Translations under genes and position numbers: made by a program
In this document: positions 1 to 64,000 of the stretch, piece after piece
Numbering within the stretch: the first letter of the stretch is position 1
How the letters are laid out: every line of letters begins with the position of its first letter
Notes under the pieces: model-generated
Database searches by the model: none
What the model was told of the DNA's origin: nothing
Seen by the model: the letters and a program-made list of their open reading frames with translations, nothing else
NCBI GenBank assembly: GCA_021787535.1
Contig: JAJYLR010000001.1
Location: 19,648 to 83,647 of the forward strand
Direction: 5' to 3'
DNA length: 64,000 nucleotides
Source: a bacterium
GTDB taxonomy: Bacteria; Patescibacteriota; CPR2; UBA1875; JAJYID01

Positions 1-930
1 TTAGGTATTGATTACCCCATTTTTCAAGGTGGGATGACCTGGGTGAGCGACGCAACGCTTGTTTCGGCGGTTTCAAACGCCGGCGGGCTAGGTATTATCG
101 GATCGGGGGCTATGCCCCCAAAAATTCTGCGGGAAGAGATTCAGAAAACACGCGAACTGACCAACCGGCCGTTCGGTGTCAATCTGATCATGCTTAATCC
201 GGAGTTTGATGATCAGCTCCAGGTAGTGCTTGAGGAGAAACCGGTCGCGGTGACTCTTGGCGCCGTTACGCTTCCGAGACCGGTTCCTGTTCTCAAGGAA
301 AATGGCATTAAGGTTATGCCGGTGGTTGCTGCAGCTTCTATTGCCCGAAAATGGGCCGAGAAAGGTGCGGATGCCATTATCGCGGAAGGTCAGGAAGCGG
401 GCGGACACATCGGGAAAACTGGAACCATGGTTTTGACCAGGAGCGTTGCTAAAGCCGTAAATGTTCCGGTGATCTCAGCCGGAGGCATAGCCGATGGCGC
501 AGGTATGGCAGCGGCCTTTGCTCTCGGAGCGGAAGGTATTCAGATGGGTACGCGTTTTCTCTGCTCCACGGATTGCGCCATTCATCCTGATACGAAAGCG
601 GTTTATCTAAAAACAGGGGAAAGGAAAACCGGAGTTTGCGCCCAAAGCATAGGATTACCTGTCAGAGTTATCAAAAACGATCTCGCGAAAATGTATGAAG
701 ATCTCGAAGGGCAGTACGCCAATGGCGATTGCTCGAAGCAAGATGTTGAAGAAGTGGGGCTCGGCAAGCTGCGTGAGGCAATGAGAGAGGGAAATATAAA
801 AAGCGGATCACTGATGTCCGGCGAGTGTGTTTCCTTGATATATGAGGAGCAATCAGCCAGAGAAATCATCCAGGAGGTAGCCAAAGACTGTATGGAAATT
901 CTTGCAGGGGCAGCTTTTGAACGGCTCTAA
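1..930 (+). CDS. fabK: Enoyl-[acyl-carrier-protein] reductase II (FabK, FMN-dependent NPD fold). 5' partial; the ORF is open from nt 1.
   Basis: In frame from nt 1 (LGIDYPIFQGGMTWV...). FMN/TIM-barrel motifs GGLGIIG, AEGQEAGGHIG, SAGGIADG, GTRF. Close overall resemblance to streptococcal FabK. Confidence 0.8.
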   Translation, partial: LGIDYPIFQGGMTWVSDATLVSAVSNAGGLGIIGSGAMPPKILREEIQKTRELTNRPFGVNLIMLNPEFDDQLQVVLEEKPVAVTLGAVTLPRPVPVLKENGIKVMPVVAAASIARKWAEKGADAIIAEGQEAGGHIGKTGTMVLTRSVAKAVNVPVISAGGIADGAGMAAAFALGAEGIQMGTRFLCSTDCAIHPDTKAVYLKTGERKTGVCAQSIGLPVRVIKNDLAKMYEDLEGQYANGDCSKQDVEEVGLGKLREAMREGNIKSGSLMSGECVSLIYEEQSAREIIQEVAKDCMEILAGAAFERL

Positions 931-956
931 AAGCATACTTTTTCACACAAAATAAA

Positions 957-996
957 GGGCGGGGAACCAGATGATTCCCCGCCCTAAAAGTTTTTT
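957..996. terminator. GC-rich hairpin (gggcggggaa / ttccccgccc) between convergent fabK and rpsT. A T-run follows on the minus strand, so it likely acts as a bidirectional rho-independent terminator.
   Basis: 10-bp perfect stem, 8-nt loop, flanked by A/T runs. Confidence 0.6.
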
Positions 997-1004
997 AAAA
1001 CAAA

Positions 1005-1325
1005 TTATTTTTTCTTTGCAGCAGGTTTTTTCTTAGCGGTTGTTTTCTTATCCGCTTTTACTTTTTTGCCCTCTTTCACCAGTTTTACAAGCCGGGACTT
1101 TTTTCTGGCAGCCGTATTTTTATGAATGACATTTTTCTTTGCCGCTTTATCCAGTGACTTATAAACTGCAGAAATTTTTTCCTGCATTTCTTTCTCGCTT
1201 AAAACACCGATGCCTTTTTTGACTGCTTTAACTTTGGCTTTATAGGCATCTTTAATAGCCCGGTTTCGGACTGTTCTGGTTCTGGTTTGGCGCATTTGTT
1301 TCTGCGCTGATTTAATTACTGGCAT
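1005..1325 (-). CDS. rpsT: 30S ribosomal protein S20 with a lysine-rich C-terminal extension
   Basis: N-terminus MPVIKSAQKQMRQTRTRTVRNRAIKD is characteristic of S20. Long K/A-rich tail. Confidence 0.85.
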   Translation of the reverse strand: MPVIKSAQKQMRQTRTRTVRNRAIKDAYKAKVKAVKKGIGVLSEKEMQEKISAVYKSLDKAAKKNVIHKNTAARKKSRLVKLVKEGKKVKADKKTTAKKKPAAKKK

Positions 1326-1446
1326 ATTATCCTTTTAAATTATTATATTTAGATAACAAAAGCTATTTTAACAAAAAACAAGTGGGTTGTAAAGGAAAAA
1401 TGCCCCGAAAATTTCGGGGCATTTCACGTTGTAAAACGCGGTCAGT

Positions 1447-1701
1447 TTATTCTGTGCAAGTTTTGATCCACAAGTTCCTAACGTAACTGATGGCAAACAA
1501 TATGATGTAGGTTGCAAATAGACTAACACAGAAGGAACCTATGATGCTTAATGGCTCATACTCGCTCATTTTGGTATTATCTGCAAATCGATAGTAATGG
1601 GTGATTACCGCAATTGCGTTTCCCAAACTAATGGCCATGAGGTAGAAACTGATTTTCCAGCCGCTTGGCCATTTTCTCGTTGAAATCGAGAACTGGATCA
1701 A
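1447..1701 (-). CDS. Hypothetical small membrane protein (2 predicted TM helices). Non-ATG (TTG) start.
   Basis: ORF only; hydrophobic segments. No recognisable family. Confidence 0.25.
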   Translation of the reverse strand: MIQFSISTRKWPSGWKISFYLMAISLGNAIAVITHYYRFADNTKMSEYEPLSIIGSFCVSLFATYIILFAISYVRNLWIKTCTE

Positions 1702-1929
1702 CTAGTAACAAACCACTGCGCCGATTGAGTACAAAATAAGCTGCTGCCAGAGAGGCATTTTCATCACTCCTTCACAATAGGTTCATTAACATATGCTAAA
1801 GTTTATAAATTATACCAAACTTTAGCGTTTTTTTCAATTCTTTTCCGATTAAATTATTGACATCTTCTTTTATTTGAGATACACTTTTCTATTACCGTTT
1901 AAAACGGAGGGTAGAGAGATTTGAGTTAG

Positions 1930-3522
1930 ATGGAGCTTTCACCAAAGCAGCAAATAGTTGAGCTAATCAAAAAGTCGCAGGATATATTGCTTCTCGGGCA
2001 CGCGGGTCCGAGTGGAGACAGCATAGGATCTCTTTTGGCATTACATCGAGTTTTGAAAGATATCGGCAAAAATCCAAGCGTGGTTGTAAGTGATAAAATC
2101 CCAAGTGCTCTTGCATTTTTACCCGATATCTCGGAAATCAAGCAGGAACCGGAAGGGGCGAAAGATATTGTCCTCAAAGTCAAAATTAAAGATACTGGTA
2201 TAGAAAAGATCTCAACTCGAAGCGATGAGGAAACTCTGGATATCATTATTACGCCGCAAGACGGCAAGTTTGAGGCGAGCGATGTTGTGGTCGAAGCCGG
2301 CAAACCGAAATATGACTGCATCATGGTGCTTGACACGCCGGATGTAGATAAAATCGATCATGTTTACGATAGACACACCGAGCTTTTCTTTGAAACGCCG
2401 GTTGTAAACATTGATCATCATGCCGGCAATGAATATTTTGGCACGGTCAATCTGGTAGACCTGACTGCCACTTCTACGGCGGAGATCTTGGTGGCTATTT
2501 TTGAAGCGCTTGGAAAGCCGAAACCGGATGAGGATACGGCCACACTTCTTCTGGCCGGCATTACCGCTGACACGGCCAGCTTTAAAAATAATAATACCAC
2601 TCCGAAAACTATGACTGTGGCAGCACAGCTTCTGGCTGCCGGCGCGCATCAGCAGGAAATTATCCAGAATTTCTACAAAATGAAAAGCTTAAAAGCTTTG
2701 AAACTTTGGGGGAAAATACTTTCAAATGTTGAAAAAGATACGGACTTTCGCATTGTTTGGTCAAAACTTAGTTATCGAGATTTTTCCGGCGCGGATTCGA
2801 CACTGGATGAGGCAAAAGAAGTGATGGATAAAATGCTTGCCAATACCCCAAACGCAGATGTGGTCGCTCTTCTCACCGAGATAGACGAAAATATAACCAC
2901 TGTTTTCCTAAAGGGTGTCAAAGGGACGGATGTCTTGGAGATTGCCGAAGTTTTTCACGGACGGGGTACGGCTCGTGATGCGTCTTTTGAAATCAAAAAT
3001 ATGAGTTTAAGTTCGGCTGAAGAGAAAGTGCTGGGTGAGATTCGAAAGGTCAGATCAAAAAAACTAGGAAGGCCTATTAGAGAGACAGAGGAACTGCATA
3101 ATCGAATAACAAAAGAACAAGATACTGAAAAGATTGCAGGTGAAAATGATGGTACTGGAGAAAAAGAATCGGAAAGTGTTGCAAAAATACAAATATCAGG
3201 GCCAGAAACTCCCGAAGATAAACCGGAGGTTAAAGAAAGGGCAGCCGATGAACATCAGGCAGAGCAAGGAGATGCAATCTCGAAAGCAATAGAATCGCTT
3301 GAGGCAGCTGGCGAAAAAATTAGCGATGGAGAAGATAAGAAAAATACAGATGATCCGGCGCCGACCCAAAAGAAGCAGATTCAAAAAGACCCGGGTTCCT
3401 TAACTCACGTGTCTGAGGTTCTCAAAAAATTTAATCCTAACGATAAAAAGAAGCTTGAGGAATTTAAAGCTAAAAACGAACGCGCTAGAGAGAATCTGAA
3501 GAAAGAGAATGGAGAAAGATAA
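1930..3522 (+). CDS. nrnA: DHH/DHHA1 family phosphoesterase (NrnA-like oligoribonuclease/pAp phosphatase) with a ~170-aa low-complexity acidic/basic C-terminal tail
   Basis: DHH motif region NIDHHAGNEYFG, DHHA1-like GGGH-equivalent HGRGTARDASF. The tail is rich in E/K/D. Confidence 0.75.
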   Translation: MELSPKQQIVELIKKSQDILLLGHAGPSGDSIGSLLALHRVLKDIGKNPSVVVSDKIPSALAFLPDISEIKQEPEGAKDIVLKVKIKDTGIEKISTRSDEETLDIIITPQDGKFEASDVVVEAGKPKYDCIMVLDTPDVDKIDHVYDRHTELFFETPVVNIDHHAGNEYFGTVNLVDLTATSTAEILVAIFEALGKPKPDEDTATLLLAGITADTASFKNNNTTPKTMTVAAQLLAAGAHQQEIIQNFYKMKSLKALKLWGKILSNVEKDTDFRIVWSKLSYRDFSGADSTLDEAKEVMDKMLANTPNADVVALLTEIDENITTVFLKGVKGTDVLEIAEVFHGRGTARDASFEIKNMSLSSAEEKVLGEIRKVRSKKLGRPIRETEELHNRITKEQDTEKIAGENDGTGEKESESVAKIQISGPETPEDKPEVKERAADEHQAEQGDAISKAIESLEAAGEKISDGEDKKNTDDPAPTQKKQIQKDPGSLTHVSEVLKKFNPNDKKKLEEFKAKNERARENLKKENGER

Positions 3523-3593
3523 TAGGTGGTCAATCCAAGTTTGCCTACGATGTTACTGATTCTGTTTGTAATTTACATAAATCGTAATTTCTT

Positions 3594-3625
3594 TTTCCAC
3601 TTTTTTGGAAAAAGTGGAGTAAAAA
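3594..3625. repeat. Hairpin repeat tttccacttttttggaaaaagtgga followed by aaaaatcgc. A second copy of the same design lies at 20937-20968.
   Basis: 10-11-bp stem with a TTTTTT loop. Both copies lie just downstream of genes (nrnA, efp). Confidence 0.5.
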
Positions 3626-3847
3626 TCGCGGCTTTTGCGGCTTCTCAAAATGTCGTTTAAAGATTCGCTCAAATTTAGCAAATAACAACAAGCCGATTCC
3701 GGAAGTTATTTTCTAAAAGTTCTCTAATCTTATCACTCTTTTTTCGAACCGATAGCCGCAGGAATAAATTCAGCTCTCTTTGAAAAAATCATGCCGGGGG
3801 AAAGAATTTCGACTCGATAGTCGGATCTAAAGAGGTATAATTAAATC

Positions 3848-4498
3848 ATGCAAAAAGAAGGGATATATTTAATCGACAAACCAGCCGGGTGGACGAGTTT
3901 CGATGTGGTGGCAAAAATACGCTCTATTTCCGGCGTGAAATCTGTCGGCCATGCCGGGACACTCGATCCCTTTGCGACAGGGCTTCTCATTGTATTGATC
4001 GGAAAAGAATTGACCAAAAGGCAAAGCGAATTTATGCAGCTTGATAAAGAGTATGAGGCGGTGCTAAAGTTAGGTTTTGAAAGCACGACTGGTGATCCGG
4101 AAGGCGAAATTGTTGAAAGTAAAAAGGTAAAAATAAAAAGTAAAAAGGAAGTCGAAAATACTTTAGAGCAATTTGTTGGCGAGATCGAGCAGACTCCACC
4201 GGCGCACTCGGCCATTAAAATTGACGGCCAGCGGGCTTACAAAAAGGCGCGGAGGGGTGAGAAATTTGAAATACCTAAGCGCAAAATCACGATTTATTCT
4301 TTGTATTTGATCAGCTACGATTACCCTTATTTGAAGTTTCGCGTCAAATGTTCAAGCGGGACTTATATTCGTACTTTAGGACAAGATATTGCCGAGAGTT
4401 TAGGAACGAGAGGTTATCTTATAGAGCTCAGACGGACAAGGATTGGCAGATATGACATTGTAAATTCCCGTAAAATTGATGAAATAAATAAAGCTTAA
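3848..4498 (+). CDS. truB: tRNA pseudouridine(55) synthase TruB
   Basis: GIYLIDKPAGWTSFDVV...GHAGTLDPFATGLL catalytic Asp motif. Conserved truB-rpsO-pnp order. Confidence 0.9.
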   Translation: MQKEGIYLIDKPAGWTSFDVVAKIRSISGVKSVGHAGTLDPFATGLLIVLIGKELTKRQSEFMQLDKEYEAVLKLGFESTTGDPEGEIVESKKVKIKSKKEVENTLEQFVGEIEQTPPAHSAIKIDGQRAYKKARRGEKFEIPKRKITIYSLYLISYDYPYLKFRVKCSSGTYIRTLGQDIAESLGTRGYLIELRRTRIGRYDIVNSRKIDEINKA

Positions 4499-4570
4499 AC
4501 TAACTTTGCCTTGAAATGAAAACCGCTTTCGTGGTAAAATAAGATAAACTAAGCAGCGAAAGGAACGATT

Positions 4571-4837
4571 GTGTTAAAGAAAGAAGAAAAAGAAGAGATT
4601 ATTAAAGGCAGCGAAACTCATGAAGGCGACACCGGTTCGCCGGAAGTTCAAATTGCTATTTTTACTGAAAAGATTAAAAAATTAACCGAGCACTTAAAAA
4701 CCCACAAGAAAGACAATCATTCAAGGCGCGGGCTCTTAAAAATGGTTTCCAAAAGGCGAAAGCTGCTTGATTATTTAATGAATACGAACAAGAAGCGATA
4801 TACCGAAGTGGTTAAAAAACTGGGATTGAGAAAGTAA
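4571..4837 (+). CDS. rpsO: 30S ribosomal protein S15 (GTG start)
   Basis: [48 protein letters not shown] is a canonical S15 sequence. Confidence 0.9.
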
Positions 4838-4951
4838 TTTAGAACATTAATAAATTAAATATTGAGAAACCGGAAATTTTAGCCGGGTAAGAAGAGTGGA
4901 TTAACATCGGCTCCTTGAACTCGTTTGAAATCTCCATTTCTCAGGAAAGGG

Positions 4952-4971
4952 CCCCGACGTTTCAGTCGGGG
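4952..4971 (+). promoter_or_regulatory. Stem-loop (ccccgac / gtcgggg) in the rpsO-pnp intergenic leader. Candidate pnp autoregulation / RNase III processing hairpin.
   Basis: 7-bp GC stem immediately upstream of the pnp RBS. Its position matches known pnp leader regulation, but the site itself is not conserved enough to recognise. Confidence 0.3.
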
Positions 4972-4985
4972 TAAAAAGGAAAAAA

Positions 4986-7085
4986 ATGGAGAAAAAATCT
5001 CTAGGAAAAGTCTCTCTGGAAGCAAAATCAGGAGACAAGAATTTTAAATTTGAAACAGGCAAATTAAACAAATTTGCTAGCGGATCGTGCGTCGTATCAA
5101 GCGGCGACTCTATTGTAATGGCAACGGTCGTGGTCTCGGAAGGAGTGAAGGAAGGTATCGATTACTTCCCTCTTTCAGTTGACTTCCAGGACAAATGGTA
5201 CGCAACCGGCAAGATCTCCGGTTCCAGGTTTGTCAAACGTGAAGGGCGCGGTTCGGAGCTCGGCATTTTGCGTTCCAGAATGATTGACAGGCCGATACGG
5301 CCAATGTTTCCGAAGGGATACATGAACGAAGTGCAGGTTATAGTTACTCCCCTTTCTATGGATTTGGAAATAGACCCTGTTGTTTTGGGCATGAACGCAG
5401 CTTCAGCTTCTCTGATGCTCAGTGGCGCGCCTTTTGAGGGGCCGATAAGTGCTGCCAGAGTTGGCCGGGTTGACGGTAAGCTCATCTTAAACCCAAGCTA
5501 CGAGGAAATGGAAAAATCAGATCTTGATATTTTGGTTGCCGGTACGAAAGAAGCCATTACGATGATTGAGGGTGGCGGAGATCAAGTCTCTGAAGACATT
5601 GTCGCCGAAGCACTCGAGTTTGCCCACAAAGGCATGCAGCCCTTGATTGAGGCGCAGGAAAAACTCATTAAAGAAATGAAGGTTAAAGCGCGTGAGTATG
5701 AACTGAATAAACCCCATGAAGGCGCATATCTTGCCATTACCAAATACCTGGAGGATAAGCTTGGCGAGGCAGTCAGACATCAGGACAAAATGGCTCGAAA
5801 CTTAATTATCAACGAGCTGGAAGACGTGGTTCATGAGCAATTCAAAGAAGAATTTGAAGAAGAGGAAATCTCCCTTGTGTTTGACAAGGTTATCAAAGAA
5901 GAAGTGAGAAAGGTAATACTTGAGGAAGGCATCCGTCCCGATCACAGGAAAATGGACGAAGTCAGGGCGCTGTCTGCTGAAGTCGGGTTACTACCGAGGA
6001 CTCACGGTTCAGGCCTCTTTACCCGTGGCGAAACACAGATTCTTTCCATCACCACACTCGCCTCTCCTTCGAAAGCCCAAATGATAGACTCAATGGATCA
6101 GGATTTCAACAAGCGCTACATCCACCATTACGTTGATACGGGCGCTTCATACGGTGATATCAAGCGGCTTGGCCCGGGCAGACGCGCCATCGGACACGGA
6201 TTTTTGGCTGAAAAGGCGCTTGAGCCGGTATTGCCTAAAGAAACAGACTTCCCTTACACCATTCGCGTTGTCAGTGAAATCTTATCCGAAAATGGCTCAT
6301 CCTCAATGGGTTCGGTTTGCGGTTCATCGCTGGCTCTTATGGATGCGGGCGTGCCTATCAAAGCGGCTGTTGCTGGTGTAGCCATGGGGCTGATGACCGA
6401 AGGCGGCGATCTTTCGAAGAAATACGTCATTTTGACCGACATTCAAGGAGCGGAGGACTTTGCCGGCGACATGGACTTCAAACTTGCCGGCACTAGAGGC
6501 GGCATGACCGCCATCCAGATGGACATCAAGGTCAAAGGTCTCACCCATGCGTTTTTGGTCGAGGTTATTAAGCGCGCCAAGGACGCCAGACTTCAGATCC
6601 TGGACGCTATGGACAAAGCCATTTCTGAGCCAAGAGGCGACCTTTCCGGTTACGCGCCTCGGCTGACTACTCTACACATTAATCCTGAAAAAATTCGCGA
6701 TGTTATCGGAAAAGGCGGGGAAATGATTAATAAAATTATTGCCGAGTGCAATGTCGAGATTGATATTGACGATGATGGAAATGTGGTTATCGCTGCGGTA
6801 AACGGTGAAAATGCCCAGAAAGCCATCGATTGGATTAAGTCAATCACGGCTGAGCCGGAAATTGGCAAAGTTTATAAAGGCAGAGTGGTCAAAATCATGG
6901 ACTTCGGCGCTTTTGTCGAGTTCATGCCAGGTAAGGAAGGCCTGGTTCACATCTCGCAGATTTCCCAGGAAAGGGTAAACAAAGTGACGGATGTGCTGAA
7001 AGAAGGGCAAGCTGTGGATGTGAAGCTGGTTGAGATCGACTCCCAAGGCCGAAATAATCTCTCCATGAAAGCAGTGAAGAAATAA
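4986..7085 (+). CDS. pnp: Polyribonucleotide nucleotidyltransferase (PNPase)
   Basis: Two RNase PH domains (RPIRPMFPKGY motif), a C-terminal KH domain and an S1 domain (GKVYKGRVVKIMDFGAFVEF). Confidence 0.95.
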   Translation: MEKKSLGKVSLEAKSGDKNFKFETGKLNKFASGSCVVSSGDSIVMATVVVSEGVKEGIDYFPLSVDFQDKWYATGKISGSRFVKREGRGSELGILRSRMIDRPIRPMFPKGYMNEVQVIVTPLSMDLEIDPVVLGMNAASASLMLSGAPFEGPISAARVGRVDGKLILNPSYEEMEKSDLDILVAGTKEAITMIEGGGDQVSEDIVAEALEFAHKGMQPLIEAQEKLIKEMKVKAREYELNKPHEGAYLAITKYLEDKLGEAVRHQDKMARNLIINELEDVVHEQFKEEFEEEEISLVFDKVIKEEVRKVILEEGIRPDHRKMDEVRALSAEVGLLPRTHGSGLFTRGETQILSITTLASPSKAQMIDSMDQDFNKRYIHHYVDTGASYGDIKRLGPGRRAIGHGFLAEKALEPVLPKETDFPYTIRVVSEILSENGSSSMGSVCGSSLALMDAGVPIKAAVAGVAMGLMTEGGDLSKKYVILTDIQGAEDFAGDMDFKLAGTRGGMTAIQMDIKVKGLTHAFLVEVIKRAKDARLQILDAMDKAISEPRGDLSGYAPRLTTLHINPEKIRDVIGKGGEMINKIIAECNVEIDIDDDGNVVIAAVNGENAQKAIDWIKSITAEPEIGKVYKGRVVKIMDFGAFVEFMPGKEGLVHISQISQERVNKVTDVLKEGQAVDVKLVEIDSQGRNNLSMKAVKK

Positions 7086-7100
7086 TTCTCGAGTAAAAAA

Positions 7101-7124
7101 AGACCTCGAAAGGGGTCTTTTTTG
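7101..7124 (+). terminator. Rho-independent terminator after pnp
   Basis: agacctc-gaaa-ggggtct hairpin followed by TTTTTT. Confidence 0.7.
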
Positions 7125-7137
7125 ATATAATCTGTTT

Positions 7138-7764
7138 ATGACACAAAAAGAAATTGTTCCGCATGATAGCAGATACATTGTTCTAACTCAGCAAAGTTTT
7201 TGTTGTCTTCCAACCTGTATCCAAATGGTTATGATTAGGCATAATATTCCGTTGGTTCAATCAGAAGAATTAGCTTATCACTTTGGTCTTTCTGTCACAA
7301 AAGAATTCAAACATTTATTTTGGAATCCAAGGTTGGTAGATAAACTACCGAAACAATACAGTGAACCAACAACCAGAATAAGTAAGCCGGAGTATGAACC
7401 AAACAAAGTTTTTAAGCAAATGGGTATTCCTCTAAGGTTTAGTCAAACTCTTATTAATCAGTTTAAAAAATTTAACGATTTTGAGGAATACCTAAAAGAA
7501 GCCATCAAAGAGGGACGAGATACTTTAATCTGCTTTGATTGGGAAATTGCAAATCCTGACTACTTTGATAATTACATTGGTGGTTATGGTCATGTTGCTC
7601 TTCTTGATAAACTGATTAATGATAAAGAAATCCGTTACATTGATCCTGAACATGGTTATTCGAAATGGCCAATTATAAAGATAGAAACCCTTTATGAAGC
7701 AATGAAAAGTCATGGTTCAGATAGGGGTGCCGGTTTTTGGGAATTAGAATACATTAAGGAGTAA
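7138..7764 (+). CDS. Papain-fold cysteine peptidase/acyltransferase-like protein (peptidase C39_2 / BtrH-like)
   Basis: Putative catalytic triad: Gln/Cys in QQSFCCLPTCIQMVM, His in GGYGHVALLD, Asp in IDPEHG. The order and spacing fit the C39-like fold. Confidence 0.45.
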   Translation: MTQKEIVPHDSRYIVLTQQSFCCLPTCIQMVMIRHNIPLVQSEELAYHFGLSVTKEFKHLFWNPRLVDKLPKQYSEPTTRISKPEYEPNKVFKQMGIPLRFSQTLINQFKKFNDFEEYLKEAIKEGRDTLICFDWEIANPDYFDNYIGGYGHVALLDKLINDKEIRYIDPEHGYSKWPIIKIETLYEAMKSHGSDRGAGFWELEYIKE

Positions 7765-7766
7765 TT

Positions 7767-8225
7767 ATGGAAATACGAAAAGCAAAAATTGAAGATCTGA
7801 AAGAACTGCGGGAACTATACCATCAGTTCCTGATAGAGGACAATGATGGTACGTTTGATGCAGAGTGGGCATTTACAGAAAGAAGTACAGCGCTTTTGCG
7901 AGAACCTATAGAAAAAGAGAATGGGTTTGTTTATCTTTTTGAAGACAAGGGGAACTTAGCTGGATTTATAATTGGCTGGATGCTTGAGGCAAAAGAAAGC
8001 AGAAAAGAGGTGCTGCCGGCTAGGATTGATGAAATTTATATTGCGAAAGACTACCGAGGTCAGGGTGTTGGGAAAAAGTTGGCTAAGGAATTTGAAAAAT
8101 GGGCGAAAATCAAAGGTGCAAATAAGGTTAAGGTCGGTTCCTACTATGACAATAAGGCGGCCAGAAGATTGTATGAGAGTCTTGGATATAAAGAATGGGT
8201 TGTTGAATACGAAAAAGACTTATGA
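7767..8225 (+). CDS. GNAT family N-acetyltransferase
   Basis: Motif A IYIAKDYRGQGVGKKLAKEFEKWAK. Motif B region NKAARRLYESLGY. Confidence 0.85.
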   Translation: MEIRKAKIEDLKELRELYHQFLIEDNDGTFDAEWAFTERSTALLREPIEKENGFVYLFEDKGNLAGFIIGWMLEAKESRKEVLPARIDEIYIAKDYRGQGVGKKLAKEFEKWAKIKGANKVKVGSYYDNKAARRLYESLGYKEWVVEYEKDL

Positions 8226-8707
8226 AAGTTGCGGTTTTTAGCGATGTGCATGACAACCTTGTTCGCTGGCGGGAAGCAGCGGAAATTGTTAAGCGTGAGA
8301 AAATCAAGATCGGCTTTTGCTGCGGGGATATTGGCGATTTAGATACAGTTAGCGAGGTGGCGAAATCTTTTGAAACTCTTTATTTGGCTTTGGGGAACTT
8401 AGATTTCAAGATTAAAAACGCAAGCGGATTATTTCCGGATAATGTGGTCTTCGCGCCGGATTTCGGCGAAGTCGTGCTTGATAAGCGCAAAATTGCCTAT
8501 GTTCACAACAATCGTACGGCCAAACAATTAGCCGAGTCTGGGAGATATGACATTGTGTTCTACGGCCACACCCATACGCCGTGGGAGGAAAAGATTGGTG
8601 CAACTCAATTAATCAATCCCGGTGAAGTCGCCGGCCAGTTCGGAAAAGCCAGCTTTGCCATTTTTGACTTGAAAACCCTAAAAGCCGAGCTCAAAATTTT
8701 GAAATAA
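8222..8707 (+). CDS. Metallophosphoesterase, YfcE/MJ0936-like
   Basis: MKVAVFSDVHDN, GDIGD, GHTHTPWEE calcineurin-like motifs. Confidence 0.8.
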   Translation: MKVAVFSDVHDNLVRWREAAEIVKREKIKIGFCCGDIGDLDTVSEVAKSFETLYLALGNLDFKIKNASGLFPDNVVFAPDFGEVVLDKRKIAYVHNNRTAKQLAESGRYDIVFYGHTHTPWEEKIGATQLINPGEVAGQFGKASFAIFDLKTLKAELKILK

Positions 8708-8710
8708 TTC

Positions 8711-8739
8711 TTGACATATACCTCTGGATTTGCTATACT
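8711..8739 (+). promoter_or_regulatory. Consensus sigma70-type promoter: TTGACA, 17-nt spacer, TATACT
   Basis: Exact -35 TTGACA and -10 TATACT with a 17-nt spacer, upstream of the udg gene leader. Confidence 0.6.
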
Positions 8740-8846
8740 TGACCCAACGTTTTGAAGTTCTCGAGCATATAAATGATGAAATTTTGTTCTGCAAATTATA
8801 TTATTTAGGGTTTGATTTATGATTTTTATATAGATTTTGAATCAGT

Positions 8847-8920
8847 TCAGAATGACAGAAAGGGGAGGATTCTGGACCCGCCTGCGTTTCACTACGGAAC
8901 GGACAGGCAAGCCAGAATGC
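8847..8920. repeat. Degenerate copy of the GATTC...GAATGAC palindromic element family in the udg 5' leader
   Basis: cagaatgaca...gattctgg...gcaagccagaatgc has family signature ends but an expanded loop. Confidence 0.45.
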
Positions 8921-8961
8921 CCCAAACACTTAATACTTAAGTAAGGGGCAGGCATAGGACT

Positions 8962-9606
8962 ATGGAAATAACTGATAAGGATATTTTAGGCGCTGATAGT
9001 ATTTCAGCTTTGAATGAGTTTGTTTCAAAGTGTGAGCGGTGTTCGCTGTTTAAAACAAAAACCAAAGATGTGCCGGGAGTCGGCAGCGAGACGGCCGATG
9101 TCATGTTTATCGGCGAAGCGCCGGGTAAGGATGAAGATCTGCAAGGCGAACCCTTTGTCGGACGGGCCGGGCAGCTCCTAACGGAATTAATTGAGAGCTT
9201 GGGTTGGCAGCGCAGTGATGTTTACATCGCAAATGTCCTAAAACACAGGCCGCCGAACAACCGCGATCCGTTGCCTGCCGAAGCCGAAGCCTGTTGGCCA
9301 TATCTGAAGCGCCAAATTGAAATTATTGATCCGAAGCTAATCGTATTTCTAGGCCGGCATGCTATGAATCGCTTCTTTCCGACGTTACAGATTTCAAAAC
9401 ATCACGGCAAGGCATTTAGAAAAGAATTTAACGGCCGGAAGCAAGTATTTTATGCGCTTTATCACCCGGCGGTAGCGCTTTATAACGGCTCAATGAAAGA
9501 GACATTGCAAACTGATTTTAATAGGATTCCTAAGATTCTAAAAAAGATAGATGAAGAAAATTTAAATAATAATGACAATCAACCTAAACAACAAAAACTA
9601 ATTTAG
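8962..9606 (+). CDS. udg: Uracil-DNA glycosylase, family 4 (UdgA-type)
   Basis: Family-4 motifs [23 protein letters not shown] and [10 protein letters not shown]-terminal Cys cluster CERCSL. Confidence 0.85.
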
Positions 9607-9652
9607 GTTGTTATCCTGAAACATGGCTTTAGACCCCAATCTTATTGATATA

Positions 9653-9677
9653 GATTCCGGATCAAGTCCGGAATGAC
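9653..9677. repeat. Solo core hairpin of the palindromic element family: gattccgga-tcaag-tccggaatgac
   Basis: Stem 8 bp, CAAG-type loop, GAATGAC terminus. Located in the rnj upstream region. Confidence 0.6.
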
Positions 9678-9803
9678 AAATATATGAATTAATAATAAAA
9701 TTAAGAACTCTAAAGGCCATTAAATTGGCAGACCAATCTACGCTAAAGCGGAGTTTATCCGACCCCTGGCGGAGGCAGGCAGAAAGGAAAAATTAATAAC
9801 AAA

Positions 9804-11603
9804 ATGAACAAACAAACTAAAACAAAACCGAGAAGGAAAATGCCGACGGCGCATGATATTGCTATTAAACAAAAAAATATCAAGACAAAAAACGAGAGTG
9901 TCATGCAAAGCTCTCACCAGACAACAACAGGAAAGGGAGTTTTGAAGATCATCCCTCTCGGCGGTGTCGGCGAGATCGGTAAAAACTTGACTGTCTATGA
10001 ATACGACAATGACATTATCATCGTCGATATGGGTTTTATCTTCCCTGACAGCGATATGCTGGGAGTGGATTATCTGATTCCTGACGTTTCCTATTTGCAA
10101 GACAAAAAGGATAAAATCAGAGGTGTTTTAATCACTCACGGACACGAAGATCATATCGGAGGCATTCCCTATATTATGCCTCAGATCAATGCTCCGATTT
10201 ATGCTCCGAAGCTGACCTGCGGGCTGATTGAAGCAAAGCTGGAAGAGCATCCTCAGGCACGAGGGGTAAAGCTTAACGTCATCGATCCGGATAAGGACAA
10301 GATCAAGCTTGGTGCCTTTGAAATAGAATGGTTCAGAGTAGCTCACTCGATTCCGGATGCCGTTGGAATTGTACTAAAAACTCCGACTACCGGCCGAGTT
10401 ATCTATACCGGAGACTTTCGTTTTGACCATTCTCCGGTGGACGGGCGCAAGACTGATATTGCCAAGCTTTCCAAGTTTGGCGACGAAGGTGTGCTTGCCC
10501 TTCTTTCAGACAGTACAAATGCCGAGGTACCCGGCTTTTCTATCAGTGAGAAAACTATAGCCGGCACATTTGACAGTATCTTTGAAAAAGCTGAAGGACG
10601 TATCATTATCGCCTCGTTTGCTTCTCAGATTAATAGAATTCAAATGGTGATAAACGCCACTCAGAAACATAACCGAAAAATTGCCTTTTCCGGCAGGAGT
10701 CTGCTTCGAAACATCGAAGTGGCGGTTCGGCTGGGATATTTAAAAATTCCGCAAGGGCTGGCTGTAAAAATTCAGGATATCGGCAGTATTCCGGCAAATC
10801 GTATCGTAGTCATGAGTACTGGATCGCAAGGAGAAGCAATGTCGGCGCTATCTCGAATGGCTAGGGGCGAGCACAAACAGGTAAAGATCGGGAAAGGCGA
10901 TACTGTTGTCTATTCATCCTCGCCTATTCCCGGGAATGAATCTGCTATCACCGCTGTTGTCGACGACCTTTTCAGGCGGGGCGCCGAGGTGGTTTTTGAT
11001 GAGAAAAACGGATCGCGCACTCATGTATCGGGACATCCGGGACAGGAGGAGCTGAAACTAATGATGGAACTAGTCAGACCAAAATATTTGGTGCCTTGGC
11101 ACGGCGAGGTTCATCATCTAGTTCATCATGCTCAGTTGGCGCAAGAGGTCGGTATTCCTAAAGAAAATACTCCAATTCTTGATATCGGCGATGTTCTGGA
11201 AGTGACGAAAGACAGAGTAGTGAAAACTGACAGAAGGGTTCAGAATGGCGTTGTCTTGGTTGACGGTCTCGGTATTGGCGACGTCGGGGAAATAGTTCTT
11301 CGCGACCGTAAAGTAATGGCGACGGAAGGCATGTTTGTGGTTATCTGTACGGTTGATAAAAAAACCGGCCGGCTTTTGACTTCTCCGGACATTATTTCCC
11401 GTGGCTTCATCTATATGCGGGAAAACGAGCAGCTGGTCAATAACGCTCGCAATGAAGTCAAGAAAATGATGGTAAGAAGAGATGGCGAACCTTTGCCTGA
11501 CTGGCCGAAAATGAAGCTGAAAATCCGCGACCATGTCAGCAGCTATCTCTACAGCCATACCAAAAGAAGCCCGATGGTGATATCGGTGATTATTGAAGTG
11601 TAG
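9804..11603 (+). CDS. rnj: Ribonuclease J (metallo-beta-lactamase/beta-CASP RNase). Start uncertain; alternative Met codons at 9840 and 9903.
   Basis: LITHGHEDHIGGIPYI (HxHxDH). beta-CASP and RNase J C-terminal regions present. Confidence 0.9.
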   Translation: MNKQTKTKPRRKMPTAHDIAIKQKNIKTKNESVMQSSHQTTTGKGVLKIIPLGGVGEIGKNLTVYEYDNDIIIVDMGFIFPDSDMLGVDYLIPDVSYLQDKKDKIRGVLITHGHEDHIGGIPYIMPQINAPIYAPKLTCGLIEAKLEEHPQARGVKLNVIDPDKDKIKLGAFEIEWFRVAHSIPDAVGIVLKTPTTGRVIYTGDFRFDHSPVDGRKTDIAKLSKFGDEGVLALLSDSTNAEVPGFSISEKTIAGTFDSIFEKAEGRIIIASFASQINRIQMVINATQKHNRKIAFSGRSLLRNIEVAVRLGYLKIPQGLAVKIQDIGSIPANRIVVMSTGSQGEAMSALSRMARGEHKQVKIGKGDTVVYSSSPIPGNESAITAVVDDLFRRGAEVVFDEKNGSRTHVSGHPGQEELKLMMELVRPKYLVPWHGEVHHLVHHAQLAQEVGIPKENTPILDIGDVLEVTKDRVVKTDRRVQNGVVLVDGLGIGDVGEIVLRDRKVMATEGMFVVICTVDKKTGRLLTSPDIISRGFIYMRENEQLVNNARNEVKKMMVRRDGEPLPDWPKMKLKIRDHVSSYLYSHTKRSPMVISVIIEV

Positions 11604-11772
11604 GTTGTAATAGCGGCTAAGCGGTGACTCATTGTGGTTTATGGCTGCTTATTGTTTTACGATTAGCACCTATAAGTCACTTAGTCACGACCAGTCACTT
11701 TTCGTTCTGATATATTTACATTCTCAAACACTCTACTTTGGTTTATAATTAAACTGAGTTAATGAGGAAACT

Positions 11773-13863
11773 ATGGCTAGGAAAAGAAAACCGGGCAGGC
11801 CTAAGGGCTCAACTAATAAGAAAAAACAAGCGGAAATATCGGCACTTGATCCCAAACTAGTCGGGGAAATAGTTGCTGTCGGACTTTTTATTTTAGCCGT
11901 GATTCTTCTGGCTGGCGCTTTCAACTTTGGCGGAAGTTGGGCGATTAAAATCTTCTCTGATTTTAAAACCGTTATCGGTTTTGTGACGTATCTTGCGCCA
12001 TTTATTTTAGTCGGGATCGGCTATTGCCTTTTCTTTCCGGAAAGGTTTCCGGTTACAAAAATTTCTCTCTCAGGATTAACAGTGGTCATTTTATCTCTCT
12101 CAGGAATGTCGCAAATTATCTTCAGCTCTTGGAGGCAGCCGGAAGGCGGGGGTATGCTCGGGTCGCTGCTTGCCACTCAGATTTCAAAGTTTTTTAACGC
12201 TCCTATTTCATTTCTTATCTTTACCGCTGCTTTAATTATAGGTTTCATGCTGGCAACAGGCATTACTATCATGGATATTTTTTCCTTATTTAAGCCGAAG
12301 GAAGACGAGGAAGGCGGCAAGAAACCGAAAGAAGATATTAAAATTCATGAAGGTGTGGCTGTAGGCAAAGATACGTTGAGCAAGATCAGAAAACCGGAAC
12401 CGCAGAAGGAGCCAGAAACCGTCATGATGGTCGGTGAAGATTCGAACTGGAAACTTCCCTCAGTTGATTTGCTGGAGGATACTGTTACAAAAGCAGATAG
12501 CGGAAACGTAAAGCAAAATGCAGCGGTTATTCAGGAAACTTTAGGCAAGTTCAACATCGATGTTGCGATGCGCGACGTCAATGTCGGCCCGACAGTAACC
12601 CAATATACCTTAAAGCCGTCCGACGGCGTGAAGCTTTCAAAAATCACAAACCTTGACCGAGATTTGGCTCTGGCTTTGGCTGCCCACCCGATCCGAATCG
12701 AGGCGCCGATTCCCGGAAAATCTCTTGTGGGAGTGGAAATTCCGAACAAAAAAACAGCCACGGTTCGGCTAAAAAATATTTTAACAAGCGAAACATTTAA
12801 AAATCGCAGATCGCAGCTCTCGTCCGTACTCGGGCTCGATGTTTCCGGTCATCCTCAGATTGCCGATATTACCAGGATGCCTCATCTACTCATCGCCGGT
12901 TCCACCGGTTCCGGCAAATCGGTTTGCATTAACTCTCTTCTTTTGAGTCTTCTGTATCAGAATTCGCCGAACCAACTGAAACTTATCTTAGTTGATCCGA
13001 AGAGAGTGGAACTCTCTTTATATAATGATCTGCCCCACCTGCTGGCGCCGGTCATTGTGGAACCGGAAAAGACAGTTTCGGCGCTCAAGTGGGCTATCAT
13101 CGAAATGGAAAGGCGTTATCAGCTTCTCCAAGGCGCAGGTAAAAGGAATATTGCCGATTACAATGCCATTAAAGGCAAAGAAGGTATGCCTTACATCGTG
13201 ATTATGATCGACGAACTCGCAGATATTATGGCAGTGGCTTCGAAAGAAGTGGAGGGTTTGATTTGCCGTTTGGCTCAAATGGCCAGAGCGGTCGGCATCC
13301 ATTTAGTTTTGGCGACGCAGCGGCCGAGCGTAGATGTTATTACCGGTCTTATCAAAGCAAATATTACAACTCGTATTGCCTTTTCTGTGGCATCGCTAGT
13401 CGACTCCAGAACGATCCTTGATCAAGCGGGAGCCGAGAAATTGCTCGGAAACGGCGATATGCTTTTCGTTTCAGCAGAATTTTCAAAGCCAAAAAGAATT
13501 CAAGGAACATTTATTTCAGAAAAAGAGGTGAAAGCGGTTACTGATTTTGTGAAAAGCGAGGCATCGCCTGAATATAATAAAGAAGTGCTTGAGCAAAAGG
13601 TCGGAGGTACAAAAGGCGGCGACTTTGATGTGCCTGATGATGACCTTTTTCTTGATGCCGTTGACTGTGTAATTCGCTCAAACAAAGCGTCATCATCACT
13701 TTTGCAAAGGCGGCTCAGGATCGGTTATGCTCGCGCAGCCAGATTGCTTGATCTTTTAGAAGAAAAAGGCGTGGTTGGCCCTCCGGACGGATCAAGGCCC
13801 AGGGATGTCTTGATCTCCGATATTTCTGAAATTATTGATGAGAAAGAGGAAGTTGAGAGCTAA
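11773..13863 (+). CDS. ftsK: DNA translocase FtsK/SpoIIIE
   Basis: N-terminal TM segments, Walker A GSTGSGKSVCINSLL, LVLATQRPSVDVITG, C-terminal gamma winged-helix region. Confidence 0.9.
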   Translation: MARKRKPGRPKGSTNKKKQAEISALDPKLVGEIVAVGLFILAVILLAGAFNFGGSWAIKIFSDFKTVIGFVTYLAPFILVGIGYCLFFPERFPVTKISLSGLTVVILSLSGMSQIIFSSWRQPEGGGMLGSLLATQISKFFNAPISFLIFTAALIIGFMLATGITIMDIFSLFKPKEDEEGGKKPKEDIKIHEGVAVGKDTLSKIRKPEPQKEPETVMMVGEDSNWKLPSVDLLEDTVTKADSGNVKQNAAVIQETLGKFNIDVAMRDVNVGPTVTQYTLKPSDGVKLSKITNLDRDLALALAAHPIRIEAPIPGKSLVGVEIPNKKTATVRLKNILTSETFKNRRSQLSSVLGLDVSGHPQIADITRMPHLLIAGSTGSGKSVCINSLLLSLLYQNSPNQLKLILVDPKRVELSLYNDLPHLLAPVIVEPEKTVSALKWAIIEMERRYQLLQGAGKRNIADYNAIKGKEGMPYIVIMIDELADIMAVASKEVEGLICRLAQMARAVGIHLVLATQRPSVDVITGLIKANITTRIAFSVASLVDSRTILDQAGAEKLLGNGDMLFVSAEFSKPKRIQGTFISEKEVKAVTDFVKSEASPEYNKEVLEQKVGGTKGGDFDVPDDDLFLDAVDCVIRSNKASSSLLQRRLRIGYARAARLLDLLEEKGVVGPPDGSRPRDVLISDISEIIDEKEEVES

Positions 13864-14825
13864 TGACACCGGCAAAATTTATCAGAACGACAATCTCAGA
13901 GCGGGAAGCTTTGGGGGAAAAACTGGCCAAAAAGAGAAATTCTCTTCATTTGGATATTAAAGACGTGGAAAAGCAAACGAAGATTCCGGCCCGGCATGTT
14001 AAAAATATCGAAGAAGGCAACTTCTCCAAACTGCCGCCCGATGTGTATACCCGTGGTTTTGTAAGAACTTATGCTTCATTTTTAGGGTTAAATACCAAGA
14101 AAATTTTAACTTCTTACGATAAAGAAAGAGGGTTAGAGAAAAAACTCAAAATGAAGGATAAGCCCTCGCCTCAGCCCAAATCAACACTGAAAACCCCAAA
14201 GATGGTCATTACCCCTAAAAAATTAATTGTTTTGGGATCGTCTCTAGCTGTACTTTTAGTTCTTTTCTTTATCGGCTGGCAAATCAAAATTTTGACAGCG
14301 CCGCCGGTTTTGAATGTTACCAGTCCGGCTGACAATTCAAATGTAACAGAAGATTATATTTATGTTGCCGGACAAACCGATCGCGATGCTGATCTCTATA
14401 TTAATGATGTCAAAGTCGGTACCGATGACGCTGGAACATTTAAAGAGAGGGTGAGCTTACAGGATGGTGTCAATATTATTGACATTAAAGCAAAAAATAA
14501 GCTAGATAAAGAAACAGTTGTGGAACGCAAAATCTCAGCAGCTTTGCCTCTCACAACTGCAACAGTTGATAGAACTATTTATCCTTTAGAGGTGAAAGTT
14601 GTGATAGGTCCTCATCCGGCTAATGTTGATATTGTGCGCGACGGTGAAAAACTGAATGTTTCCGGAGTAATGCTGGCCGGCTCAACTCAAGTTTTTTATG
14701 CCAAAAACAATATTGTTTTAAGCACAAACAACGCCGGCAGTACTAAAGTTATTTTAAACGGCAAAGATCTGGGGCCTTTAGGCCAGGAGGGGCAAACAAT
14801 AAAAGATAAAAAGTTTTCACAGTGA
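13863..14825 (+). CDS. rodZ: RodZ-like cytoskeleton protein (N-terminal XRE-type HTH, TM anchor, extracytoplasmic domain)
   Basis: HTH region IKDVEKQTKIPARHVKNIEEGNFSKLPPDVYTRGFVRTYASFLGL is typical of RodZ. Single TM. Confidence 0.7.
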   Translation: MTPAKFIRTTISEREALGEKLAKKRNSLHLDIKDVEKQTKIPARHVKNIEEGNFSKLPPDVYTRGFVRTYASFLGLNTKKILTSYDKERGLEKKLKMKDKPSPQPKSTLKTPKMVITPKKLIVLGSSLAVLLVLFFIGWQIKILTAPPVLNVTSPADNSNVTEDYIYVAGQTDRDADLYINDVKVGTDDAGTFKERVSLQDGVNIIDIKAKNKLDKETVVERKISAALPLTTATVDRTIYPLEVKVVIGPHPANVDIVRDGEKLNVSGVMLAGSTQVFYAKNNIVLSTNNAGSTKVILNGKDLGPLGQEGQTIKDKKFSQ

Positions 14826-14909
14826 ACTTTTGTCCTAAATGACTAATTCCAAAATTCATATTCCCATTCAATGATTCAAAATACTAAATTCTAAATTCAA
14901 GGAGTTTTT

Positions 14910-15413
14910 ATGGCAAAAGATTTTTCATTCGATATTGAAAGCGATTTCGACATGATGGAAATGACGAATGCGCTTGACCAGACTAAGCGGGAGATTGCCC
15001 AGCGTTATGATTTCAAAGGGACAAACTCTTCTATTGAATTCGATGATGATAAAAAGGGATTAGTTTTGCTTGGCGACAGTGATTACAAAGTTGATGCCAT
15101 GATAGACATTATCGAGTCCAAGATGGTGAAGCGAAATCTTTCATTAAAGATATTAGATAAATCCAGCCCGAAAGAATATGCTTCAGGTGACAGGGTTCGC
15201 CAGAAAATCGCGTTTAAAAAGGGTATGGACTCAGAATATGCCAAGAAGATTTCAAAAGCTATACGTGATCAATATCCTAAAGTTAAGACGCAAATTCAGG
15301 GCGATACGATTCGGGTTTCTTCCGGTTCAAAAGATGATCTGCAGGGTGTAATGCAGCTTCTCCGTTCTCAAGAATCTATAGATATCCCGCTTCAATTTAC
15401 AAATTACAGATAA
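14910..15413 (+). CDS. yajQ: YajQ family (UPF0234) nucleotide / cyclic-di-GMP binding protein
   Basis: N-terminus FSFDIESDFDMMEMTNALDQTKREIAQRYDFKG and C-terminus LQFTNYR match the YajQ family. Confidence 0.85.
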   Translation: MAKDFSFDIESDFDMMEMTNALDQTKREIAQRYDFKGTNSSIEFDDDKKGLVLLGDSDYKVDAMIDIIESKMVKRNLSLKILDKSSPKEYASGDRVRQKIAFKKGMDSEYAKKISKAIRDQYPKVKTQIQGDTIRVSSGSKDDLQGVMQLLRSQESIDIPLQFTNYR

Positions 15414-15460
15414 GAAAACCCCCGTACGCGAGGGCTTTCTGCTGTTGGAGAAGCATCTTT

Positions 15461-15871
15461 CTATTCAATTGATAGGTGGAGTTTTATGGGCAGGCCTTTT
15501 AGGTGAGATTCATTTAAGGCATGTTCTGCCTCTTCTTTTGAAATGGCAACATCGATGATGAAAGCTTCTTCCTCGGCCTCTTTTTGCCCTTCGTAACATT
15601 CATCAAGCGGTTTGTTGAGCTTTGGAGTGTAGGACTTATTCGTACGCCTGACACTCATACTGCTTTTCTTCAGATGACCGCTGTTGACCAGTGATGAGAT
15701 GCGAGTACTCACCTTATTTTCTGCTATCAGGTAAGGCTTGCCGGTAAGAATATCATGCAAGTTATCGAGGCCTATTGCACCGCCATTTATCTCTACAGCA
15801 TGGATGACTTTGCCGGCATCTGAAGCCAGACATTCGGGACTTATCTCTGTAATGTTTATTATGTCGGCCAT
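15461..15871 (-). CDS. Hypothetical protein
   Basis: ORF with a plausible RBS. No family recognised. Confidence 0.35.
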   Translation of the reverse strand: MADIINITEISPECLASDAGKVIHAVEINGGAIGLDNLHDILTGKPYLIAENKVSTRISSLVNSGHLKKSSMSVRRTNKSYTPKLNKPLDECYEGQKEAEEEAFIIDVAISKEEAEHALNESHLKGLPIKLHLSIE

Positions 15872-15988
15872 TTTGCCTCCGTTTCTTGGCTACTCCAACA
15901 TATAGGTTCGCCCTTCTTGAGAATAGAATTCTAGCACAACAAGATTAGAGAGTCTTTGGGCAAGCGCACAAATAGTCATCGTTTAATA

Positions 15989-16017
15989 TTGCAAAATATT
16001 CATATTTAGTATATAAT
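15989..16017 (+). promoter_or_regulatory. Sigma70-type promoter TTGCAA-N17-TATAAT upstream of plsX
   Basis: Near-consensus hexamers with a 17-nt spacer. Confidence 0.5.
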
Positions 16018-16067
16018 CAAATATTCCGTTTGGAATATTTTCTAAAAATCCATTCTCGAAGAAAGGG

Positions 16068-17045
16068 ATGAAGATGCACCAGATACAAATAGGGGTCGAT
16101 GCAGACGGGGGCGACAAAGGTTCAGCGATTGTTGCTGAAGGGATTAGTTTAGCCCTAAGTGAACTGCCTAGCGTTAAGATTATAGCTTTCTCAAAGGATG
16201 ATTTATCTGACTTAGTGGATAAACATTCAGGACAGGTCAGCCAAGTATTAGCACGTGATATTGTGGCAATGACAGATCCTCCTGCCGCTGTCAGAAAAAA
16301 GCCCTACTCTTCGATTACCTTGGCTTGTAAGAGCCAGGAAGTCGACGCAGTGTTCTCTATTGGAAACACCGGTGCGGCGATGTTTGCCGCCAGTACCATT
16401 ATCAAGCGGATTAAAGGAGTTGACAGAGCTGCTCTGGCTACGGTGATTCCGGGACTTAGGGCTTCAGTACTTCTTGACGTAGGAGCAAATGTGGAGTGCA
16501 AGCCGTCATATTTCCCGCAGTTTGCCGCGATGGGCGCTGCCTACGCCGAGATAGTGCTCGGGCGAGAAAATCCGACGATTGGCCTTCTAAACATCGGTGA
16601 AGAAGAAGCCAAAGGCAATGAGTTTATCAAGGAAGTGTATAAACTCATGCAGGATGTGCCTTGTTTTACCGGCAATGTTCAAGGCGGAGATGTTCCGAAA
16701 GGGACTACCGATGTTACTATCGCTGACGGTTTTATCGGCAATGTTGAGCTGAAGGCAATGGAAGGGTCCTCTGAGGCAGTTATAGAAATGATCCGCCGTG
16801 ATGCAGCTTCTTCATTTTTTGCCAAACTCTGTTATTTGCCTGTTGCTTGGCGTCTCAAGAGGATTGGAAAAGGCATTAGCCGCCAGCTTTATGGCGGAGC
16901 GCCGCTCCTCGGAGTTAGAAAGCCGTTCTTGATCGGCCATGGTAGCTCTACTGCGCTTGCTGTGGCCAATGGCATCAGGATCGCCGCCGAATGCGTTCGG
17001 CATGATCTGTCCCTGCAAATTGAAAAAAGGCTGCCTTCTTCCTGA
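16068..17045 (+). CDS. plsX: Phosphate acyltransferase PlsX
   Basis: IGVDADGGDKG (PlsX IAVDAMGGD motif), overall PlsX architecture, ~325 aa. Confidence 0.85.
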   Translation: MKMHQIQIGVDADGGDKGSAIVAEGISLALSELPSVKIIAFSKDDLSDLVDKHSGQVSQVLARDIVAMTDPPAAVRKKPYSSITLACKSQEVDAVFSIGNTGAAMFAASTIIKRIKGVDRAALATVIPGLRASVLLDVGANVECKPSYFPQFAAMGAAYAEIVLGRENPTIGLLNIGEEEAKGNEFIKEVYKLMQDVPCFTGNVQGGDVPKGTTDVTIADGFIGNVELKAMEGSSEAVIEMIRRDAASSFFAKLCYLPVAWRLKRIGKGISRQLYGGAPLLGVRKPFLIGHGSSTALAVANGIRIAAECVRHDLSLQIEKRLPSS

Positions 17046-17084
17046 AGGCAGCCCTCTCTTTATAACTATAAATTTCTATCAAAT

Positions 17085-17113
17085 AAAAAATCCCCTTGTC
17101 GGGGAATTTTTTA
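17085..17113. terminator. Bidirectional rho-independent terminator (aaaaatcccc-ttgtc-ggggaatttttt) between convergent plsX and the cation-efflux gene region
   Basis: GC stem flanked by an A-run and a T-run, so either strand gives hairpin plus U-tract. Confidence 0.65.
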
Positions 17114-17119
17114 TTTCAA

Positions 17120-17212
17120 TTATCTTGCGATAACCGCATAGGTAAAGCCGAAGGCAAGTACCCACAAAACTATTGTCAACATCAACATCCTCTCTTTTAT
17201 GACGACAAACAT
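17120..17212 (-). CDS. Candidate 30-aa hydrophobic micro-protein (MFVVIKERMLMLTIVLWVLAFGFTYAVIAR) downstream of the CDF transporter
   Basis: ATG preceded by a GAGGAG RBS with 8-nt spacing. Single TM helix. Not in the ORF track because it is short. Confidence 0.25.
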   Translation of the reverse strand: MFVVIKERMLMLTIVLWVLAFGFTYAVIAR

Positions 17213-17287
17213 AAGGATACTCCTCAAGCTGTCCACTGTCAAGGACTTTTTGTCAGGTTTCACTTCAAGTAAATTCAGCTGGAGTTT

Positions 17288-18286
17288 TTAGTCCCTAGCA
17301 TTAGTGATGAGAGCCGGCGATTGAGCGATTTTTTCCTGTTCAACCTCGAGATAGATTTCCTTTACCTCAGGACAAATATTTCTAATTTCAGATTCAAGCT
17401 GGTCGGTAAGCGCACCTATCTTATGCACCACCTGCTCGGTATACTCTTTTCGATCGCTTGAAGGATCTCTGCCGATGTTTTCATAAATAAACTCTTCCTT
17501 GAATTCAACATCAGACACTACCACGATATGTTTCGGTCCGAAAATGATGGTTCTTAGATCATGATATTTTTCTATGGCAGGATGGTTTTGAAAAATCTCT
17601 TCAATTTTCCGGTTAGTTGCCAAATGGGATTGGTCAGTCAGCAAGTCTTTATTCTTATTTGCCAGGAATATTGCCACAAAACCGAGCAAGATACCGATGG
17701 CGATTGATGCCAAGCCGTCAAAAACAGAGGTGTGAAAAAAGGATGAGAGTAAAATTCCTAAGGCGGCTATAGCAAGTCCGGTAACGGCGGCGGAATCCTC
17801 GAAAAAGACAGTAATCACGGCGGTTTCAGAGGAACTGTCGAGAAATTTTATCAGCTTGGCTTTACCCTTTGTTTTATGCAAGAACCGGTAAGTTACAAGC
17901 AAGGTATATCCCTCGATCAGAATTGACAGTAGAATCACCAAAAGCGGCCATTCAATGTGCGTAACCTTTTCCGGGTGAAGTATCACGCTTAAGCCTTTTT
18001 GTATCGACAACACGCAGCCAACGATTAATATTCCAAAAGCCGCTATCAAACTCCAGAAAAATCTTTCCTTCCCGAATCCAAACTGATGCTCTTTATCAGC
18101 GGGGCGACTGGCTCTTTTGATGCCGAAAAGCAAGAAAAGCTGATTTGCAGTGTCAGCAATAGAATGCAATCCCTCGGAAAACATGACTGCTGAGCCCGAT
18201 ATGGCGGCAACGGCAAACTTTGATATGGCAACAAGTAGGTTGCCGAAGAAAGCAAAGATAATTTGTTTGGCGCTATGGTCTTCCAT
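17288..18286 (-). CDS. Cation diffusion facilitator (CDF) family metal efflux transporter
   Basis: TM1-2 motif MFSEGLHSIADTANQ, six TM helices, C-terminal cytoplasmic domain. Confidence 0.85.
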   Translation of the reverse strand: MEDHSAKQIIFAFFGNLLVAISKFAVAAISGSAVMFSEGLHSIADTANQLFLLFGIKRASRPADKEHQFGFGKERFFWSLIAAFGILIVGCVLSIQKGLSVILHPEKVTHIEWPLLVILLSILIEGYTLLVTYRFLHKTKGKAKLIKFLDSSSETAVITVFFEDSAAVTGLAIAALGILLSSFFHTSVFDGLASIAIGILLGFVAIFLANKNKDLLTDQSHLATNRKIEEIFQNHPAIEKYHDLRTIIFGPKHIVVVSDVEFKEEFIYENIGRDPSSDRKEYTEQVVHKIGALTDQLESEIRNICPEVKEIYLEVEQEKIAQSPALITNARD

Positions 18287-18328
18287 AATTTTTTTTAAAA
18301 TGTGTAATCTTTTCTTACATAGAGAGCA

Positions 18329-18847
18329 TTAATGAATTTGTGCTGATACTTTTTTACCTGATTTTACCCGCCCACTTCTTACTGTAATCTTATCTTTTTC
18401 GATCTTTACAATATCGCTCTCGGGAATCATAAGGTCGCGGGTTAAAATTTTTAAGAATCCGGACGAGGTGAGATATATCCTTTCCAGGCGCATAACTTTC
18501 AGATTGACGCTGTAATCTCTGACAGTTCCTAAGTTTCTGCCATCTTCATCTATAACTTTCGACCCTAAGATAAAGATTTCCTTATCCAGAATTTCCTTGA
18601 TTCTTACAATCTCATCCTGTTCTCCCAGACTGCCGGCGCTATCAATCATAATGAAGCCGGCGCCAATTCCTTGAATAGCAGAAACACTAGCTGCCATTTT
18701 ACCCTTTCTACCCGGCACTCGGGCAAGAATTCCTGCAACTTTACCGGTGTCCGGATTCAAAATAATATCGTCTAAACTGCCTACGATAGCTTTTTCCTGT
18801 TTAGCAGTGATTAAAACCTTATGAAATTCTGAAGCTAATTTTTGCAT
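18329..18847 (-). CDS. PRC-barrel domain protein (tandem PRC barrels)
   Basis: Two repeats of a PRC-barrel-like segment (GxxV...D....G.VxD). Confidence 0.5.
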   Translation of the reverse strand: MQKLASEFHKVLITAKQEKAIVGSLDDIILNPDTGKVAGILARVPGRKGKMAASVSAIQGIGAGFIMIDSAGSLGEQDEIVRIKEILDKEIFILGSKVIDEDGRNLGTVRDYSVNLKVMRLERIYLTSSGFLKILTRDLMIPESDIVKIEKDKITVRSGRVKSGKKVSAQIH

Positions 18848-18855
18848 AATTCAAT

Positions 18856-18884
18856 TTGACTTTTTAAACGCCTTTTGCTATAAT
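18856..18884 (+). promoter_or_regulatory. Sigma70-type promoter TTGACT-N17-TATAAT upstream of rpsF
   Basis: Near-perfect consensus with a 17-nt spacer. Confidence 0.6.
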
Positions 18885-18980
18885 TTGACGTACATTTAAT
18901 ATTGCTAAAAAGATATTCTCTTTTTGCTTCGTTCATATGATGCGAAGCCCCTTAGGGGTCCGAGGAAAGGAATTTTTTTA

Positions 18981-19433
18981 ATGAAAAAATACGAGATTAC
19001 CTACATTATACACCCGGATTTGGAAGGAAGTACAGAAAAGATCACAGAAAAGATCAAAGCGGCTATTGAAAAATCCGGCGGAAAGGTATTAAATGAAGAG
19101 AGCTGGGGCAAAAAGCGGCTTGCTTACCCGATAAGTAAAAATATTTTTGGCATTTACACTTTTTTGGTTGCCGAGATAGATCCTGGCAAAACAAAAGAAC
19201 TCGAACGTACTCTGAGATTGTCTGAAGAAATTATTCGATCTTTGGTTGTTAAAGCGGGAGAAAAAGAAAGCGTTACGCGAAAGGTTCAAGAGAAAAAGAC
19301 TAAAATTGTGAAGGAATCCAAAGAAGCTGAAACAAAACTGGCAGCTAAGAAAGACAAAAAACCAAAGGAAAAGGAAGAAAAAGAAAGACAAAAAGAACTT
19401 GACGAGAAATTAAAGGAAATTATTGGAGAATAA
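18981..19433 (+). CDS. rpsF: 30S ribosomal protein S6 with a K/E-rich C-terminal tail. Start at the internal ATG with an AGGAAAGG RBS.
   Basis: MKKYEITYIIHPDLEG...GKKRLAYPISK is typical S6. Confidence 0.85.
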   Translation: MKKYEITYIIHPDLEGSTEKITEKIKAAIEKSGGKVLNEESWGKKRLAYPISKNIFGIYTFLVAEIDPGKTKELERTLRLSEEIIRSLVVKAGEKESVTRKVQEKKTKIVKESKEAETKLAAKKDKKPKEKEEKERQKELDEKLKEIIGE

Positions 19434-19540
19434 ATTGCAGGAGGTGTAGGAAACGCGGGAAATGTTGGAAATGAGAAAACCGACAATTCCAACAAGCGAG
19501 GCGATTCAACAACTCCAACGCATTAAGAAGGAGATAAGCC

Positions 19541-20020
19541 ATGCAAAATGTAAATTTGGCAATCATAATGGGCAACTTAACGAGAGATCCTGAGCTTAGG
19601 TATACTCCTAACGGCCAGCCCGTAGCGTCCTTTGGCGTAGCTACAAACCGTTCTTGGAAAGATGCGAGCGGCGAGAAGAAAGATGAGGTTGAATTTCACG
19701 AGGTTGTTGTTTGGGGCAAACTAGCTGAGCTTTGCAGCCAGTATCTCACCAAGGGCCGCAAAGTCCACGTTATGGGAAGGTTGCAAACCCGAAGTTGGGA
19801 AGGGCAAGATGGAGCAAAAAGGCAGAAAACTGAAATTGTCGCCCAAGATATTGCCTTTGTAGATTCGAGGCGCGATGCCGATTTCTCCACAGGGGAGCCA
19901 CAAGAAGCAGCCGCGAAAGATGCGCCAAAGAAATCAAAGAAAGATAAAAATGCCGAATCCGTCTCCGCAAAAGCTTCGACGGACGAGGAGGAGATAAATA
20001 TTGATGACATACCATTCTAA
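19541..20020 (+). CDS. ssb: Single-stranded DNA-binding protein
   Basis: OB-fold N-terminus NLAIIMGNLTRDPELRYTPNGQPVASFGVATNR, acidic tail ending DDIPF. Confidence 0.95.
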   Translation: MQNVNLAIIMGNLTRDPELRYTPNGQPVASFGVATNRSWKDASGEKKDEVEFHEVVVWGKLAELCSQYLTKGRKVHVMGRLQTRSWEGQDGAKRQKTEIVAQDIAFVDSRRDADFSTGEPQEAAAKDAPKKSKKDKNAESVSAKASTDEEEINIDDIPF

Positions 20021-20246
20021 AGATAAACCGATGCTAAACATTCCCAGAAAAGGATGCAGATTTTGTATTGATAAGGATTTAAAAATTGATTATAAAGACC
20101 CAAAAGGACTGCAGAAATTCATCTCAAGTTATGGGAGAATAGAGTCTAGGAAAAGAACTGGCAACTGCGTAAAGCATCAGAGAAAAGTGGCTTTGGCGGT
20201 TAAACGCGCTAGAATTTTGGCACTTTTACCTTATGTGAATAAATAA
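20001..20246 (+). CDS. rpsR: 30S ribosomal protein S18. The start overlaps the end of ssb; an alternative ATG lies at 20031.
   Basis: CRFC...DYKDPKGLQKFISSYGRIESRKRTGNCVKHQRKVALAVKRAR is the S18 signature. Confidence 0.9.
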   Translation: MMTYHSKDKPMLNIPRKGCRFCIDKDLKIDYKDPKGLQKFISSYGRIESRKRTGNCVKHQRKVALAVKRARILALLPYVNK

Positions 20247-20263
20247 CCTTTTCCTGTCATTCC

Positions 20264-20331
20264 CGCGGAGGCGGGAATCTATATAATAAAAATTCTGGAT
20301 TCCCGCCTCCGCGGGAATGACAATAATGATA
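20264..20331. repeat. Full-length palindromic element, family 2. Its arms are gtcATTCCCGCggagGCGGGAATc and gATTCCCGCctccGCGGGAATgac, and they are exact reverse complements of each other.
   Basis: 68 bp. Each arm is itself a hairpin, so the element can form a cruciform. It abuts the efp start codon. Confidence 0.8.
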
Positions 20332-20891
20332 TGTACGGAATAACTGATCTCAAAGTAGGCACGGTTTTTGAATTTGACAGCGATCCATATGTAGTGCTCG
20401 AATCTCAGCACTCGAAAATGGGCCGCGGCGGTGCAGTCTTGAAATCAAAAATCAAGAACTTGGCGAACGGCGTTATTGTCTCCAAGACCTTTCGCGGCGG
20501 CGAGAAATTTAATCCTGTTAATATCAGCCGCAAGAAAGCTCAGTTTTTGTACTATGAAGGTAAAAAATATTTCTTTATGGATCAGGAAAACTATGAGCAG
20601 CTTTCTCTCGATAAAGATTTTATAGGCAATACTTCGGCATATTTGTTAGAAGGTGAGGTCTATCAGTTACAGCTTTTTGAAGGTCAAGCCATTGCCATTG
20701 ACCTGCCTATCAAAATGGATTTTCTAGTAACAGAGGCCGAGAAAGGATTAAAAGGCGATACAGCTTCCAAAACCACTAAACCGGTTATTATTGAGACAGG
20801 GCTCAAAGTTAATGTGCCTCTTTTTATCAATCAAGGCGACAGAATTATCGTAGATACCAGAGACGGGTCTTATGTAGAAAGGGCAAAATAA
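20331..20891 (+). CDS. efp: Elongation factor P
   Basis: KVGTVFEFDSDPYVVLESQHSKMGRGGAVLKSKIKNL matches EF-P KOW domain I, including a conserved Lys-containing loop. Confidence 0.95.
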   Translation: MYGITDLKVGTVFEFDSDPYVVLESQHSKMGRGGAVLKSKIKNLANGVIVSKTFRGGEKFNPVNISRKKAQFLYYEGKKYFFMDQENYEQLSLDKDFIGNTSAYLLEGEVYQLQLFEGQAIAIDLPIKMDFLVTEAEKGLKGDTASKTTKPVIIETGLKVNVPLFINQGDRIIVDTRDGSYVERAK

Positions 20892-20936
20892 TCTTTGTTA
20901 TTCTATATCGAAGACAGTCATCCCTTTTTAAGAAAT

Positions 20937-20968
20937 ATTTTCTACTTTTTTAGAAAAAGTAGAACAAA
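20937..20968. repeat. Hairpin repeat ttctacttttttagaaaaagtagaa followed by aaaaatccc. A paralogous copy of the hairpin at 3594-3625.
   Basis: Same stem/loop design and the same aaaaatc tail as the copy after nrnA. Confidence 0.5.
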
Positions 20969-21136
20969 AATCCCCGACTAGCACTACAAAATAGATAAAA
21001 CTAATAAAAATTTATCACTCAAAACAGTAATCGCTTTCGCTAAATCCTGCTTTTGTCCTTCGGAACGTTCTAAATTTTTAAGTTTTATTGGCTATTTCTC
21101 CGTGATGTCGGGCAAAATTTCAAATATAATAAAATC

Positions 21137-21952
21137 ATGAAAAAGCGAATTGATATTTTATTGGTTGACAAAGGATTTGCTGGAACCAGAACTAAAGCCC
21201 AAGCTATGCTCATGTCGGGCTCTGTATTTATCGGTGGGCAAAGAGTTGACAAAGTCGGGACTTTGGTTGAAGAAACTGCCGAGGTTGAAATTAGAGAAAA
21301 GTTTCCTTACGTCTCTCGCGGGGCGCTAAAAATAGAAAAAGCTTACGAAGAATTTGATTTGAATTTTCAAGATAAGGTTATTTGTGATATAGGTTCGTCA
21401 ACCGGGGGATTTACCGACTTTGCCTTGCAGCACGGGGCTAAGAAGGTTTTTGCCGTCGATGTCGGATACGGCCAGCTGGACCGGAAACTTCGTGAAGATT
21501 CCCGGGTGGTTGTAATGGAGAAGACCAATTTCCGTGACATCGAATCCCGGGACGATTTTTCTAAACGCGTCATTCTGACTTGTCCAGGATCAAAAAATCA
21601 TGTGAAAAATGCAGATTCCGGTCAAGCCAGAATGACGATTGAAAAAATCGATTATTTCGTCTGCGATGTCTCATTTATTTCCTTAAAGAAGATTATTCCG
21701 CAGATTAAAAAAATCGCCGATTATTCCACTGAGTGCATTTTACTCATAAAGCCACAGTTCGAAGTTGGCAAGGAAATCGCCGACAAAACAAAAGGAGTTA
21801 TTAGAGACGAAGAAATCCAAAGAGCGGTTGTTGAGGATATCGCGAAATTTGCGGAGAGTTCAGGATTTAGAGTGCAAGGAATTACAGATTCACCGATAAC
21901 CGGCGCGAAGGGCAATAAGGAATTTTTATTGTGGTTGGCATTTAATCGATAA
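21137..21952 (+). CDS. tlyA: TlyA family rRNA 2'-O-methyltransferase (S4 domain plus FtsJ-like MTase), carrying an in-frame palindromic-element insertion
   Basis: S4 domain N-terminus, SAM motif VICDIGSSTGGFTDFA, and CDVSFISL. A 26-aa inserted segment sits between the SAM fold and DVSFISL. Confidence 0.85.
   Translation: MKKRIDILLVDKGFAGTRTKAQAMLMSGSVFIGGQRVDKVGTLVEETAEVEIREKFPYVSRGALKIEKAYEEFDLNFQDKVICDIGSSTGGFTDFALQHGAKKVFAVDVGYGQLDRKLREDSRVVVMEKTNFRDIESRDDFSKRVILTCPGSKNHVKNADSGQARMTIEKIDYFVCDVSFISLKKIIPQIKKIADYSTECILLIKPQFEVGKEIADKTKGVIRDEEIQRAVVEDIAKFAESSGFRVQGITDSPITGAKGNKEFLLWLAFNR
21568..21637. repeat. Intragenic composite palindromic element (family 1) inserted in-frame in tlyA. It encodes ...[23 protein letters not shown]...
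   Basis: cgtcattctgac...gattccgg-tcaag-ccagaatgacg. Outer 10-nt inverted termini. The 23-nt core matches copies at 26612, 38515 and 23600. Confidence 0.8.
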
Positions 21953-22388
21953 AATCAGGTATTGATTCGATGATATTATTATTCCTAATTTCTATGATTA
22001 GTTTCTTTTTGGGAGCTATTTTTATGCCATGGGTGTTTTTAACATCAAATTTAGAAATTATTTCACCGCTCAGCTTAGCCGAGATTTCTTTAAGATCAGA
22101 TGTGCTATATGCGATATGTTCAACAAATGTCTTTTTAATCAACTCATTTGGGTTTGGCTCTGAAATTTCGAGTAAAAAATCTTCTAGCGCGCCGGTCAAG
22201 ATATGCTTATCGTGAAAAAAGACTTCATTATAAATCTTTCCTCTTGTCTCAACCTCTTCTTTTAGCTTTCGGTAATCTGATTTTGTTGCTTTAATTCCAT
22301 AATGGTCAAATTGTATGCTGAAACCAACTTTTTCCATATATTCGTCAGCCAACTTCTTTTTCTCTAGCAGTAAGCTTTCTCTAATCAT
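21942..22388 (-). CDS. Hypothetical protein
   Basis: ORF with an ATG start. No confident family. Confidence 0.4.
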   Translation of the reverse strand: MIRESLLLEKKKLADEYMEKVGFSIQFDHYGIKATKSDYRKLKEEVETRGKIYNEVFFHDKHILTGALEDFLLEISEPNPNELIKKTFVEHIAYSTSDLKEISAKLSGEIISKFDVKNTHGIKIAPKKKLIIEIRNNNIIESIPDFID

Positions 22389-22403
22389 AGGTGTTCCTTA
22401 AAC

Positions 22404-22490
22404 ATTAAACTTCAAGACCATGGCGCCGCCGTCTTTCACAACATAATCTTTTCCTTCGAGGCGGACTTTGCCGGCCGCTTTAATGTCTTT
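22404..22490 (-). pseudogene. Duplicated, slightly degenerate copy of the ychF 3' end (last ~29 codons, [30 protein letters not shown])
   Basis: About 75/85 nt identical to 23205-23289 (the true ychF C-terminus). In frame, with its own stop. Confidence 0.75.
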
Positions 22491-22498
22491 CTTTACAA

Positions 22499-23089
22499 TT
22501 AATCCTGAGACACTCCAGAGATTTCTTGCGCTTTCTTAATAATAAACCGGAGGAAGGCGATAAAGAGTGCAAAAAGACCGCCTTTTTCTTTGCTTTCTAT
22601 TTGTTTTTTGACTGCCTCGGGGCTGCCGTTTGCCATGAACTGAATAAGTTCGGCCATAGCTTCATTTTGAGCTATTTGGGATTCGATTAATGCGAGAATC
22701 TCTTCACGCTGGTTTGCGGCGATGTTATCAAAATTTTCCTGAAGTTGCGCGTCGATTTTCCCTAGCATTTCGCTAAATCCTTCAGATGTTAATTCTGTAC
22801 TTTCAATTGCTTCCGTGGGCTCATCAGTGTCATCAGTTTCTATTCCCAGCTGCTGACGCAGTTTATTTATTTCGGCTAATTCTTCCGGTGGGGATTCTGC
22901 CTCGGCTCGCTGTTCTTGGTCTGTCTGCCCCTCTTTTGTTGTCTCAGTTAATTCTTCCGGCGAAAGTTCTTGTAAATTATCAGGTTTATCTACTGTACCT
23001 TCGGGGCCTTCCGATACTGTTTCACTTAGTTCTGGTTGAGGTTGTGCCATTTCCCCGGAGTCAGGAAACTGTGGTATTTCTTCATTCAT
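22499..23089 (-). CDS. Hypothetical highly acidic protein (D/E/Q/T-rich N-terminal ~150 aa) with a C-terminal hydrophobic helix
   Basis: Compositional features only. Lies between ychF and the duplicated ychF 3' fragment. Confidence 0.5.
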   Translation of the reverse strand: MNEEIPQFPDSGEMAQPQPELSETVSEGPEGTVDKPDNLQELSPEELTETTKEGQTDQEQRAEAESPPEELAEINKLRQQLGIETDDTDEPTEAIESTELTSEGFSEMLGKIDAQLQENFDNIAANQREEILALIESQIAQNEAMAELIQFMANGSPEAVKKQIESKEKGGLFALFIAFLRFIIKKAQEISGVSQD

Positions 23090-23193
23090 GCTGCCATTCC
23101 TTTTTTATTTGAACTTATAATACACCCTATAAATATCTTAACACAAGTCCCAGATTCTCTAGAATTCATTGCCAATAGCGGATTTTTTCTCTA

Positions 23194-24348
23194 TCATACA
23201 TTAAACTTAAAAATCATCACATCGCCGTCTTTCACAACATAATCTTTCCCTTCGAGGCGGACTTTGCCGGCCGCTTTGGCGCCTGACCATCCTTTATTTT
23301 CTACCAAATCTTTCCAATCCACAGTCTCGGCTTTGATGAAGCCCTTTTCAAAATCGGTATGAATGATGCCGGCGGCTTGAGGCGCCTTATCCCCTTTGTG
23401 AATTGTCCATGCTTTAATCTCTTTCTCTCCTGCTGTAAAGTAAGTTTTGAGTCCGAGCAGATCATATCCTTTCTTGATTAACCGATTTAATCCCGTCTCG
23501 GATTGTCCGAGCTCTGCCAAATATTCTTTCTTTTCTTCTTCGGAAAGCTCATTGAGCTCAGACTCGATTTTTGCCGAAATAATAACATAATCTTTCTCCG
23601 TCATTCTGGCTTGACCAGAATCTGTCATTTTTGAATTTTTTTCATTAGGATTTGATTGGAAATTGCCTGCTTGCCTGCGAGGCAGGGAAATTGGAAATTG
23701 AAAATTCTTTGTGAGGTGTTCTTCATCGACATTAAATATGTAAATATGAGGTTTCAAGGTAAGCAAGTTTAGATCCTTAATATGCCCGATTTCTTTTTCT
23801 GTGAGACCCAGTTCGCGAGCAGTTTTTCCTTTCTCGAGTTCGGTCTGAATTTTTTGGACTAAAGCTAAGGTTTCCTTAAGTTTTGGATCACCTTTTATAT
23901 CTTTCGTTAATTTTGCAGTCCTTTTCCCTGCCGTTTCGAGATCGGCCAGGATAAGCTCCATCTTGATGGTCTCCATGTCGGATGTCGGGTTTATTTCTCC
24001 GGTGACGTGGGTAATATTGGCGTCGGTAAATACGCGCACCACCTCGGCGATGGCGTCGCACTGCCGGATATTGGCCAGGAATTTATTGCCGAGCCCTTCC
24101 CCTTCCGCCGCTCCTTTGACTATCCCGGCAATATCTACGAACTCCACGATGGCCGGAACGATTTTTTGGGTCGGAATGACCCCAGCCATTTTCGTGAGCC
24201 GCTCATCCGGCACCTCGACGATTCCAACATTGGGATCAATGGTGCAAAACGGGTAATTCGAAGCTTCAGCTTTATTCTGCGTCAAAGCGTTAAAAAGCGT
24301 GCTTTTGCCAACGTTTGGCAGTCCGACTATTCCGATAGATAAACCCAT
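23194..24348 (-). CDS. ychF: Ribosome-binding ATPase YchF (Obg-family GTPase), carrying an in-frame palindromic-element insertion. The annotated start is the internal [20 protein letters not shown]; the longer ORF to 24534 is probably not translated.
   Basis: G1 [22 protein letters not shown]-terminal TGS domain ...[19 protein letters not shown] ~38-aa insert ([38 protein letters not shown]) precedes the helical domain. Confidence 0.85.
23594..23712. repeat. Intragenic palindromic element (family 1 core plus a second imperfect palindrome) inserted in-frame in ychF
   Basis: gtcattctggcttgaccagaatc is the family-1 core in reverse orientation. It is followed by cctgcttgcctgcgaggcagg, an imperfect palindrome. 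Confidence 0.75.
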
Positions 24349-24409
24349 GAATTCCTTAATTAGTTTACCAATTTTATCATAAATTCTCGTCTTTTTTAAG
24401 CAAAAACCT

Positions 24410-24438
24410 TTGCCAAAGTCATTATGTTGGTATATAAT
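24410..24438 (+). promoter_or_regulatory. Sigma70-type promoter TTGCCA-N17-TATAAT upstream of the 24547 gene. A divergent ychF promoter probably lies in the same intergenic region.
   Basis: Good hexamers with a 17-nt spacer. Confidence 0.5.
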
Positions 24439-24546
24439 GGTTTCGCAAGGATACCTTTTGTAGGCGTTCTTTTTTAACTCAATCTTTCTTTCCATCCTTA
24501 ATTTACGGATGTCAGTTTTGGCAAATGAAACCACTAGGAGTCGAAG

Positions 24547-25281
24547 ATGAAGAAACGGATTTTGACAGGAGTACTGTGTGTGATGTTGGCGACGATTATG
24601 ATTGCTGTTTTAGCAAACAATGCAAGCGCCGGCGGCGGTCCGATGCAGGGATGCTATATCTCTACGTGGCCGCCCGTGCTTCAGGGGAATCCGGGCGACA
24701 CCATAGCATTCGAAGCTTATGTGGGGGCGTGTCCGGCAACACTCACGATCAACTGGAGCGATACTGATCCTGCTAACGACGAAACAATCCAGCTTAACCA
24801 AACAAACGGTGTTTACTGGGAGACACTGGACGTTCCATCCGGGATTACAAATGATACAGTTTACCAGTTAAGCGCCACAGCTTCTCAGTATGGTCTGCCG
24901 TCATATCAGACTACGATTCCAGTAGCGGTTGGCAATCCGCCAGTTTATTCCCTTGAGCTGTCTTTGTCACTTGATAGAGCATACTGGGGCAGTTACGCGG
25001 CATATCAGAATAGAACGCTATCGATAGATTACTCGATTGCTAACGTCGGATCGAACGACGCATATGAAGTCAGTCTAACGACTGATGCGACAAACGGCGT
25101 TGTTCCGTTGACGCCTTCCTGGATGCTTACGGATAAAATAGAAGCCGGCAAAAGCTATGCTTTCACCATGGATTTCACCGTTCCCGAAGGCGTAACTTTC
25201 TTCCGCAGCATGCATGCTGCTACAGCGGAAGATGCGGGAGCTAACTGGCACAGTTTCGGCAGCTTGCCGCCGGGATCATAA
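24547..25281 (+). CDS. Hypothetical secreted/membrane-anchored protein (N-terminal signal/TM, beta-rich)
   Basis: N-terminus MKKRILTGVLCVMLATIMIAVLANNASA. No family recognised. Confidence 0.5.
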   Translation: MKKRILTGVLCVMLATIMIAVLANNASAGGGPMQGCYISTWPPVLQGNPGDTIAFEAYVGACPATLTINWSDTDPANDETIQLNQTNGVYWETLDVPSGITNDTVYQLSATASQYGLPSYQTTIPVAVGNPPVYSLELSLSLDRAYWGSYAAYQNRTLSIDYSIANVGSNDAYEVSLTTDATNGVVPLTPSWMLTDKIEAGKSYAFTMDFTVPEGVTFFRSMHAATAEDAGANWHSFGSLPPGS

Positions 25282-25395
25282 ATAGATTGTGAAAGAAGAG
25301 TAGAATCAGGGCTCCTTACAAGGAGCCCTTAATCTTAATAACAATAATAAAGAACTTCTATACTTTTAATTTAATTTAAAAGTAACCCCTTATAC

Positions 25396-25502
25396 CTCTT
25401 GTCATTCCGAGCGACTCTCCGCACTTAAATTCTTAAGTGCGGGGTAAGCCGAGGAATCTTTTGCCGTGACTGGATTCCCGCCTTCGCGGGAATGACAGCG
25501 TG
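25396..25502. repeat. Composite cluster of palindromic elements: a gtcattccgagcg... arm, an internal ccgcacttaa/ttaagtgcgg hairpin, and a family-2 hairpin gattcccgccttcgcgggaatgac
   Basis: GTCATTC and GAATGAC termini plus an ATTCCCGC-N4-GCGGGAAT hairpin identical in design to 20306-20331. Confidence 0.7.
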
Positions 25503-25669
25503 AGAGATTGAAAACCTTGTAATAAATATGTTTATGTTATATAATATCTGCTATGGAGGGATCCCTAAGCATTAGGGTGTTCCTTTTAAATTTCTTTATT
25601 CTGAGAAGCCGGCTTAATGCTTCTTTGGGGTTATAAATCTTCTTCATTTAAATCAGAGAAAGGAGAATC

Positions 25670-26404
25670 ATGAGGAAGATAAGAAAACATCAGATGTGGG
25701 GAATCGGAATGCTGATCGCGGCGATCATTCTCGCAATCAGCATTGGCAGCGGTTTAGCGGTCGCCGCCAAAGGGGGACCGACAGCCGCAACCGTGGCTTA
25801 CGGTAGTTCGGGAACGACCACGACTGCCACAGGAGGTTCGGGGATATCTACAAGCGGCAGCGGTTCGGGTACCTCAACCGGTGGCAGTAGTACAGGGTCG
25901 TGCGGAGTGGTCACATTTACTACTCCGACGACGATGACGGTTGCGCCGGGAGCAAAAGTAACCATTTCCGGAAGCTATAACGGAAATCCTCCATTGCTCA
26001 ATATGGAATCCTCAAACTGGCCTCCGTACACTTCAGGTTCTTCGGTGAATCCGGTCGATCCATTCAGCGTTACGCTGACGGCGCCAACAACCCCAGGAAG
26101 TTACGAGATACACTTCTGGGGAGGGTCATCGTATGGCAGTACCTGTACTCACTATCAGGTCAATGTGACTGTGCAGAATCAGACGCCTACTACGCTGGTG
26201 ACAAATCCTGGAAACTCTGGCAATAACAGCGGTTCTAACCAGCAACCGGCACCCGTTACTCCATCAAGCCAGCCAGTGCAATCCGCACCTACAGCGGCAA
26301 AAATGCCGGTAACTGGTGTGGACCCCGCGATTCCTCTTGCAGGATTGGGGCTTTCCGGTTTGGGGATGGGAACTTTCGTGTCGCGGTTGCGCAAGCGTAA
26401 ATAA
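25670..26404 (+). CDS. Gly/Ser/Thr-rich surface protein with a sortase-type C-terminal sorting signal (MPVTG, then a hydrophobic stretch, then RLRKRK)
   Basis: Signal peptide. Low-complexity G/S/T region. C-terminus KMPVTGVDPAIPLAGLGLSGLGMGTFVSRLRKRK resembles an LPXTG-class anchor. Confidence 0.6.
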   Translation: MRKIRKHQMWGIGMLIAAIILAISIGSGLAVAAKGGPTAATVAYGSSGTTTTATGGSGISTSGSGSGTSTGGSSTGSCGVVTFTTPTTMTVAPGAKVTISGSYNGNPPLLNMESSNWPPYTSGSSVNPVDPFSVTLTAPTTPGSYEIHFWGGSSYGSTCTHYQVNVTVQNQTPTTLVTNPGNSGNNSGSNQQPAPVTPSSQPVQSAPTAAKMPVTGVDPAIPLAGLGLSGLGMGTFVSRLRKRK

Positions 26405-26560
26405 CATAGTTGCGTTTAGCGTTAAAGCGCCAAAGGGCGTAGAGACTAGTCTCTACGCCCTTTAAACTTTTGAGTTCAGCAACTTTGGTCTAATGAGTGA
26501 TTTGTTGCTAATCATTTTAATAAACAAAGAGACCGTCAAAACTAGTTTAATTTGTCATTC

Positions 26561-26634
26561 TGGCGACGACAGGAGGCCAGAATCTCATGGTTTTAAACAC
26601 AATAATTGATTCTGGGCAAGCCAGAATGACATCC
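26561..26634. repeat. Full-length family-1 palindromic element: reverse-orientation core (gtcattctggcgacgacaggaggccagaatc), a 20-nt spacer, then forward core (gattctgggcaagccagaatgac)
   Basis: The forward core is identical 23/23 to the intragenic pilD copy at 38515-38537. Confidence 0.8.
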
Positions 26635-26668
26635 CAAAAATGATTTTCAACAGTCTCAAAGAAAAAAC

Positions 26669-26699
26669 TTGACATGAGTTATGCTGGTAGTGTTATACT
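26669..26699 (+). promoter_or_regulatory. Sigma70-type promoter (TTGACA, then TATACT with an 18-19-nt spacer)
   Basis: Consensus hexamers. They overlap the first ATG of the ORF-track call, which argues for the downstream start at 26728. Confidence 0.5.
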
Positions 26700-26727
26700 T
26701 ATGTTATCTATTATTTTTCGGGGGGTT

Positions 26728-27840
26728 ATGGCCGAAGTTTACAACGAAAATCAAGAAAAAAAAGCACTGAATAAAAAGACTGTTATTCTAATTGCAGCGG
26801 CTGTTTTAGCAGTCTTGGTTTTGGCAGTTGGAGGATTCTTCGGCTATCGCGCGTATAAAAAGACCAAAGTTGCTTCTGTTACGGATCCGAATGTAGTAGC
26901 TACAATTAACGGTGAAAACATATATCTTAAAGATTTCAAGGCGCGCCTTTTTGCAGCAGAGGGGGGGATAGGCACGCCTGTTCAACCTTTTATCGGCAAA
27001 TCCACAAAAGGTATCGAAGAATCGGTATTAAATGATTTAGTAGATTTGAAAATCATTGATAAACAGCTTGCCAAGGATAATATTGTTATTTCTGACTCTG
27101 AACTGGCAGCAGAAGCCAAAAAGATTTTTAAAGATTATGATCAGCGAGATGCCATTGCCCAGAAAGCTTACAGAGATTACGTAAGCTTGCAGGCAGGCAA
27201 AAATAAGTTAATCACAAATGACACAAGCTGGAAAGAAGGATATGTTCTATTCTGTCTTTTCAATCGTTCTCAAATGAGCGATAAAATTAGCCAGCCGAAT
27301 AATGCGCAAATGTTTGCCCAAGATAAAGATTATGCCAAGGATTATTGTACGAAAGCAGAGGATCGTTTAAAAGCCGGCCAATCGAGTTTTCAGGATGAGC
27401 TTGCTAAAGTGACGGCCGATCCTCGGCTTGGTGAATCTGCTTGGAAGCCGGAGGTTATGTCTTACGGGCTGGAAATCAATCAGGACACTCTTTTACACGA
27501 TCCTGCTCCTGAATATGACTTAAGGAATGTTCTTTTTTCACTGAGTAATGACAGTAATAAATTTTATCTTTTGACTCTCAAAGAACACGTATCAAAGACC
27601 AGCACTTTTAATGACGGCGGCGTTAAGCTGAGTGAGCCGACAGGTAATCAAAATACCACAGGCCGCGTGTCTCAAAAACCAAATTCTTCACAGCAAAGCC
27701 AAGGTGGTCAAGACATTTCTTATGCTGTAGCTTATGTTAAAGATGGACATACTGGCGAGATAAAGGACTTTAACGAATGGCTCAAAAATAAATACCAGGA
27801 ATATCATGTCAAGCTTTACATTGAAAGGGTGAGATTATGA
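26728..27840 (+). CDS. Membrane-anchored SurA/PrsA N-terminal-domain-like chaperone protein. Start moved to the ATG after a GGGGGG RBS.
   Basis: TM anchor, then VATINGENIYLKDFKARL (SurA_N-like). No clear PPIase domain. Confidence 0.45.
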   Translation: MAEVYNENQEKKALNKKTVILIAAAVLAVLVLAVGGFFGYRAYKKTKVASVTDPNVVATINGENIYLKDFKARLFAAEGGIGTPVQPFIGKSTKGIEESVLNDLVDLKIIDKQLAKDNIVISDSELAAEAKKIFKDYDQRDAIAQKAYRDYVSLQAGKNKLITNDTSWKEGYVLFCLFNRSQMSDKISQPNNAQMFAQDKDYAKDYCTKAEDRLKAGQSSFQDELAKVTADPRLGESAWKPEVMSYGLEINQDTLLHDPAPEYDLRNVLFSLSNDSNKFYLLTLKEHVSKTSTFNDGGVKLSEPTGNQNTTGRVSQKPNSSQQSQGGQDISYAVAYVKDGHTGEIKDFNEWLKNKYQEYHVKLYIERVRL

Positions 27841-29309
27841 AGAAGTTGCATATACTATTTCTGTTGCCGACTTTGTTTGTATTTTTCTTTTTGGCCCCTA
27901 AGGCCAAAGCAGATAGTCTAGGCGGTATTGTCGTTCATGCTCAAACCCCATCAGGCCAGCCAATATATGGCGCAAGTGTTGATGTTACTGTTGATGATAG
28001 AGCCAGGGGAACTACCTTTACGTATGGTGATCCCTTTGGAGGGTTTTACACATACAATGGAAGTATATATTTGCCTTGTGGTAATTTTGCTATGACACAA
28101 GAAAACACAGATGGATACAACTGGTGGTTAAATGGTGTTGATGGCAGTCATGGGGGAACAACTGATTTAAATGGGAATTTTCGGGCTACAGCTCCTTATA
28201 CTCCCCACCAAACAGGTATCTGGGGTGAGGTATGTTTTTGTAACTGGACCGGGTGGAATGCTTCAGGTGCGAATGTGGGATATAAAGTAACCGTTTCTTC
28301 CTGGGGTTATACGACAAGCGTTTTTAACTACTCTTTTCCAAATAATGCGGACACTTGGGTGACTGCTACTCTTTACCCTGTTCCGGAAGGTAATCATGAT
28401 GCTGCTAGCTGCACGCAAACAAGCGGATGGGCCCTTGGCGATATAACAAACCAGAACTATCATTCAGCGGTTCATCTCTATCAAACTCCTTCAGCGACTG
28501 AATGGGACCCGAATGGCGGGTATATTGGTGTTGTCACTGCCGATCAGTATCGCCAGGATTTAAAAAATATCGGTTTAACAGGGTATCAGGGCTTCACGGC
28601 CAGTGTCCCTGACTATGATTCTAATGGTCATCTTGTCAAAGACGGCGGTATCCATCAGATATGGGCTTATGCTTTTACTCCTGATGGACGGCCTTACAAA
28701 CTAGGCAGCACGCCAAAGACAATTAGCGGATGTACGCTACCGCCTACTCTAAACTTAAGCGCCAATCCCACAACTATTAATAATTCTTCAACTCCGCCTA
28801 ATTCAACTGCTCTGACTTGGAATGCTACAAATGCCAGTTCATGTTGGGCGTGGTCTTCTCCAAATCGTTCAAAATGGGGCGGTTCAGGCGGCTGGATGAG
28901 TACCAGTGGAACAGTTAATGATAATCCTACCTCTAATACAACCTACAATATGGAATGTTATGGTTCAGGCGGCAATGTTACGAAGTCGGTAACAATAAAT
29001 GTTGTCCAGCCGCCTACCTGCAGCATAAATGTTAACCCAAATCCTGTAACCCAGCTTTTCAATGCTGTTCTCGGATGGGGTACTAACGGCACATCTGCAA
29101 CCATCACGGGTACTGATGGGACTAATATATCTTGGACTCAAGGTCAGCCAACATCCCAAACGATTGATACAAGAGATGCAGGCGATAGAACTTACTCAAT
29201 GACGGCAAAGGGGCCGGGTGCCGGAGGTTCTACCATATCTTCGTCATGCTCTACTGACTTTACCGTCAATCCCAACACAAGCTCTACAGTTGGGCCCTCA
29301 GCACCTTAA
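27837..29309 (+). CDS. Large secreted protein with tandem Ig-like C-terminal domains
   Basis: Signal peptide MKKLHILFLLPTLFVFFFLAPKAKA. Two repeats with conserved W/C/G positions. Confidence 0.5.
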   Translation: MKKLHILFLLPTLFVFFFLAPKAKADSLGGIVVHAQTPSGQPIYGASVDVTVDDRARGTTFTYGDPFGGFYTYNGSIYLPCGNFAMTQENTDGYNWWLNGVDGSHGGTTDLNGNFRATAPYTPHQTGIWGEVCFCNWTGWNASGANVGYKVTVSSWGYTTSVFNYSFPNNADTWVTATLYPVPEGNHDAASCTQTSGWALGDITNQNYHSAVHLYQTPSATEWDPNGGYIGVVTADQYRQDLKNIGLTGYQGFTASVPDYDSNGHLVKDGGIHQIWAYAFTPDGRPYKLGSTPKTISGCTLPPTLNLSANPTTINNSSTPPNSTALTWNATNASSCWAWSSPNRSKWGGSGGWMSTSGTVNDNPTSNTTYNMECYGSGGNVTKSVTINVVQPPTCSINVNPNPVTQLFNAVLGWGTNGTSATITGTDGTNISWTQGQPTSQTIDTRDAGDRTYSMTAKGPGAGGSTISSSCSTDFTVNPNTSSTVGPSAP

Positions 29310-29374
29310 GATTATTACTCTATTGACAGCAACTACCTGTCTGATATCATAGTAGTTAAGGTATTTTTCTTAGA

Positions 29375-29884
29375 TTGAAGGAGGGTATTATAACTGTAAA
29401 AAAGAAGGAAAACAGCACATTACACCAAGAAGCTAAAATTATAGCGTTATTTATGGTACTGGTTTTCATTCTCAGTATGTTATGTTTGTATTTATATTGG
29501 CAAAATTATGAAAATCGAAATGCTGCCAAGGTTAAAGATGATGCAATGACACAAGCTTTGCATACCCTTAGGGAGGTATCAGCTACGGCTAGCTCCAACT
29601 CCCAACTTAATATTAAAGATCCGACTAATGTTACCCTAGACAATGCAGACATTGTTTCGGTTGATCCTCAGGGTAACAAAATAGTTTTCTTAGATAAAAC
29701 GGGCGCTAAGCTGCCTCTGATAGTTGTCAGTGGCTCAAAACTGCAAAAGGTGACTATTTTACCTACAGGAAAGGCGAGTTGGACTAATGTAGGCATTCAG
29801 GGAGTACCTTCTGGTGCAAAAGGAACGGTGTTTTATAACAAGAGTCATGAGGTCATAGATTTAGTTTTTATGGTGGCTCGATGA
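29375..29884 (+). CDS. Hypothetical membrane-anchored protein immediately upstream of pilM
   Basis: Single N-terminal TM. Co-directional with the pilus operon. Confidence 0.4.
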   Translation: MKEGIITVKKKENSTLHQEAKIIALFMVLVFILSMLCLYLYWQNYENRNAAKVKDDAMTQALHTLREVSATASSNSQLNIKDPTNVTLDNADIVSVDPQGNKIVFLDKTGAKLPLIVVSGSKLQKVTILPTGKASWTNVGIQGVPSGAKGTVFYNKSHEVIDLVFMVAR

Positions 29885-29901
29885 AAGGTGTACGAGTATA
29901 A

Positions 29902-30942
29902 ATGGCTTTGGGACTTAATATTCTAAAAGAAAATACTGATTACTTCGGACTTGATATTGGAACAAATTCTATAAAGGCGGTCCAGCTCAAAAAAGCTTTT
30001 GGAAAATATGAGCTTATCTCTTTTGGAAGCGCTCCAGTGCCTGAGGGTGTTTCACAAAGCGATAGTGAGATTGATCAAAGGAAGATTGCCGAAGTTATAA
30101 AAAAGCTTATTCATTCTATGCATCTTGTTACTAAAAACGTTATAGTTTCTTTGCCTGGAAGCACTGTTTTTACTACAGTCATTAATATACCTAAAATGCC
30201 AATGGCCGAGCTGAAGAAAGCTGTTAAATACCAGGCTGAACAGAGCATACCCTTAAAGATTTCCGAGGTAAAAATTGACTGGCAGATCATAGGAGAGGTG
30301 CCTTCCAAAAATGAACTGATGGTTATGATCATAGCCGCACCGATATCTAAAACGAAAAAAATTGTTGATACAGTAGAAGCAGCCGGACTGGAACTTTGCG
30401 CTGTTGAAATTAATGCCATTGCTTCGGCAAGGTCCTTGCAAACCGGTGAAGCTCTTTATTTAATAGTGGATATCGGTACCTTTGTTACTGAAATTACAAT
30501 AGTCAAAGGCGGTGTAACGGCTCTGACTCGCACTATCTCGGTTGGAGGACAGGTGATTACAAGGGCTATAGCTCAAGGTTTAGGGCTTGAAGAAAGCCAA
30601 GCCGAACAGTTTAAAAGGAAGTTTGGCATTGAGAAAGATAAAATGGAAGGCCAGATCTTTAAAGCTGCTAAATCAGTTTTAAATAACCTACATGAAGAAA
30701 TTGACAGGTCTATCAAGTATTATTCTAATCAGGCAGGAGAAAATCTGAATCTCATTAAGCTTACTGGAGGAGGTTCTAGAATGCTCGGTATTCAAAATTT
30801 TCTTGCTGAAAACCTAGGTATGAATGTGATTTACGGCAATCCCTGGGCCCAGGTTGTACATAAGCCAGATATTAATAACCAGCTAGCGAGTAATGCCTTA
30901 GACTTTGCTGTGTCTGTTGGGCTAGCAATGAGGGGCATGTGA
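29902..30942 (+). CDS. pilM: Type IV pilus assembly protein PilM (actin-like ATPase fold)
   Basis: FGLDIGTNSIKAVQLKK N-terminus, overall PilM length, gene order pilM-N-O. Confidence 0.85.
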   Translation: MALGLNILKENTDYFGLDIGTNSIKAVQLKKAFGKYELISFGSAPVPEGVSQSDSEIDQRKIAEVIKKLIHSMHLVTKNVIVSLPGSTVFTTVINIPKMPMAELKKAVKYQAEQSIPLKISEVKIDWQIIGEVPSKNELMVMIIAAPISKTKKIVDTVEAAGLELCAVEINAIASARSLQTGEALYLIVDIGTFVTEITIVKGGVTALTRTISVGGQVITRAIAQGLGLEESQAEQFKRKFGIEKDKMEGQIFKAAKSVLNNLHEEIDRSIKYYSNQAGENLNLIKLTGGGSRMLGIQNFLAENLGMNVIYGNPWAQVVHKPDINNQLASNALDFAVSVGLAMRGM

Positions 30943-30943
30943 A

Positions 30944-31519
30944 ATGGCAAAGATAAATTTAGCGCCGGATATCAGGCTTGAAAAATTAAGGATTAAAAAA
31001 CTTAACTTTTATATTACTCTCGGCGCACTGATTATTTTTGGTGTTTTGGTGTTATTTATTTTAATTTTACAAGGTTATAGGTGGTCCCAAAGTTATAGTT
31101 TGGATCAGACCAAGAAAAAAATTGCAAGTACTGAAGATGAATTAAAAAACTATAAGGATATCGAAGACATGGTAGTTAATATTGAGCAAGGTACGAGTGC
31201 AATCAATAACATAGATAAAACAACGCCTAAATGGTCTCGCTTTATGCCGGTTTTAGAGCAAGTTACGCCTAATGACATTAGTTTTACGGAGCTCAGCCAG
31301 AGCGGCAACCAATTTAAAGCTAAAGCAGAGGGCCGTTATGTCTATTCTATCGCTCGGCTTATGAAATCACTTGCAAATTATGAGTATAAGGACAATCAGG
31401 ATGATCAGACAGGTACAAAGTTATTTCAGAATGTCAGTGTTGACGGTTATTCTATTACTGATAATGGCTTAGTGGATTTTGATATAACATTTGAAATGAA
31501 AGATGGTGTGTTATGGTAG
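30944..31519 (+). CDS. pilN: Type IV pilus assembly protein PilN
   Basis: Short cytoplasmic N-terminus, single TM, coiled-coil periplasmic region. Position after pilM. Confidence 0.75.
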   Translation: MAKINLAPDIRLEKLRIKKLNFYITLGALIIFGVLVLFILILQGYRWSQSYSLDQTKKKIASTEDELKNYKDIEDMVVNIEQGTSAINNIDKTTPKWSRFMPVLEQVTPNDISFTELSQSGNQFKAKAEGRYVYSIARLMKSLANYEYKDNQDDQTGTKLFQNVSVDGYSITDNGLVDFDITFEMKDGVLW

Positions 31520-32172
31520 AGGGAAAGGTAAGCAAAAAATTTGAAAAATATTATTGGATGTCAGGAGTGATTGTTGTAACAATAATAGTGGTGGTTTTGG
31601 CTGTCACCTTTGTGATAATCCCTTCCTTTAACAGTCTTGGTCAAGTGGGCGATGATCTGAAGGATCAAAAATCAAATTTAAGCGTTGACGGACAGAAGCT
31701 TGAAAAATTAAAAAGTTTTAAAGTCAAAGAAGATGACCTGAGAAAACAATCAGAGATAGTTTATCGCGCTATTCCGTCAAAAAAAGAGGTGGGAGATAGT
31801 TTTATTGAGCTTGACGGTTTGATTCATGAGGCAGGAGGAAGCAACAAAAAGGTTGCTAGTTCGGATAGCACAGATAGTGCTCAAAATACCGGTTCTTCAG
31901 GTCCCGCTAATGCCCCGAATACATCTTCAAGCAATAGTCAAGGCCAAACCATGACATTGCCAGCAGGAGTCAGTGCGCTAGACTACACTACGGATGTGGA
32001 CTTCCCAAGTTATCAGAACTTTAAAACTATGCTTGAAAACTCTGAGAAAGCATTAAGATTTGTCCATTTGGATGATTTCAAAATTACTACAAAAGATGGG
32101 GCATTTAAAGTCAAATTATCATATACTGCTTTTTACAGAAGTGAAGGTTCTAGCAGTACAGGAGGACAGTAA
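31513..32172 (+). CDS. pilO: Type IV pilus assembly protein PilO
   Basis: Single TM plus coiled-coil. Position after pilN. Confidence 0.65.
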   Translation: MVEGKVSKKFEKYYWMSGVIVVTIIVVVLAVTFVIIPSFNSLGQVGDDLKDQKSNLSVDGQKLEKLKSFKVKEDDLRKQSEIVYRAIPSKKEVGDSFIELDGLIHEAGGSNKKVASSDSTDSAQNTGSSGPANAPNTSSSNSQGQTMTLPAGVSALDYTTDVDFPSYQNFKTMLENSEKALRFVHLDDFKITTKDGAFKVKLSYTAFYRSEGSSSTGGQ

Positions 32173-32175
32173 ATA

Positions 32176-32415
32176 ATGAAAAAATCAGATATTATAGTAA
32201 TATCATTTTGCGGACTCATAATAGCTGTTTCTATATTCTTTATTACGAAAGGATTAATGCCGAGTAAATCCAATAAACCGTTTAAGGTACAGTCAACTAT
32301 TAATTTTACCGGCAACATTGACCAAGGCACAATCGATAAGATACAAAAGAGAAAGGATTATGGTTCGCCTCCTATGGATAATATAGGCAGAGACAATCCT
32401 TTTGGGGGACTTTAA
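32176..32415 (+). CDS. Small membrane protein in the pilus operon (possibly PilP-like)
   Basis: N-terminal TM, 79 aa. Context only. Confidence 0.35.
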   Translation: MKKSDIIVISFCGLIIAVSIFFITKGLMPSKSNKPFKVQSTINFTGNIDQGTIDKIQKRKDYGSPPMDNIGRDNPFGGL

Positions 32416-32538
32416 AAAACATAATTTTGAATAATAGAATGAAAATAAAGAATGAAGGATCTAAAACTTGAATCTTTATTCCGAATTCTAGATTCCTATT
32501 CTATTATTCAATGATGCGGCTATTCAAAATTTAAAATC

Positions 32539-34323
32539 ATGGCAGTTGGTAATGAGAAAAAGTTAGAAGATTTATTAGTCAAGCTGGGGTTAGTCACACA
32601 AAAACAGCTTGACCTTGTTAGGGTTGAGAGCGCTGAAACAGGGAAACCGGTTCTTGAGATTTTAAAAGAGATGCCGGAGATTTCTAAAGAAAGTTTAACA
32701 AAGGCCATGGCAGTTGCTATGGAACTGCCTTATGTCGATTTGTCTCAGAAAAAATTAGACAAAGGTATTTTAAATGTTATCAGCAGGGACATCGCTCTTA
32801 AGTATAAGATTGTTCCATTTGGCAAAGTAGGGGATTTTTTAAATGTTGCTATGGCAGACCCAAACAATATCGTAGCCATAGAATACATTGAGAAAAAAAC
32901 AGGAATGAAACTCAAGCCATACTTTGCTTCGGACGAAAGTATAAGTAAAGCCATTGGGCAATATGATGATTATTCAGTCGAGGTACAGAATGTTTTAGGT
33001 ACCTTGGAAAAAACTCCTTCTCTAGACTTGAAGGAGGATAAAGAGCATGAGAAGGATAAAGAGGGAAATGCGGCTGTTATTACGCAAGATGCTCCAATTA
33101 CTAGAGCTTTAAACACTATCTTAGAGTATGCCGCTAAATCCAGGGCATCAGATATTCATATTGAGCCAAGAGAAAAGGCAATCAAAGTTAGATATAGGAT
33201 CGATGGCATTCTATACAACACTATGACACTGCCTAAACATATCCATCCCGCCCTAGTTTCTCGAATAAAAATTTTGTCAAATCTGAAAATTGATGAGCAT
33301 CGCGTACCTCAGGACGGCCGTTTTCAGCTCAATCACGACAACCGTGAGATAGATTTGCGTATTTCCGTTACCCCCATCGTTTATGGTGAGAAAGTAGTGA
33401 TTCGTCTGCTTGACAAATCAACTGGTATCATAACGCTCGAGAACCTTGGTATTAAAGGCAGGGCCTATAATATTATTGAAGAAGGGACGAAAAAACCTCA
33501 CGGTATGGTACTTGCTACAGGGCCTACGGGCTCGGGAAAATCGACATCGCTTTATGCAATACTATCAAAAATCAATAAACCGAGTGTCAATATTATTACC
33601 GTTGAAGATCCGGTTGAGTATAATATCGAAGGAATTAATCAGATTCAAGTCAATAATGCTGTGGGACTTACCTTTTCTTCGGGGCTTCGTTCTATTTTAC
33701 GCCAGGATCCGGATGTCATTATGGTTGGAGAAATTCGCGACAAGGAAACAGCTGAACTTGCGGTACAGTCTGCATTAACCGGACATACTGTGTTATCAAC
33801 TCTTCACACAAACTCGGCGGCAGGGGCGCTGCCACGCCTGATAGAAATGGATATCGAGCCATTTTTGATTGCTTCCACCGTTAATACTGTTATTGCCCAA
33901 CGTTTAGTTCGCACGATTTGTGAAAACTGTAAAGAAGAGTATAAAGCTAGTGTGGCTCTAACAAAGGCGATTAAAAAATCACTCGTTAACATCTTGCCCT
34001 CAAAGAAAGATCCGATTTCAAAAACCAAGGATCTTGGATTTGATAAATTGCCGAATATGGAAGATGAAATTTTTACTTTATATAAAGGCAAAGGATGCGA
34101 TCAATGCAAAAATACCGGTTATTGGGGGCGCGTAGGTGTTTACGAGATTTTCAATGTCAATGAAAAAATCGAGGATCTCATTACAAAGGAAGCTACTTCA
34201 AGTGATATTCAAGACCAGGCCATAGAGGATGGGATGATTACCATGCGCCAAGACGGCTTTTTAAAAGCTTTGGCGGGAATTACGACTTTGGAAGAGGTAG
34301 TAAGAACAACAACAGAAGACTAA
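32539..34323 (+). CDS. pilB: Type IV pilus assembly (extension) ATPase PilB/GspE
   Basis: N-terminal GSPII_E_N domain. Walker A LATGPTGSGKSTSLYAIL. Tetracysteine CDQC...C. Asp/His boxes. Confidence 0.9.
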   Translation: MAVGNEKKLEDLLVKLGLVTQKQLDLVRVESAETGKPVLEILKEMPEISKESLTKAMAVAMELPYVDLSQKKLDKGILNVISRDIALKYKIVPFGKVGDFLNVAMADPNNIVAIEYIEKKTGMKLKPYFASDESISKAIGQYDDYSVEVQNVLGTLEKTPSLDLKEDKEHEKDKEGNAAVITQDAPITRALNTILEYAAKSRASDIHIEPREKAIKVRYRIDGILYNTMTLPKHIHPALVSRIKILSNLKIDEHRVPQDGRFQLNHDNREIDLRISVTPIVYGEKVVIRLLDKSTGIITLENLGIKGRAYNIIEEGTKKPHGMVLATGPTGSGKSTSLYAILSKINKPSVNIITVEDPVEYNIEGINQIQVNNAVGLTFSSGLRSILRQDPDVIMVGEIRDKETAELAVQSALTGHTVLSTLHTNSAAGALPRLIEMDIEPFLIASTVNTVIAQRLVRTICENCKEEYKASVALTKAIKKSLVNILPSKKDPISKTKDLGFDKLPNMEDEIFTLYKGKGCDQCKNTGYWGRVGVYEIFNVNEKIEDLITKEATSSDIQDQAIEDGMITMRQDGFLKALAGITTLEEVVRTTTED

Positions 34324-34352
34324 AAATATTAATTTTTAATTATCAAATTCCA

Positions 34353-34742
34353 ATGATCAATCAAATCTCAAGTACCAATAAGGAAGAAACAAAATATGAT
34401 TTAGTTGAGAGGACTGCAGTATTTGGTGAATCTATTCTTGACTTTGTTGGGGGTGTCGAAAGAAATTCTATCAATAACCCATTAATAAGCCAGGTTGTTA
34501 GGTCTGGAACAAGTGTGGGGGCAAATTATTGTGAGGCAAATGAGGCGAATTCCAAAAAGGATTTTGTTCATAAGGTTAGCATCGCAAAAAAAGAAGCAAA
34601 AGAAACTATACACTGGCTCCGCATGATTATAAAAGTAAACTCTGCTCTCAGAGAAAGAGCTGAAATTTTGCAAAAGGAATCTCACGAGCTGGTTTTGATA
34701 TTTTCTGCTATAATGAGAAAAAGTACGGGTAGGGAAGTTTAA
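34353..34742 (+). CDS. Four-helix-bundle protein (23S rRNA intervening-sequence protein family, TIGR02436-like)
   Basis: SGTSVGANYCEANEANSKKDFVHKVSIAKKEAKETIHWL matches the family core motif. Confidence 0.7.
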   Translation: MINQISSTNKEETKYDLVERTAVFGESILDFVGGVERNSINNPLISQVVRSGTSVGANYCEANEANSKKDFVHKVSIAKKEAKETIHWLRMIIKVNSALRERAEILQKESHELVLIFSAIMRKSTGREV

Positions 34743-34860
34743 AATTTATTATTTAGCATTTGATTGAACATTGAGTTTTGAACATTGGAATTTTAATTAT
34801 AAGTCTTTGAATTTTCAACTGATGGTATTAAAATAAGAGTTATAAAGGAGGGCTTTACTA

Positions 34861-35934
34861 ATGCCTGAAGCAGCAAAACTAAAAATTGAAAACTTTCTGG
34901 AAGAGGTCATTAAAACTGATGCAAGCGATCTTCATCTAACGGTTGGGGTGCCGCCTATGCTTAGGATAGATGGCGCTTTGAAACCAATTGACGGCACCAA
35001 AGGGTTAACCGATAAAGATGTAAAAGATTTGACTTACTCTATTTTGGATGATGTTCAGAAAGATATTCTTGAACGTGACAAAGAAGTAGATTTTTCTTTT
35101 ACTTATGGGGATTTGGCAAGATTTAGAGCAAATGCTTACCATCAAAAAGGTAATATTGGTCTGGCACTTCGTTTAATTCCCGTAGCGATTCGCAGTTTGA
35201 CGCAACTTGGCATACCTAAGATAGTAGAAAGGTTCACTGAGTTTCCGCGCGGTTTAGTGCTTGTGACTGGTCCGACTGGTTCAGGTAAATCTACTACCCT
35301 AGCAGCTATGATCGATAAAATAAACACAGAACGGGCTTGCCATATTATTACGGTTGAAGATCCGATAGAGTATACTCACTCCCACAAGAAATCTTTAGTG
35401 GAACAAAGAGAAGTTCACTATGACACCCGTTCCTTTGCCGCTGCTCTCCGCAGCGTCCTACGAGAAGATCCTGATGTAGTTTTGATTGGAGAAATGAGAG
35501 ATCTGGAAACCATTGCTGCGGCAATCACCATTGCTGAAACCGGCCACCTGGTTTTAGCAACATTGCACACAAATAGTGCCGCACAATCTGTAGACAGAAT
35601 TATCGATGTTTTTCCTCCGCATCAGCAGCAACAGATTAGAGTGCAGCTTTCCAATATTTTACAAGGAATTGTTTCCCAACGGCTCATTCCGGCTATTGGA
35701 GGAGGCCGCTTAGCTGCAGCGGAGATTTTGGTTGCTACTCCGGCGGTCCGTAATATTATAAGAGAGCAAAAAACTCATCAGTTAGAAGCAGTGATCCAAA
35801 CAGGAGCATCAGAGGGTATGCAGTCTATGGATAGGACTTTAGCTAACCTTATTAAAGTCGGCCGTATTACCATGGATGAGGCGAAAGGTTATGCTATTGA
35901 TATTAAGGAACTTGAAAGACTTCTGCGTAAATAA
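34861..35934 (+). CDS. pilT: Twitching motility (retraction) ATPase PilT
   Basis: Walker A LVLVTGPTGSGKSTTLAAMI. PilT-specific AIRNLIRE-like motif AVRNIIRE. Confidence 0.9.
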   Translation: MPEAAKLKIENFLEEVIKTDASDLHLTVGVPPMLRIDGALKPIDGTKGLTDKDVKDLTYSILDDVQKDILERDKEVDFSFTYGDLARFRANAYHQKGNIGLALRLIPVAIRSLTQLGIPKIVERFTEFPRGLVLVTGPTGSGKSTTLAAMIDKINTERACHIITVEDPIEYTHSHKKSLVEQREVHYDTRSFAAALRSVLREDPDVVLIGEMRDLETIAAAITIAETGHLVLATLHTNSAAQSVDRIIDVFPPHQQQQIRVQLSNILQGIVSQRLIPAIGGGRLAAAEILVATPAVRNIIREQKTHQLEAVIQTGASEGMQSMDRTLANLIKVGRITMDEAKGYAIDIKELERLLRK

Positions 35935-36014
35935 AAACACGAAATAATAAAATAACAAAAATCGAGTCACGTGTTATTTAATTCATCAAGTTTATCGGTT
36001 ACTAAGTTGAAATC

Positions 36015-37226
36015 ATGAAAGAATTCAGTTACAAAGCAAGGAACAAAGACGGAACGGCCACGCAAGGTATTGTGGAAGCAGAGACAGAGCAAGCCGCATC
36101 GAATCTTTTGATTTCCAAAAACATTTTTCCTGTTGCCATTAAAGAAAGTTCTTCGTCTGCTTTCGGAAGTTTCTCTTTTCTGAAAAAGATCTCAAGAAAG
36201 GACAAGGTTTTCTTTGTGCGGCAACTTGCTACTATGACCGGTGCCGGATTGCCTATAGCGCAAGCACTGGCCACGCTTTTGGAACAGACTTCCAAACAAA
36301 ACGTAAAGAAAATGATAGAACAAATGATGCGCGATATAGAGGCGGGAGGCACTCTGTCCGCTGCTTTCGGGGCTTTTCCGGAAACATTCAATAAAACAGA
36401 TGTGAACATGATTGCTTCCGGAGAAGCGAGCGGAAAAATTGACGAAGTTTTGCTGCATATGGCTGATCAAACAGAAAAAAGCTATAGAACAATCAAAAGA
36501 ATCAGGACTGTTTTTATTTACCCTGCTTTTCTATCAGTTGTTGTGATAGGTATAGTGGCAGGTCTTCTTACCTTTGTTTTGCCTCAAATGGAAGATTTAT
36601 ATAAGGGTTTTGGTGCAAAACTCCCTCTACCTACGCGAATACTCATAGGATTTAGCCACTTTATCACCAAATATTTTATTTTAGTCATCTTAGTGCTCAT
36701 TGCTGTTTTTATCCTTCTCAGAATATACACGCGCACTAATGAAACAGGAAAATATATCTGGCATCGCCTAAAGCTCAATATTCCGCTTATAGGCAGCTTT
36801 ATTAAGCTGTCTTATCTCTCCATCTTTACTCGTACGCTTGCCAGTCTGGTATCTTCTGGTGTTCCGATTCTTGACTCTTTGCAGATAGTGGCGGAAGCTA
36901 TGCCGAACATTATTTATCGAGACAGTTTAGAGACGGTGAAAGATAAGGTGAAGCAGGGTAAAGCATTATCCACGGCCCTTAAGGATGATGAACTTTTTCC
37001 TATCCTTGTTTCGCAGATGATAGCGGTTGGTGAACAAACGGGTGAACTTGATAATATGCTGGCCAATATGGCCGAATATTATGATGATGAGCTTGATACC
37101 ATGACTAAGAACATGCAATCCTTGTTAGAACCGATCATGATTGTGGTGATGGGCGGTATTGTCGGCACTATTATCATCTGTATCCTGCTCCCAGTTTACA
37201 GCATCCAGAATTTTGTAAAACATTAA
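36015..37226 (+). CDS. pilC: Type IV pilus platform protein PilC/GspF
   Basis: Two GspF repeats, three TM segments, ~400 aa. Confidence 0.85.
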   Translation: MKEFSYKARNKDGTATQGIVEAETEQAASNLLISKNIFPVAIKESSSSAFGSFSFLKKISRKDKVFFVRQLATMTGAGLPIAQALATLLEQTSKQNVKKMIEQMMRDIEAGGTLSAAFGAFPETFNKTDVNMIASGEASGKIDEVLLHMADQTEKSYRTIKRIRTVFIYPAFLSVVVIGIVAGLLTFVLPQMEDLYKGFGAKLPLPTRILIGFSHFITKYFILVILVLIAVFILLRIYTRTNETGKYIWHRLKLNIPLIGSFIKLSYLSIFTRTLASLVSSGVPILDSLQIVAEAMPNIIYRDSLETVKDKVKQGKALSTALKDDELFPILVSQMIAVGEQTGELDNMLANMAEYYDDELDTMTKNMQSLLEPIMIVVMGGIVGTIIICILLPVYSIQNFVKH

Positions 37227-37281
37227 GGGATAAATCCGAAACTCTAAGCACGAAATTCAAAACAAAAAAATATAATCATCT

Positions 37282-37358
37282 CGTCATTCTGGCTTGGCCA
37301 GAATCAATGCGGCTTCAATGTAACGGCCCTGACAGATTCTGGATGAACCAGAATGACG
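37282..37358. repeat. Full-length family-1 palindromic element: cgtcattctgg...reverse core...36-nt spacer...forward core gattctgg-atgaa-ccagaatgacg
   Basis: Perfect 11-nt outer inverted termini. Between pilC and the pilin gene. Confidence 0.8.
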
Positions 37359-37477
37359 ACGAAGCTATACAACTTATAAAAATTGGTTCGATACTTGATA
37401 AATTCGTTAAAGTTTAGAATATTGAAATTTATGATTTGTAATTTATTTCGGATTTCGGATTTAATATTTAGGATTTG

Positions 37478-37531
37478 ATGATATTTTGCTCGCAAAATAT
37501 CATTGACACATCATAAGGACAATAGTTAAAT
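37478..37531 (+). promoter_or_regulatory. Major pilin promoter region: a perfect 12-bp inverted repeat ATGATATTTTGC-tc-GCAAAATATCAT (candidate operator) overlapping the -35 of a TTGACA-N17-TTAAAT promoter
   Basis: Exact palindrome at 37478-37503. The -35 is at 37503-37508 and the -10 at 37526-37531. Confidence 0.5.
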
Positions 37532-37584
37532 AGAGTTGTATTTATAAAATACAAATTGCCTTTTAAGGCGGGGAGGAGGTGAAA

Positions 37585-37989
37585 ATGAGAAAGCTAAAAA
37601 GTAAACAAGGTTTTACGCTTATCGAAGTAGTTGTCGTGATGGCTATTATTGCAGTTTTGGCTGTTTTGGTGATTGGAGCCATTACAGTAGCCAGAAATAC
37701 CCAGAAGGAAACAGTTCACAGGTCAAATGCCAGAACAGTACAAACTCAGCTTGAGGCATGGTATGCAAAGAATAGAAGTTACCCAGCAACATCAGGGACA
37801 GTTGACTTGAATGCCGCTATGACTTCTATGGGACAGTCAACATTTTCAAATGCCAGTGAATGTACAGGTACAGGAGGAAAACCTGGCGGAGGCACTGTTG
37901 CCTATTCAACTACGGGTTATACAATCACGCCTTATGATTCAGGATGTACTAATCCGCTCGGTTCATCAGACGTGTTGAGCAACCAATAA
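37585..37989 (+). CDS. pilA: Type IV major pilin (prepilin with class III signal: KQG, then FTLIEVVVVMAIIAVLA)
   Basis: Canonical N-terminal G-F-T-L-I-E methylation/cleavage motif. ATG at 37585 with a GGAGGAGG RBS. C-terminal Cys pair. Confidence 0.85.
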   Translation: MRKLKSKQGFTLIEVVVVMAIIAVLAVLVIGAITVARNTQKETVHRSNARTVQTQLEAWYAKNRSYPATSGTVDLNAAMTSMGQSTFSNASECTGTGGKPGGGTVAYSTTGYTITPYDSGCTNPLGSSDVLSNQ

Positions 37990-38175
37990 GATATATTTAT
38001 CTCACATAACTAGCCATGGCGAGAAAATTCCTCATCATGGCTGTTATGGTAGCTAATTTAGAAATAAATGACCATGATAAGGGATATGTTTCAGCACCGC
38101 CCAGCCCCTCAAAATTAATCAGACGCAGCTCTACATAGTAGAAAATAGCCAAAAAATACTTATACCTTAAAGTTT

Positions 38176-39033
38176 TTGTTATATAATATTTTTATGTATT
38201 TATATGTCATTACTCTCGTTATCTTTATCTTATTAGGCCTTATTACCGGCAGTTTTTTGAATGTTCTCATATACAGATTAGAAAACAAGAAAAGAAAAAC
38301 TCTTTTCGGACGGTCTTTTTGTCCTTCGTGCGGGCAACAAATTGCCTGGTATGACAATATCCCTATTATTTCCTGGCTGGTTTTGGGTGGAAAGTGCAGG
38401 AAATGCGGAAAGCAAATCTCATCTCAGTATCCGCTAGTAGAACTAGCGACAGGTTTTTTGTTTGCAGCGATCGGCCTGAAATTTTTGTTTCTGGGCGCTT
38501 TACACATAGGTATTGATTCTGGGCAAGCCAGAATGACGGCACCGGACATTTTAAATTTATTATTTTGGCTGTTTTTTACGGCGGGGTTGATCGTAATCTT
38601 TGTATATGATTTCAAGCACCAAATCATTCCTAATGAGATAATTTATACTCTTTTGGCAGCCGGGCTAGTATTTGTTGGGGTTGACACGCTATTTTTTGGC
38701 GGCTATCAGTATTTAATTGATCATTTGCTCTCTGGTCTTCTCGCCGGAGGATTTTTCTATGCTCTGGCCGCTGTTTCAAAGGGTAAATGGATGGGAGGAG
38801 GCGACATTAAGCTAGTTGCCTTTATGGGGTTGGTATTAGGTTGGCAGGGTCTGCTTGCAGCTCTTTACTTTTCCTTTGTTTTGGGGGCGGTTTTTGGACT
38901 GAGCGCGCTGGTTGCACACAAAAAAGCTCTCAGTTCGCGCATACCTTTCGGGCCTTTTCTGGTAGCCGGTACGTTCGTCGGCCTTTTTTTCGGCGAGCAA
39001 ATGGTTAGCTTTTATGTTAGAATGTTTTTGTAA
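38176..39033 (+). CDS. pilD: Prepilin peptidase PilD (A24 family) carrying an in-frame 23-nt repeat-core insertion
   Basis: GSFLNVLIYRL, tetracysteine CPSCGQQ...CRKCGK, catalytic Asp regions. The insert encodes [10 protein letters not shown]. Confidence 0.85.
   Translation: MLYNIFMYLYVITLVIFILLGLITGSFLNVLIYRLENKKRKTLFGRSFCPSCGQQIAWYDNIPIISWLVLGGKCRKCGKQISSQYPLVELATGFLFAAIGLKFLFLGALHIGIDSGQARMTAPDILNLLFWLFFTAGLIVIFVYDFKHQIIPNEIIYTLLAAGLVFVGVDTLFFGGYQYLIDHLLSGLLAGGFFYALAAVSKGKWMGGGDIKLVAFMGLVLGWQGLLAALYFSFVLGAVFGLSALVAHKKALSSRIPFGPFLVAGTFVGLFFGEQMVSFYVRMFL
38515..38537. repeat. Solo 23-nt family-1 core hairpin gattctgg-gcaag-ccagaatgac inserted in-frame in pilD
   Basis: Identical 23/23 to intergenic 26612-26634. 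Encodes D-S-G-Q-A-R-M-T. Confidence 0.8.
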
Positions 39034-39060
39034 GAATAAAGATTCAATTTTAGGATTTCT

Positions 39061-39774
39061 ATGATACGGAGGGTTAGAAACAAAAAAGGATTTACACTGG
39101 TTGAACTTTTAGTTGTGATGGGTATCATAGCAGTCCTCCTTACGCTTAGCTTTAGCGGTTACTTTGCGTACAGGAGACAAATGTTTGTTGAAAATCTGGC
39201 AAGCCAGCTTCAGACGGATATTAGAGATACCTTTGTTAAATCAATCTCAGTAAACGATAATGCTCCCTGTCCCGGCAGTCAGGCCGCAAAAGTCAGGAGC
39301 TTGAAAATACCGGTACAGAATCCCTTTACAGATTATTACATCACTGACTATTGCGATTCTAGCGGTAACATTCAGGTAGGACAAGCGGGGCTAACTCCAG
39401 TATCACCTTCTTCTACTATCACACCATCGAACAATCTTAGTTTTAACGAGCCGGCTAAGCTAAGCTTAACCGTGAACGGCATAACTCGATCTAACGGCTT
39501 TTTATGTCTGGTTTATTCCTCGCCATACGGTGAGTTTAGCGGTTATTATTATCCTACTCCAACAAATGGTTCCGGGGATCAATGTGATAGCGACGTACAA
39601 ACTTATTGGAAAAAACAATCTGACGGGGTCTTCATTGCAAGCCCATCACCGCCGCCGCCGGCATTTTCTGTAAGACAGACAGAGGAAGCGGAATTTATGT
39701 CATTGAATGATGCAAATATTAATAGTTTGGTTGATATATATCCTTCAGGGCAAGCCGCAGAGAAAAACCAATAA
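39061..39774 (+). CDS. Minor (pseudo)pilin with prepilin-type N-terminal cleavage/methylation domain
   Basis: KKGFTLVELLVVMGIIAVLL N-terminus. Confidence 0.75.
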   Translation: MIRRVRNKKGFTLVELLVVMGIIAVLLTLSFSGYFAYRRQMFVENLASQLQTDIRDTFVKSISVNDNAPCPGSQAAKVRSLKIPVQNPFTDYYITDYCDSSGNIQVGQAGLTPVSPSSTITPSNNLSFNEPAKLSLTVNGITRSNGFLCLVYSSPYGEFSGYYYPTPTNGSGDQCDSDVQTYWKKQSDGVFIASPSPPPPAFSVRQTEEAEFMSLNDANINSLVDIYPSGQAAEKNQ

Positions 39775-39782
39775 AGAAAGTA

Positions 39783-40337
39783 GTGATGAAAAAATTACTA
39801 TATCAAAAAAAAGGACAAAGTTTGGTAGAAGTAGTGATTGCCATGGCTGTTATAGCTGTTGTGGTAGTTGCTGTAATGATGCCCGTTCTTGCTTCCAGAG
39901 GACTTTTATATAACTCAGAGGATGTAACGAAGGCAACCTCTCTGGCGGAACAAGGTTTGGAGATAATAAAAAACAATAGAGATATCGGCTGCCAGTTTGA
40001 TGCCATAAATCCCGGCAACAGCGGCGGTACCTATGATATTTACGGCGATTTGCATAATCAGCGTTTAGATAATTCTTCTGCCGAACAATTAGTTCAAGAT
40101 ACCGGTCTCTCACAGCAGATTTATAGCTCTAATAGCGAGTACACTGGTTTTACTAGAAAAATTACTTTAACCAGTCTAGACAATGTTTCCTTTAATCCCG
40201 GTACTTTTGGCGGCATACCTTCCGATACATTCGATACAAAGGATCAATATTATTATGTGGAAGTGCAAGTGTCGAAAAATGGTTCTTCTTTATCTACAGT
40301 TTCGACTATTATGCTCAAAAAATGGAAAGACTACTAA
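39783..40337 (+). CDS. Minor pilin with prepilin-type N-terminal domain
   Basis: KKGQSLVEVVIAMAVIAVVV N-terminus. Confidence 0.7.
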   Translation: MMKKLLYQKKGQSLVEVVIAMAVIAVVVVAVMMPVLASRGLLYNSEDVTKATSLAEQGLEIIKNNRDIGCQFDAINPGNSGGTYDIYGDLHNQRLDNSSAEQLVQDTGLSQQIYSSNSEYTGFTRKITLTSLDNVSFNPGTFGGIPSDTFDTKDQYYYVEVQVSKNGSSLSTVSTIMLKKWKDY

Positions 40338-40897
40338 TGAAAAGAAGTTTGGAAAACAAAAAAGGATTTACATTAATTGAACTGATTGTGGCAATGGGGC
40401 TTTTTGCTATTATTTTAACCGCTTTCACTAGCTTTTTCCTGAATGCGTATAAGTTAGAAAGCACATATGTAGGAAAGGCAGATTTAAACCAAGAGGCACG
40501 GCTAGTCAGCGAGGTTTTTGCCAGATATGCCCGTGAGGCCAAAACAGTTACTCTGAGCGGTGATTGCACGAGCGGACTTTCTTGCCAGCCAAGCTTTGTA
40601 CTGCCTAGAGGCGATAGTGATACTGCTGTCATTAATGTTCAATTTGACGGCAGCGCAACAGCCGGCACTCCTTCTCACCGCACCTTAAACTTAGGGGTTA
40701 ATAGTTCACAAGCATACAACTTTCTTTCAAATAACATTGCCTTAGGCAGTTTGCGTATCCATCAACAAACAGATGTTTATCCTAAAATTCTAGAATATAA
40801 CTTTACTTTACAAAAAATAGTGAATGGGGTGCCATCGACTGCAAGCGGAGACCAAATCTACTTTAGCGGCGTTATTAATATGAGGAATGAACAATGA
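40322..40897 (+). CDS. Minor pilin (PilW-like) with prepilin-type N-terminal domain
   Basis: KKGFTLIELIVAMGLFAIIL N-terminus. Confidence 0.7.
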   Translation: MERLLMKRSLENKKGFTLIELIVAMGLFAIILTAFTSFFLNAYKLESTYVGKADLNQEARLVSEVFARYAREAKTVTLSGDCTSGLSCQPSFVLPRGDSDTAVINVQFDGSATAGTPSHRTLNLGVNSSQAYNFLSNNIALGSLRIHQQTDVYPKILEYNFTLQKIVNGVPSTASGDQIYFSGVINMRNEQ

Positions 40898-42348
40898 AGT
40901 ATTTGCGTATGCAAAACAATAGAGGCAATGTTTTAATTTTTACAATCTTAGTTGTAGTTATACTTTTTGTGATTATGAGTTCGCTATCGGTGCTGATGAT
41001 CTCGGAAATTCGCCAATCCGGCCAGATCGAAGACTCTGCGAACGCCTATTTGGCAGCTGAGGCCGGATCCGAGCGGGCCCTAAACTATGCGAATCATAGA
41101 ACTCCAATCTATGAAACTAATCAGCGTTTAGGGGCAGCTGCTAACTCACCGACTTATTCATTTGAAGTAAAAGAAGCTACCGCAGGGGGTTCTTTAAGCG
41201 ATGGTACTCGATGTGACACAAATACTGATCCTAATCTATATTATTGTTTTTATAGTGAAGGATATAGCGGTTCAGGTAAAATAGTTCGCAAACTCAGCGG
41301 TTACACAAGAATTAATAGTATCAACCAAACAACCGCTGTAGACTTTAGTACCTATCCTACACAGCCGCCATGGTCGCTCTTTCCTTCGTCTCCTTCTCAA
41401 ACAGTGAGCTTAATGGATATTACACCACCCGATCCCAGGCATGACACTTTAGTTTTATCCGGCCAAATAGAAGGGCTTAATGTTCCGTCTGCAGATCATT
41501 ATTTCGGGCTTCTAGATAGCGGATCAGGATTGGGAAACAGAAAGGGTATCGGCATGCATGTTTATAATTCAGGCGGCCAAAATATGATAAAGCTGATAGG
41601 TACAACCATTGATACTGATGTCGCGCCACCTGCATATACCCCCTACGATAATGGAGAAATTGCTTCAGGTCCTGGTACGGGCAATCCGATATCGATCCCA
41701 ATCAATCCCGGAGAAAAAATAAGCTTTGTTTTAACGTACAGAAGAGCAGCTTCAGATCCATGGGCGAATACTGCCACGCTGCAGGTGAATGATATTACAG
41801 ATCCTAATCATACTCATAACTATCCTTGTTTGGGTATTACGACATCTGTCTTTTCCGATAGAATTTTTAGCTATGCTCCGTTTTATGCTTACTTTTTAAG
41901 TCCCGGCAGCTATAAGCCGCGAGGGGGAACTGCAGGCGGTGCTCCGTATCTTCAACTGCAAGACAGTGGTCAGACTATTACCTTAGATAACTTTATTTTA
42001 AGTACCAGCGGATCAACGAGCGATACCTTAGCAACCGGTACATGGCTAAAACCCGGACAGTTTATAAAATCGCAAAGTGGCAACTACCTCCTTACTTATA
42101 GAACAAATGGCAACTTAGTGCTTACTAATGCGGGCGGTTCCGTGATTTGGCAAACAGGTACACTCAGTACGGCTGGGTATGCCAGCATGCAGATTTCAGA
42201 TGGCAACTTTGTGCTCTATACTCCCAGCTGGTGGCCCTACTGGGCATCAAATACAACCGGTCATCCAAACGCCTATTTAAAGGTAACTGATGACGGTCAT
42301 CTTAGAATCTATGATGCTAACAATAATCAAATCTGGTCCAGGCCGTAA
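40894..42348 (+). CDS. PilX-like minor pilin fused to a C-terminal bulb-type (B-lectin, mannose-binding) lectin domain. Candidate pilus tip adhesin.
   Basis: PilX_N-like N-terminus (GNVLIFTILVVVILFVIMSSLSV...AYLAAEAG). The C-terminus carries three B-lectin-like subdomain motifs: QSGNYLLTYRTNGNLVL, QISDGNFVLY, VTDDGHLRIYD. Confidence 0.7.
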   Translation: MKYLRMQNNRGNVLIFTILVVVILFVIMSSLSVLMISEIRQSGQIEDSANAYLAAEAGSERALNYANHRTPIYETNQRLGAAANSPTYSFEVKEATAGGSLSDGTRCDTNTDPNLYYCFYSEGYSGSGKIVRKLSGYTRINSINQTTAVDFSTYPTQPPWSLFPSSPSQTVSLMDITPPDPRHDTLVLSGQIEGLNVPSADHYFGLLDSGSGLGNRKGIGMHVYNSGGQNMIKLIGTTIDTDVAPPAYTPYDNGEIASGPGTGNPISIPINPGEKISFVLTYRRAASDPWANTATLQVNDITDPNHTHNYPCLGITTSVFSDRIFSYAPFYAYFLSPGSYKPRGGTAGGAPYLQLQDSGQTITLDNFILSTSGSTSDTLATGTWLKPGQFIKSQSGNYLLTYRTNGNLVLTNAGGSVIWQTGTLSTAGYASMQISDGNFVLYTPSWWPYWASNTTGHPNAYLKVTDDGHLRIYDANNNQIWSRP

Positions 42349-42360
42349 AACTTTTGAAAT

Positions 42361-43323
42361 TTATACTTGACCTTGACTATGAAATTTTTGATGGATTTCT
42401 TTAAGCCGCGTGTTTGTTATGTGAGTATAAATCTGTGTAGTAGTGATGGAAGAGTGGCCGAGCATGGCTTGGACGGAACGGATATCGGCGCCGTTGATTA
42501 AAAGATCGGTGGCGAAAGAGTGGCGTAGCATATGGGGTGTCACTTTTTTGGTTATTCCGGCTAAACGGGTATATTTTGAGACAATGCGCTGAATGCTTCT
42601 AGGTGTAAGCCGCATATATTCACCTTCATCCAAGCCGTCTTGCATACCTGAGAAATGAATAAAAAGCGGCGCGGCATTATCGGTTCTTTTGGTTAGATAT
42701 CTTTTGAGTTTTTTAATAGCGCTATCTGAAAGAAAAACTACCCTATCCTTACCGCCTTTGCCGCGAACATTGAACTCTCCTCTTTCCAGATTGACTTGCT
42801 CGCGATTTAAGCCGGCAAGTTCGCTCACTCTGAGTCCCGTGGAAAAAAGTGTCTCCAGAATTGCTGAATCCCTGAGAATAATCACTTCTTTTTTTGAAGG
42901 AAATTTCTCAGGAGTAGCGAGTAAATCTTCAACTTCCTCGATTTCCAAGAATTCTACCTGTTTTCTTTTCATTTCCCCGAGCTCAATCTTTTCAGCAGCC
43001 AGAGATTTAATATCTCTTTTGGCCAAGTATTTTAAAAATGCACGCAGAGCAATGATGTGATATGTTTGAGTGATTTTAGCCAGATTACCGCCAAGATCTG
43101 TACTTAACCGATTTAAATAGAGCCGGTATTTTCTGATAAGATCGCTTGTAATTTGTTCGGGCTTAAGTTCACGGCTGCGCCCCTCTTCGGCAAAGTCAAG
43201 AAAACGCCCCAGATAATGTTCGTAGTTTCTGATGGTGAGTTCAGAGTGGTTTTTCTCTATCTCGCAGTATTCTAAAAAGTCGCGAACCAGGTCATTTACA
43301 GTCATACTTACATTGTACGACAC
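42361..43323 (-). CDS. xerD: Tyrosine site-specific recombinase XerC/XerD family
   Basis: C-terminal catalytic region HMLRHSFATDLLINGADIRSVQAMLGHSSITTTQIYTH with the catalytic Tyr. N-terminal SAM-like domain. Confidence 0.85.
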   Translation of the reverse strand: MSYNVSMTVNDLVRDFLEYCEIEKNHSELTIRNYEHYLGRFLDFAEEGRSRELKPEQITSDLIRKYRLYLNRLSTDLGGNLAKITQTYHIIALRAFLKYLAKRDIKSLAAEKIELGEMKRKQVEFLEIEEVEDLLATPEKFPSKKEVIILRDSAILETLFSTGLRVSELAGLNREQVNLERGEFNVRGKGGKDRVVFLSDSAIKKLKRYLTKRTDNAAPLFIHFSGMQDGLDEGEYMRLTPRSIQRIVSKYTRLAGITKKVTPHMLRHSFATDLLINGADIRSVQAMLGHSSITTTQIYTHITNTRLKEIHQKFHSQGQV

Positions 43324-43335
43324 TTTTTTCGACTT

Positions 43336-43749
43336 GTCATTCCGACCGCCACTATGCTAATGAAAAGTGGAGGAATCCCTTACTCGTAGTATAATCTACT
43401 TATGGCCAAAAATTATATTTTCCATGTTCATATATTAGCTAGTGAGAGTGGTACTCTATACATTGGTGTCACCAATGACCTAGTTAGAAGAATATATCAA
43501 CACAGGAGCGATTTAATAGAAGGATTTAGCAAAAAGTATCAATGCCATAAATTAGTTTATTATGAAGAAACATCAGATGTTGAAAGCGCAATTAAAAGAG
43601 AAAAACAAATTAAAAATTGGAGCAGAAAGAAAAAAGAAGGTTTGATCAAAACCAAAAACCCAACCTGGAGAGATTTATCAGGTGATTTATAAAATATTAA
43701 TACAAAGGGATTCCTCCGCTCTACTTTTACGGAAGTTGGTCGGAATGAC
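43336..43749. mobile_element. Family-3 palindromic element carrying a GIY-YIG nuclease gene in its central loop. Outer arms are gtcattccgacc / ggtcggaatgac; inner arms are ggaggaatccc / gggattcctcc.
   Basis: Both arm pairs are exact reverse complements. An empty counterpart lies at 50893-50980. Confidence 0.75.
43402..43692 (+). CDS. Small stand-alone GIY-YIG nuclease family protein (UPF0213/YhbQ-like)
   Basis: YIFHVHILASESGTLYIGVTNDLVRRIYQHR (GIY...YIG) with conserved Arg and Glu downstream. Confidence 0.8.
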   Translation: MAKNYIFHVHILASESGTLYIGVTNDLVRRIYQHRSDLIEGFSKKYQCHKLVYYEETSDVESAIKREKQIKNWSRKKKEGLIKTKNPTWRDLSGDL

Positions 43750-43761
43750 AAAGAGAGCTGT

Positions 43762-45195
43762 ATGAAAGCGGTTTTTACAAGCGTTATTTTATTAGCCGTT
43801 ATGGCCGGCATATTTCTCGCTCCTTATTTTGACGTTTCTATACTGAGCGTGGTTGCTCTTTTTGGCATTTTCTTTCTCCTTAGCTTGTCAGTCGTTCCTA
43901 AAAAATGGCTCTGGCTTTTCATGATAGTCATTAGTTTTCTCTTTCTCGGTATTTTTCGTTTTATCCAAGTACAAAACGCCATTTACAACCTCTCTTATCC
44001 AACTGATCAGGAGGTAAAGCTCCAAGGCCAGGTTGTTGAACCGCCGGAAGAAACGGATAAATCGGTGAAAGCCGTTTTGAAAGATGAGGCAAGGGGCGGT
44101 AAAATTATTTTGATTTTAAAACCCTTCACTAAGGTGAAATATGGCGACCGGCTGTCAGTGAGCGGCAAAGTTAGCATTCCGGCTCAAGAGTATCAAAATT
44201 CTCTTTTAGTAAAAGGTATTGTTTATGAGATGGCCTTTCCGCAAATAGAGCGGGCCGGACCGGGCAAAATGGATATTTCAATGAAAATTCAAAATGGCCT
44301 TTACTCTCTTAGAAACCGTTTTGAGGAGAGTATAAACAGCATATTTCCCGAACCGGAGGCATCATTTCTGGCCGGATTGCTTTTAGGGGTAAAAAGAAAT
44401 CTTCCTGCCTGGCTTACTCAAGATCTCAAAGCCAGCGGCACTACCCATTTGATTGCCCTTTCAGGGTTTAATATTACTGTCATCATTGAGGCATTAAGGA
44501 TAATCTTTAGGCGGCGCAGCGCCAAACTAAGTTTTTATATCCCATTGCTTGTTATTTTTGCTTTTGTGGTTATGACCGGTTCTTCGTCTTCGGTCGTCAG
44601 AGCCGGCATTATGGGAGCAATGATGCTTCTTACTTATCGGGTAGGACGGCAATCTTCAGCTGTCATGGCAATAGTTATTACGGCAGCTATCATGGTTTTC
44701 GCCAATCCTTTTATTTTGCGTTTTGATGCCGGCTTTCAGCTCTCTTTCGCCGCCTTTATCGGGATCATTTATTTTGCGCCTATGATTAGTATGTTTTTGC
44801 CTCTTAAACATGAGTTTGCAAAAGAAATGCTGGCAATGACCTTAGGCGCGCAGATCATGGCTTATCCTTTAATTCTCTATTATTTTGGCACCTTTTCTAT
44901 AGTCTCATCCGCTGCCAACTTAGTCGTTCTGCCTTTTATTCCATTTGTGATGCTGCTTGGTTTTGTGACGGCAGCTGTAGGAATGGTCTGGCAAGGACTG
45001 GGTTATGCTATGTCATTCACCGCCCTTTTTGCCTTAAAGGCAGTGATCGAAACAATCCATTTCTTTGCCCTTCTCCCTTTATCTTCCATAAGCGGTATCA
45101 GCTTTTCCGCATTCAACGCCACTCTCTATTATATAATAATTTTGGAATTGGTTTTTATCTGCAAGAGGCGTCTTGTAAGGAGGCGTCTTGCCTAA
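43762..45195 (+). CDS. comEC: ComEC/Rec2 DNA internalisation channel, membrane (competence) domain only
   Basis: Multiple TM helices, N-terminal OB-like region, competence motif region ASGTTHLIALSGFNITVI. Confidence 0.8.
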   Translation: MKAVFTSVILLAVMAGIFLAPYFDVSILSVVALFGIFFLLSLSVVPKKWLWLFMIVISFLFLGIFRFIQVQNAIYNLSYPTDQEVKLQGQVVEPPEETDKSVKAVLKDEARGGKIILILKPFTKVKYGDRLSVSGKVSIPAQEYQNSLLVKGIVYEMAFPQIERAGPGKMDISMKIQNGLYSLRNRFEESINSIFPEPEASFLAGLLLGVKRNLPAWLTQDLKASGTTHLIALSGFNITVIIEALRIIFRRRSAKLSFYIPLLVIFAFVVMTGSSSSVVRAGIMGAMMLLTYRVGRQSSAVMAIVITAAIMVFANPFILRFDAGFQLSFAAFIGIIYFAPMISMFLPLKHEFAKEMLAMTLGAQIMAYPLILYYFGTFSIVSSAANLVVLPFIPFVMLLGFVTAAVGMVWQGLGYAMSFTALFALKAVIETIHFFALLPLSSISGISFSAFNATLYYIIILELVFICKRRLVRRRLA

Positions 45196-46063
45196 AGAAA
45201 AAGGGGTAAAAAAGATTTTTCCCTTGTTCGCCCTTCCGATACTTTTGATTGCCTTTTTAGGGATTTGGTATTTTGTCTTTCTTCCGCCCAGCCGAGATTT
45301 AAAGATTATTTTCTGCGATGTCGGGCAAGGCGATGGAGCAATCCTCGAATTTCCGGGTGGCAGAACCGCCCTTGTTGATAGCGGACCAGATAAGAAAATT
45401 CTAGGATGTTTAGGCAAGAATCTGCCTTTTTACAGCAAGAAAATTGATCTTGTCTTTTTATCTCATGCGGACGCCGATCATGTAGGCGGTTTAAATTATG
45501 TTTTAAAACGTTATCAGGTGGGGCAAATCGTAGGAAGTGGCATTGGCAAAGATACTAAGGCGTATCAGTCTTTTTCCGACATTGTTAAGGAGCAGAAAAT
45601 ACCGGAAATCATAGCTCTCCAAGGAACGGAGTTTGACATTGCGCCTATGGCAAAAGTAAGGGTGTTATTACCCGGTAGCACATTAAATAACACAAGTTTA
45701 AATAACGCGTCTGAAATTCTGCAGGTGAGTTTCGGCAGAGAAAATATTCTCTTGACCGGCGATATGGAAAAGGAAGAAGCTGGCCTTTTTGCCAAGCTCT
45801 ATCCGGATCTTCATGCGGATATTATCAAAGTACCGCATCATGGCTCAAAATATTCTCTTGACGCAAATTTTTACAGCCGTCTTCATCCAAAATATGCGGT
45901 GATTTCAGTCGGCGCAAAAAACAGATACGGCCAGCCGCACAAACAAGTGCTGGATTTTTTAAAATCTAAAGCCATAAAGGTTTTCAGGACTGATAAGCAA
46001 GGGGATGTGCAGTTTGAAACAAACGGCACAGAGCTTGGCCAAGCGAACCCGGCTAGTTTGTAA
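45188..46063 (+). CDS. Metallo-beta-lactamase fold hydrolase corresponding to the ComEC C-terminal domain, encoded as a separate ORF with an 8-nt overlap and its own TM anchor
   Basis: HADADHVGG (HxHxDH), VPHHGS. Confidence 0.75.
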   Translation: MPKEKGVKKIFPLFALPILLIAFLGIWYFVFLPPSRDLKIIFCDVGQGDGAILEFPGGRTALVDSGPDKKILGCLGKNLPFYSKKIDLVFLSHADADHVGGLNYVLKRYQVGQIVGSGIGKDTKAYQSFSDIVKEQKIPEIIALQGTEFDIAPMAKVRVLLPGSTLNNTSLNNASEILQVSFGRENILLTGDMEKEEAGLFAKLYPDLHADIIKVPHHGSKYSLDANFYSRLHPKYAVISVGAKNRYGQPHKQVLDFLKSKAIKVFRTDKQGDVQFETNGTELGQANPASL

Positions 46064-46123
46064 AAAAAATTTTACTTTACTCAACCGCTTCATTATAATT
46101 ATAATGTTTAAAGGAGATAAAAA

Positions 46124-46492
46124 ATGGCAAAGATACTTATAGTTGACGATGACCCGGCAATTCGCGAGCTTTATGAGGCCGGTTTTAAGCAGATTGGATA
46201 TGACGTCTTAACCGCGATTAACGGTGAGGATGCGCTTTCCAAGACTTTATCTTTCAAACCGGATCTTCTGCTGCTTGACATTATGATGCCGGAAATTCAT
46301 GGGCTCCATGTTCTGGATATTATTAAAGCAACTCCGGAAGCCAAGGATTTGAAAGTGGTAGTATTTACTGCCCTTAGCGATGATGAGGCCCAGAAAAAAG
46401 CCCAGGAATTTGGAGCAGACGGCTATATCGTCAAATCTCAGAAAACAATGGCTGAGGTAATTAACTACGTTCAGGAAATTTTGCAGAAGTAG
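46124..46492 (+). CDS. Single-domain response regulator (CheY-like receiver)
   Basis: ILIVDDD, phospho-acceptor LLLLDIMMP, and a T/K at the conserved positions. Confidence 0.85.
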   Translation: MAKILIVDDDPAIRELYEAGFKQIGYDVLTAINGEDALSKTLSFKPDLLLLDIMMPEIHGLHVLDIIKATPEAKDLKVVVFTALSDDEAQKKAQEFGADGYIVKSQKTMAEVINYVQEILQK

Positions 46493-46640
46493 AATTTGCT
46501 TTTTTAAGAAAATTAAGGTAATATAAATTTGTTATGGCAAAAGAAAGAGTTGTTTTATTTGGAGGGCTAGGGTTCCTGCCGGGATCGGTTAGGGAAGGTT
46601 GGCATTTGTCATAAAAGTAAATTCAAGTTTAGCAAGTCAA

Positions 46641-46672
46641 CCTTTCTGAAGTCTCAGAAAGGTTTTTGTTTT
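46641..46672 (+). terminator. Rho-independent terminator (cctttctga-agtc-tcagaaagg, then TTTTT) just upstream of tRNA-Gly
   Basis: 9-bp stem with a T-run. Confidence 0.7.
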
Positions 46673-46674
46673 AA

Positions 46675-46751
46675 CGGCCTATAGCGGAGTCTGGCATCGC
46701 ACTCAGTTTCCGACTGAGAGATCGGAGGTTCAAATCCTCCTAGGCCGACCA
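46675..46751 (+). tRNA. tRNA-Gly (anticodon UCC)
   Basis: Folded by hand. Acceptor cggccta/taggccg, D-arm gcgg/tcgc, anticodon stem ctcag/ctgag with loop tttccga, T-arm ggagg-ttcaaat-cctcc, discriminator A, encoded CCA. Confidence 0.85.
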
Positions 46752-47064
46752 TGGGTATCATGGCGGATCAAATCTGCCTGGTATTATAAAGTCCCAGATT
46801 CTTCTTCTGGCAGGCGTTAAAGCGCTAACTCATCGAGATACTTCTGGCGATCCCAAAGTGTTTCACGCAGTGTTGAGTTCAGAGGGAGAACCTGGGCACG
46901 AACCTTGAAAGCCGGATAACGAAAAGAAACAGAAAGGAGCAATATCGCATGTCCGATTCAAATAAGCAGGTGCAGAAAATGGAGGCATCCGAGGAAGAAA
47001 CGGAAATATTAAGGGATCAACCCTCAAAAAAGAAGCGGTATCCGATCAAAAGGAACCGCAAGAA

Positions 47065-47292
47065 ATGTCCTTCCAGAATCTGTGTCTGTTACTAGGGACG
47101 GAGGTTGGCATGGTAGAATGTCACGTGTATGACATTGACCCGGAAGACGCGCAACCCATTCTTTATGAATTAGCCGACAAGATGGGCATGTCGCCTGATG
47201 AGGTATTGATTAATCGGGCCAAAAATACTCTGTGTCTTCCTGATGCACTTTTGAATCACGCACGGGAACATATGAATATCGTTCCTACATAA
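47065..47292 (+). CDS. Hypothetical small protein in a GC-rich patch downstream of tRNA-Gly
   Basis: ORF only. It overlaps another small ORF (46949-47095) in a different frame. Confidence 0.3.
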   Translation: MSFQNLCLLLGTEVGMVECHVYDIDPEDAQPILYELADKMGMSPDEVLINRAKNTLCLPDALLNHAREHMNIVPT

Positions 47293-47371
47293 CTTCTTTT
47301 CTGTAAACTTGTCGGGGTACGGCCATAATTTTTGGCTGTACCCCATCCAACCTTTTTAGAGGAAGTGATCA

Positions 47372-47605
47372 GTGAAATCAATTAAAAAGGTTAAAAGGAC
47401 TAATGTTGTACTTTTAGGCGTTAGTTTAGCTCTTTTAACGGTGATGGCTCTTGATCAAGATTATTTTAACAAAAGAGGCGTTCCTTCACCGGAAGTTACT
47501 ATTACCGATAAAGGTGAGGATTGCTTTGATTTTGAGTGTATCAATGAGAAATCTCTCAATATTCTTATCGAAAGGGCCAAGAGACATGCGAAGAGGCGCG
47601 CTTAA
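47372..47605 (+). CDS. Hypothetical small membrane-anchored protein (GTG start)
   Basis: N-terminal TM, basic C-terminus. Followed by a GC hairpin and T-run. Confidence 0.35.
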   Translation: MKSIKKVKRTNVVLLGVSLALLTVMALDQDYFNKRGVPSPEVTITDKGEDCFDFECINEKSLNILIERAKRHAKRRA

Positions 47606-47721
47606 CATACTTTGACCGGATAAATTTTGGTGTATGATAAGCGCGCTTTTTTCATTGCTTTAAAAAAGACGATTTTTGTGCTAAAATTGCTATAAATTAA
47701 GGATATTTTAGGAGATTTTAA

Positions 47722-48462
47722 ATGTCAGGACATTCAAAGTGGGCTTCCATAAAACACAAGAAAGCAGCTACGGACGCCAAGCGCGGCAAAGCTTTTACTG
47801 TGGCCGCCAACATGATCACTATTGCAGCCAAAGAGGGCGGAGGCGATCCCTCGATGAATTTCAAACTTCGTCTGGCTATCGATAAAGCAAAAGCCGTAAA
47901 TATGCCGTCTGCTAATATTGATCGAGCTGTAAAAAGAGGCACGGGCGAGGGTGGAGCCGGACAGGTCGAGGAGTTAAAATATGAAGGTTACGGACCTGAA
48001 GGCGTTGCTATTTTAGTTAGCGCTGTAACTGACAATAAAAACAGAACTTCATCGGAGGTTCGCAGTACCTTAACCAAAAACAGCGGGAGAATGGCCGACG
48101 CAGGCAGTGTTTCTTGGGTTTTTGACCAGCAGGGGCAAATCGTTGCTGATACAGATTCCGAGGAAGCCCAACTGGTGGCGATAGACGCCGGGGCGGAAGA
48201 CGTGGAGGCGGAGGATGGCAAACTTTTTATCTATTGCGACACGGGTGCGATTAGCAATATTAAATCTGTTTTGGAAAGCGAAGGGATAAAGGTTGAATCG
48301 GCCGCAATTACCTTTAAGCCGAAAAATTATGTCAAAGTTGAAGATGAAGAAAAAGCTGCAAAAATTTTGAAACTGATTGACGCGCTTGAGAACTTGGATG
48401 ATGTGACGGAAGTGAACGCCAACTTTGATATACCGGAAGAGGTGCTTGAGAATATAGGATAA
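47722..48462 (+). CDS. yebC: YebC/PmpR family DNA-binding transcriptional regulator
   Basis: MSGHSKWASIKHKKAATDAKRGKAFT N-terminus is diagnostic. Confidence 0.95.
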   Translation: MSGHSKWASIKHKKAATDAKRGKAFTVAANMITIAAKEGGGDPSMNFKLRLAIDKAKAVNMPSANIDRAVKRGTGEGGAGQVEELKYEGYGPEGVAILVSAVTDNKNRTSSEVRSTLTKNSGRMADAGSVSWVFDQQGQIVADTDSEEAQLVAIDAGAEDVEAEDGKLFIYCDTGAISNIKSVLESEGIKVESAAITFKPKNYVKVEDEEKAAKILKLIDALENLDDVTEVNANFDIPEEVLENIG

Positions 48463-48679
48463 TCCTGCCATTCGAGCAATTCGCACTAGTGGGCCGAGAC
48501 ATCTTTTTGCTAAAATGCCTAATAACCAATTTCTAATTTCTAATCAAATTTCAATTAAAGAATTAAAAAATTAGAGCATTCAATAGGAATTAGATATTGT
48601 GAATTAGAAATTAAAACCCCAAGAAACCCCTATGATTTCCACTTTGCGGGGCGATCGGGATAACAAACGGAGAGATTGA

Positions 48680-49159
48680 GTGATAATACTAGGTATAGAT
48701 CCGGGGACAGCCACAACTGGCTACGGAGTTATTGAAAATCAAAATGGCAAAATTATGGCTATTGCTCATGGCTGTATTTTAACTAAAGCAGGCCAGGATT
48801 TGGACGAAAGGCTGGATATCATATTCAACGATCTGACGAAGATTATCAAAAAGTTTAAGCCGGAAATGGTGGCCGTTGAAGAGCTTTTTTTTGCTTCTAA
48901 TGCCAAGACCGCTATTTCTGTCGGACATGCCCGCGGTGTTATTTTGCTTGCCTGTAAAAAAACAAAGGTACCGGTTTATGAGTACACCCCCTTGCAAGTA
49001 AAGCAGGCGATATGCGGTTATGGCAGGGGCGACAAGCAGCAGATTCAGAAAATGGTTAAAGCTCTCTTAAATTTAAAAGAAATCCCCAAACCCGACGACG
49101 CGGCCGACGGGCTGGCAATTGCAATTTGCCACGCAAACTCTCACAGAAATTTTGCTTAA
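48680..49159 (+). CDS. ruvC: Holliday junction resolvase RuvC (GTG start)
   Basis: IILGIDPGTATTGYGVIE, and catalytic acidic residues in EELFFASNAKTAISVGHARG. Confidence 0.9.
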   Translation: MIILGIDPGTATTGYGVIENQNGKIMAIAHGCILTKAGQDLDERLDIIFNDLTKIIKKFKPEMVAVEELFFASNAKTAISVGHARGVILLACKKTKVPVYEYTPLQVKQAICGYGRGDKQQIQKMVKALLNLKEIPKPDDAADGLAIAICHANSHRNFA

Positions 49160-49218
49160 AAAGAATTTCATTCATTTTAAAAAAGTTCTAAAATTATATT
49201 AAATAATAAGGAGGGTCT

Positions 49219-50199
49219 TTGAGCGGATATTCTCTAAAATCTGATATTAAGCTCAGTTCTGTCTGTAAAAAGGCAGAGGAGATGCTTTCATCTGCTTATC
49301 GTGGCGGTAAGATTTTTACTTTGCTGCCGAAGCCAGACGGCTCTCTTTCAGAGTTTGAAATCTTGAGCGTACTCGCTCTTTCTGAATTTCACAGAAAAAA
49401 GGTGATAAACAAATATATTGAGGGCGGTAAAAGCTTTAATATTACGACATCCGGTATTTTGGCGTGGGTAATGATTAATATTTTTGACGAGTTAAATGAT
49501 GATGAGAAGGGGGAAATTGAGAAATATTTTACTAATGTGGAAGAATATTTTGATAAACGAACCGGTACTGATGGACTTTTGCCGGCGGGACCGGCTGACA
49601 ATTGGATTAAAAGTACAGAAAGAAAAGGTTTTTTGATAGAAATACAAGCGTATTACGCAAAAATCATTGATCTTTTGACTTTGCTTACCGAGGATGATAT
49701 GTACGAATTTAAGAAAAAGAGGCTGCTTAGAGCAGTTCGAGAAAAACTCAATGGGGCGTTTGTGCTTGATAGAGAAGATTCGCTTGAAATTCGCCCCAAT
49801 ACATTTATCGCCGCCTTTTTCGCCCCGGAACTTTTTAAACGCGGCGTCTGGCAAACAACTTTTGATACGTCATTAAAAAAAGATGAACTATGGCTTGACT
49901 GGGGAGGACTTCGTCTGCTTAGCCAATCGGATATTAACTACAATGAAGCACAAGACAGTAAAAGCTGGTTTTTTATAAACAATATGTCCGCGCTGGTTCT
50001 GGCCAGATCAGACAGAGTGAAATATCAACAATATATTGATATGGTTTTAAAGTCGTCCTCTCGAAATGTTTTGTGGCAGGAACATACGGGACGTCCATGC
50101 GAGATTACGCTTACCCCAAGCGGTCAAATCAAAGTTCAAGGTTTGTATGGTCTATCGCTTGCGACATTTATCTATCTTTATAGGTTGTTAACCACCTGA
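49219..50199 (+). CDS. Hypothetical protein inserted between ruvC and ruvA. A weak resemblance to alpha/alpha-barrel glycosidase (GDE_C-like) segments is unconfirmed.
   Basis: ORF of 326 aa. No confident motif. Confidence 0.4.
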   Translation: MSGYSLKSDIKLSSVCKKAEEMLSSAYRGGKIFTLLPKPDGSLSEFEILSVLALSEFHRKKVINKYIEGGKSFNITTSGILAWVMINIFDELNDDEKGEIEKYFTNVEEYFDKRTGTDGLLPAGPADNWIKSTERKGFLIEIQAYYAKIIDLLTLLTEDDMYEFKKKRLLRAVREKLNGAFVLDREDSLEIRPNTFIAAFFAPELFKRGVWQTTFDTSLKKDELWLDWGGLRLLSQSDINYNEAQDSKSWFFINNMSALVLARSDRVKYQQYIDMVLKSSSRNVLWQEHTGRPCEITLTPSGQIKVQGLYGLSLATFIYLYRLLTT

Positions 50200-50243
50200 C
50201 TTGTATACTGGAATTTATCGTAAATTTCCGCTAGGATTTAGTT

Positions 50244-50813
50244 ATGATAGCATCACTGCGCGGAAAAGTAATACAAAAAAGATTAGATAGCTTAGTTGTT
50301 GAGATGAATGGAGTCGGCTACAAAGCCATTTGTCCGGTTTCGGTCTTGGAATCGGCTAAAGTCGGCGAGGAAATATTTCTAAATACCTACACTCATGTCC
50401 GGGAAGATATTTTGGCTTTATACGGATTCTTGACCGCTGACGACCTGGCCCTTTTTGAACTTTTGATCAGTGTTTCCGGGGTGGGGCCGAAAGCGGCTGT
50501 AAATATATTATCAGCGGCGGACAGCGAAAAAATCCGCAGTTCCATCCGCAAACAGGATCCGGGAATTTTGTATTCAGTATCGGGAATCGGCAAAAAGACA
50601 GCCGAGAAAATCGTGGTGGAACTAAAGAATAAGCTTGGAGCGACAAATGAACTGTTTAGCCCGTCATCGGAAACGGAGGATTTGTATCAAGCGCTCAGCG
50701 ACCTTGGCTTTAAACCGAGTGAAATAAACGCTGCTATTTCCAATATGCCTGACAACCTAGACACGACAGAAGAAAAGCTAAAGTTTGCTTTGAAGGAAAT
50801 GAAAAAAAGTTAA
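50244..50813 (+). CDS. ruvA: Holliday junction branch migration protein RuvA
   Basis: MIASLRGKV...VEMNGVGYKA, HhH motifs ISVSGVGPKAA and GIGKKTAEKIV. Confidence 0.9.
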   Translation: MIASLRGKVIQKRLDSLVVEMNGVGYKAICPVSVLESAKVGEEIFLNTYTHVREDILALYGFLTADDLALFELLISVSGVGPKAAVNILSAADSEKIRSSIRKQDPGILYSVSGIGKKTAEKIVVELKNKLGATNELFSPSSETEDLYQALSDLGFKPSEINAAISNMPDNLDTTEEKLKFALKEMKKS

Positions 50814-50892
50814 TAAGTTATTAGTTGGTAAGTTGCTAAGGATTATAAATTATTATGAAAAGCGACGAAAATCACATTTTAGACTCTTTCCT

Positions 50893-50980
50893 GTCATCCC
50901 GAGCGTTAGTCGAGGGATCTCTTATTTATCTCAGAAAGGGATTTCTCCGCTCGTCGATTCTCGAAGTCGGTCGAAATGAC
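50893..50980. repeat. Empty family-3 palindromic element: gtcatcccgagcg...cgagggatctc, a 16-nt central loop, gggatttctcc...ggtcgaaatgac. Same architecture as the GIY-YIG-bearing element at 43336-43749.
   Basis: Outer and inner arms correspond to those flanking the GIY-YIG gene. Between ruvA and ruvB. Confidence 0.7.
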
Positions 50981-50994
50981 AAGGCGGAGGCATT

Positions 50995-52029
50995 ATGAAA
51001 GTCAATCGCGACCACATTTTAGATTCGGAAGGATTTGAAGGCGAGGAAACTTTTGAGGAGACCTTGCGGCCGAAAAAATTCTCTGAGTATGTCGGCCAAA
51101 ATCAAGTCAAAAACAACCTGAAAATTACCATTGAGGCGGCAAAGAAACGAAAAGAACCAATTGACCATGCCCTTCTCTATGGTCCGCCAGGGCTTGGCAA
51201 GACTACTCTCTCGTCCGTCATTGCAAATGAAATGGGAGTTCAAGTGAAAGCGACGAGCGGACCGGCCATCGAGCGAGCCGGCGACCTGGCCTCAATCCTT
51301 ACCAATCTTCAGGAAAACGACATCTTGTTCATAGACGAGATTCACCGTCTAAATACTGTGGTTGAGGAGATCCTTTACCCGGCGATGGAGGACTTTATGC
51401 TTGATATAATCATTGGCAAAGGGCCGTCTGCGCGATCCGTTCGCCTTGACTTGCCAAAGTTCACTATCATCGGGGCGACGACCAAGATGGGCATGCTCTC
51501 CTCGCCTCTTCGCGACAGATTTGGTTTAGTCCATCGCCTGGAATTTTACGAGCCGGAAGATATCGAAAAAATTTTAAATCGTTCGGCCAAGATCTTGAAA
51601 ATCAAAATCGATAAAAAAGGCGCTCGAGAAATTGCCAAAAGGTCGCGCAAGACTCCCAGAATTGCCAATCGATTACTTAAACGGGTACGGGATTTTGCTG
51701 AAGTAAAGGGCAGCGGCGAGATTACAGAGGATATTGCGCGTCAGGCGCTGGAAATGCTTGAAGTCGATGAGCTGGGGCTCGACAACACCGACCGCAATTT
51801 GCTTGAGACAATCGTCCATAAGTTCGGCGGCGGTCCGGTCGGGCTAAATACTTTGGCGGCGGCGACTAATGAAGAGGTTGATACGATCGAAGAGGTTTAT
51901 GAGCCGTATCTTATCCAACTTGGATTTCTGGAGCGCACCCCGCGCGGCCGAAAAGCCACTGCTCATGCCTATAATCACCTTGGCGTGGCGAAGAAAAATA
52001 AGAAAAAAGAACAGCAGAAACTGCTATGA
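50995..52029 (+). CDS. ruvB: Holliday junction branch migration helicase RuvB
   Basis: Walker [13 protein letters not shown], sensor regions, C-terminal winged helix. Confidence 0.95.
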
Positions 52030-52730
52030 CTAAAAAGTTTTTCATGGAAAATTCAGAACCTCTTATATCGGGCGCTATACTTTTAGCTGTTTTACCGCTA
52101 ATTTCAGCTGCGATAGTTACTGCATACGAGTTGAATTATTTGAATTATTATAATATCCCACTCGATTTTATTACACTCGATTTAAGTTATGTGATCTTTG
52201 TAACACTATGTTTACTTGTGATTACACAGGTTACTTTTGTAACTTATATTTTTCTTAGTTCCTTAGCAAAAAAATTTTTTCGGGTACGGTTAGGATCTCT
52301 TCCATTTATACTCATCGCGATAATAGATATTGTCTTGGTTCATTTAAATCAGTGGTTTCTATATGCTTTACCAGGAATAGTCTTAGGATTTGTAGTGGCA
52401 ATTAGATTACATAAAGAGGGAAAGGAAATTATGCAAAAAACAAAGAATTCTAATTTGCATAAAAGAGATATTGTCTTGGCATATATTTTTTTGTTGAGTA
52501 TAGTTGTATCCTTTTTATTAGGAGAGTTAATACCCAGATTCACATATACATATACAGTCGTTGATACTAATCCCCAAATGATTTTAGTCCAAAAATATGG
52601 GGATAAAATAATATGTATTCCATTTAATAGAAGAAATAAAACCTTTAAGAAAGAATTTATTGTCTTAAATTTAGGCGATAAGAAAATCGACTTTAAATCA
52701 GAGACTCTAGGTAAATTAAAACCAGAATAA
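52026..52730 (+). CDS. Hypothetical polytopic membrane protein
   Basis: About 6 hydrophobic segments. No family. Confidence 0.45.
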
Positions 52731-52773
52731 CCCTTTACAAGAGGTAAAAGATTGCTTAGAATCTAAAGTACTT

Positions 52774-54045
52774 ATGTTTAGGAGGGTTGGGGCAGTTCTA
52801 TTTTTATTTTGGGTGTTTTTGATACCCGTGTTTGTGAATGCTCAAAGCGATCCGGCTATCAAAACGGCGGCTGTGACGGATTGCAGCGGTGTGGTGATTT
52901 CCGAATTCATTCCAAATCCGATAGGGACAGATTCTGATGGTGAATGGATCGAGCTTTATAATCAAACCGGCAGCGAGATAAATCTCAACGGTTATTCCGT
53001 TGCCGACACCGAAGGTACCACGCATAAATATTCGATTTCAAATGCGACAATTACCGCCGGTGGTTTTGCTATCTTTGACCGAGAAACTACTGGTATCACA
53101 TTGAATAATGACAAAGAAAGCCTGATTTTAACTAAACCGGACGGCACCAGCTGCCAGACTGATTTTGCCTCTGATACCGTTAATCCGAAAGAAGGCAATA
53201 GTTTCGCTTATGATTTTAGCGCGAAGGGCTGGAAATGGACCACCACGCCGACGCCGGGAAGTGACAACATATTTACAGTCGACAATACGGCCTCAAATCC
53301 GACGAATAGTGGTGATGGTTCTGCTGCTCCGCCACCGCAAAACAGTTGTGCCGGGATAATGATCACCGAGCTGATGCCGGCGCCTGCGGGATCTGACAGC
53401 GAAAACGAATGGATTGAAATTTACAACTCAAACGGCGACGCGACGGACATTGGGGGATGCGTTCTGACTGACAAGCTGAAGGCCGGCAGTACGACAAAAT
53501 ACACTTTTCCGGCCGGCACAAGCATCAATTCAGGAGAATACAAGGTGCTGACGCGGCCGGTCACCAAGATTTCCTTAAATAATGATAGCGACGGGGTGAT
53601 GCTGCTTGCCTCTGACGGCACAGTCGTGTTTGACACAGGGCTCTACAAGGATGCCAAGGAGAACATTGCTTATGCGTATAGCGACGACCAATGGTTTTGG
53701 ACTTCGACCCCGACCCCGGGCGCGCCAAATGTTATCACGACACCTCCACCAAAAGCCGCAAAGAAGCCCAAAAGCACAAAGGCAGCATCTTCGAAAACCG
53801 CCAAATCCGCTAGAAAATCAGGAAGCGGAGGCGGACAGGTTTTGGGCGATAGTACTAACGCCGGCAACAACAAGAAGAAAATAAGCGACAAAGCTTTGGG
53901 CTATATCTTGGTCATTCTCGCTTGCCTGGCGCCATTTGGCTACCTGGCTTATTTAAAGAAGGATTGGATACTAGAGCAACCGATTTCGCAAAGAATCTTG
54001 AAAAAATTAGAGAAAATGCGAAAAACATTGACTTCATTCATATAA
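52774..54045 (+). CDS. Secreted protein with two lamin-tail domains (LTD) and a C-terminal TM anchor
   Basis: Two copies of VVISEFIPNPIGTDSDGEWIELYN...GYSV and IMITELMPAPAGSDSENEWIEIYN...GGCVL, which are LTD signatures. Signal peptide. Confidence 0.75.
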   Translation: MFRRVGAVLFLFWVFLIPVFVNAQSDPAIKTAAVTDCSGVVISEFIPNPIGTDSDGEWIELYNQTGSEINLNGYSVADTEGTTHKYSISNATITAGGFAIFDRETTGITLNNDKESLILTKPDGTSCQTDFASDTVNPKEGNSFAYDFSAKGWKWTTTPTPGSDNIFTVDNTASNPTNSGDGSAAPPPQNSCAGIMITELMPAPAGSDSENEWIEIYNSNGDATDIGGCVLTDKLKAGSTTKYTFPAGTSINSGEYKVLTRPVTKISLNNDSDGVMLLASDGTVVFDTGLYKDAKENIAYAYSDDQWFWTSTPTPGAPNVITTPPPKAAKKPKSTKAASSKTAKSARKSGSGGGQVLGDSTNAGNNKKKISDKALGYILVILACLAPFGYLAYLKKDWILEQPISQRILKKLEKMRKTLTSFI

Positions 54046-54098
54046 TATGTTATAATCATTTCTAAGCAAAAGCAATATTCTCCAAGGGAGGATGTAAA

Positions 54099-54458
54099 TT
54101 GAAAAATAAAGTGATAATAGTTTTATTGCTCCTCGTTGTTTTAGCCCTTTTTTGGGCAATTACGGGAGGAATGGGAGTGTTTGCCCATACCTATAAAAGC
54201 AGGTATTTGGGCGGGGATATCATTATCGAGAAACAAGACAGGCCTCTTTTCTTTGATCAAACTCGCGTTTTCTTGGCAGGTAATGCTTGCATCAAAAGCG
54301 GAGAGGTTTACGAGATATCTATTGGAGATCAGGAGCCAGATTTTCTTGCTTGTAGTGCTGACAAGCAGTACTTGACTCTCAGCGGAGGTCCTGAAGACGG
54401 TCAGGCAGTTTCAGTGAAGAAACTGGAATCTGCTATCTCCGATAACCACTCTTTATAA
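54099..54458 (+). CDS. Hypothetical small membrane-anchored protein (TTG start, AAGGGAGG RBS)
   Basis: N-terminal TM. Confidence 0.35.
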   Translation: MKNKVIIVLLLLVVLALFWAITGGMGVFAHTYKSRYLGGDIIIEKQDRPLFFDQTRVFLAGNACIKSGEVYEISIGDQEPDFLACSADKQYLTLSGGPEDGQAVSVKKLESAISDNHSL

Positions 54459-54486
54459 ATTCTCTGCTTTTGCTTGTTCTATCACC

Positions 54487-54523
54487 GGGAGCGATCTTTG
54501 ATCGCTCCCTTTGTCTTTGTGTT
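54487..54523 (+). terminator. Rho-independent terminator (gggagcgatc-ttt-gatcgctccc followed by a T-rich run)
   Basis: Perfect 10-bp stem. Confidence 0.75.
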
Positions 54524-54534
54524 AAAATAGATGA

Positions 54535-54990
54535 ATGAAAATAATAACAAGAAGCTCAGAAGAAACAGTTGACCTAGGAGAAAAATTAGGTAAATCCCTG
54601 AAAGGCGGAGAAGTTCTTGCCCTTTACGGTGACCTTGGCGGCGGTAAAACCCAGTTTACAAAAGGTATAGCCAAAGGACTTGGCATTAAAGATAATATTC
54701 TCTCGCCCACTTTCACCATTCGCCGTGAGTATAAAGGCAAGAAGTTAAATCTTCTGCATTATGATTTCTACCGATTTGAATTGCCGGACCGGGAGCTTAT
54801 TGAAAGCATGGAAGAAGGCATTAATCCTGACAATGTGACGGTGATAGAATGGGCGGAAAGGGTTGAGAAACATTTGCCCAATGATGCAGTTAAAATCAAT
54901 TTCAAATACATTTCGGAAAACGAGAGGGAAATAGAAGTTATGCCCGGCAGCCGGAATTTAGAAAATAAGTTTAGTAAGCTGTCATTCTGA
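54535..54990 (+). CDS. tsaE: tRNA threonylcarbamoyladenosine biosynthesis protein TsaE (YjeE)
   Basis: P-loop LALYGDLGGGKTQFTKGIAKGLG, SPTFTI, HYDFYRFE motifs. Confidence 0.85.
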   Translation: MKIITRSSEETVDLGEKLGKSLKGGEVLALYGDLGGGKTQFTKGIAKGLGIKDNILSPTFTIRREYKGKKLNLLHYDFYRFELPDRELIESMEEGINPDNVTVIEWAERVEKHLPNDAVKINFKYISENEREIEVMPGSRNLENKFSKLSF

Positions 54991-55010
54991 GGAACGAAGA
55001 ATCTCATGAG
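54981..55010 (+). repeat. 30-nt repeat gtcattctgaggaacgaagaatctcatgag, left copy. It supplies the ATG of the GIY-YIG gene.
   Basis: Identical to 55347-55376. Hairpin ATTCT-gaggaacga-AGAAT with GTCATTC-family ends. Confidence 0.8.
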
Positions 55011-55329
55011 TTATTATGTCTATATCTTAACAAATAGAATAAACAAAGTTCTTTATACCGGTATGACCAATAATTTAGAAAGAAGGATTTTCGAGCACAA
55101 AAATAAATTGGTTAAAGGGTTTACTGAGAAGTATAATTTGAATAAATTGGTATATTTTGAAGAATTTCCGGCGGCAAAAGAAGCGATCGAAAATGAGAAG
55201 AGAATTAAGGGCTGGGTAAGAAGAAAAAAGATTGCATTGATTGAGGCGAAAAATAAGAATTGGATTGATTTATCGAAAGAAAATAGATCCTTTGTCGTTC
55301 CTCCTCAGGATGACAATAACCAAGGATGA
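55006..55329 (+). CDS. Small stand-alone GIY-YIG nuclease family protein (UPF0213/YhbQ-like) inserted between tsaE and tsaB
   Basis: YYVYILTNRINKVLYTGMTNNLERRIFEHK. Confidence 0.8.
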   Translation: MSYYVYILTNRINKVLYTGMTNNLERRIFEHKNKLVKGFTEKYNLNKLVYFEEFPAAKEAIENEKRIKGWVRRKKIALIEAKNKNWIDLSKENRSFVVPPQDDNNQG

Positions 55330-55346
55330 AATATAACTCGACAACA

Positions 55347-55376
55347 GTCATTCTGAGGAACGAAGAATCTCATGAG
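55347..55376 (+). repeat. 30-nt repeat gtcattctgaggaacgaagaatctcatgag, right copy (direct). It supplies the ATG of tsaB.
   Basis: Exact direct repeat of 54981-55010. Confidence 0.8.
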
Positions 55377-55830
55377 AATAATTATGAAAAACACATTAGT
55401 AATAGACACTTCAGATAAGGTTGCCAGGTTTGGTTTGTTTCAGGACGACAAACTGGTTGATACTTTAGAATGGGAGGCGCATCGGGAGCTTTCCAAAACC
55501 TTTTATGCCAAATTGGATGAGTTACTTGAGCGAAATAAACTGAGCTACCAGGATTTGGATTCAATTATTGTGGTTTGCGGCCCCGGATCATTTACCGGTC
55601 TTCGTATCGGAACTGTAATCGTAAATGCATTTGCCTATGCTTTGGAAATCGAAACGGCTGGTGTGATTCAGCCTCCTTGTCATTCCGGACTAGATCCGGA
55701 ATCTAAACCCCTCAAAAAACTAACATTAGAAGAAATTTATAACGCCGGAAAAAAAGACCTGAAAAAGGGCCGGACTCTCGAGCCATTTTATGGCCGCGAA
55801 CCAAATATAACAGCCAAGAAGAAAAAATGA
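55372..55830 (+). CDS. tsaB: tRNA threonylcarbamoyladenosine biosynthesis protein TsaB (YeaZ), short form (152 aa)
   Basis: LVIDTS...VARFGLF, VVCGPGSFTGLRIGTVIVNAFAYA are typical of the TsaB N-terminal domain. Confidence 0.75.
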   Translation: MRIIMKNTLVIDTSDKVARFGLFQDDKLVDTLEWEAHRELSKTFYAKLDELLERNKLSYQDLDSIIVVCGPGSFTGLRIGTVIVNAFAYALEIETAGVIQPPCHSGLDPESKPLKKLTLEEIYNAGKKDLKKGRTLEPFYGREPNITAKKKK

Positions 55831-55954
55831 TTTTTCTTCTTGGAATTTTCAATTTCTAATTCACAATTTTTAATCAAAAGAATTTACAAATTTCAAAAAT
55901 TTATTTATAATCAAAGGTCTTGGAGAGTTCCTAAAAATATTTAGCCAAAGGAGA

Positions 55955-56320
55955 GTGGTAAAGATGACCGAAATGCAGGATTTGTGCAGCTCCTTAAGAC
56001 AATGCATCCTGCTCTTACCTATACTTAACATAACAGTAATTCTAGTTCTTATATTTGCTTGTCGCCACGCCAGGTCATCGCTTACAGAAGAAGAAAAGGA
56101 AGTTTTTCTAACACTAGCTAAATATGCACCAGTCATATTCATATCTTTGCAGCTTTATTTTCTCGCACTCTCTGTTTTACTTATTTCACTTCCCAATTTA
56201 CCGGGTGACTTACTAGTCAGATGGATTGGAGTGAACACAACCATTGTTTTACTGTGGTTGTTAGTAAAATTTTATTACCTTAGACCTGCAAGCTTAAAGC
56301 TGAAAGTTGCAAGTTATTGA
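55955..56320 (+). CDS. Hypothetical small membrane protein
   Basis: ORF with hydrophobic segments only. Confidence 0.3.
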   Translation: MVKMTEMQDLCSSLRQCILLLPILNITVILVLIFACRHARSSLTEEEKEVFLTLAKYAPVIFISLQLYFLALSVLLISLPNLPGDLLVRWIGVNTTIVLLWLLVKFYYLRPASLKLKVASY

Positions 56321-56654
56321 CTAGTACATAACCGGCTAAATAACGGGGACCTTCGGGTCCCCGTTTAAATATTGGACAATTTCTGTCTTGAAAAATGGGT
56401 AAAATGGGAGTATAGTAAAGTCAGTAAATTAAAAAATTAAATTTACCATTAATAACTAAAATTAATAAGGCATATGGGCGGAAGAGGATTTTAAACTGAA
56501 AACGAACTAGGGTTTTTTAGTTGTTTATTGGTACTCAAAAAAATTGTCATTTCACTTGTCATGCAGGTAGGATAATCCTTAAGTTTTGAATTTAGAACAT
56601 TCGGATTTAGACATTGTTTAGAATTTCGAATTTAGTGCTTCGAACTTAAGCTAA

Positions 56655-56697
56655 GGGATTCCTCCGCTCGCTTTTCATAGAGTTGGTCGGAATGACA
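56655..56697. repeat. Solo right half of a family-3 palindromic element (gggattcctcc...ggtcggaatgac) upstream of rny
   Basis: Matches the right arm of the GIY-YIG element at 43707-43749. Confidence 0.65.
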
Positions 56698-56719
56698 AAA
56701 CGTGAGAGAGGAGAAAAGT

Positions 56720-58246
56720 ATGGAACCTATCACACTGGTTCTGATCTTAGCTGGGCTGGCAGTCGGCGGAGCCGGCGGTTATTATGGCCGGAAAATGAAG
56801 TCTCAAGATGCGCTTGAGAAATCCCAGAAAGAAGCAGACAAAATAAAAAGCGAGGCGGCAAAAGAAGCCAAAGAAGAAGTTTTAAAGGCTAAAGAAGAGG
56901 CTCTGAAAATCAAAGAAGAGGCAAAAAAGGAAGAAAAGGAAAGGCGCGACCAGATCGCCGCAAGCGAAAAGAGAAACATTGATAAAGAAAAGGTTCTCGA
57001 TGAACGGACAAAGAAGCTGGACGAGACCCGCGACAAAGTAGAAAAAGATAAAGAAGAAGTTGAAGATATAAAAAATGGTCTTAGGGATATTCGAAAAAAA
57101 CAGATGGCGGCTCTTGAGAAAATCTCAAAACTTTCAACGGATAAGGCCAGAGAGAAACTCCTCGAGATAGTTGAGAAAGATTACAAAAAAGACGTTTTGA
57201 ACCTGATCAAAAAGGTTGAGATTGAGACAAAAGAAGAAGCAGATAAAAAAGCCCGTGAAATTCTCTCAACAGCTATTCAGCGCTTAGCGGGCGATATGAC
57301 ATCCGAGACGACTGTGACGGCGGTTACTCTCCCAAATGATGAAATGAAAGGCCGTATTATCGGTCGAGAGGGCCGAAACATTCAGGCCATTGAACGAGCG
57401 ACGGGTTGTGACATCATTGTCGATGATACGCCGGAAACGATTGTCATTTCCGGGTTTGACCCCGTGAGGCGTCATGTGGCTAAGAGGGCGCTCGAATCAA
57501 TGATGAAGGATGGTAGAATTCATCCGACAAAGATTGAAGAAGCGGTAGCAAAGGCCCAAAAGGAGATTGACAAGGAAATCAAAGAAGCCGGCGAGCAGGC
57601 GGTTTACAAAACCGGTGTTGCCGGCCTCCCATCCGACTTAGTCAAAGTTCTTGGCCGGCTGAAATTCAGGACTTCATACGGCCAGAATGTTCTCCAGCAT
57701 TCCATGGAGTGTTCGTACCTTGCCGGAGCCTTGGCGAGCGAACTTGGCGCAGACGTGAACTTGGCGAAAAAAGCGGCGTTGCTTCATGATATTGGTAAAG
57801 CTGTGGATCAGGAAATAGAAGGTTCTCACGCTGCCATCGGCCGGGATATTGCCAAAAAATTCGGTCTTGATGAAAAAATAGTCAATGCTATCGAAGCCCA
57901 TCACGAAGAGGCGGAGTTTAAATCAATTGAAGCTATTATAGTTCAGGTTGCTGATACCATATCCGGCGGAAGACCCGGAGCGAGACGCGATACTTTGGAA
58001 GCTTATATTAAGCGTTTAACTGAGCTTGAAAATATCGCTAACTCCTTTAACGGTGTTGAGAAATCCTTTGCAATCCAAGCTGGGCGCGAAGTGCGAGTGC
58101 TAGTTTCACCGGAAGAACTTGATGACCTAAAAAGCGAAAAGCTGGCCAAAGAAATCGCTGCAAAAATAGAGAAAGACCTAAAGTATCCGGGACAGATAAA
58201 GGTTAATGTTATCAGGGAAAAGAGAATAACGGAATACGCGAAATAA
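56720..58246 (+). CDS. rny: Ribonuclease Y (start at [19 protein letters not shown])
   Basis: N-terminal TM, coiled-coil, KH domain ([15 protein letters not shown]), HD domain (LLHDIGKA). Confidence 0.9.
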
Positions 58247-58427
58247 AAACTGGAATCTAGTATTTTGAATTTTGAAGATAGAATGGGAATTATGAATGAT
58301 GAATATTTGGCCAACGAAGAACTTTGTAAATATCTGAATTCTTAATTCTATATTTTCATTCTAAATTCTAAATACCAAATTCAAAATTCTTCCATCTAGA
58401 AAGTAATTGTTTTTTTAAGGAACATTT

Positions 58428-59234
58428 ATGGCATCTAAATCGAAAAAACCAATCAAAATACTCTTCATTGCCGATATTGTCGGGCGTGCCGGGCGAAAAA
58501 CGATTAAAGAAGTGCTGCCTCAGCTTAAGAAGGAGGAAGGTATAGACTTTGTTGTGGCAAACGGTGAGAATATGACGACTGGCAATGGGATGACGAAAAG
58601 CACGATGGATGAGATGTTGGAGGCGGGGGTTGACTTCTTCACTGCTGGCAATCATATCTGGAAAAAGCCCGAGTTTTTAAACGAACTCGAAAAAAAAGAA
58701 ACACCTGTTGTGCGTCCGGCAAACTATCCGCCAACATCACCGGGTGATGGATATAGGATAGTTAAAACCGGTTTTGGCAGACTCTTGATCATAAGTCTCC
58801 TTGGCCGTGAGGGAATCAATGTACAAGTAGAGTCGCCTTTCAAGTCTATTGATGATATTTTAGAGGCCACAGAAGGCAAATATGATATTTCATTAGTCGA
58901 TTTTCATGCCGAAGTTACCAGTGAAAAGGTGGCCATGGGATATTACCTTGATGGCAGAGTGGATATTGTGGTTGGTACTCACACTCATGTTCCAACTGCA
59001 GACGCTCGCGTTCTGCCGAAGGACACAGCTTATATTTCAGATGCCGGAATGACCGGTGTAGAGGAGTCAGTTCTAGGTGTAAAAACCGACATAATTATCC
59101 GGCTTTTTACAACTGGGATACCTCAGAAGTTCGAGCAGGCAACAGAAGGGCAGAGGGTTTTCAATTCAGTTATGGTTGACTTTAGTCCCAAAGGAAAAGT
59201 AAAATCCATTATTAGACTTGATAGGCACATTTGA
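58428..59234 (+). CDS. ymdB: YmdB-family metallophosphoesterase (2',3'-cyclic nucleotide phosphodiesterase), in the conserved position downstream of rny
   Basis: IKILFIADIVGRAGR, GENMTTGNG, GNHIWKK, DFHAEVTSEK, GTHTHVPTAD motifs. Confidence 0.85.
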   Translation: MASKSKKPIKILFIADIVGRAGRKTIKEVLPQLKKEEGIDFVVANGENMTTGNGMTKSTMDEMLEAGVDFFTAGNHIWKKPEFLNELEKKETPVVRPANYPPTSPGDGYRIVKTGFGRLLIISLLGREGINVQVESPFKSIDDILEATEGKYDISLVDFHAEVTSEKVAMGYYLDGRVDIVVGTHTHVPTADARVLPKDTAYISDAGMTGVEESVLGVKTDIIIRLFTTGIPQKFEQATEGQRVFNSVMVDFSPKGKVKSIIRLDRHI

Positions 59235-59344
59235 AAGCTGTTGCAAGTGCGAAGAATCTGTGCTATAAATCGTATTACTTTTTAATTTATTAAAATAATT
59301 TAATTTTCCGCATGCAAAACCCGCGGATAACAAGAGGAGAAAAA

Positions 59345-59617
59345 ATGACAAAACATGATCTAGTGGAATCACTCTCAAAAGAAACAGGATATTCTAAAAA
59401 GGAAGTCGAAGCTTTTCTAAAAGTTTTAACTGCAACCATTACGGGCAAAGTGAGAAACGGCGAAAAAGTGGCAATTACAGGTTTTGGCACCTTTGACTTG
59501 GGTAAGCGCGCTTCAAGAAGAGGGCGAAATCCTCAGACCGGCGATTACATTACTATTCCTGAAATGAAAATGCCGAGATTTAGAGCTGGGAAGAACCTCA
59601 AAGAATCGGTTAGATAA
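59345..59617 (+). CDS. hup: HU family DNA-binding protein (start at MTKHDL after an AGGAG RBS)
   Basis: GFGTFDLGKRASRRGRNPQTGDYITIPEMKMPRFRAGK is the HU arm signature. Confidence 0.9.
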   Translation: MTKHDLVESLSKETGYSKKEVEAFLKVLTATITGKVRNGEKVAITGFGTFDLGKRASRRGRNPQTGDYITIPEMKMPRFRAGKNLKESVR

Positions 59618-59811
59618 ATATTTTCATATATAAAAGATGCTTCTTGCGAGTGTCTTTTATATTGGGGAAAAGGCAGTTTTGGGGTATAATATCTAGGCAA
59701 ATGATCAATAACTAATTTCCAATGCCTAATAAATGATTAAAACATTTAATTTTTAAATTTAGAAATTGGGATTTGACTGGTTATTAGTTATTGTAAATTG
59801 GAAATTTTCCG

Positions 59812-59888
59812 CGGGGTGTGGCGCAGTTGGCTAGCGCGCCTGCTTTGGGAGCAGGAGGCCGGAGGTTCGAGTCCTCTCACCCCGACCA
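59812..59888 (+). tRNA. tRNA-Pro (anticodon UGG)
   Basis: Folded by hand. C1:G72 acceptor cggggtg/caccccg, D-arm gcgc/gcgc, anticodon stem cctgc/gcagg with loop tttggga, T-arm ggagg-ttcgagt-cctct, discriminator A73, encoded CCA. Confidence 0.8.
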
Positions 59889-61409
59889 GATGAGACATTT
59901 TGAAAATTCAGGGGCGTTTTGTTGTACGCTCGCCCAACCTTCAGTAGTATTCGTTTCGCAAAAAGCCCTATATTTCGGAATTAAATCAAAGGGGCGGACA
60001 AATTCAAATTCAGCTTTTTGGGCAAGCAAACGGCGGTTCGTTCCAATTTTTTCCACCAATGACTTTATTTCATAAAAATCATCGGACAAAGCAAGTTTTT
60101 CGGCGCGGTGAGCGGTTTTTATCCATTCCCGCAAAGGTTCGATCCAACTGTTTCCCTTTCGCCCAAAATCAGACTCTCTTTTGCTAAGGTCTGTTTTTAT
60201 TTTTATAAGTTCATCTTTTTTTAAAAGATAAGTTTCTTTTTCAATACTTCCGTCTAAAAAAGCATTGACCAGTTTATCAAGTTTCGTTTCCGTCTCCTTG
60301 ATTTTCTTCTTGAAGCTTTGGGCGAAAGATTGCGCCGACCGGGCGTTGTCTTTTTCCCACACGTCAACTTGAGCGTTCATTTTTTCGGCCCAGCCGCCGC
60401 AAATAGCGATATTTTGAAGCCGTGATTTCAATTGATCAGCGAGTAAGTCCTCGCGTACATATCCTTGGCTGCATTTGCCGCGCTTTTTGGTACAGCGGTA
60501 ATAACGGTAAGTGCCGCCGTGTCCATGGGCAAACTGGGCGGTAATAGCGCCGCCGCACTCGCTGCAAGTTAAAAGCCCGACAAACGGGAAGTTATGCTTC
60601 CTTTTGCTTTTTCGAGGTCTTGCTCGCTGTTTTAGAACTTTTTGGACGGCTTCAAAAACGCTTAAGGAAACAATTGCCGGAAAACCGCCTTCATAGGTTT
60701 CACCATTGTGTACAATCAAACCGAGATAAACTTTGTTGGTGAGCATTCTCTGTAGCTTTGCCTTGCAAAATGGTTTTCCGGTTCTTCCAACCACGCCCCA
60801 AAAACTCAGGCGCCGGCCCAAACTTTCCAAAGTGTGTTGGCCATGGGCAAATTCCTCAAACGTTTTAACTACAAGTCTTGATTTTACAGGATCGGGTTCA
60901 ATATTTCTCGTTTTCGGATTATTCACATAGCCGAAAGGCGCAAGTGTCGGCCATTCGCCGCGCCTGATTTTTTGTCTGATCCCGCGCTTTACGTTCTCCG
61001 ACAAATTGTCGGAATAATACTTTGATTGGCCAAAGGCGACTTGAAGCATAAAGAGCCCTTGCGGAGTCGGCTCAAACCAAAAAGTGGGAAAGTTTAAAGA
61101 AACGATCTTGCCGATGTCAATACAATAAATTATTTGTCCGCCATCAACGGAATTTCTGGCCAAACGATCAGGGTGCCAAGCAATCAAGCCGATCGGTTCT
61201 TTGCTCTCGTGGACTTTGCCCATCATTTCATTAAAAACCTTCCGGCCCGGTTTCTTGGCGCTTTTAGATTCAATAAAGGTTTCCGCAATCTCTATATTTT
61301 CCCGTTTGGCAAATTCCGCCAACTCCGTAAGCTGCGCTTCAATAGACATCACTTGTCTTTCTTCATCTTCGGTGGATTTACGGGCGTAGAGAAAAAATCT
61401 TGTTTTCAT
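59877..61409 (-). CDS. Large serine recombinase (resolvase/invertase catalytic domain, recombinase domain, zinc-ribbon/coiled-coil), integrase-type
   Basis: N-terminus YARKSTEDEERQVMSIEAQ (catalytic Ser region). DRLARN. Recombinase domain. C-terminal Cys cluster CSECGG...C..C. Confidence 0.85.
   Translation of the reverse strand: MKTRFFLYARKSTEDEERQVMSIEAQLTELAEFAKRENIEIAETFIESKSAKKPGRKVFNEMMGKVHESKEPIGLIAWHPDRLARNSVDGGQIIYCIDIGKIVSLNFPTFWFEPTPQGLFMLQVAFGQSKYYSDNLSENVKRGIRQKIRRGEWPTLAPFGYVNNPKTRNIEPDPVKSRLVVKTFEEFAHGQHTLESLGRRLSFWGVVGRTGKPFCKAKLQRMLTNKVYLGLIVHNGETYEGGFPAIVSLSVFEAVQKVLKQRARPRKSKRKHNFPFVGLLTCSECGGAITAQFAHGHGGTYRYYRCTKKRGKCSQGYVREDLLADQLKSRLQNIAICGGWAEKMNAQVDVWEKDNARSAQSFAQSFKKKIKETETKLDKLVNAFLDGSIEKETYLLKKDELIKIKTDLSKRESDFGRKGNSWIEPLREWIKTAHRAEKLALSDDFYEIKSLVEKIGTNRRLLAQKAEFEFVRPFDLIPKYRAFCETNTTEGWASVQQNAPEFSKCLIWSG
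59884..60040. repeat. Left 157-bp inverted repeat (IR-L). It starts at the last 5 nt of tRNA-Pro and covers the 3' end (C-terminal ~50 codons) of the serine recombinase gene.
   Basis: Reverse complement matches 61544-61700 (first ~90 nt identical, ~92% overall). Confidence 0.85.
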
Positions 61410-61543
61410 AATGTTTCCTCCTTAATTTATATGTCTCCTTTGGCCTAAAAGCGTGGGATTAAAACTTGCTTTGTATTTTTGCTTTTGGCAAAAACGGAAA
61501 AAATCGGATACAAATTTCATTTGTGAATTTGCTTCGCAACTTT

Positions 61544-61700
61544 CGAACCGCCGTTTGCTTTCCCGAAAAGCCGAGTTTGAATTTGTCCGCCCCTTTGATT
61601 TAATTCCTAAATACAGGGTTTTTTGCGAAACGAATACTACTGAAGGTTGGGCGAGCGTACAACAAAACGCCCCTGAATTTTCAAAATGTCTCATCTGGTC
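61544..61700. repeat. Right 157-bp inverted repeat (IR-R), an inverted copy of the recombinase 3' end. It ends with gtctcatctggtc, which mirrors the tRNA-Pro junction.
   Basis: Seen directly. ORFs 59818-60075 and 61422-61694 translate to the same peptide on opposite strands. Confidence 0.85.
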
Positions 61701-61756
61701 GCAATTGCTGAACGTTGCTCGAACCCATTTCGAACAGGGAGAGGAATACTAGGGGC

Positions 61757-61782
61757 GATTTTTACAAGGATTTGTAAAAATC
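61757..61782. promoter_or_regulatory. Perfect palindrome gatttttacaa-ggat-ttgtaaaaatc, 57 nt beyond IR-R. Candidate recombinase binding or crossover site.
   Basis: 11-bp perfect arms around a 4-nt centre. Confidence 0.35.
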
Positions 61783-62055
61783 TGTGGCGGAAATTCGGGT
61801 CGGGGCGAATTTCCGCGGGGCTTTCGGACTTTCTTAAATCTCGGACCGCCTCAAGCATGAACTTTCGCCTGTTTCCCCAGCTTAACTGGTTCGGGTTTTT
61901 GCGGCGAAGATCGGGCGGCAAGGAAAGAAAGGGAACTTTTTCGCTTGCCCCGCCCAGCCCGGCGCGCTCCAGGGTTAAAGGGGCTCCCTTGTTTTTCTTC
62001 TAAGATAACTATAGTATGTAGAACTAAAGTTAGCAAGTAGTTTATTATATCCAGT

Positions 62056-62265
62056 ATGAAATCAAATGTTTTAATCAAATTCGGTAACAGGGTTCGGGAG
62101 GAAAGGGCCAAACAAGGATTATCTCAAGAAGCTTTGGCTGATAAGGCAGAAGTGCATAGAACTTACATTGGGATGATTGAAAGAGCTGAAAAGAATGTGA
62201 CTTTGATAACTATTGAGAGGTTAGCTAAAGCGCTTGGTGTTAAACCTGAAGATTTGGTTAGGTGA
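62056..62265 (+). CDS. XRE-family helix-turn-helix transcriptional regulator (Cro/CI-like)
   Basis: LSQEALADKAEVHRTYIGMIERAEKNVTLITIERLAKALGV is a canonical HTH_XRE sequence. Confidence 0.85.
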   Translation: MKSNVLIKFGNRVREERAKQGLSQEALADKAEVHRTYIGMIERAEKNVTLITIERLAKALGVKPEDLVR

Positions 62266-62278
62266 GGTTGAAAAAGAT

Positions 62279-62779
62279 ATGATATTTTCTGATATTAAAA
62301 TTGAAATCTCTGCTAATACTGTAGCTTGGTATGGAGCAATAGTCTCCTCTCTAGCATTTTTTATAGCTTTTCTAACATATAAGAGAGACCGAGCAAAAAT
62401 TGTGGTGGAATGGCAAAAAGATATGTTTTTTTATGATGATAGCATAAATCCTGGTGAACCATATCTTTTAATCAAAGTTATTAATAAAGGACGCCGTTCG
62501 GTTAGAATACAACAAGTGGGATTTTCTAATTTGTACAAAAGGGGAGGAGGAATTCTTAACCCTTATTATATTTCCCTGCCTAGTACAGTTAGTGAAGGTG
62601 AGAGTTTATCTCTTACGTGGAAACAGAAAAATATTTTTAATAAACCAATCTCATCATTTAATGTTTACGACGCAACAGGGAAAGTTTATAAGGCGAGAGT
62701 TGTCTCTCTTCCGGAATATTTGTTCGACAAAATTGTAAAATTTTTCCTAAAGTTAAAAAATCATAAAAAGAAGTCCTGA
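62279..62779 (+). CDS. Hypothetical membrane-anchored protein (start at MIFSDIKIEI after the HTH gene stop)
   Basis: One TM then a beta-rich domain. No family. Confidence 0.4.
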   Translation: MIFSDIKIEISANTVAWYGAIVSSLAFFIAFLTYKRDRAKIVVEWQKDMFFYDDSINPGEPYLLIKVINKGRRSVRIQQVGFSNLYKRGGGILNPYYISLPSTVSEGESLSLTWKQKNIFNKPISSFNVYDATGKVYKARVVSLPEYLFDKIVKFFLKLKNHKKKS

Positions 62780-62794
62780 AAATCACAACTACCA

Positions 62795-63454
62795 TTAATC
62801 CTCATTCTTTATTAAGACCTCTCTGCCAAATCGTTGGTTGTCCGTTGAAAACATATAAATTCGCAAAGGTTTCATATCCTCAAACACCACAGCTTTTTTG
62901 TATCCACAAGTATCTCGAAGACTGGAGGGTGTTATATACCACCAAGCAATTGCAGCACTATTTATTGCGGTAAATTCAACTCTACCTTTCCAGATATTCC
63001 CATCTTTCTCGACAAGTTTAATCGTAAATTCATTGCCGCCACAGTATTTCAAAGTTGCCTCACCGTTACAATCATCGCTAAGGAGGTTGTAGTCCTTATC
63101 ATGTTGATTTGCTAAATTTTCAAATTCATTCTTATCTTCTTCTGAAAATTTCTTGAAATTATAATTCTCCCAAGCATCCATCTCACCGGGTTCAGTTTTT
63201 TCAGACGGTTTGTCCCAATGATATGAATATGCTTTGTAAGTCCCTTCAATTTTTTTAAATCTTGAGAAATTTTTGTATATCTCAATAATTCTCTCCAGGA
63301 TTATAAGCGCAATTGCTACAAATGCGCTTATTTTTATAGTTTTTAGATCATTACTATCTTTTTTGGCAAAAAACCACCATGCGAGATCAGAAACGAAAAA
63401 GATAGTAAATACTTTGATTATCCAACTACCCCATATCAGTTTTATTAGTTTCAT
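62795..63454 (-). CDS. Hypothetical membrane protein (two N-terminal TM helices plus a soluble domain)
   Basis: ORF only. Confidence 0.4.
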   Translation of the reverse strand: MKLIKLIWGSWIIKVFTIFFVSDLAWWFFAKKDSNDLKTIKISAFVAIALIILERIIEIYKNFSRFKKIEGTYKAYSYHWDKPSEKTEPGEMDAWENYNFKKFSEEDKNEFENLANQHDKDYNLLSDDCNGEATLKYCGGNEFTIKLVEKDGNIWKGRVEFTAINSAAIAWWYITPSSLRDTCGYKKAVVFEDMKPLRIYMFSTDNQRFGREVLIKNED

Positions 63455-63548
63455 TCAATTTCCTTTATAATTCTGTCTGTTTCGACAAGCACTTTAGTGA
63501 CTTTTTGATAATGCTCGAAAACTTCAGAAATTTAAATCTATCTTTTCT

Positions 63549-64000
63549 TTAACTTTTCCCAAGGTTTTTGTAGGTTGAGATAAGTTCTTTAAAATTCTGG
63601 ACCTTATATTTTCCCCAGCCTTCTTGTTTTACATAAAGCATTTCATAATTATATTTCTTTTGTCTCTCTGTAGCGTCCTTGCACCATTGTCCAAGTCTCT
63701 CAATTTTTTTCAAATCGTCTAAATCTTCTCGTCCCTTAGTCTCAATGATATAAATTGTTTTATCATCTTTCTTGACTAAGAAATCCGGGTAATAGTAAGA
63801 AATTCCGCCTTCAGCGTTTTTATAATCAATTTTAAACTGAAAATTTCCGCTAACATTCCCATAGTTTTTTGCAAATGAAATGATATCATCACATTTCTCT
63901 AGAAAACTAGCAAATTTTAGTTCAAAATCGCTGTCGCCGACAATTTTATTAAATATGCTCTTGGTAGGCACAAGGAAGCTCTTGTTGTTTACTACGAATG
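63549..64000 (-). CDS. PD-(D/E)XK nuclease-fold domain protein. The ORF is open to the window edge (N-terminus beyond 64000) and may be the C-terminal domain of a larger restriction/helicase-type protein.
   Basis: YYYPDFLVKKDDKTIYIIETKGRE contains the D...E-T-K nuclease motif. No stop upstream in frame before the window end. Confidence 0.45.
   Translation of the reverse strand, partial: FVVNNKSFLVPTKSIFNKIVGDSDFELKFASFLEKCDDIISFAKNYGNVSGNFQFKIDYKNAEGGISYYYPDFLVKKDDKTIYIIETKGREDLDDLKKIERLGQWCKDATERQKKYNYEMLYVKQEGWGKYKVQNFKELISTYKNLGKS

What the first reader, a model, noticed from the sequence alone, without database searches (positions are those of the whole stretch)
40894..42348. Type IV pilus minor pilin fused to a bulb-type mannose-binding (B-lectin) domain: candidate pilus-tip adhesin
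The last gene of the minor-pilin set has a PilX-like N-terminal pilin domain. Its C-terminal ~120 aa carries the three-fold QxDxNxVxY-like repeats of B-lectins (QSGNYLLTYRTNGNLVL; QISDGNFVLY; VTDDGHLRIYD). A glycan-binding pilus tip would be a plausible host or partner-cell attachment device. If this is an episymbiotic lineage, that is directly relevant to its lifestyle. The fusion itself is unusual.
Basis: partly seen in the sequence, partly recalled or inferred. Interest (0 to 1): 0.65.

Follow-up and report, generated by a model that had tools for sequence, protein, structure and literature searches.

The report
Pilus-tip protein carrying a bulb-lectin module
The last gene of a type IV pilus operon in an ultrasmall (Patescibacteria/CPR) bacterium encodes a cap-type minor pilin with a genuine bulb-type lectin domain grafted onto its end, a likely sugar-binding grappling hook for attaching to other cells; this is a new variation on the already known idea of modular, lectin-carrying pilus-tip proteins.

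Summary
Window 40894-42348 (+) is a 484-aa ORF, the last gene of a secretin-less type IV pilus cluster (PilM, PilB, PilT, PilC, major pilin, PilD, three minor pilins) in a Patescibacteria genome. Residues 1-372 are a GspK/PilX-type minor pilin: conserved Gly-1, no Glu5, a long N-terminal helix and a beta-rich body. Residues ~376-484 are a real beta-prism II bulb-type lectin (NCBIfam 3e-20; pyocin L1/L2 ~1e-17; model pLDDT 93.5, TM 0.81-0.88 to solved lectins). Only one of the three QxDxNxVxY sites is near-intact (site II, Q-x-x-DGNFVLY). Sites I and III are degenerate, so mannose specificity is not established. The fusion is rare but not unique: 3 of 80 family representatives carry this lectin, all in the same operon slot. 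Other members carry FG-GAP, InlB-repeat, PKD/Fib_succ or Ig-like modules after the same junction. The 60%-identical syntenic orthologue has a different module behind an in-frame TAG. Modular lectin-bearing tip pilins are already described (S. sanguinis PilC; Saccharibacteria TM7x PilX1/PilX2). Best reading: a tip-displayed glycan adhesin for host or partner cells. Binding and tip location are inferred, not shown. It is a new variant of a known kind, of moderate interest.

The parts
40894..42348 (+). Whole gene: 484-aa modular PilX/GspK-type minor pilin with a C-terminal bulb-type lectin. The stop codon is included.
   Evidence: ORF list. The identical protein P0001 occurs in public assemblies on a 635,771-bp contig.
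40894..40926 (+). Putative class III leader peptide, MKYLRMQNNRG, ending in the family-invariant Gly11 (Gly-1). The mature N-terminus would be NVLIF..., with Phe rather than Glu at +5.
   Evidence: G11 is invariant in family alignment A4. The N-termini of the family members show G followed by hydrophobic residues with W/F at +5 and no E5. Cleavage by PilD is inferred, not shown.
40918..41094 (+). Long N-terminal alpha-helix (residues 9-67), the pilin alpha1. It contains the Pfam PilX_N match (residues 10-59, 40921-41070).
   Evidence: The AF2 model has helix H9-67 at pLDDT 76-88. PilX_N scores E=1.1e-3 for the full protein and 3.6e-4 for the body alone.
41095..42009 (+). Beta-rich pilin body (residues 68-372). 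It belongs to a small Patescibacteria-type family, carries conserved Cys107/Cys118/Cys312, and its distal half weakly resembles ConA-like jelly-roll sandwiches. It ends at the conserved junction ...NFILSTSG.
   Evidence: The exhaustive HMMER scan found 80 representatives at E<=1e-3 and 21 at E<=1e-10, typically 340-400 aa. Model pLDDT is mostly 70-90. Weak Foldseek hits include the GH43 C-terminal domain, PL-14 lyase, BoNT HCR and thrombospondin C-terminus. No PDB sequence relative was found.
42010..42042 (+). Short Ser/Thr-rich linker (residues 373-383, GSTSDTLATGT) between the pilin body and the lectin.
   Evidence: pLDDT is below 50 for residues 373-383 in the full-length model. Orthologues diverge exactly here: P0121 ends, and P0002 switches to a Pro-rich linker.
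42019..42345 (+). Bulb-type (GNA/MMBL, beta-prism II) lectin domain, residues ~376-484, with the conserved Trp triad (W419, W450, W481).
   Evidence: Searches give the sequence evidence. The domain model has pLDDT 93.5 and pTM 0.84. Foldseek TM is 0.81-0.88 and rmsd 1.2-1.5 A to 1xd5/1xd6/4tkc, with TMq 0.72 to pyocin L1 and 0.85 to the UmbA4 bulb lectin. The Trp columns are nearly invariant in A3.
42100..42126 (+). Site I, RTNGNLVLT (residues 403-411). Degenerate: Q->R, D->N, Y->T. It aligns with the pyocin L1 C1 site.
   Evidence: Alignments. The motif count shows canonical QxDxNxVxY in 32 of 49 homologues at this site.
42190..42219 (+). Site II, Q-I-S-DGNFVLY (residues 433-442). D, N, V and Y are retained, and Q is displaced by one residue (Q-x-x-D). 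This is the only plausibly functional sugar site and it aligns with the pyocin L1 C2 site.
   Evidence: D, N and V are invariant in the 49-sequence alignment. The same Q-x-x-D spacing occurs in the pilin-fused lectin P0131. The pyocin L1 alignment is, and the roles of C1/C2 are described in PMC3916391.
42286..42312 (+). Site III, TDDGHLRIY (residues 465-473). Degenerate: Q->T, N->H, V->R.
   Evidence: Site III is also degenerate in P0131 (GDDGKARIY) and P0127 (MDTGTVGTY).
39061..40897 (+). Three upstream minor pilins (39061-39774, 39783-40337, 40322-40897), each with G|F/Q-x-L-x-E prepilin motifs. They are weakly GspH/ComGD-, PilV/GspI- and GspJ/ComGF-like, so the order is H-I-J followed by the target as 'K'.
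   Evidence: Pfam N_methyl scores E=1e-8, 2.5e-6 and 2.8e-8. The NCBIfam weak hits are, and the N-terminal sequences.
37579..39033 (+). Major pilin candidate (37579-37989, 136 aa, G|FTLIE) and prepilin peptidase PilD (38176-39033).
   Evidence: N_methyl, ComGC and GspG hits. Peptidase_A24 with A24_N_bact at E=1e-32.
29902..37226 (+). T4P machinery: PilM (29902-30942), two small ORFs of unknown family in the PilN/O position (30944-32172), extension ATPase PilB (32539-34323), retraction ATPase PilT-like (34861-35934) and platform protein PilC (36015-37226). No secretin is present.
   Evidence: Pfam hits: PilM_2 7e-51, T2SSE 7e-133 and 2.5e-49, T2SSF 6e-62.

Best explanation
The gene encodes the cap ('K'-type, PilX/GspK-like) minor pilin of a monoderm-style type IV pilus in a Patescibacteria bacterium. 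Its N-terminal hydrophobic helix would insert it into the priming complex formed with the three upstream minor pilins. Because filaments grow from the base, that complex ends up at the distal tip. A monomeric beta-prism II (bulb-type) lectin is tethered by a ~10-residue Ser/Thr linker to the end of the pilin body. The lectin presents one plausibly competent sugar pocket (site II) outward. Binding of a cell-surface glycan on a host or partner bacterium, followed by PilT-driven retraction, would pull the ultrasmall cell onto its target. The sugar would most plausibly be a mannose- or rhamnose-type hexose or 6-deoxyhexose in a polymer, by analogy with pyocin L1. Shown here: the domain architecture, the fold, the state of the three motifs, the operon position, the lineage, and the fact that the C-terminus is a module slot. 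Inferred: PilD processing, tip location, carbohydrate binding, ligand identity and the role in host attachment.
For: K-type identity rests on several points. It is the only one of the five pilin-like proteins in the operon without Glu5 (G|NVLIF against G|FTLIE, G|FTLVE, G|QSLVE and G|FTLIE). Gly-1 is invariant and +5 is aromatic across the family. It is the largest pilin and the last gene after H/I/J-like pilins. PilX_N hits are sub-threshold in 4 of 17 members, and the relative P0149 passes Pfam's cut-off. There is also a weak GspK hit. The complete T4P machinery includes a PilT-like ATPase. Evidence for a module slot: the three closest relatives share the junction ...F(I/V)(L/F)xTSG and then either stop (P0121), continue into the lectin (this gene), or continue into a Pro-linker plus an Ig-like sandwich (P0002 locus). 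More distant members append FG-GAP repeats, an InlB B-repeat plus lectin, or PKD plus Fib_succ_major, all adhesin-type modules. The lectin-bearing members P0131 and P0127 occupy the same operon slot, and all three keep site II while sites I and III are degenerate, which is consistent with selection on one pocket. Precedents: in pyocin L1 the homologous C-terminal-domain sites (C1, C2) bind D-rhamnose in P. aeruginosa CPA and target the protein to cells (PMC3916391). S. sanguinis PilC is a tip-located modular pilin whose lectin module binds glycans (PMC9934059). In Saccharibacteria TM7x, PilX1 and PilX2 lack PilD-type signals and carry lectin-like modules, deleting pilX2 lowers host binding, and rhamnose nearly abolishes binding (PMC11623550). 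The lineage is Patescibacteria.
Against: No canonical QxDxNxVxY site survives. Sites I and III have lost three of five key residues, and site II has a one-residue displacement of Gln, so sugar binding may be weak, altered or lost. Pfam B_lectin and PilX_N both fall below their gathering thresholds. Tip location is inferred only from operon order and the missing Glu5. The closest orthologue (60% identity) lacks the lectin, so it is dispensable for pilus assembly. The pilus cluster is adjacent to comEC, so the pilus could primarily serve DNA uptake.
Confidence: 0.6

Rival explanations
1. The lectin fold no longer acts as a lectin. The beta-prism II module has lost carbohydrate binding and serves as a protein-binding or purely structural cap. 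Precedents are the sugar-blind N-domain sites of lectin-like bacteriocins and the non-lectin B-lectin-fold proteins neoculin/curculin.
For: Two of the three sites are degenerate and the third has Q-x-x-D spacing. Neoculin/curculin appear among the structural and sequence matches. In pyocin L1, site N2 is occluded and N1 binds only weakly (PMC3916391).
Against: Site II keeps the invariant D, N, V and Y, and is the one site preserved in all three pilin-fused lectins. The same Q-x-x-D variant occurs in other bacterial homologues (P0057, P0071, P0131), which suggests a tolerated functional variant. A single functional site suffices in several B-lectins (general knowledge).
Confidence: 0.17
2. A general adhesion or competence pilus rather than a host-recognition device. 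The pilus mainly mediates DNA uptake or twitching on surfaces, and the lectin merely anchors the tip to environmental exopolysaccharide or biofilm matrix, with no partner specificity.
For: comEC lies immediately downstream in this and all syntenic loci. The lectin is absent from the closest orthologue. In TM7x one of the two pili is linked to twitching rather than host binding (PMC11623550).
Against: In TM7x the T4P-2 pilin mutants tested showed no competence defect (PMC11623550). The diversity of adhesin-type modules at this slot (lectin, FG-GAP, InlB repeat, Ig-like, Fib_succ) looks like diversification of target recognition. All cultivated Patescibacteria are episymbionts (PMC11623550 abstract).
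Confidence: 0.15
3. Not a pilus subunit. The protein is a membrane-anchored (type II, single N-terminal TM helix) surface lectin or assembly primer that stays at the cell surface and is never incorporated into the filament.
For: There is no Pfam/TIGR N_methyl hit and no Glu5. [quoted passage not shown]
Against: Gly-1 is invariant and followed by the hydrophobic stretch, the start overlaps the upstream pilin ORF's stop (ATGA), and the position as the fourth gene of an H-I-J-K-like set is conserved. GspK-type cap pilins characteristically lack Glu5 (established knowledge, Korotkov & Hol 2008, cited from memory).
Confidence: 0.06
4. A lectin-like bacteriocin (LlpA/pyocin L-type toxin) delivered by the pilus.
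For: The best NCBIfam hit is the putidacin L1 family (E=3e-20) and the best PDB sequence hits are pyocins L1/L2.
Against: Only one MMBL domain is present, whereas LlpAs are defined by a tandem pair. The score of 72.6 bits is far below the 275-bit family cut-off, and only profile positions 106-242 of 274 are matched. There is no C-terminal extension.
Confidence: 0.02

Closest known systems
Saccharibacteria (Nanosynbacter lyticus TM7x) PilX1 / PilX2 minor pilins (PMC11623550)
   Same: Both are from the same superphylum (Patescibacteria). Each is the largest minor pilin of a T4P locus and lacks a canonical PilD/Glu5 signal. Each has a pilin head followed by carbohydrate-binding-like C-terminal modules: a jelly-roll resembling L-type lectins in PilX1 and a beta-propeller in PilX2. 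They are proposed tip adhesins, with host binding sensitive to rhamnose and mannose. The body of the present protein also gives weak jelly-roll matches.
   Different: The extra module here is a sequence-recognisable bulb-type (beta-prism II) lectin, a fold not reported for those proteins. No genetics or imaging exist for this lineage.
Modular type IV pilins of Streptococcus sanguinis: PilC (ConA-like lectin module) and PilB (vWA module) (PMC9934059, PMC8179133)
   Same: The design principle is the same: an N-terminal pilin module, a short linker and a grafted ligand-binding module. They form a tip-located complex with other minor pilins in a monoderm, secretin-less T4P, and the lectin module binds glycans.
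   Different: The lectin fold differs (ConA-like against beta-prism II). PilC has a canonical IPR012902 class III signal, whereas this protein has a PilX_N/GspK-type N-terminus without Glu5. It would therefore be missed by the IPR012902-based catalogue of 264 architectures. The pilin moiety is unrelated in sequence.
GspK / PilX 'K' subunit of the HIJK core minor-pilin complex (T2SS and T4aP)
   Same: It is the last gene of a four-gene minor-pilin set and the bulkiest subunit. It lacks Glu5 and matches the PilX_N-type N-terminus weakly. The expected role is to cap the priming complex at the filament tip.
   Different: GspK's extra domain is an alpha-domain inserted into the pilin beta-sheet. 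Here the extras are a beta-rich body plus a C-terminally appended lectin. No significant sequence or structure match to solved GspK or PilX was obtained. Diderm T4aP use the non-pilin PilY1 as the tip adhesin instead.
Lectin-like bacteriocins pyocin L1/L2 and putidacin L1 (LlpA); bulb-lectin modules of Streptomyces UmbA umbrella-toxin spokes
   Same: These are the closest solved homologues of the lectin domain (E~1e-17; TMq 0.72 to pyocin L1 and 0.85 to the UmbA4 bulb lectin). They are bacterial B-lectin domains used to target a protein to another bacterium's surface polysaccharide, as with pyocin L1 C1/C2 and the D-rhamnose of CPA.
   Different: Those are secreted toxins or toxin-particle components: a tandem MMBL pair in LlpAs, and a trypsin-like domain plus lectins in UmbA. 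In the UmbA4-teichuronic acid structure the ligand sits on the beta-propeller, not on the bulb lectin (PMC13274773). Here a single MMBL domain is attached to a pilin, and only the C2-equivalent site is retained.
R64 PilV shufflon (tip adhesin with recombinase-switched C-termini), considered as an analogy
   Same: Both involve a T4P tip pilin whose variable C-terminus sets target-cell specificity, with a tyrosine recombinase gene immediately downstream.
   Different: There are no alternative cassettes and no sfx-like inverted repeats. Only 12 bp separate the pilin and recombinase stops, and the recombinase scores as an ordinary XerC/XerD type. Variation here is between genomes, not by on-site inversion.

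Membership tests
Bulb-type / monocot mannose-binding (GNA, B_lectin PF01453) lectin domain | Significant match to the family profile | tested here: met
   Pfam B_lectin gives E=1.4e-6 but 29.2 bits, below the 32.4 gathering score. The independent NCBIfam MMBL-based model gives E=3.2e-20. phmmer against PDB gives 2e-17 to pyocin L2 and 1e-9 to daffodil and snowdrop agglutinins. There are 119 homologues, most of them Pfam-annotated as PF01453.
Bulb-type / monocot mannose-binding (GNA, B_lectin PF01453) lectin domain | Three-fold beta-prism II fold with a conserved Trp core | tested here: met
   The AF2 domain model has pLDDT 93.5, and DSSP lists 10 strands of three or more residues. Foldseek TM is 0.81-0.88 and rmsd 1.2-1.5 A to 1xd5/1xd6/4tkc. 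W419, W450 and W481 lie in nearly invariant columns.
Bulb-type / monocot mannose-binding (GNA, B_lectin PF01453) lectin domain | Canonical QxDxNxVxY carbohydrate-binding motif(s) | tested here: inconclusive
   Site I is RxNxNxVxT and site III is TxDxHxRxY, both degenerate. Site II is Q-x-x-D-x-N-x-V-x-Y, with four of five residues in register and Gln shifted by one. The motif is not strictly canonical at any site, and functional competence cannot be decided from sequence.
Bulb-type / monocot mannose-binding (GNA, B_lectin PF01453) lectin domain | Demonstrated mannose (or other sugar) binding | not testable with these tools
   This requires a glycan array or ITC with the recombinant domain.
Type IV pilin / pseudopilin, K-type cap subunit (PilX_N PF14341; GspK-like) | Class III-like N-terminus: short basic leader ending in Gly, then a ~20-residue hydrophobic helix | tested here: met
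   The N-terminus reads MKYLRMQNNRG|NVLIFTILVVVILFVIMSSLSVLMI. Gly11 is invariant in the family. The model helix spans residues 9-67.
Type IV pilin / pseudopilin, K-type cap subunit (PilX_N PF14341; GspK-like) | Match to the PilX_N / GspK profiles above curated thresholds | tested here: inconclusive
   PilX_N gives E=1.1e-3 and 19.3 bits, below 25.5. Four of 17 family members hit it, all sub-threshold. The relative P0149 (E=1.8e-5 to the query) passes at 28.4 bits. NCBIfam GspK gives only E=0.1. No PDB pilin was matched.
Type IV pilin / pseudopilin, K-type cap subunit (PilX_N PF14341; GspK-like) | Absence of Glu5, unlike the other pilins of the system | tested here: met
   The target has Phe at +5. 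The major pilin and all three upstream minor pilins have Glu at +5. The family has W/F at +5.
Type IV pilin / pseudopilin, K-type cap subunit (PilX_N PF14341; GspK-like) | Genomic context: last gene of a minor-pilin operon next to the prepilin peptidase and T4P machinery | tested here: met
   establish this for the window. The same arrangement holds in the loci of P0002, P0131 and P0127.
Type IV pilin / pseudopilin, K-type cap subunit (PilX_N PF14341; GspK-like) | Processing by prepilin peptidase and incorporation at the filament tip | not testable with these tools
   This needs mass spectrometry of sheared pili, or cryo-ET or immunogold labelling.
Modular type IV pilins (sensu Raynaud et al. 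2021, PMC8179133) | [quoted passage not shown] | tested here: met
   The pilin body (residues 1-372), a low-confidence S/T linker (373-383) and an independently folding lectin (376-484) are all present. Module-less (P0121) and other-module (P0002 locus, P0125, P0127, P0152, P0189) relatives share the junction.
Modular type IV pilins (sensu Raynaud et al. 2021, PMC8179133) | IPR012902 / N_methyl signature at the N-terminus (the operational definition used in that catalogue) | tested here: not met
   There is no N_methyl (PF07963) or TIGR02532 hit for this protein, although the four other pilins in the operon have one. It fits the concept but not the operational search criterion.
Lectin-like bacteriocins (LlpA / pyocin L; NF033557) | Tandem pair of MMBL domains and a full-length match above the family cut-off | tested here: not met
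   A single MMBL domain is present. It scores 72.6 bits against a 275-bit cut-off and aligns only to profile positions 106-242 of 274.

The most novel reading that the evidence does not exclude
The C-terminus of the PilX-type cap pilin in this Patescibacteria clade is an exchangeable host-range cassette. A conserved junction (...F-I/V-L/F-x-T-S-G) accepts alternative receptor-binding modules: bulb lectin, Ig-like sandwich, FG-GAP propeller, InlB-type repeat or Fib_succ domain. These are gained, swapped and inactivated between closely related genomes, for example by the in-frame TAG in front of the Ig-like module in the 60%-identical orthologue. The bulb lectin would specify a particular host cell-wall glycopolymer. 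This would make tip-pilin module typing a genome-readable predictor of host specificity for uncultured episymbionts, analogous to phage receptor-binding proteins or the diversified UmbA lectins of umbrella toxins.
Probability: 0.25. Interest if true: 0.7.

Novelty: new variant of a known kind. Interest (0 to 1): 0.42.

Why it matters
How ultrasmall episymbiotic bacteria (Patescibacteria/CPR) recognise and latch onto their hosts is largely unknown and has been studied in only a few cultivated Saccharibacteria. This protein gives a concrete, sequence-recognisable receptor-binding module, with solved homologues and a predictable binding pocket, on the pilus cap of an uncultured lineage. A small soluble domain (~110 aa) could be expressed and screened against bacterial cell-wall glycans to guess the host. 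The finding that relatives carry different modules at the same junction suggests that the cap pilin may be where host specificity evolves. It also shows that catalogues of modular pilins built on the N_methyl signature miss the PilX/GspK-type carriers.

Tried and rejected
1. Shufflon-like switching of the pilin C-terminus by the adjacent tyrosine recombinase was rejected. There are no cassettes, only chance-level inverted repeats, a 12-bp gap between the two stops, and the recombinase is XerC/XerD-type.

2. A lectin-like bacteriocin was rejected: a single MMBL domain, far below the family cut-off.

3. Recent horizontal acquisition of the lectin is not supported. The lectin segment has GC 0.456 and GC3 0.444, against 0.430 and 0.349 for the body, which is within the range of neighbouring genes. 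The best lectin homologues are only 41-44% identical.

4. Three independent fusions against one: a neighbour-joining tree groups the three pilin-borne lectins, but bootstrap support is only 51% and 43%, so this is left as suggestive.

5. The GTDB genome scan with the pilin body found nothing, because exact 8-mer patterns fail at 60% identity. It is uninformative about presence in the close MAGs.

6. An alignment-based locus search failed because there were no conserved 7-10-column stretches.

7. The word-indexed protein search with a body-only profile returned just 4 proteins, so the distribution rests on the exhaustive HMMER scan.

8. The profile search of PDB sequences with the pilin body found no relative.

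10. Promoter and terminator scans were at chance level.

11. The supplementary catalogue of modular pilins, as held (32 kb of text), contains no bulb-lectin entry, but this is not conclusive.

12. The UmbA4-teichuronic acid structure was considered as direct precedent for the bulb lectin and set aside, because the ligand is bound by the beta-propeller.


Full report
**1. What is at the coordinates**

Window 40894..42348 (+) is a 484-aa ORF with an ATG start. Its ATG overlaps the stop codon of the preceding ORF (40322..40897) as ATGA. That ORF in turn overlaps the one before it (39783..40337). This indicates that the three genes are co-transcribed. Promoter and terminator scans of the region gave nothing above chance.

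**2. Genomic setting and organism**

Upstream on the same strand lies a complete type IV pilus (T4P) cluster without a secretin:
- PilM (29902-30942)
- two small ORFs of unknown family in the PilN/O position
- PilB (32539-34323)
- a PilT-like ATPase (34861-35934)
- PilC (36015-37226)
- a 136-aa major-pilin candidate with G|FTLIE (37579-37989)
- prepilin peptidase (38176-39033)
- three minor pilins with N_methyl motifs (39061, 39783, 40322)

By their weak NCBIfam matches the three minor pilins look GspH/ComGD-like, PilV/GspI-like and GspJ/ComGF-like. This places the target in the 'K' position of an H-I-J-K set.

Downstream are a convergent XerC/XerD-type recombinase, a small GIY-YIG protein and ComEC, which is split into two ORFs.

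RuvB from the window is 96-97% identical to unnamed 'bacterium' MAGs and 88% identical to a 'Patescibacteria group bacterium'. It is about 65-76% identical to many Saccharibacteria MAGs. The identical protein is recorded on a 635,771-bp contig. The organism is therefore a small-genome Patescibacteria (CPR) bacterium, probably related to Saccharimonadia, though the class is not resolved.

**3. The C-terminal domain is a real bulb-type lectin**

- Pfam B_lectin scores E=1.4e-6, narrowly below the gathering score.
- The NCBIfam putidacin-L1 (tandem-MMBL) model matches residues 352-483 at E=3.2e-20, but only over one of its two domains and far below the family cut-off.
- phmmer against PDB sequences gives pyocin L2/L1 at 2e-17/1e-16, the M. 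smegmatis LysM-lectin at 2e-12 and plant agglutinins at about 1e-9.
- A 49-sequence alignment of extracted lectin domains gave an AlphaFold model with pLDDT 93.5 and pTM 0.84.
- That model superposes on monomeric Gastrodia lectins, the Marasmius lectin and the bulb-lectin domain of Streptomyces UmbA4 at TM 0.81-0.88 and rmsd 1.2-1.5 A. It superposes on pyocin L1 at TMq 0.72.

**4. State of the sugar-binding motifs**

Compared with the family consensus QxDGNxVxY:
- Site I is RTNGNLVLT, with Q, D and Y lost.
- Site III is TDDGHLRIY, with Q, N and V lost.
- Site II is Q-I-S-DGNFVLY. It keeps the invariant D, N, V and Y but has one extra residue between Q and D.

In the 49 homologues the canonical motif is present at sites I, II and III in 32, 42 and 32 sequences respectively.

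In pyocin L1, the two C-terminal-domain sites C1 and C2 bind D-rhamnose of the common polysaccharide antigen. The authors tested their role by mutating the motif Asp of each site to Ala (PMC3916391). In the HMMER alignment our degenerate site I aligns with C1 and our retained site II aligns with C2.

At most one pocket therefore looks competent. 'Mannose-binding' is a family label, not a prediction of specificity.

**5. The N-terminal 372 residues are a PilX/GspK-type pilin**

- The N-terminus reads MKYLRMQNNRG|NVLIF...: a short basic leader, a Gly, then a long hydrophobic helix (model helix 9-67).
- This is the only pilin-like protein in the operon without Glu at +5.
- An exhaustive HMMER scan of 1.84 billion representatives found a small family: 80 at E<=1e-3 and 21 at E<=1e-10, typically 340-400 aa long.
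- Gly-1 is invariant and +5 is W/F in the close members.
- Pfam PilX_N matches residues 10-59 at sub-threshold level here and in 4 of 17 members. The more distant relative P0149 passes the threshold.
- The lack of Glu5, the bulk of the protein and the last-gene position are the hallmarks of the cap subunit (GspK/PilX) of the minor-pilin priming complex. This rests on established knowledge summarised in PMC9934059.
- No solved pilin was matched by sequence profile or by Foldseek.
- The distal half of the body gave only weak jelly-roll / ConA-like hits: the GH43 C-terminal domain, PL-14 lyase, BoNT HCR and the thrombospondin C-terminus. This recalls the 'beta-jelly-roll, L-type-lectin-like' domain reported for TM7x PilX1 (PMC11623550), but the evidence is low-confidence.

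**6. The lectin is a grafted, exchangeable module**

The closest relative, P0002, is 60% identical over residues 1-376 and sits in the same syntenic slot: PilD, three minor pilins, P0002, convergent Xer recombinase, ComEC. It aligns up to ...VLATSGS. It then continues into an Ala/Pro-rich linker containing an in-frame TAG. The same frame then runs on for 122 codons encoding an Ig-like sandwich (Pfam TRAP_beta, E=9e-5). tblastn finds no lectin remnant there. That post-TAG module is homologous to the in-frame C-terminus of another family member, P0152 (31% identity, E=7e-7).

P0121 (47% identity) simply ends at ...FNTSGQ.

More distant members append other modules:
- P0125: four FG-GAP repeats
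- P0127: an InlB B-repeat plus a bulb lectin
- P0131: a bulb lectin
- P0189: PKD, DUF5018 and Fib_succ_major

Of the 80 representatives only three carry the lectin: this protein, P0131 and P0127. P0131 and P0127 are also the last gene after PilD and three minor pilins, followed by a convergent gene. In P0127's locus that gene is the Xer-type recombinase, followed by ComEC.

The three pilin-borne lectins are each other's nearest neighbours and share the 'site II only' pattern. Ours and P0131 also share the Q-x-x-D spacing and the W(S/T)RP terminus. Bootstrap support for the group is only 43-51%, so a single ancestral capture is suggested rather than demonstrated. The base composition of the lectin segment is unremarkable.

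**7. Relatives of the lectin domain elsewhere**

Outside the pilin family, the 119 lectin homologues are fused to a range of other domains:
- trypsin-like domains (the UmbA architecture of Streptomyces umbrella toxins)
- M23, GH25, NlpC/P60 and CHAP hydrolases
- YkuD, PG-binding and SpoIID domains
- metallo- and serine proteases

At least 21 carry a peptidoglycan-hydrolase or PG-binding domain. This fits bacterial bulb lectins being used as cell-envelope-targeting modules, but it is only circumstantial.

In the UmbA4-teichuronic acid structure the ligand is bound by the beta-propeller, not by the bulb lectin (PMC13274773). That structure is therefore not direct precedent.

**8. Mechanism proposed**

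The four minor pilins would form the priming complex, with this protein as the cap. Polymerisation of the major pilin by PilB would push the complex outward, so that the lectin, on a flexible ~10-residue tether, is the most distal element. Binding of a surface glycan on a host or partner cell through site II, followed by PilT-driven retraction, would bring the cells together. The sugar would most plausibly be of the rhamnose or mannose type, by homology with pyocin L1 C2.

Support by analogy:
- S. sanguinis PilC is a lectin-module pilin in a tip complex that binds defined glycans (PMC9934059).
- In TM7x, PilX2 is needed for efficient host binding, and that binding is almost abolished by rhamnose and halved by mannose or glucose (PMC11623550).

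None of the functional steps is shown for this protein.

**9. Rivals**

- The lectin fold may have lost sugar binding, given the degenerate motifs and the neoculin-like and LlpA N-domain precedents.
- The pilus may mainly serve DNA uptake or surface motility, with non-specific anchoring. The comEC adjacency and the absence of the lectin from the nearest orthologue point this way.
- The protein may remain membrane-anchored rather than entering the filament.
- A bacteriocin role is excluded by the architecture.
- A shufflon-like switch driven by the adjacent recombinase was tested and rejected.

**10. Novelty and verdict**

Modular pilins carrying lectin modules are an established concept, and lectin-like PilX pilins have been described in Saccharibacteria. 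What is new here:
- The module type is a beta-prism II bulb lectin. No paper in the searchable library links one with a pilin.
- It is carried on a PilX_N/GspK-type pilin that lacks the N_methyl signature used to catalogue modular pilins.
- There is comparative evidence for a defined junction at which different adhesin-type modules are exchanged, or inactivated, between related genomes.

This is a new variant of a known kind. It is moderately interesting, chiefly because it offers a tractable handle on host recognition in an uncultured episymbiont lineage.

Noticed in passing
L001 7562-7932 (same sequence in L002-L004; the orthologous locus of P0002, GCA_027336405.1 DAHWFU010000002.1): The 60%-identical orthologue has an in-frame TAG inside a Pro-rich linker (cct cct TAG ccg cca). 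After it the frame stays open for 122 more codons encoding an Ig-like (TRAP_beta-like) sandwich that is homologous to the in-frame C-terminus of P0152. The TAG is present in four assemblies. It could be a recent pseudogenisation of the module, or read-through or phase variation.
   Followed up: partly
L001 7935-8908 and 1631-2230: Two IS200/IS605-type Y1 transposase genes and a Fic-domain gene are inserted in the orthologue's pilin operon. One IS copy lies directly after the tip-pilin module. It is flanked by 63-nt direct repeats (98% identical) and by perfect palindromes (TTGCCAAGGTTCCGAACCTTGGCA). The window's locus has none of these.
   Followed up: partly
L089 2514-3332 and 5634-7004 (locus of P0127, GCA_021823605.1 JAKANV010000001.1): In this related locus another pilin (272 aa, N_methyl) has a weak Laminin_G_3 (ConA-like) hit. 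The minor pilin just upstream of the lectin-bearing cap pilin is unusually large (456 aa) and contains a 126-nt tandem duplication (68-nt repeats, 88% identical). Several modular pilins may therefore coexist in one operon.
   Followed up: no
window 34353-34742: A 129-aa '23S rRNA-intervening sequence protein' (PF05635, E=8e-16) is encoded between pilB and the pilT-like gene, an odd passenger inside the pilus machinery operon.
   Followed up: no
window 43762-46063: ComEC is split into two overlapping ORFs: Competence/DUF4131 (43762-45195) and the metallo-beta-lactamase domain (45188-46063). The same split is seen in the orthologous loci (L001 10469-12803; L005), so it is conserved rather than a frameshift artefact.
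   Followed up: partly
window 27837-29884 and 30944-32172: Four ORFs flank pilM: two of 490 and 169 aa upstream, and two of 191 and 219 aa downstream in the pilN/pilO position. None has a Pfam hit at E<=1e-5. They may be lineage-specific T4P alignment or assembly components.
   Followed up: no
window 42104-42122 / 42197-42215: A 19-nt direct repeat (89% identical) within the lectin-coding region corresponds to the NGNLVL / DGNFVL strands of sites I and II. The internal three-fold repeat of the beta-prism is therefore still visible at the DNA level.
   Followed up: yes
window 43402-43692: A small stand-alone GIY-YIG nuclease-domain protein (96 aa) lies between the Xer recombinase and comEC. It is present in this lineage (L005, L006) but not at that position in the P0002 or P0127 loci.
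   Followed up: no

Follow-up and report, generated by a model that had tools for sequence, protein, structure and literature searches.

Inverted cognate hairpins around an Ssn-family GIY-YIG nuclease gene in a candidate-phyla genome: a very probable Ssn/SRM module

The locus directly upstream of comEC is very probably an Ssn/SRM module, consisting of a gene for an Ssn-family GIY-YIG nuclease, here named ssn1, and inverted cognate hairpins on either side of it, with a mode of action that would follow that of four tested homologues. It was found in a stretch of 64,000 nucleotides (the window), where inverted copies of a hairpin unit of ~45 nt, TTGTCATTCCGACC...GGAGGAATCCC, enclose the gene, and has the following parts:

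43335-43379, (+) strand: left unit of the ssn1 module; head TGTC, basal stem ATTCC/GGAAT, 28-nt interior, tail CCC
43390-43395, (+) strand: TATAAT hexamer, 6 nt 5' of the ssn1 ATG, read from the sequence only
43402-43692, (+) strand: ssn1; its product, an Ssn-family protein of 96 aa with GIY-YIG as its single domain, has His10 at the position of the first catalytic Tyr
43707-43750, (-) strand: right unit of the module, repeating the left one in inverted orientation and ending 12 nt before the comEC ATG

The earlier sequence-only reading had already placed a GIY-YIG gene of 96 aa at 43402-43692, and a Pfam search agreed with it (PF01541, E=1.4e-15, residues 10-78), showing no other domains. A search against NCBIfam gave zero family matches and a homologue search revealed more than 6,797 homologues of Ssn1. 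Ssn1 appears to fall with the Ssn (cd10448) family of Chenal et al. (Nat Commun 2025, PMC11893778), a placement made through a proxy, the 94-aa protein of Gallionella (L035), which is 56% identical to Ssn1 (E=4e-38), carries Tyr6, Tyr17 and Glu64 at the sites mutated in SsnA of N. meningitidis and is encoded by a gene whose upstream flank matches the published NTS consensus at 28/28 positions. When SsnA of N. meningitidis was sought with a betaproteobacterial homologue as query, no Neisseria entry was found among the best 120 matches. The protein had at first been described as YhbQ-like, but among solved structures only distant UPF0213 proteins were matched, and weakly (1zg2, E=1e-6), so this label was dropped.

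Among the GIY-YIG residues of Ssn1, Y20, R30, H34, E67 and N86 are kept and the first tyrosine, which is Tyr in 31/32 aligned homologues, is His10. Since the substitution Y6A in the N. meningitidis enzyme abolished cleavage (PMC11893778), the Ssn1 copy may bind its hairpins without cutting. The TATAAT hexamer at 43390-43395 may be the -10 box of a leaderless ssn1 transcript; it was left unscored in the promoter scan as it has no -35 match.

The repeat arms around ssn1 are found where the sequence-only reading had put them, the outer arms gtcattccgacc (43336-43347) and ggtcggaatgac (43738-43749) being complementary at 12/12 positions and the inner arms ggaggaatccc (43369-43379) and gggattcctcc (43707-43717) at 11/11. 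That reading had seen the gene in the loop of one long palindrome, and such a single cruciform was rejected because the sequences from arm to arm differ between left and right and each unit folds as a hairpin of its own. On either side of the gene, the outer and inner arms together make up a single hairpin unit, each contributing one half. The exact 12-mer of the outer arm occurs 4 times in the window and, with at most 2 mismatches, 13 times as compared with 2.8 +/- 1.7 in shuffled sequences. When the units were defined by structure (head GTCAT, a stem that begins behind GTC and is 5 bp or longer, and C next to it), 22 of them were counted in the window, against 1.5 +/- 1.2 (maximum 5) in 100 dinucleotide shuffles, and the ssn1-type repeat arrangement is far beyond chance. 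A MAFFT alignment of nine ssn1-type units, in which the proposed similarity of the arms was upheld, gave the consensus TTGTCATTCCGAsCGACT...GAGCGGAGGAATCCCTT and revealed compensatory variants of the stem (ATTCC/GGAAT, ATCCC/GGGAT and ATTTC/GAAAT).

According to nearest-neighbour DNA energies the units flanking ssn1 and ssn2 (a second copy, described below) fold weakly (z +0.8 to -1.4) and the short units in the window strongly (z about -4). The published SRM pattern, HGTCWYN(0-2)YYVSBRHN(0-5)WNVSBRGN(0-2)RNCYNB, which is a search heuristic, does not match the units flanking ssn1 and ssn2 since their interiors are too long, and it was matched within 200 nt at only 20/75 homologous loci. Loop extensions are tolerated by the Ssn system (PMC11893778).

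The association of gene and hairpins was followed among homologous loci from Patescibacteria, Acidobacteriota, Chloroflexota, Clostridia, Proteobacteria, Cyanobacteria and others. A (+) unit upstream together with a (-) unit downstream was found at 49/74 loci and at 0/398 control positions, with at least one flanking unit at 65/74 loci, and the homologue 74% identical to Ssn1 (L082) shows the same two-sided, oriented flanking. The left and right units have a stem sequence in common at 23 of 54 loci, where 5.8 would be expected. Nuclease gene and hairpins are thus genuinely linked, and generally so. Protein identity is 0.61 within and 0.57 between stem types, which is significant by permutation; this test of co-evolution is confounded by host phylogeny and was therefore given little weight.

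The window contains just one further GIY-YIG gene, a paralogue with 47% identity to ssn1, and oriented units border this gene as well, in agreement with the link between gene and repeats first drawn from ssn1:

54980-55003, (+) strand: upstream ssn2 unit GTCATTCTGAGGAACGAAGAATC, overlapping the tsaE stop codon and ending 3 nt before the ssn2 ATG
55006-55329, (+) strand: ssn2, an Ssn paralogue with all catalytic residues, its ORF running through the downstream hairpin
55287-55315, (-) strand: downstream ssn2 unit
55346-55369, (+) strand: second ssn2-type unit, directly before tsaB

The unit at 55346-55369 and the CTCATGAG that follows it form a 30-nt exact repeat of 54981-55010, and this direct repeat brackets a segment of 366 bp with ssn2 and its (-) unit. 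The window therefore holds two enzyme-hairpin pairs, ssn1 with ATTCCGAsC...GGAGGAAT and ssn2 with ATTCTGAGG...AAGAAT, in line with the published view that many such pairs co-evolve.

Besides the ssn1 pair the window contains about 20 units of at least five stem families, present as inverted doublets, as solos and as in-frame copies within genes:

9653-9678, (-) strand: solo unit of ATTCCGGA type, intergenic
20255-20322: gene-less inverted doublet of ATTCCCGCG type, each unit with a perfect 8-bp stem, spacer 18-20 nt
21569-21636: inverted doublet of ATTCTGRC type, apparently in frame within a tlyA-like ORF
23600-23621, (+) strand: unit of ATTCTGGC type
25400-25460, (+) strand: ssn1-type unit with a long stable hairpin inserted in its loop (z=-3.4), in a doublet with 25470-25497
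25470-25497, (-) strand: canonical unit TGTCATTCCCGCGAAGGCGGGAATCCAG (z=-4.5), agreeing with the NTS consensus at 27/28 positions
26554-26630: inverted doublet of ATTCTGGC type, intergenic
37283-37357: inverted doublet of ATTCTGG type, intergenic
38516-38537, (-) strand: solo unit of ATTCTGGC type
50892-50921, (+) strand: left unit of a gene-less ruvA/ruvB doublet, stem ATCCC/GGGAT
50938-50981, (-) strand: right unit of the same doublet, stem ATTTC/GAAAT, with a 16-nt spacer to the left unit
55678-55703, (+) strand: unit of ATTCCGGA type inside tsaB, in frame (peptide CHSGLDPES) and absent from the orthologue in one relative (L091)
56655-56697, (-) strand: solo ssn1-type unit, 24 nt upstream of the next gene

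Within the window the published SRM pattern is matched exactly by TGTCATTCCCGCGAAGGCGGGAATCCAG alone. Two gene-less elements had been pointed out from the sequence and both were recovered, that at 50893-50980 with the same arm design and a 16-nt spacer and that at 56655-56697 as one unit in (-) orientation. ComEC and type IV pilus genes are also encoded in the window.

The sequence-only reading had regarded proteins of this kind as unexplained, which no longer applies as four Ssn enzymes have been tested and shown to be site-specific nucleases on single-stranded DNA only, leaving double-stranded DNA uncut. Binding by proteins of the SsnA type is confined to single-stranded DNA and is directed at hairpins whose head is (C/T)GTCAT, the cut being made a few nucleotides upstream of the hairpin; SsnA has nanomolar affinity for the DNA hairpin, does not bind RNA and limits transformation in N. 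meningitidis. Hairpins of this kind typically border the ssn genes, and a comparison with insertion sequences and RAYT/REP systems is made in the discussion of the same paper (PMC11893778). By analogy, Ssn1 would bind the folded hairpin only in single-stranded DNA, reading the unpaired (C/T)GTC head, the stem starting with AT and the C that follows it, and would cut the strand that bears the head a few nucleotides 5' of it. Given the inversion of the two flanking units, cuts are predicted just beyond the ends of the module, near 43330-43334 on the top strand and near 43751-43755 on the bottom strand. Every other unit in the window would be a potential recognition site, and any single-stranded DNA, for example imported transforming DNA or intermediates of replication and repair, a potential substrate.

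It is possible, if doubtful, that the module is in addition an autonomous selfish element, its spread driven by the nuclease and the gene-less doublets and solos representing non-autonomous derivatives or landing sites, in analogy with RAYT/REPIN systems or homing endonucleases. Such a reading is compatible with the Ssn/SRM explanation, to which it adds a claim of mobility. In the closest relative (L083/L088) the xerC|comEC site is a 129-nt spacer with neither unit nor ssn, and zero units are found in 21 kb. At the second site tsaE and tsaB are contiguous in three relatives (L091, L095 and L097) and separated by an empty doublet in a fourth (L096), and the closest Ssn homologue (L082) is located elsewhere, between hrcA and grpE. 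The empty orthologous sites together with the closest homologue at another locus support that the module and its units have been gained and lost between close relatives; transposition is not thereby established. Mobility is also favoured by Ssn proteins being 52-66% identical across phyla, as compared with ~35% for the neighbouring ComEC within candidate-phyla relatives, by the 30-nt exact direct repeat around the ssn2 segment, by a duplicated ruvB 5' end flanking the ruvA|ruvB doublet, by the in-frame insertions of units in genes and by an inverted-repeat layout that the authors of the 2025 study find insertion-sequence-like (PMC11893778).

Several observations argue against it. When long direct repeats were sought around 14 elements, no target-site duplication was found at the ssn1 module or at 12/13 other units and doublets, the exception being the ruvA|ruvB doublet. 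No transposase or recombinase is encoded with the ssn1 module, the protein itself is a bare nuclease domain, lacking functions in strand transfer, ligation or recombination, and its tested homologues leave double-stranded DNA uncut (PMC11893778). The naive empty allele of L083/L088 contains no hairpin, so that classical homing into it has no target. Two other relatives (L085 and L086) carry (+) units, without ssn, at exactly the orthologous position, which vertical inheritance followed by gene loss would explain no less well than insertion, and no ssn pseudogene was found in their spacers by tblastn; Ssn1 moreover carries Y10H. Of the pair of mobile elements, one with and one without the gene, that was proposed at the outset, the link between gene and hairpins, the gene-less doublets and solos and the empty sites have been borne out, whereas the missing target-site duplication and transposase or recombinase, the hairpin-free empty allele and His10 weigh against their being mobile.

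A noncoding element of ~215 nt is a second recurrent passenger of these same (+) units; in its consensus fold both structure and covariation were weak. Rfam searches returned tRNAs only, both in the whole window at the gathering threshold and, by E-value, in L085 and L086, and neither the hairpins nor the noncoding element match a known RNA family.

Tentatively, the Ssn-hairpin modules might be active selfish cassettes and not only a host-serving restriction of single-stranded DNA, a nick by the hairpin being followed by recombination between units that copies or integrates the cassette into existing units or doublets. Footprints of this process would then be seen in the recurrent layout (+)ssn(-)(+) and in the 30-nt repeat around the ssn2 segment of 366 bp, and doublet-only alleles (L096 and 50893-50980) could be targets of the enzyme. 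If true, the orphan superfamily of CGTC-tagged REPs would gain its missing mobilising enzyme.

It is highly improbable that the hairpins are generic REP-like regulators (stabilisers of mRNA 3' ends, terminators or donors of promoters and ribosome binding sites) and the nuclease an incidental neighbour. REPs in E. coli have such roles, the units in the window are mostly intergenic with many adjoining start codons, and the head of the left unit gives a -35-like hexamer, ATGACA, 17 nt from a TACAAT box before xerC. However, promoter-like matches in the region are no commoner than in shuffles, head and orientation stay constant as the stem sequence changes, and both the two-sided, oriented association with ssn across phyla and the binding of SsnA to DNA hairpins and not to RNA (PMC11893778) speak against such a role. 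That the hairpins are REPINs moved by a RAYT/IS200-type Y1 transposase instead of the GIY-YIG protein is hardly credible and was rejected, for although Y1_Tnp genes (PF01797) occur in relatives (L088 4508-5191 and L085 464-1222), the window has zero Y1_Tnp homologues, L088 has its Y1_Tnp gene yet no units, and no RAYT flanked by CGTC-type repeats was found by Di Nocera et al. (PMC3733652).

The Ssn/SRM module thus remains the preferred explanation. The association of gene and hairpins, insertion-sequence likeness included, is known already from the 2025 paper, beyond which no later literature on Ssn mobility was found (PMC11893778). What the present locus chiefly adds is the occurrence of the Ssn/SRM system in a small genome of the candidate phyla, and the long-interior hairpin variants of this branch are seen to escape the published search pattern. 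It also raises the questions of whether the module is mobile and whether Ssn is the long-sought enzyme behind the CGTC-type REPs (dRS3 and the Rickettsia RPEs); with filled, doublet-only and empty alleles at two orthologous sites and two pairs in 64 kb, the question of mobility becomes testable.

When comparing with known systems, the GIY-YIG homing endonucleases (I-TevI type), UPF0213/YhbQ and SLX1 share the catalytic fold, and the homing enzymes also the polymorphism of presence and absence. Unlike these, Ssn1 has no separate DNA-binding domain and is not intronic, and its tested relatives make no double-strand cleavage. Alleles without the gene exist (L083/L088 and L091) and contain no hairpin target, but the doublet-only alleles (L096 and 50893-50980) could provide one. 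Insertion sequences and MITEs resemble the module in their inverted terminal units but differ from it in that it has no transposase and no flanking direct repeat at ssn1. The REP/REPIN-RAYT systems (IS200/IS605-derived Y1) likewise have a single-copy gene with flanking inverted hairpins that are also dispersed as doublets, and an enzyme that recognises the hairpins in single-stranded DNA. Here, however, the repeat head is GTC as against GTAG and the enzyme, a hydrolytic nuclease of the GIY-YIG kind where those systems have an HUH/Y1 transposase, has therefore no known strand-transfer chemistry.

The window hairpins are CGTC-tagged REPs as defined by Di Nocera et al. (BMC Genomics 2013, PMC3733652), which include dRS3 of Neisseria and RPE-4/RPE-6 of Rickettsia, and with these they share the unpaired CGTC/TGTC head, the stem starting with AT and the short CCA-like tail as well as inverted dimers, in-frame intragenic copies and the lack of an associated transposase; a dedicated enzyme, in contrast, was not found in that paper. 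The stems of 8-9 bp and loops of 4-5 nt described there are those of the short units, and the units at 20256, 25474, 37283, 55679 and 9654 have all of these features, whereas the ssn1-type units keep the head, AT start and tail but combine a basal stem of 5 bp with a long interior.

The closest counterpart is the Ssn/SRM system itself (PMC11893778). It was described in a proteobacterium and here the host is a candidate-phyla (WS5/Patescibacteria-like) bacterium; the cognate units here, with a 5-bp basal stem, a G.A-type interior and inserts of 13-44 nt, escape the published pattern; and Ssn1 has His at the first catalytic Tyr. In common are a single-domain GIY-YIG protein of ~95 aa, a (C/T)GTCAT head, a stem starting with AT and a C-rich tail, the inverted arrangement of repeat, gene and repeat, numerous gene-less copies at other genomic sites and several pairs of enzyme and repeat.

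The ssn1 gene is an ORF at 43402-43692 with an ATG start, encoding a 96-aa protein whose sole Pfam match is GIY-YIG (PF01541, E=1.4e-15, residues 10-78). The coordinates that the sequence-only reading gave for this gene, its arms, the doublet and the solo unit were exact on checking, and the outer and inner arms are complementary at 12/12 and 11/11 positions respectively. The stretches between outer and inner arm differ between the left and the right side of ssn1, so what had been described as a single long palindrome is in fact a ~45-nt unit present in two inverted copies. Each of these two units forms a hairpin of its own, in which a GTC head precedes the basal ATTCC/GGAAT stem, the interior is variable and the tail is C-rich.

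Hairpin units in the window (ssn2 is a second GIY-YIG gene, 55006-55329)
43334-43379: ssn1 upstream unit, TTGTCATTCCGACC-(21 nt)-GGAGGAATCCC
43707-43751: ssn1 downstream unit, the inverted counterpart, GGGATTCCTCC-(20 nt)-GGTCGGAATGACAA
50892-50981: ssn1-type doublet with 16-nt spacer, between ruvA and ruvB
56655-56697: ssn1-type solo unit
25400-25460: ssn1-type unit
54981-55002, (+): ssn2 upstream unit, covering the tsaE stop codon and ending 3 nt before the ssn2 ATG
55287-55314, (-): ssn2 downstream unit, read through by the ssn2 ORF (tail RSFVVPPQDDNNQG)
55347-55368: further ssn2-type unit
43335-43379, 43707-43750, 50892-50981, 56655-56697, 25400-25460: ssn1 family, ATTCCGAsC...GGAGGAAT
54981, 55287, 55347: family ATTCTGAGG...AAGAAT
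21569/21636, 23600, 26554/26609, 37283/37336, 38516: family ATTCTGGC...CCAGAAT
20256/20299, 25474: family ATTCCCGCG-RAGG-CGGGAAT
9654, 55679: family ATTCCGGA...TCCGGAAT

Alignment of nine ssn1-type units, three of them from relatives, gave the consensus TTGTCATTCCGAsCGACT...GAGCGGAGGAATCCCTT and revealed compensatory stem variants (ATTCC/GGAAT, ATCCC/GGGAT and ATTTC/GAAAT). At least five stem families coexist in the window, and the abundance of units exceeds chance; when a unit was defined structurally as GTCAT with a stem of 5 bp or more starting after GTC and then C, 22 were found against 1.5 +/- 1.2 (maximum 5) in 100 dinucleotide-preserving shuffles. About 16 of the 22 are situated in non-coding DNA, which makes up ~17% of the window. 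As single-stranded DNA the short units fold very stably (z about -4), while the gene-flanking units with long interiors have just a 5-bp basal stem (z +0.8 to -1.4, nearest-neighbour energies). An inverted doublet of ATTCTGRC-type units (21569-21636) apparently lies in frame in a tlyA-like methyltransferase ORF starting at 21138. The 12-mer GGTCGGAATGAC also has an exact copy in coding DNA at 24169-24180, with no hairpin partner found nearby, which could be a unit relic or a coincidence.

The only other GIY-YIG gene in the window is ssn2, located between tsaE and tsaB (47% identical, E=9e-30, tblastn), the product of which has the full catalytic set intact. A GIY-YIG copy without flanks had been named as a case that would refute the sequence-only reading; ssn2 is flanked, and by a stem family other than that of ssn1, which brings the enzyme-hairpin pairs in the window to two. 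A 366-bp segment containing ssn2 and its (-) unit lies between exact direct repeats of 30 nt, GTCATTCTGAGGAACGAAGAATCTCATGAG (the unit plus CTCATGAG). Further downstream, tsaB holds an in-frame unit (55679-55702) adding roughly PPCHSGLDPESKPL, an insertion lacking in the orthologue of a relative (L091); this is the same phenomenon as the Rickettsia palindromic elements inside genes.

The ssn1 product has more than 6,797 protein homologues, and for a census of flanking units 80 genomic loci encoding relatives 52-66% identical to it were fetched from Patescibacteria, Acidobacteriota, Chloroflexota, Clostridia, Cyanobacteria, Omnitrophota, Ignavibacteria, Alpha-, Beta-, Gamma- and Deltaproteobacteria and others. 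A (+) unit at most 200 nt upstream and a (-) unit at most 200 nt downstream were scored in the 74 loci with both flanks. Oriented units were present on both sides at 49/74 loci and at none of 398 control positions taken from these loci; 65/74 had one or more units in the correct orientation, compared with a unit on either side at ~3% of the controls. The stems vary by lineage (e.g. ATTCCCGCG, ATCCTGAGC, ACCCTGAAC, ATGCCGGAC and ATTGCGGGC), with at least 17 distinct 6-nt stem starts, while head (GTC), orientation and pairing are constant. Left and right units share a common stem at 23 of 54 loci (5.8 expected).

Orthologous xerC–comEC loci were fetched via the neighbouring ComEC. In the closest relative (L083/L088, ComEC 77% identical) the spacer is 129 nt with neither unit nor ssn, no GTCAT-headed unit was found over the entire 21-kb region, and ruvA overlaps ruvB by 4 nt. 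In L085 and L086 (73% and 61%) the (+) units begin exactly 12 nt after a conserved ATTGTACGACAC, like in the window, and neither ssn nor a remnant of it was found at these two sites. Between tsaE and tsaB there is nothing in L091, L095 and L097, where the genes are adjacent, an empty inverted doublet in L096, and (+) units followed by a noncoding element in L090, L092, L093/L098 and L094. The closest Ssn homologue (74% identical) is located between hrcA and grpE with ssn1-type units flanking, and L082 shows a (+)ssn(-)(+) layout like that of ssn2. On either side of the ruvA–ruvB doublet lies a copy of the ~32-nt start of ruvB (50856-50887 and 50995-51026), and the two copies have diverged; the upstream one is dead and resembles the relative's sequence more than the downstream one does, the latter being the live start with a new GGCGGAGG ribosome-binding site. 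Taken together with the tsaB unit, these site comparisons establish gain and loss of the module and its units among relatives.

An unannotated noncoding repeat of ~215 nt also recurs at differing intergenic sites.

Copies of the ~215-nt noncoding repeat
Window: 20938-21135 and 3593-3810
L082: 1527-1740
L085: 2402-2528 and 2552-2684
L086: 3215 and 5874
Also in L090, L092, L094 and L098

It consists of an A/T hairpin CCACTTTTTTAGAAAAAGTGG followed by AGTAAAAATCGCGGCT..CAAAGTGTCG..TTAACTCGC..AAAATTnTTTTTAAA..CCGATAGCCGC..CTTTGAAAAAATCATGCCGG, matches no Rfam family and has a weak consensus structure. A (+) unit lies immediately 5' of 9 of the 11 copies, and in L085 a pair of copies stands face to face, enclosed by a (+) and a (-) unit.

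The sequence-only observation was confirmed, its interpretation was partly supported, and mobility was not demonstrated. A selfish element is compatible with the gain and loss described above. Against an autonomous transposon, no target-site duplication was found around the ssn1 module or 12 of 13 other elements tested, the module encodes no recombinase, the Ssn enzymes tested do not cut double-stranded DNA, and a naive empty allele offers Ssn no recognition site. Moreover, units occupy the same position in the window and in both L085 and L086, which vertical inheritance followed by loss of ssn would explain as well as insertion would. The idea is not new for Ssn modules, and the allelic series found here would make it testable. 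A RAYT-type mobiliser of the units is not supported. IS200-like Y1_Tnp genes occur near the pilus/xerC region of relatives (L088 4508-5191, L085 464-1222) and not in the window; L088 has such a gene and lacks GTCAT-headed units.

The ssn1 gene lies within a DNA-uptake neighbourhood (~33000-46100), with a type IV pilus/type II secretion-like cluster and xerC on one side and comEC, directly downstream, and a metallo-beta-lactamase-fold gene on the other. Probably this placement has no functional meaning, since in the closest relative these neighbours occur together without ssn. A TATAAT box, read from the sequence only, is found 6 nt 5' of the ssn1 ATG and the right unit stops 12 nt 5' of the comEC ATG. 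The promoter TTGAAC-17-CATAAT of L083 and L086, whose TTGAAC hexamer is also found in L085, is absent in the window, and comEC may for this reason be transcribed through ssn1. Read on the minus strand, the left unit's head gives ATGACA, 17 nt from a TACAAT that lies 6 nt before the xerC ATG; ATGACA-17-TACAAT (43312-43340) agrees with the consensus at 10/12 positions, and the unit may supply the -35 box for a leaderless xerC transcript. Promoter-like matches in this region occur no more often than expected by chance. The comEC genes of L083 and L086 show a -10-6-ATG geometry similar to that of xerC, which comEC of the window lacks.

Repeats of this kind were defined as CGTC-tagged REPs by Di Nocera et al. 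2013 (PMC3733652); their CGTC or TGTC head is unpaired, the stem starts with AT and the tail is CCA-like. Such REPs also form inverted dimers and occur inside genes. Neisseria dRS3 and Rickettsia RPE-4 and RPE-6 are among them, and the repeats "apparently lack a dedicated transposase" (PMC3733652). A gene associated with such repeats was found by Chenal et al. 2025 (PMC11893778). SsnA of N. meningitidis (94 aa, single-domain GIY-YIG, CDD cd10448) binds the repeat CGTCATTCCCGCGMAVGCGGGAATCYRG (NTS) solely as single-stranded DNA and cuts a few nt upstream, is inactive on double-stranded DNA, RNA and the complementary strand, and in the mutants Y6A, Y17A and E64A keeps binding but loses cutting (PMC11893778). 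Deletion of ssnA gives ~five-fold more transformation by NTS-bearing DNA, three more Ssn homologues cut next to their own repeats, and the repeats tolerate loop extensions (PMC11893778). Using the degenerate Ssn-related motif (SRM), at least one nearby repeat was reported for 71% of homologues and repeats on both sides for 42% (PMC11893778).

A Gallionella protein of 94 aa (L035), to which Ssn1 shows 56% identity (E=4e-38), has Tyr6, Tyr17 and Glu64 in agreement with the published SsnA numbering and a 28/28 NTS match in its upstream flank, and window positions 25470-25497, TGTCATTCCCGCGAAGGCGGGAATCCAG, match the SRM pattern exactly and NTS at 27/28. The earlier label "YhbQ-like" was wrong, solved UPF0213/YhbQ-type proteins matching weakly (E=1e-6). 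By analogy with its relatives, Ssn would bind the folded unit in single-stranded DNA via the head (GTC), the stem beginning with AT and the C after it, and would then nick the unit-bearing strand a few nt 5' of the head. For the ssn1 pair the cuts are predicted shortly beyond the ends of the module, one on each strand, near 43330-43334 (top) and 43751-43755 (bottom). Candidate substrates would be replication or repair intermediates and imported transforming DNA; the window encodes ComEC directly 3' of ssn1 and the type IV pilus cluster upstream.

Judged by sequence, the ssn1 module is best classed as a new member, in a candidate-phyla genome, of the Ssn/SRM system already published, and this system is also the enzymatic counterpart of the older CGTC-REP class. 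The published SRM pattern misses the units around ssn1 and ssn2, and most of those close to the nearest homologues, because of their long interiors; it is matched at 20/75 homologous loci. Codon 10 of ssn1 (43429-43431) is CAT, a one-base change giving His at the first GIY tyrosine (Tyr in 31/32 aligned homologues), the residue equivalent to Tyr6 of SsnA, whose Y6A mutant binds without cutting (PMC11893778). Compared with the published systems, the copy in the window is thus distinguished by long-interior hairpin variants and possibly by an impaired catalytic residue.

Follow-up and report, generated by a model that had tools for sequence, protein, structure and literature searches.

Organisation of the tsaE-tsaB region

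The 64-kb stretch of DNA analysed here (the window) contains two exact copies of the 30-nt sequence GTCATTCTGAGGAACGAAGAATCTCATGAG, at 54981-55010 and 55347-55376, with a start-to-start distance of 366 nt. Allowing up to three mismatches gave the same two matches only, and none was obtained in 100 dinucleotide shuffles. An ORF for a GIY-YIG protein of 107 aa lies between the copies, with tsaE on one side and tsaB on the other. An earlier note on this DNA had described exact 30-bp direct repeats around a GIY-YIG gene between tsaE and tsaB; both copies were recovered as described, and Pfam supported the identities of the genes. The same note counted this GIY-YIG gene as the second one in the window, which agrees with the presence of another at 43402-43692, bracketed by inverted repeats of 41–42 nt. 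The repeats resemble the recognition sequences of the recently described Ssn nucleases, known in Neisseria as NTS (CGTCATTCCCGCGMAVGCGGGAATCYRG) and in their generalised form as the Ssn-related motif, SRM (Chenal et al. 2025, PMC11893778), and these terms are used in the following list of features.

54520-54528, plus strand: extended -10-like motif TGTTAAAAT, ending 6 nt before the start codon of tsaE; a possible promoter of a joint tsaE-ssn-tsaB transcript (from a motif scan; putative function)
54535-54990, plus strand: tsaE, 151 aa (Pfam PF02367, E 6e-35); the last codons and the TGA stop lie within repeat copy 1
54981-55010, plus strand: repeat copy 1, an SRM of the form GTC-ATTCT-N9-AGAAT-C (54981-55003) followed by TCATGAG with the ssn start codon; interpreted as the element's left end
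55006-55329, plus strand: ssn, the GIY-YIG gene, 107 aa, SsnA type (PF01541, E 2e-17)
55286-55314, minus strand: inverted SRM of degenerate sequence (minus-strand reading GTCATCCTGAGGAGGAACGACAAAGGATC); interpreted as the right end of the ssn element
55347-55376, plus strand: repeat copy 2, an SRM (55347-55369) followed by TCATGAG; interpreted as a duplicated left end, with an optional upstream ATG (55372) for tsaB
55372-55830, plus strand: tsaB (N-terminal part of PF00814, E 1.6e-13), 152 aa from 55372 and 148 aa from the conserved ATG at 55384
55679-55703, plus strand: intragenic SRM in tsaB, GTCATTCCGGACTAGATCCGGAATC, an in-frame insert encoding CHSGLDPES
55814-55843, plus strand: terminator-like hairpin with a 13-bp stem, overlapping the 3' end of tsaB
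43336-43749, plus strand: the other ssn element, consisting of SRM(+) 43336-43377, ssn1 43402-43692 (96 aa) and SRM(-) 43709-43749 in the canonical SRM-ssn-SRM layout

The ssn gene at 55006-55329 thus has SRMs on both sides, SRM(+) 54981-55003 upstream and SRM(-) 55286-55314 and SRM(+) 55347-55369 at and beyond its 3' end. The inverted SRM is read through as the C-terminal tail of the nuclease, RSFVVPPQDD, and the C-terminal 14 residues in all are SRM read-through. The ATG of copy 1 is the start of the nuclease ORF, and that of copy 2 is the start of the longest tsaB ORF. The TGA stop codon of tsaE (54988-54990), a point missed in the earlier note, lies inside copy 1, and the tsaE genes of relatives also end inside an SRM-like hairpin.

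The gene between the repeats is of the SsnA type

Ssn proteins are single-domain GIY-YIG proteins of about 94 aa, whose binding to the hairpin repeat requires it to be single-stranded and whose cut falls a few nucleotides to its 5' side; binding and nicking of SRMs have been demonstrated for the Neisseria and Wolbachia homologues only (PMC11893778). Their genes typically have the repeats on their flanks, and mutation of Y6, Y17 and E64 abolished the activity of SsnA from N. meningitidis. With regard to the DNA, the GTC just 5' of the palindrome is needed for cutting, and the C just 3' of it is the most important base for binding (PMC11893778). As the reference for BLASTP we used a 94-aa ORF from a gonococcal chromosome with NTS repeats on its flanks, which we take to be the ssnA orthologue of N. 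gonorrhoeae and which is not itself the assayed N. meningitidis protein. The 107-aa protein was 43% identical to this ORF (E 3e-26) in an ungapped alignment across residues 1–89, in which Y6, Y17 and E64 (N. meningitidis numbering) were all identical. The product of ssn1 was 57% identical to the reference (E 3e-34) and has His in place of Y6. PF01541 covered residues 3–75 of the 107-aa protein, with no further Pfam domain, and the nearest solved structure was that of a UPF0213 protein (1ZG2, E 1.5e-6). Searching NCBIfam with the same protein returned no model specific to the Ssn family (cd10448-type GIY-YIG). On sequence grounds, the gene at 55006-55329 encodes an SsnA-type single-domain GIY-YIG protein with predicted nuclease activity, and the locus is a new example of a known association, that of an Ssn nuclease with its own recognition repeats, in what the names attached to some homologues suggest to be a Patescibacteria lineage.

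A GIY-YIG gene at this position could also represent a free-standing homing endonuclease of the kind exemplified by T4 Seg and I-TevI, cutting double-stranded DNA at the tsaE-tsaB junction and spreading by repair. Apart from the GIY-YIG domain itself, such an enzyme would be in keeping with the patchy distribution of the gene among relatives (see below) and with a weak match to the group I intron endonuclease model TIGR01453, which at 24.7 bits is below the cut-off of 56. However, homing endonucleases of this type have about 200–250 aa and a joined DNA-binding domain, whereas the present protein has 107 aa in a single domain and lacks a DNA-binding domain. It is also clearly closer to the SsnA type, its gene has SRMs on its flanks, and the characterised members of the Ssn family do not act on double-stranded DNA (PMC11893778). 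Moreover, the genomes without the gene have no intact junction that could be used as a homing site. We consider a homing endonuclease extremely unlikely.

The 30-nt repeat contains a widespread SRM

The first 23 nt of the 30-mer read GTC-ATTCT-GAGGAACGA-AGAAT-C, which is the layout of NTS, and in both copies GTC is found directly 5' and C directly 3' of the palindrome. The published SRM search pattern, HGTCWYN(0-2)YYVSBRHN(0-5)WNVSBRGN(0-2)RNCYNB (PMC11893778), did not match the SRM of the 30-mer, in which the order of GTC, palindrome and C is kept but the stem is A/T-rich and of 5 bp. The pattern had one match in the whole window, at 25470-25497, a site that equals the Neisseria NTS consensus apart from the first base. 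Because only this one site was obtained, a structural definition was adopted (GTCAYY, then a stem of 5 bp or more, a loop, the complement of the stem, and C), with 100 dinucleotide shuffles as control. The structural scan gave 20 SRM-like hairpins in the 64-kb window as compared with 1.13 ± 1.06 in the shuffles, and these split into several subtypes. The window SRMs bear a (C/T)GTC tag, the tags of the two copies at the present locus being TGTC and AGTC instead of CGTC, and several occur as convergent pairs (e.g. 26554/26608, 37283/37335 and 50893/50940). About one fifth of them (approximately 5 of 24) lie within long ORFs, as against 2% in N. meningitidis (PMC11893778). When folded as DNA, the 30-mer region gave only a weak predicted hairpin, not a stable one (minimum free energy -1.1 kcal/mol, z +1.2) of five Watson-Crick pairs, with possible tandem G.A pairs that receive no credit in the energy model. 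Other window SRMs fold well, for instance the intragenic one in tsaB at 55679-55703 (-7.6 kcal/mol, z -3.9).

The exact 23-mer was found at no fewer than 120 metagenome loci and no fewer than 120 genome loci, i.e. at least 240 in total, in several phyla; the hosts among the matches listed include Flavobacterium, Pedobacter, Mucilaginibacter, cyanobacteria, Chloroflexota, Gracilibacteria, Peribacteria and others. Beyond the 23-mer core, conservation among the 298 copies listed was confined to T at positions -1 and -2 and T at +1. The base 5' of copy 2 is A, which was seen in just 2 of the 298 other copies listed, and the heptamer TCATGAG followed the 23-mer in none of 303 copies listed. Convergent SRM pairs outnumbered divergent ones by 31 to 1 in the fetched 23-mer loci. 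An ssn homologue was present in 5 of the 240 loci listed, a figure that fits dispersed repeats and carries no information on linkage.

The nuclease gene is shared by one clade of relatives

To compare the region with that of related bacteria, eleven related loci were fetched by means of TsaB and Ssn homologues, the relatives being metagenome contigs. The RNase Y genes of the window, L001 and L257 are about 84% identical to each other at the nucleotide level and form one clade, whereas the window gene is 74–79% identical to those of the remaining relatives that include RNase Y. A nuclease gene between tsaE and tsaB was found in three lineages, namely the window, L001 together with its strain L252, and L257, and the order tsaE, 30-mer, ssn, SRM(-), 30-mer, tsaB is seen in every member of the clade, L252 included. 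The inverted SRM at the 3' end of ssn is likewise kept in L001, L252 and L257. These three also have an extra inverted SRM between copy 1 and ssn, in a segment of 55–57 nt that is missing from the window, and a GTG some 55 nt 3' of copy 1 serves as the start codon of their ssn. The two copies of the 30-mer agree with each other at 30 of 30 positions in the window, 29 in L001, 28 in L252 and 26 in L257.

Six relatives outside the clade have no nuclease gene at tsaE-tsaB (L002, L005, L006, L009, L010/L011 and L258; for L009 the sequence covers just 196 nt 5' of tsaB), and presence and absence of ssn at this site agree with the RNase Y tree. Their spacer instead holds a different element of 180–250 nt, with the hairpin CCACTTTTTTAGAAAAAGTGG and a promoter-like end directly before tsaB; in L010/L011 only a fragment of it is present, inside a longer spacer of 727 nt. 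This element is dispersed and intergenic, with window copies at 3593-3765 and 20933-21111, and an Rfam search of the relatives' tsaE-tsaB spacers gave no match there, the single match being a tRNA elsewhere.

The earlier note had read the nuclease gene and one repeat copy as an inserted cassette, and had expected related genomes to carry an empty site with a single repeat copy. Absence of the gene from six relatives supports an insertion and shows that the arrangement is not universal. On the other hand, the view of the repeat as a pre-existing host site at the tsaB start is not supported (see below), the cassette is stably inherited within the clade, and the predicted site was not found: the nuclease-less relatives hold the other element, and consequently none of them offers a clean empty site. 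A search for an uninterrupted tsaE-tsaB junction carrying the 30-mer or its core listed no fewer than 120 loci each from metagenomes and from genomes, and no locus among those listed contained a close relative of tsaE or tsaB. Judged from these comparisons, the tsaE-tsaB insertion is old and has been vertically inherited within the clade.

The 30-mer probably represents a duplicated element end

The last 7 nt of the 30-mer (TCATGAG) contain the nuclease's own start codon. In L005, the site between ruvB and LTD is occupied by an ssn pseudogene that is headed by TGTCATTCTGAGCAGAGCGAAGGATC-TCATGAG-TTATTATGT and followed by an inverted SRM, so that the junction SRM-TCATGAG-TTATTATGT is identical in the window and in L005 at unrelated loci. 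Since the same junction is found at ruvB-LTD, ATGAG can be assigned to the beginning of ssn (Met-Ser). It follows that the 30-mer is the element's own left terminus, and hence that copy 2 in front of tsaB is a duplicated element end and not host sequence.

According to the earlier note, the 30-mer was a pre-existing host sequence at the start of tsaB, which was duplicated when the nuclease cassette was inserted. Exact direct repeats around a single gene are what a target-site duplication would produce, and absence of the gene from six related genomes would also agree with it. Nevertheless, the repeat is element sequence: its 23-nt core occurs at 240 or more loci across phyla, and the 7 nt that extend it include the start of ssn and are found again next to ssn elsewhere, at ruvB-LTD in L005. 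Among the relatives another element is found at the site where a single-copy empty site would be expected. In addition, 30 bp is far longer than the target duplications of any transposon known to us. We therefore regard a target-site duplication as very unlikely, and the host-site view has been replaced here by that of an element end. It should be underlined that the intergenic sequences are too diverged for exact insertion boundaries to be drawn, which leaves room for a short target duplication.

The reading that we prefer, with a probability of roughly 0.8, is that the locus is an Ssn/SRM module: the 107-aa gene would encode a site-specific single-stranded DNA endonuclease, the repeats would be its cognate SRMs, the unit would have entered the tsaE-tsaB spacer, and the 30-mer would be its left end in duplicate. 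The mismatch of the 23-mer to the published SRM pattern and its weak predicted hairpin weigh against this reading. By analogy with the tested homologues, the 107-aa protein is expected to bind the SRM of the top strand as single-stranded DNA and to introduce a nick a few nucleotides to its 5' side. With the layout of an insertion sequence, the unit SRM(+)-ssn-SRM(-) (54981-55314) would have entered the spacer in the ancestor of a small, apparently Patescibacteria clade, replacing the terminator-plus-promoter element found in the spacer of the relatives, and would afterwards have been passed on by vertical descent, with gene conversion in patches. SRM-mediated recombination, or else a tandem copy of the element that was later deleted, is the most likely origin of the second 30-mer. 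The SRM would thereby have come to supply the stop codon of tsaE, the start codon of ssn and a dispensable upstream ATG for tsaB.

Start codons and expression

The earlier note also held that the repeats provide the start codons of both the nuclease and tsaB. This holds for the nuclease ORF of the window, whereas the start of tsaB is ambiguous: in relatives without the repeat, TsaB begins with M(K)NTLVIDTS, which corresponds to the window ATG at 55384, and copy 2 of L257 has ATA where the window has ATG. As the TsaB homologues start at the position of 55384, the repeat ATG at 55372 is probably dispensable for tsaB.

The SRM contains GAGGA, which is located 12 nt before the ATG in both copies, and the spacing of SD-like motifs in the window has its mode at 4–8 nt. 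The case for this GAGGA as a well-placed ribosome-binding site is weakened by the difference in spacing. Leaderless transcription as a rule in this genome was rejected, because only 2 of 22 extended -10 motifs lie directly before an ORF.

The identity of the two copies might, alternatively, reflect function rather than history, the 30-mer being maintained as a shared translation-initiation region (GAGGA and ATG) for ssn and tsaB within one operon. The equal placement of GAGGA in both copies, the lack of a promoter-like site between tsaE and tsaB, and the good preservation of copy 2 in L001 and L252 (30/30 and 29/30) could all be accommodated in this way. The 12-nt spacing is, however, outside the SD-like mode of the window, and in L257 copy 2 lacks the ATG altogether while the copies differ at 4 of 30 positions. 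Furthermore, in the three other clade members ssn starts at the downstream GTG and not within copy 1, and the TsaB homologues start at the downstream ATG. Maintenance by a shared initiation function appears unlikely to us, and the duplicated element end remains the preferred reading.

Motif scans detected no promoter-like site between tsaE and tsaB. Together with the terminator-like hairpin after tsaB, this makes co-transcription the simplest reading; tsaE, ssn and tsaB are probably co-transcribed from the tsaE promoter, and tsaB would then have lost a promoter of its own.

In-frame SRMs in TsaB and other proteins

The tsaB product of 152 aa, which had been called unusually short, is of ordinary length when compared with the TsaB homologues of the lineage (130–175 aa). 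It is in fact longer than the forms of 133–138 aa, owing to the in-frame SRM GTCATTCCGGACTAGATCCGGAATC that encodes CHSGLDPES. In the alignment, relatives have other SRM-derived peptides at the same position of TsaB (VIPAKAGI, VIPARQRSGKHP and others) or none, and the TsaE proteins of L001 and L002 have the insert LDSRLRGND. In-frame SRM inserts are thus seen in TsaB and TsaE, and three further window ORFs probably have them as well. For REPs, insertion in frame is documented in the survey of the CGTC and GTAG types by Di Nocera et al. 2013 (PMC3733652). For annotation this means that stretches such as CHSGLDPES, VIPAKAGI and FVVPPQDD in these genomes are repeat read-through, and that start and stop codons adjoining SRMs should be treated with care.

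Relation to known repeat systems

The closest parallel is the Ssn family with its NTS/SRM repeats (PMC11893778). Shared features are the GIY-YIG protein with one domain, about 100 aa in length, in which Y6, Y17 and E64 are kept, oriented repeats on both sides of the gene in which a short palindrome is preceded by GTC and followed by C, numerous copies dispersed in the genome, the insertion-sequence-like SRM-ssn-SRM layout, and the near-perfect NTS at 25470-25497. The present case differs in four respects: the host appears to belong to a small-genome Patescibacteria lineage; the SRM at the locus, with its A/T-rich 5-bp palindrome, falls outside the published pattern and forms a weak predicted hairpin; the share of SRMs inside ORFs is about one fifth and not 2%; and the SRM overlaps stop and start codons of essential tRNA-modification genes.

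The CGTC-tagged REP superfamily (PMC3733652) is similar in that its palindromes are short and bear an unpaired (C)GTC tag on one side, in that they frequently form oppositely oriented dimers (here convergent over divergent, 31 to 1, in the fetched loci), and in their location, often directly 3' of genes and in some cases inside them in frame. No dedicated enzyme was found for these REPs in the 2013 survey, whereas here, as in PMC11893778, the repeats flank ssn genes; the copies at this locus also carry TGTC and AGTC in place of CGTC. The first description of the Ssn family dates from 2025 (PMC11893778), and its CGTC REP repeats were without a known enzyme in 2013 (PMC3733652).

Rickettsia palindromic elements, as cited in PMC3733652, are in-frame insertions in proteins. 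The palindromic repeats seen here in frame in conserved proteins (TsaB, TsaE and probably the three further window ORFs) resemble them by description and are much shorter, with units of 23–40 nt.

The layout also recalls the REP/RAYT 'REPtrons' and the IS200/IS605 elements, in which a small nuclease gene lies between hairpin repeats that are recognised as single-stranded DNA (by analogy, presumably also here) and many gene-less copies and dimers occur in the genome. Unlike the HUH/Y1 transposases of those systems, the enzyme here is a GIY-YIG nuclease. We know of no strand-transfer activity in Ssn proteins.

Signs of mobility and recombination

The ruvB-LTD junction was found in three states: with nothing inserted (L002), with an SRM(+)/SRM(-) pair 2 nt apart (L006), and with SRM(+), an ssn pseudogene and SRM(-) (L005). 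The occurrence of the empty, SRM-pair and SRM-ssn-SRM states at one junction suggests mobility, and such a series would be expected if an element had inverted repeats at its ends and gave rise to derivatives without the gene. A more far-reaching possibility is that SRM(+)-ssn-SRM(-) is an active mobile element similar to an insertion sequence, which would move to new sites, decay to SRM pairs or single SRMs, seed in-frame inserts in essential proteins (TsaB and TsaE, for example), and integrate by recombination between SRMs, with a duplicated left end as the result. We put this forward tentatively and consider it rather doubtful at present; if true, the 30-mer pair would be a footprint of the mobility mechanism of both Ssn elements and CGTC REPs. 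The locus and its relatives form a compact natural series that could be used for testing whether and how Ssn elements move: one site occurs in three states, an old insertion is shared at a second, strains that occur together show a conversion patch (see below), and TsaB has a hot spot for in-frame SRMs.

Recombination is also indicated within the clade. When the window was compared with L001, 82% of the codons specifying the same amino acid were unchanged in ssn codons 1–68, compared with 53–62% in rny, LTD, tsaE and tsaB. L252 is 100% identical to L001 in LTD and differs from it at one codon in tsaE; the 3' third of its ssn is window-like, with 97% of same-amino-acid codons unchanged. This third is a short conversion patch between lineages of the same sample series, to which metagenome assembly could have contributed, and the fine scale of the L252 mosaic argues against a simple chimera.

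In-frame SRM inserts in TsaB and probable ones in other proteins

The TsaB gene of the window contains an in-frame Ssn-related motif (SRM; GTC, a short palindrome and C) at 55679-55703, which is read as CHSGLDPES. At exactly the same position (columns 108-147 of A1, the TsaB homologue alignment), relatives either have other inserts derived from SRMs, 12-40 residues long, or lack an insert, which makes the site, judged from the aligned sequences, a hot spot for insertion. A comparable insert, LDSRLRGND, is present in the TsaE proteins of L001 and L002, two related loci on metagenome contigs. SRMs of the GTCATTCTGGCTTGNCCAGAATC subtype within three long window ORFs are probably more in-frame insertions:

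21568-21638, within the ORF 21137-21952
23600-23622, within the ORF 23194-24534
38515-38537, within the ORF 38176-39033

SRM subtypes and arrangements

SRMs of the Neisseria (NTS) type are also present in the window:

25470-25497, (-) orientation, TGTCATTCCCGCGAAGGCGGGAATCCAG
20256-20321, inverted pair, GTCATTCCCGCGGAGGCGGGAATC

Four other SRM subtypes occur alongside these in the same small genome, which is unrelated to Neisseria, and only two genes for the single-domain GIY-YIG nuclease (ssn) are visible in the window. The junction between ruvB and LTD was found in three states in three relatives:

L002 830-885, empty
L006 960-1023, SRM(+)/SRM(-) pair with 2 nt between
L005 631-940, SRM(+), ssn pseudogene, SRM(-)

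The pseudogene is frameshifted and, close to the 5' end, is missing some 20 codons. In other phyla (collection-scan loci L024, at 1500-2600, and L054), the exact 23-mer that begins the 30-nt repeat flanking ssn is arrayed in tandem as SRM(+)/SRM(-) units that recur roughly every 100-133 nt. The array in L024 adjoins an ssn homologue, which is encoded on the opposite strand.

Variation among ssn genes

The LTD genes of L252 and L001, both of which carry ssn between tsaE and tsaB, are 100% identical and their tsaE genes are one codon apart, whereas their ssn regions (L252 2944-3267, L001 2634-2915) differ in the 3' third of the gene. In that third L252 matches the window lineage instead, 97% of same-amino-acid codons being unchanged. 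Either a short patch has recombined between populations that occur together, or the difference is an effect of assembly.

The second Ssn homologue of the window (43402-43692) has His in place of the first catalytic Tyr (Y6 of N. meningitidis SsnA; VHIL vs VYIL), and might from its sequence be a binding-only or altered variant. The Y6A mutant of the meningococcal protein kept binding and lost cutting (PMC11893778).

Surroundings of the tsaE-ssn-tsaB block

Two small ORFs lie on either side of the block:

54099-54458, 119 aa
55955-56320, 121 aa

Neither had a Pfam match, and L001, L002, L005 and L006 have no counterpart of either at corresponding positions. Both contain hydrophobic segments, N-terminal or internal.

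In L002, L005, L006 and L009 the tsaE-tsaB gap is occupied by a dispersed intergenic element of 180-250 nt, which starts with the hairpin CCACTTTTTTAGAAAAAGTGG and ends with a promoter-like motif directly 5' of the following gene's ATG:

window 3593-3765 and 20933-21111
L002 2776-2956
L005 2754-2930
L006 2774-2950
L009 1-168

The copies of L002, L005 and L006 matched no Rfam family; that of L002 and the one at 20933-21111 in the window share 93% identity.
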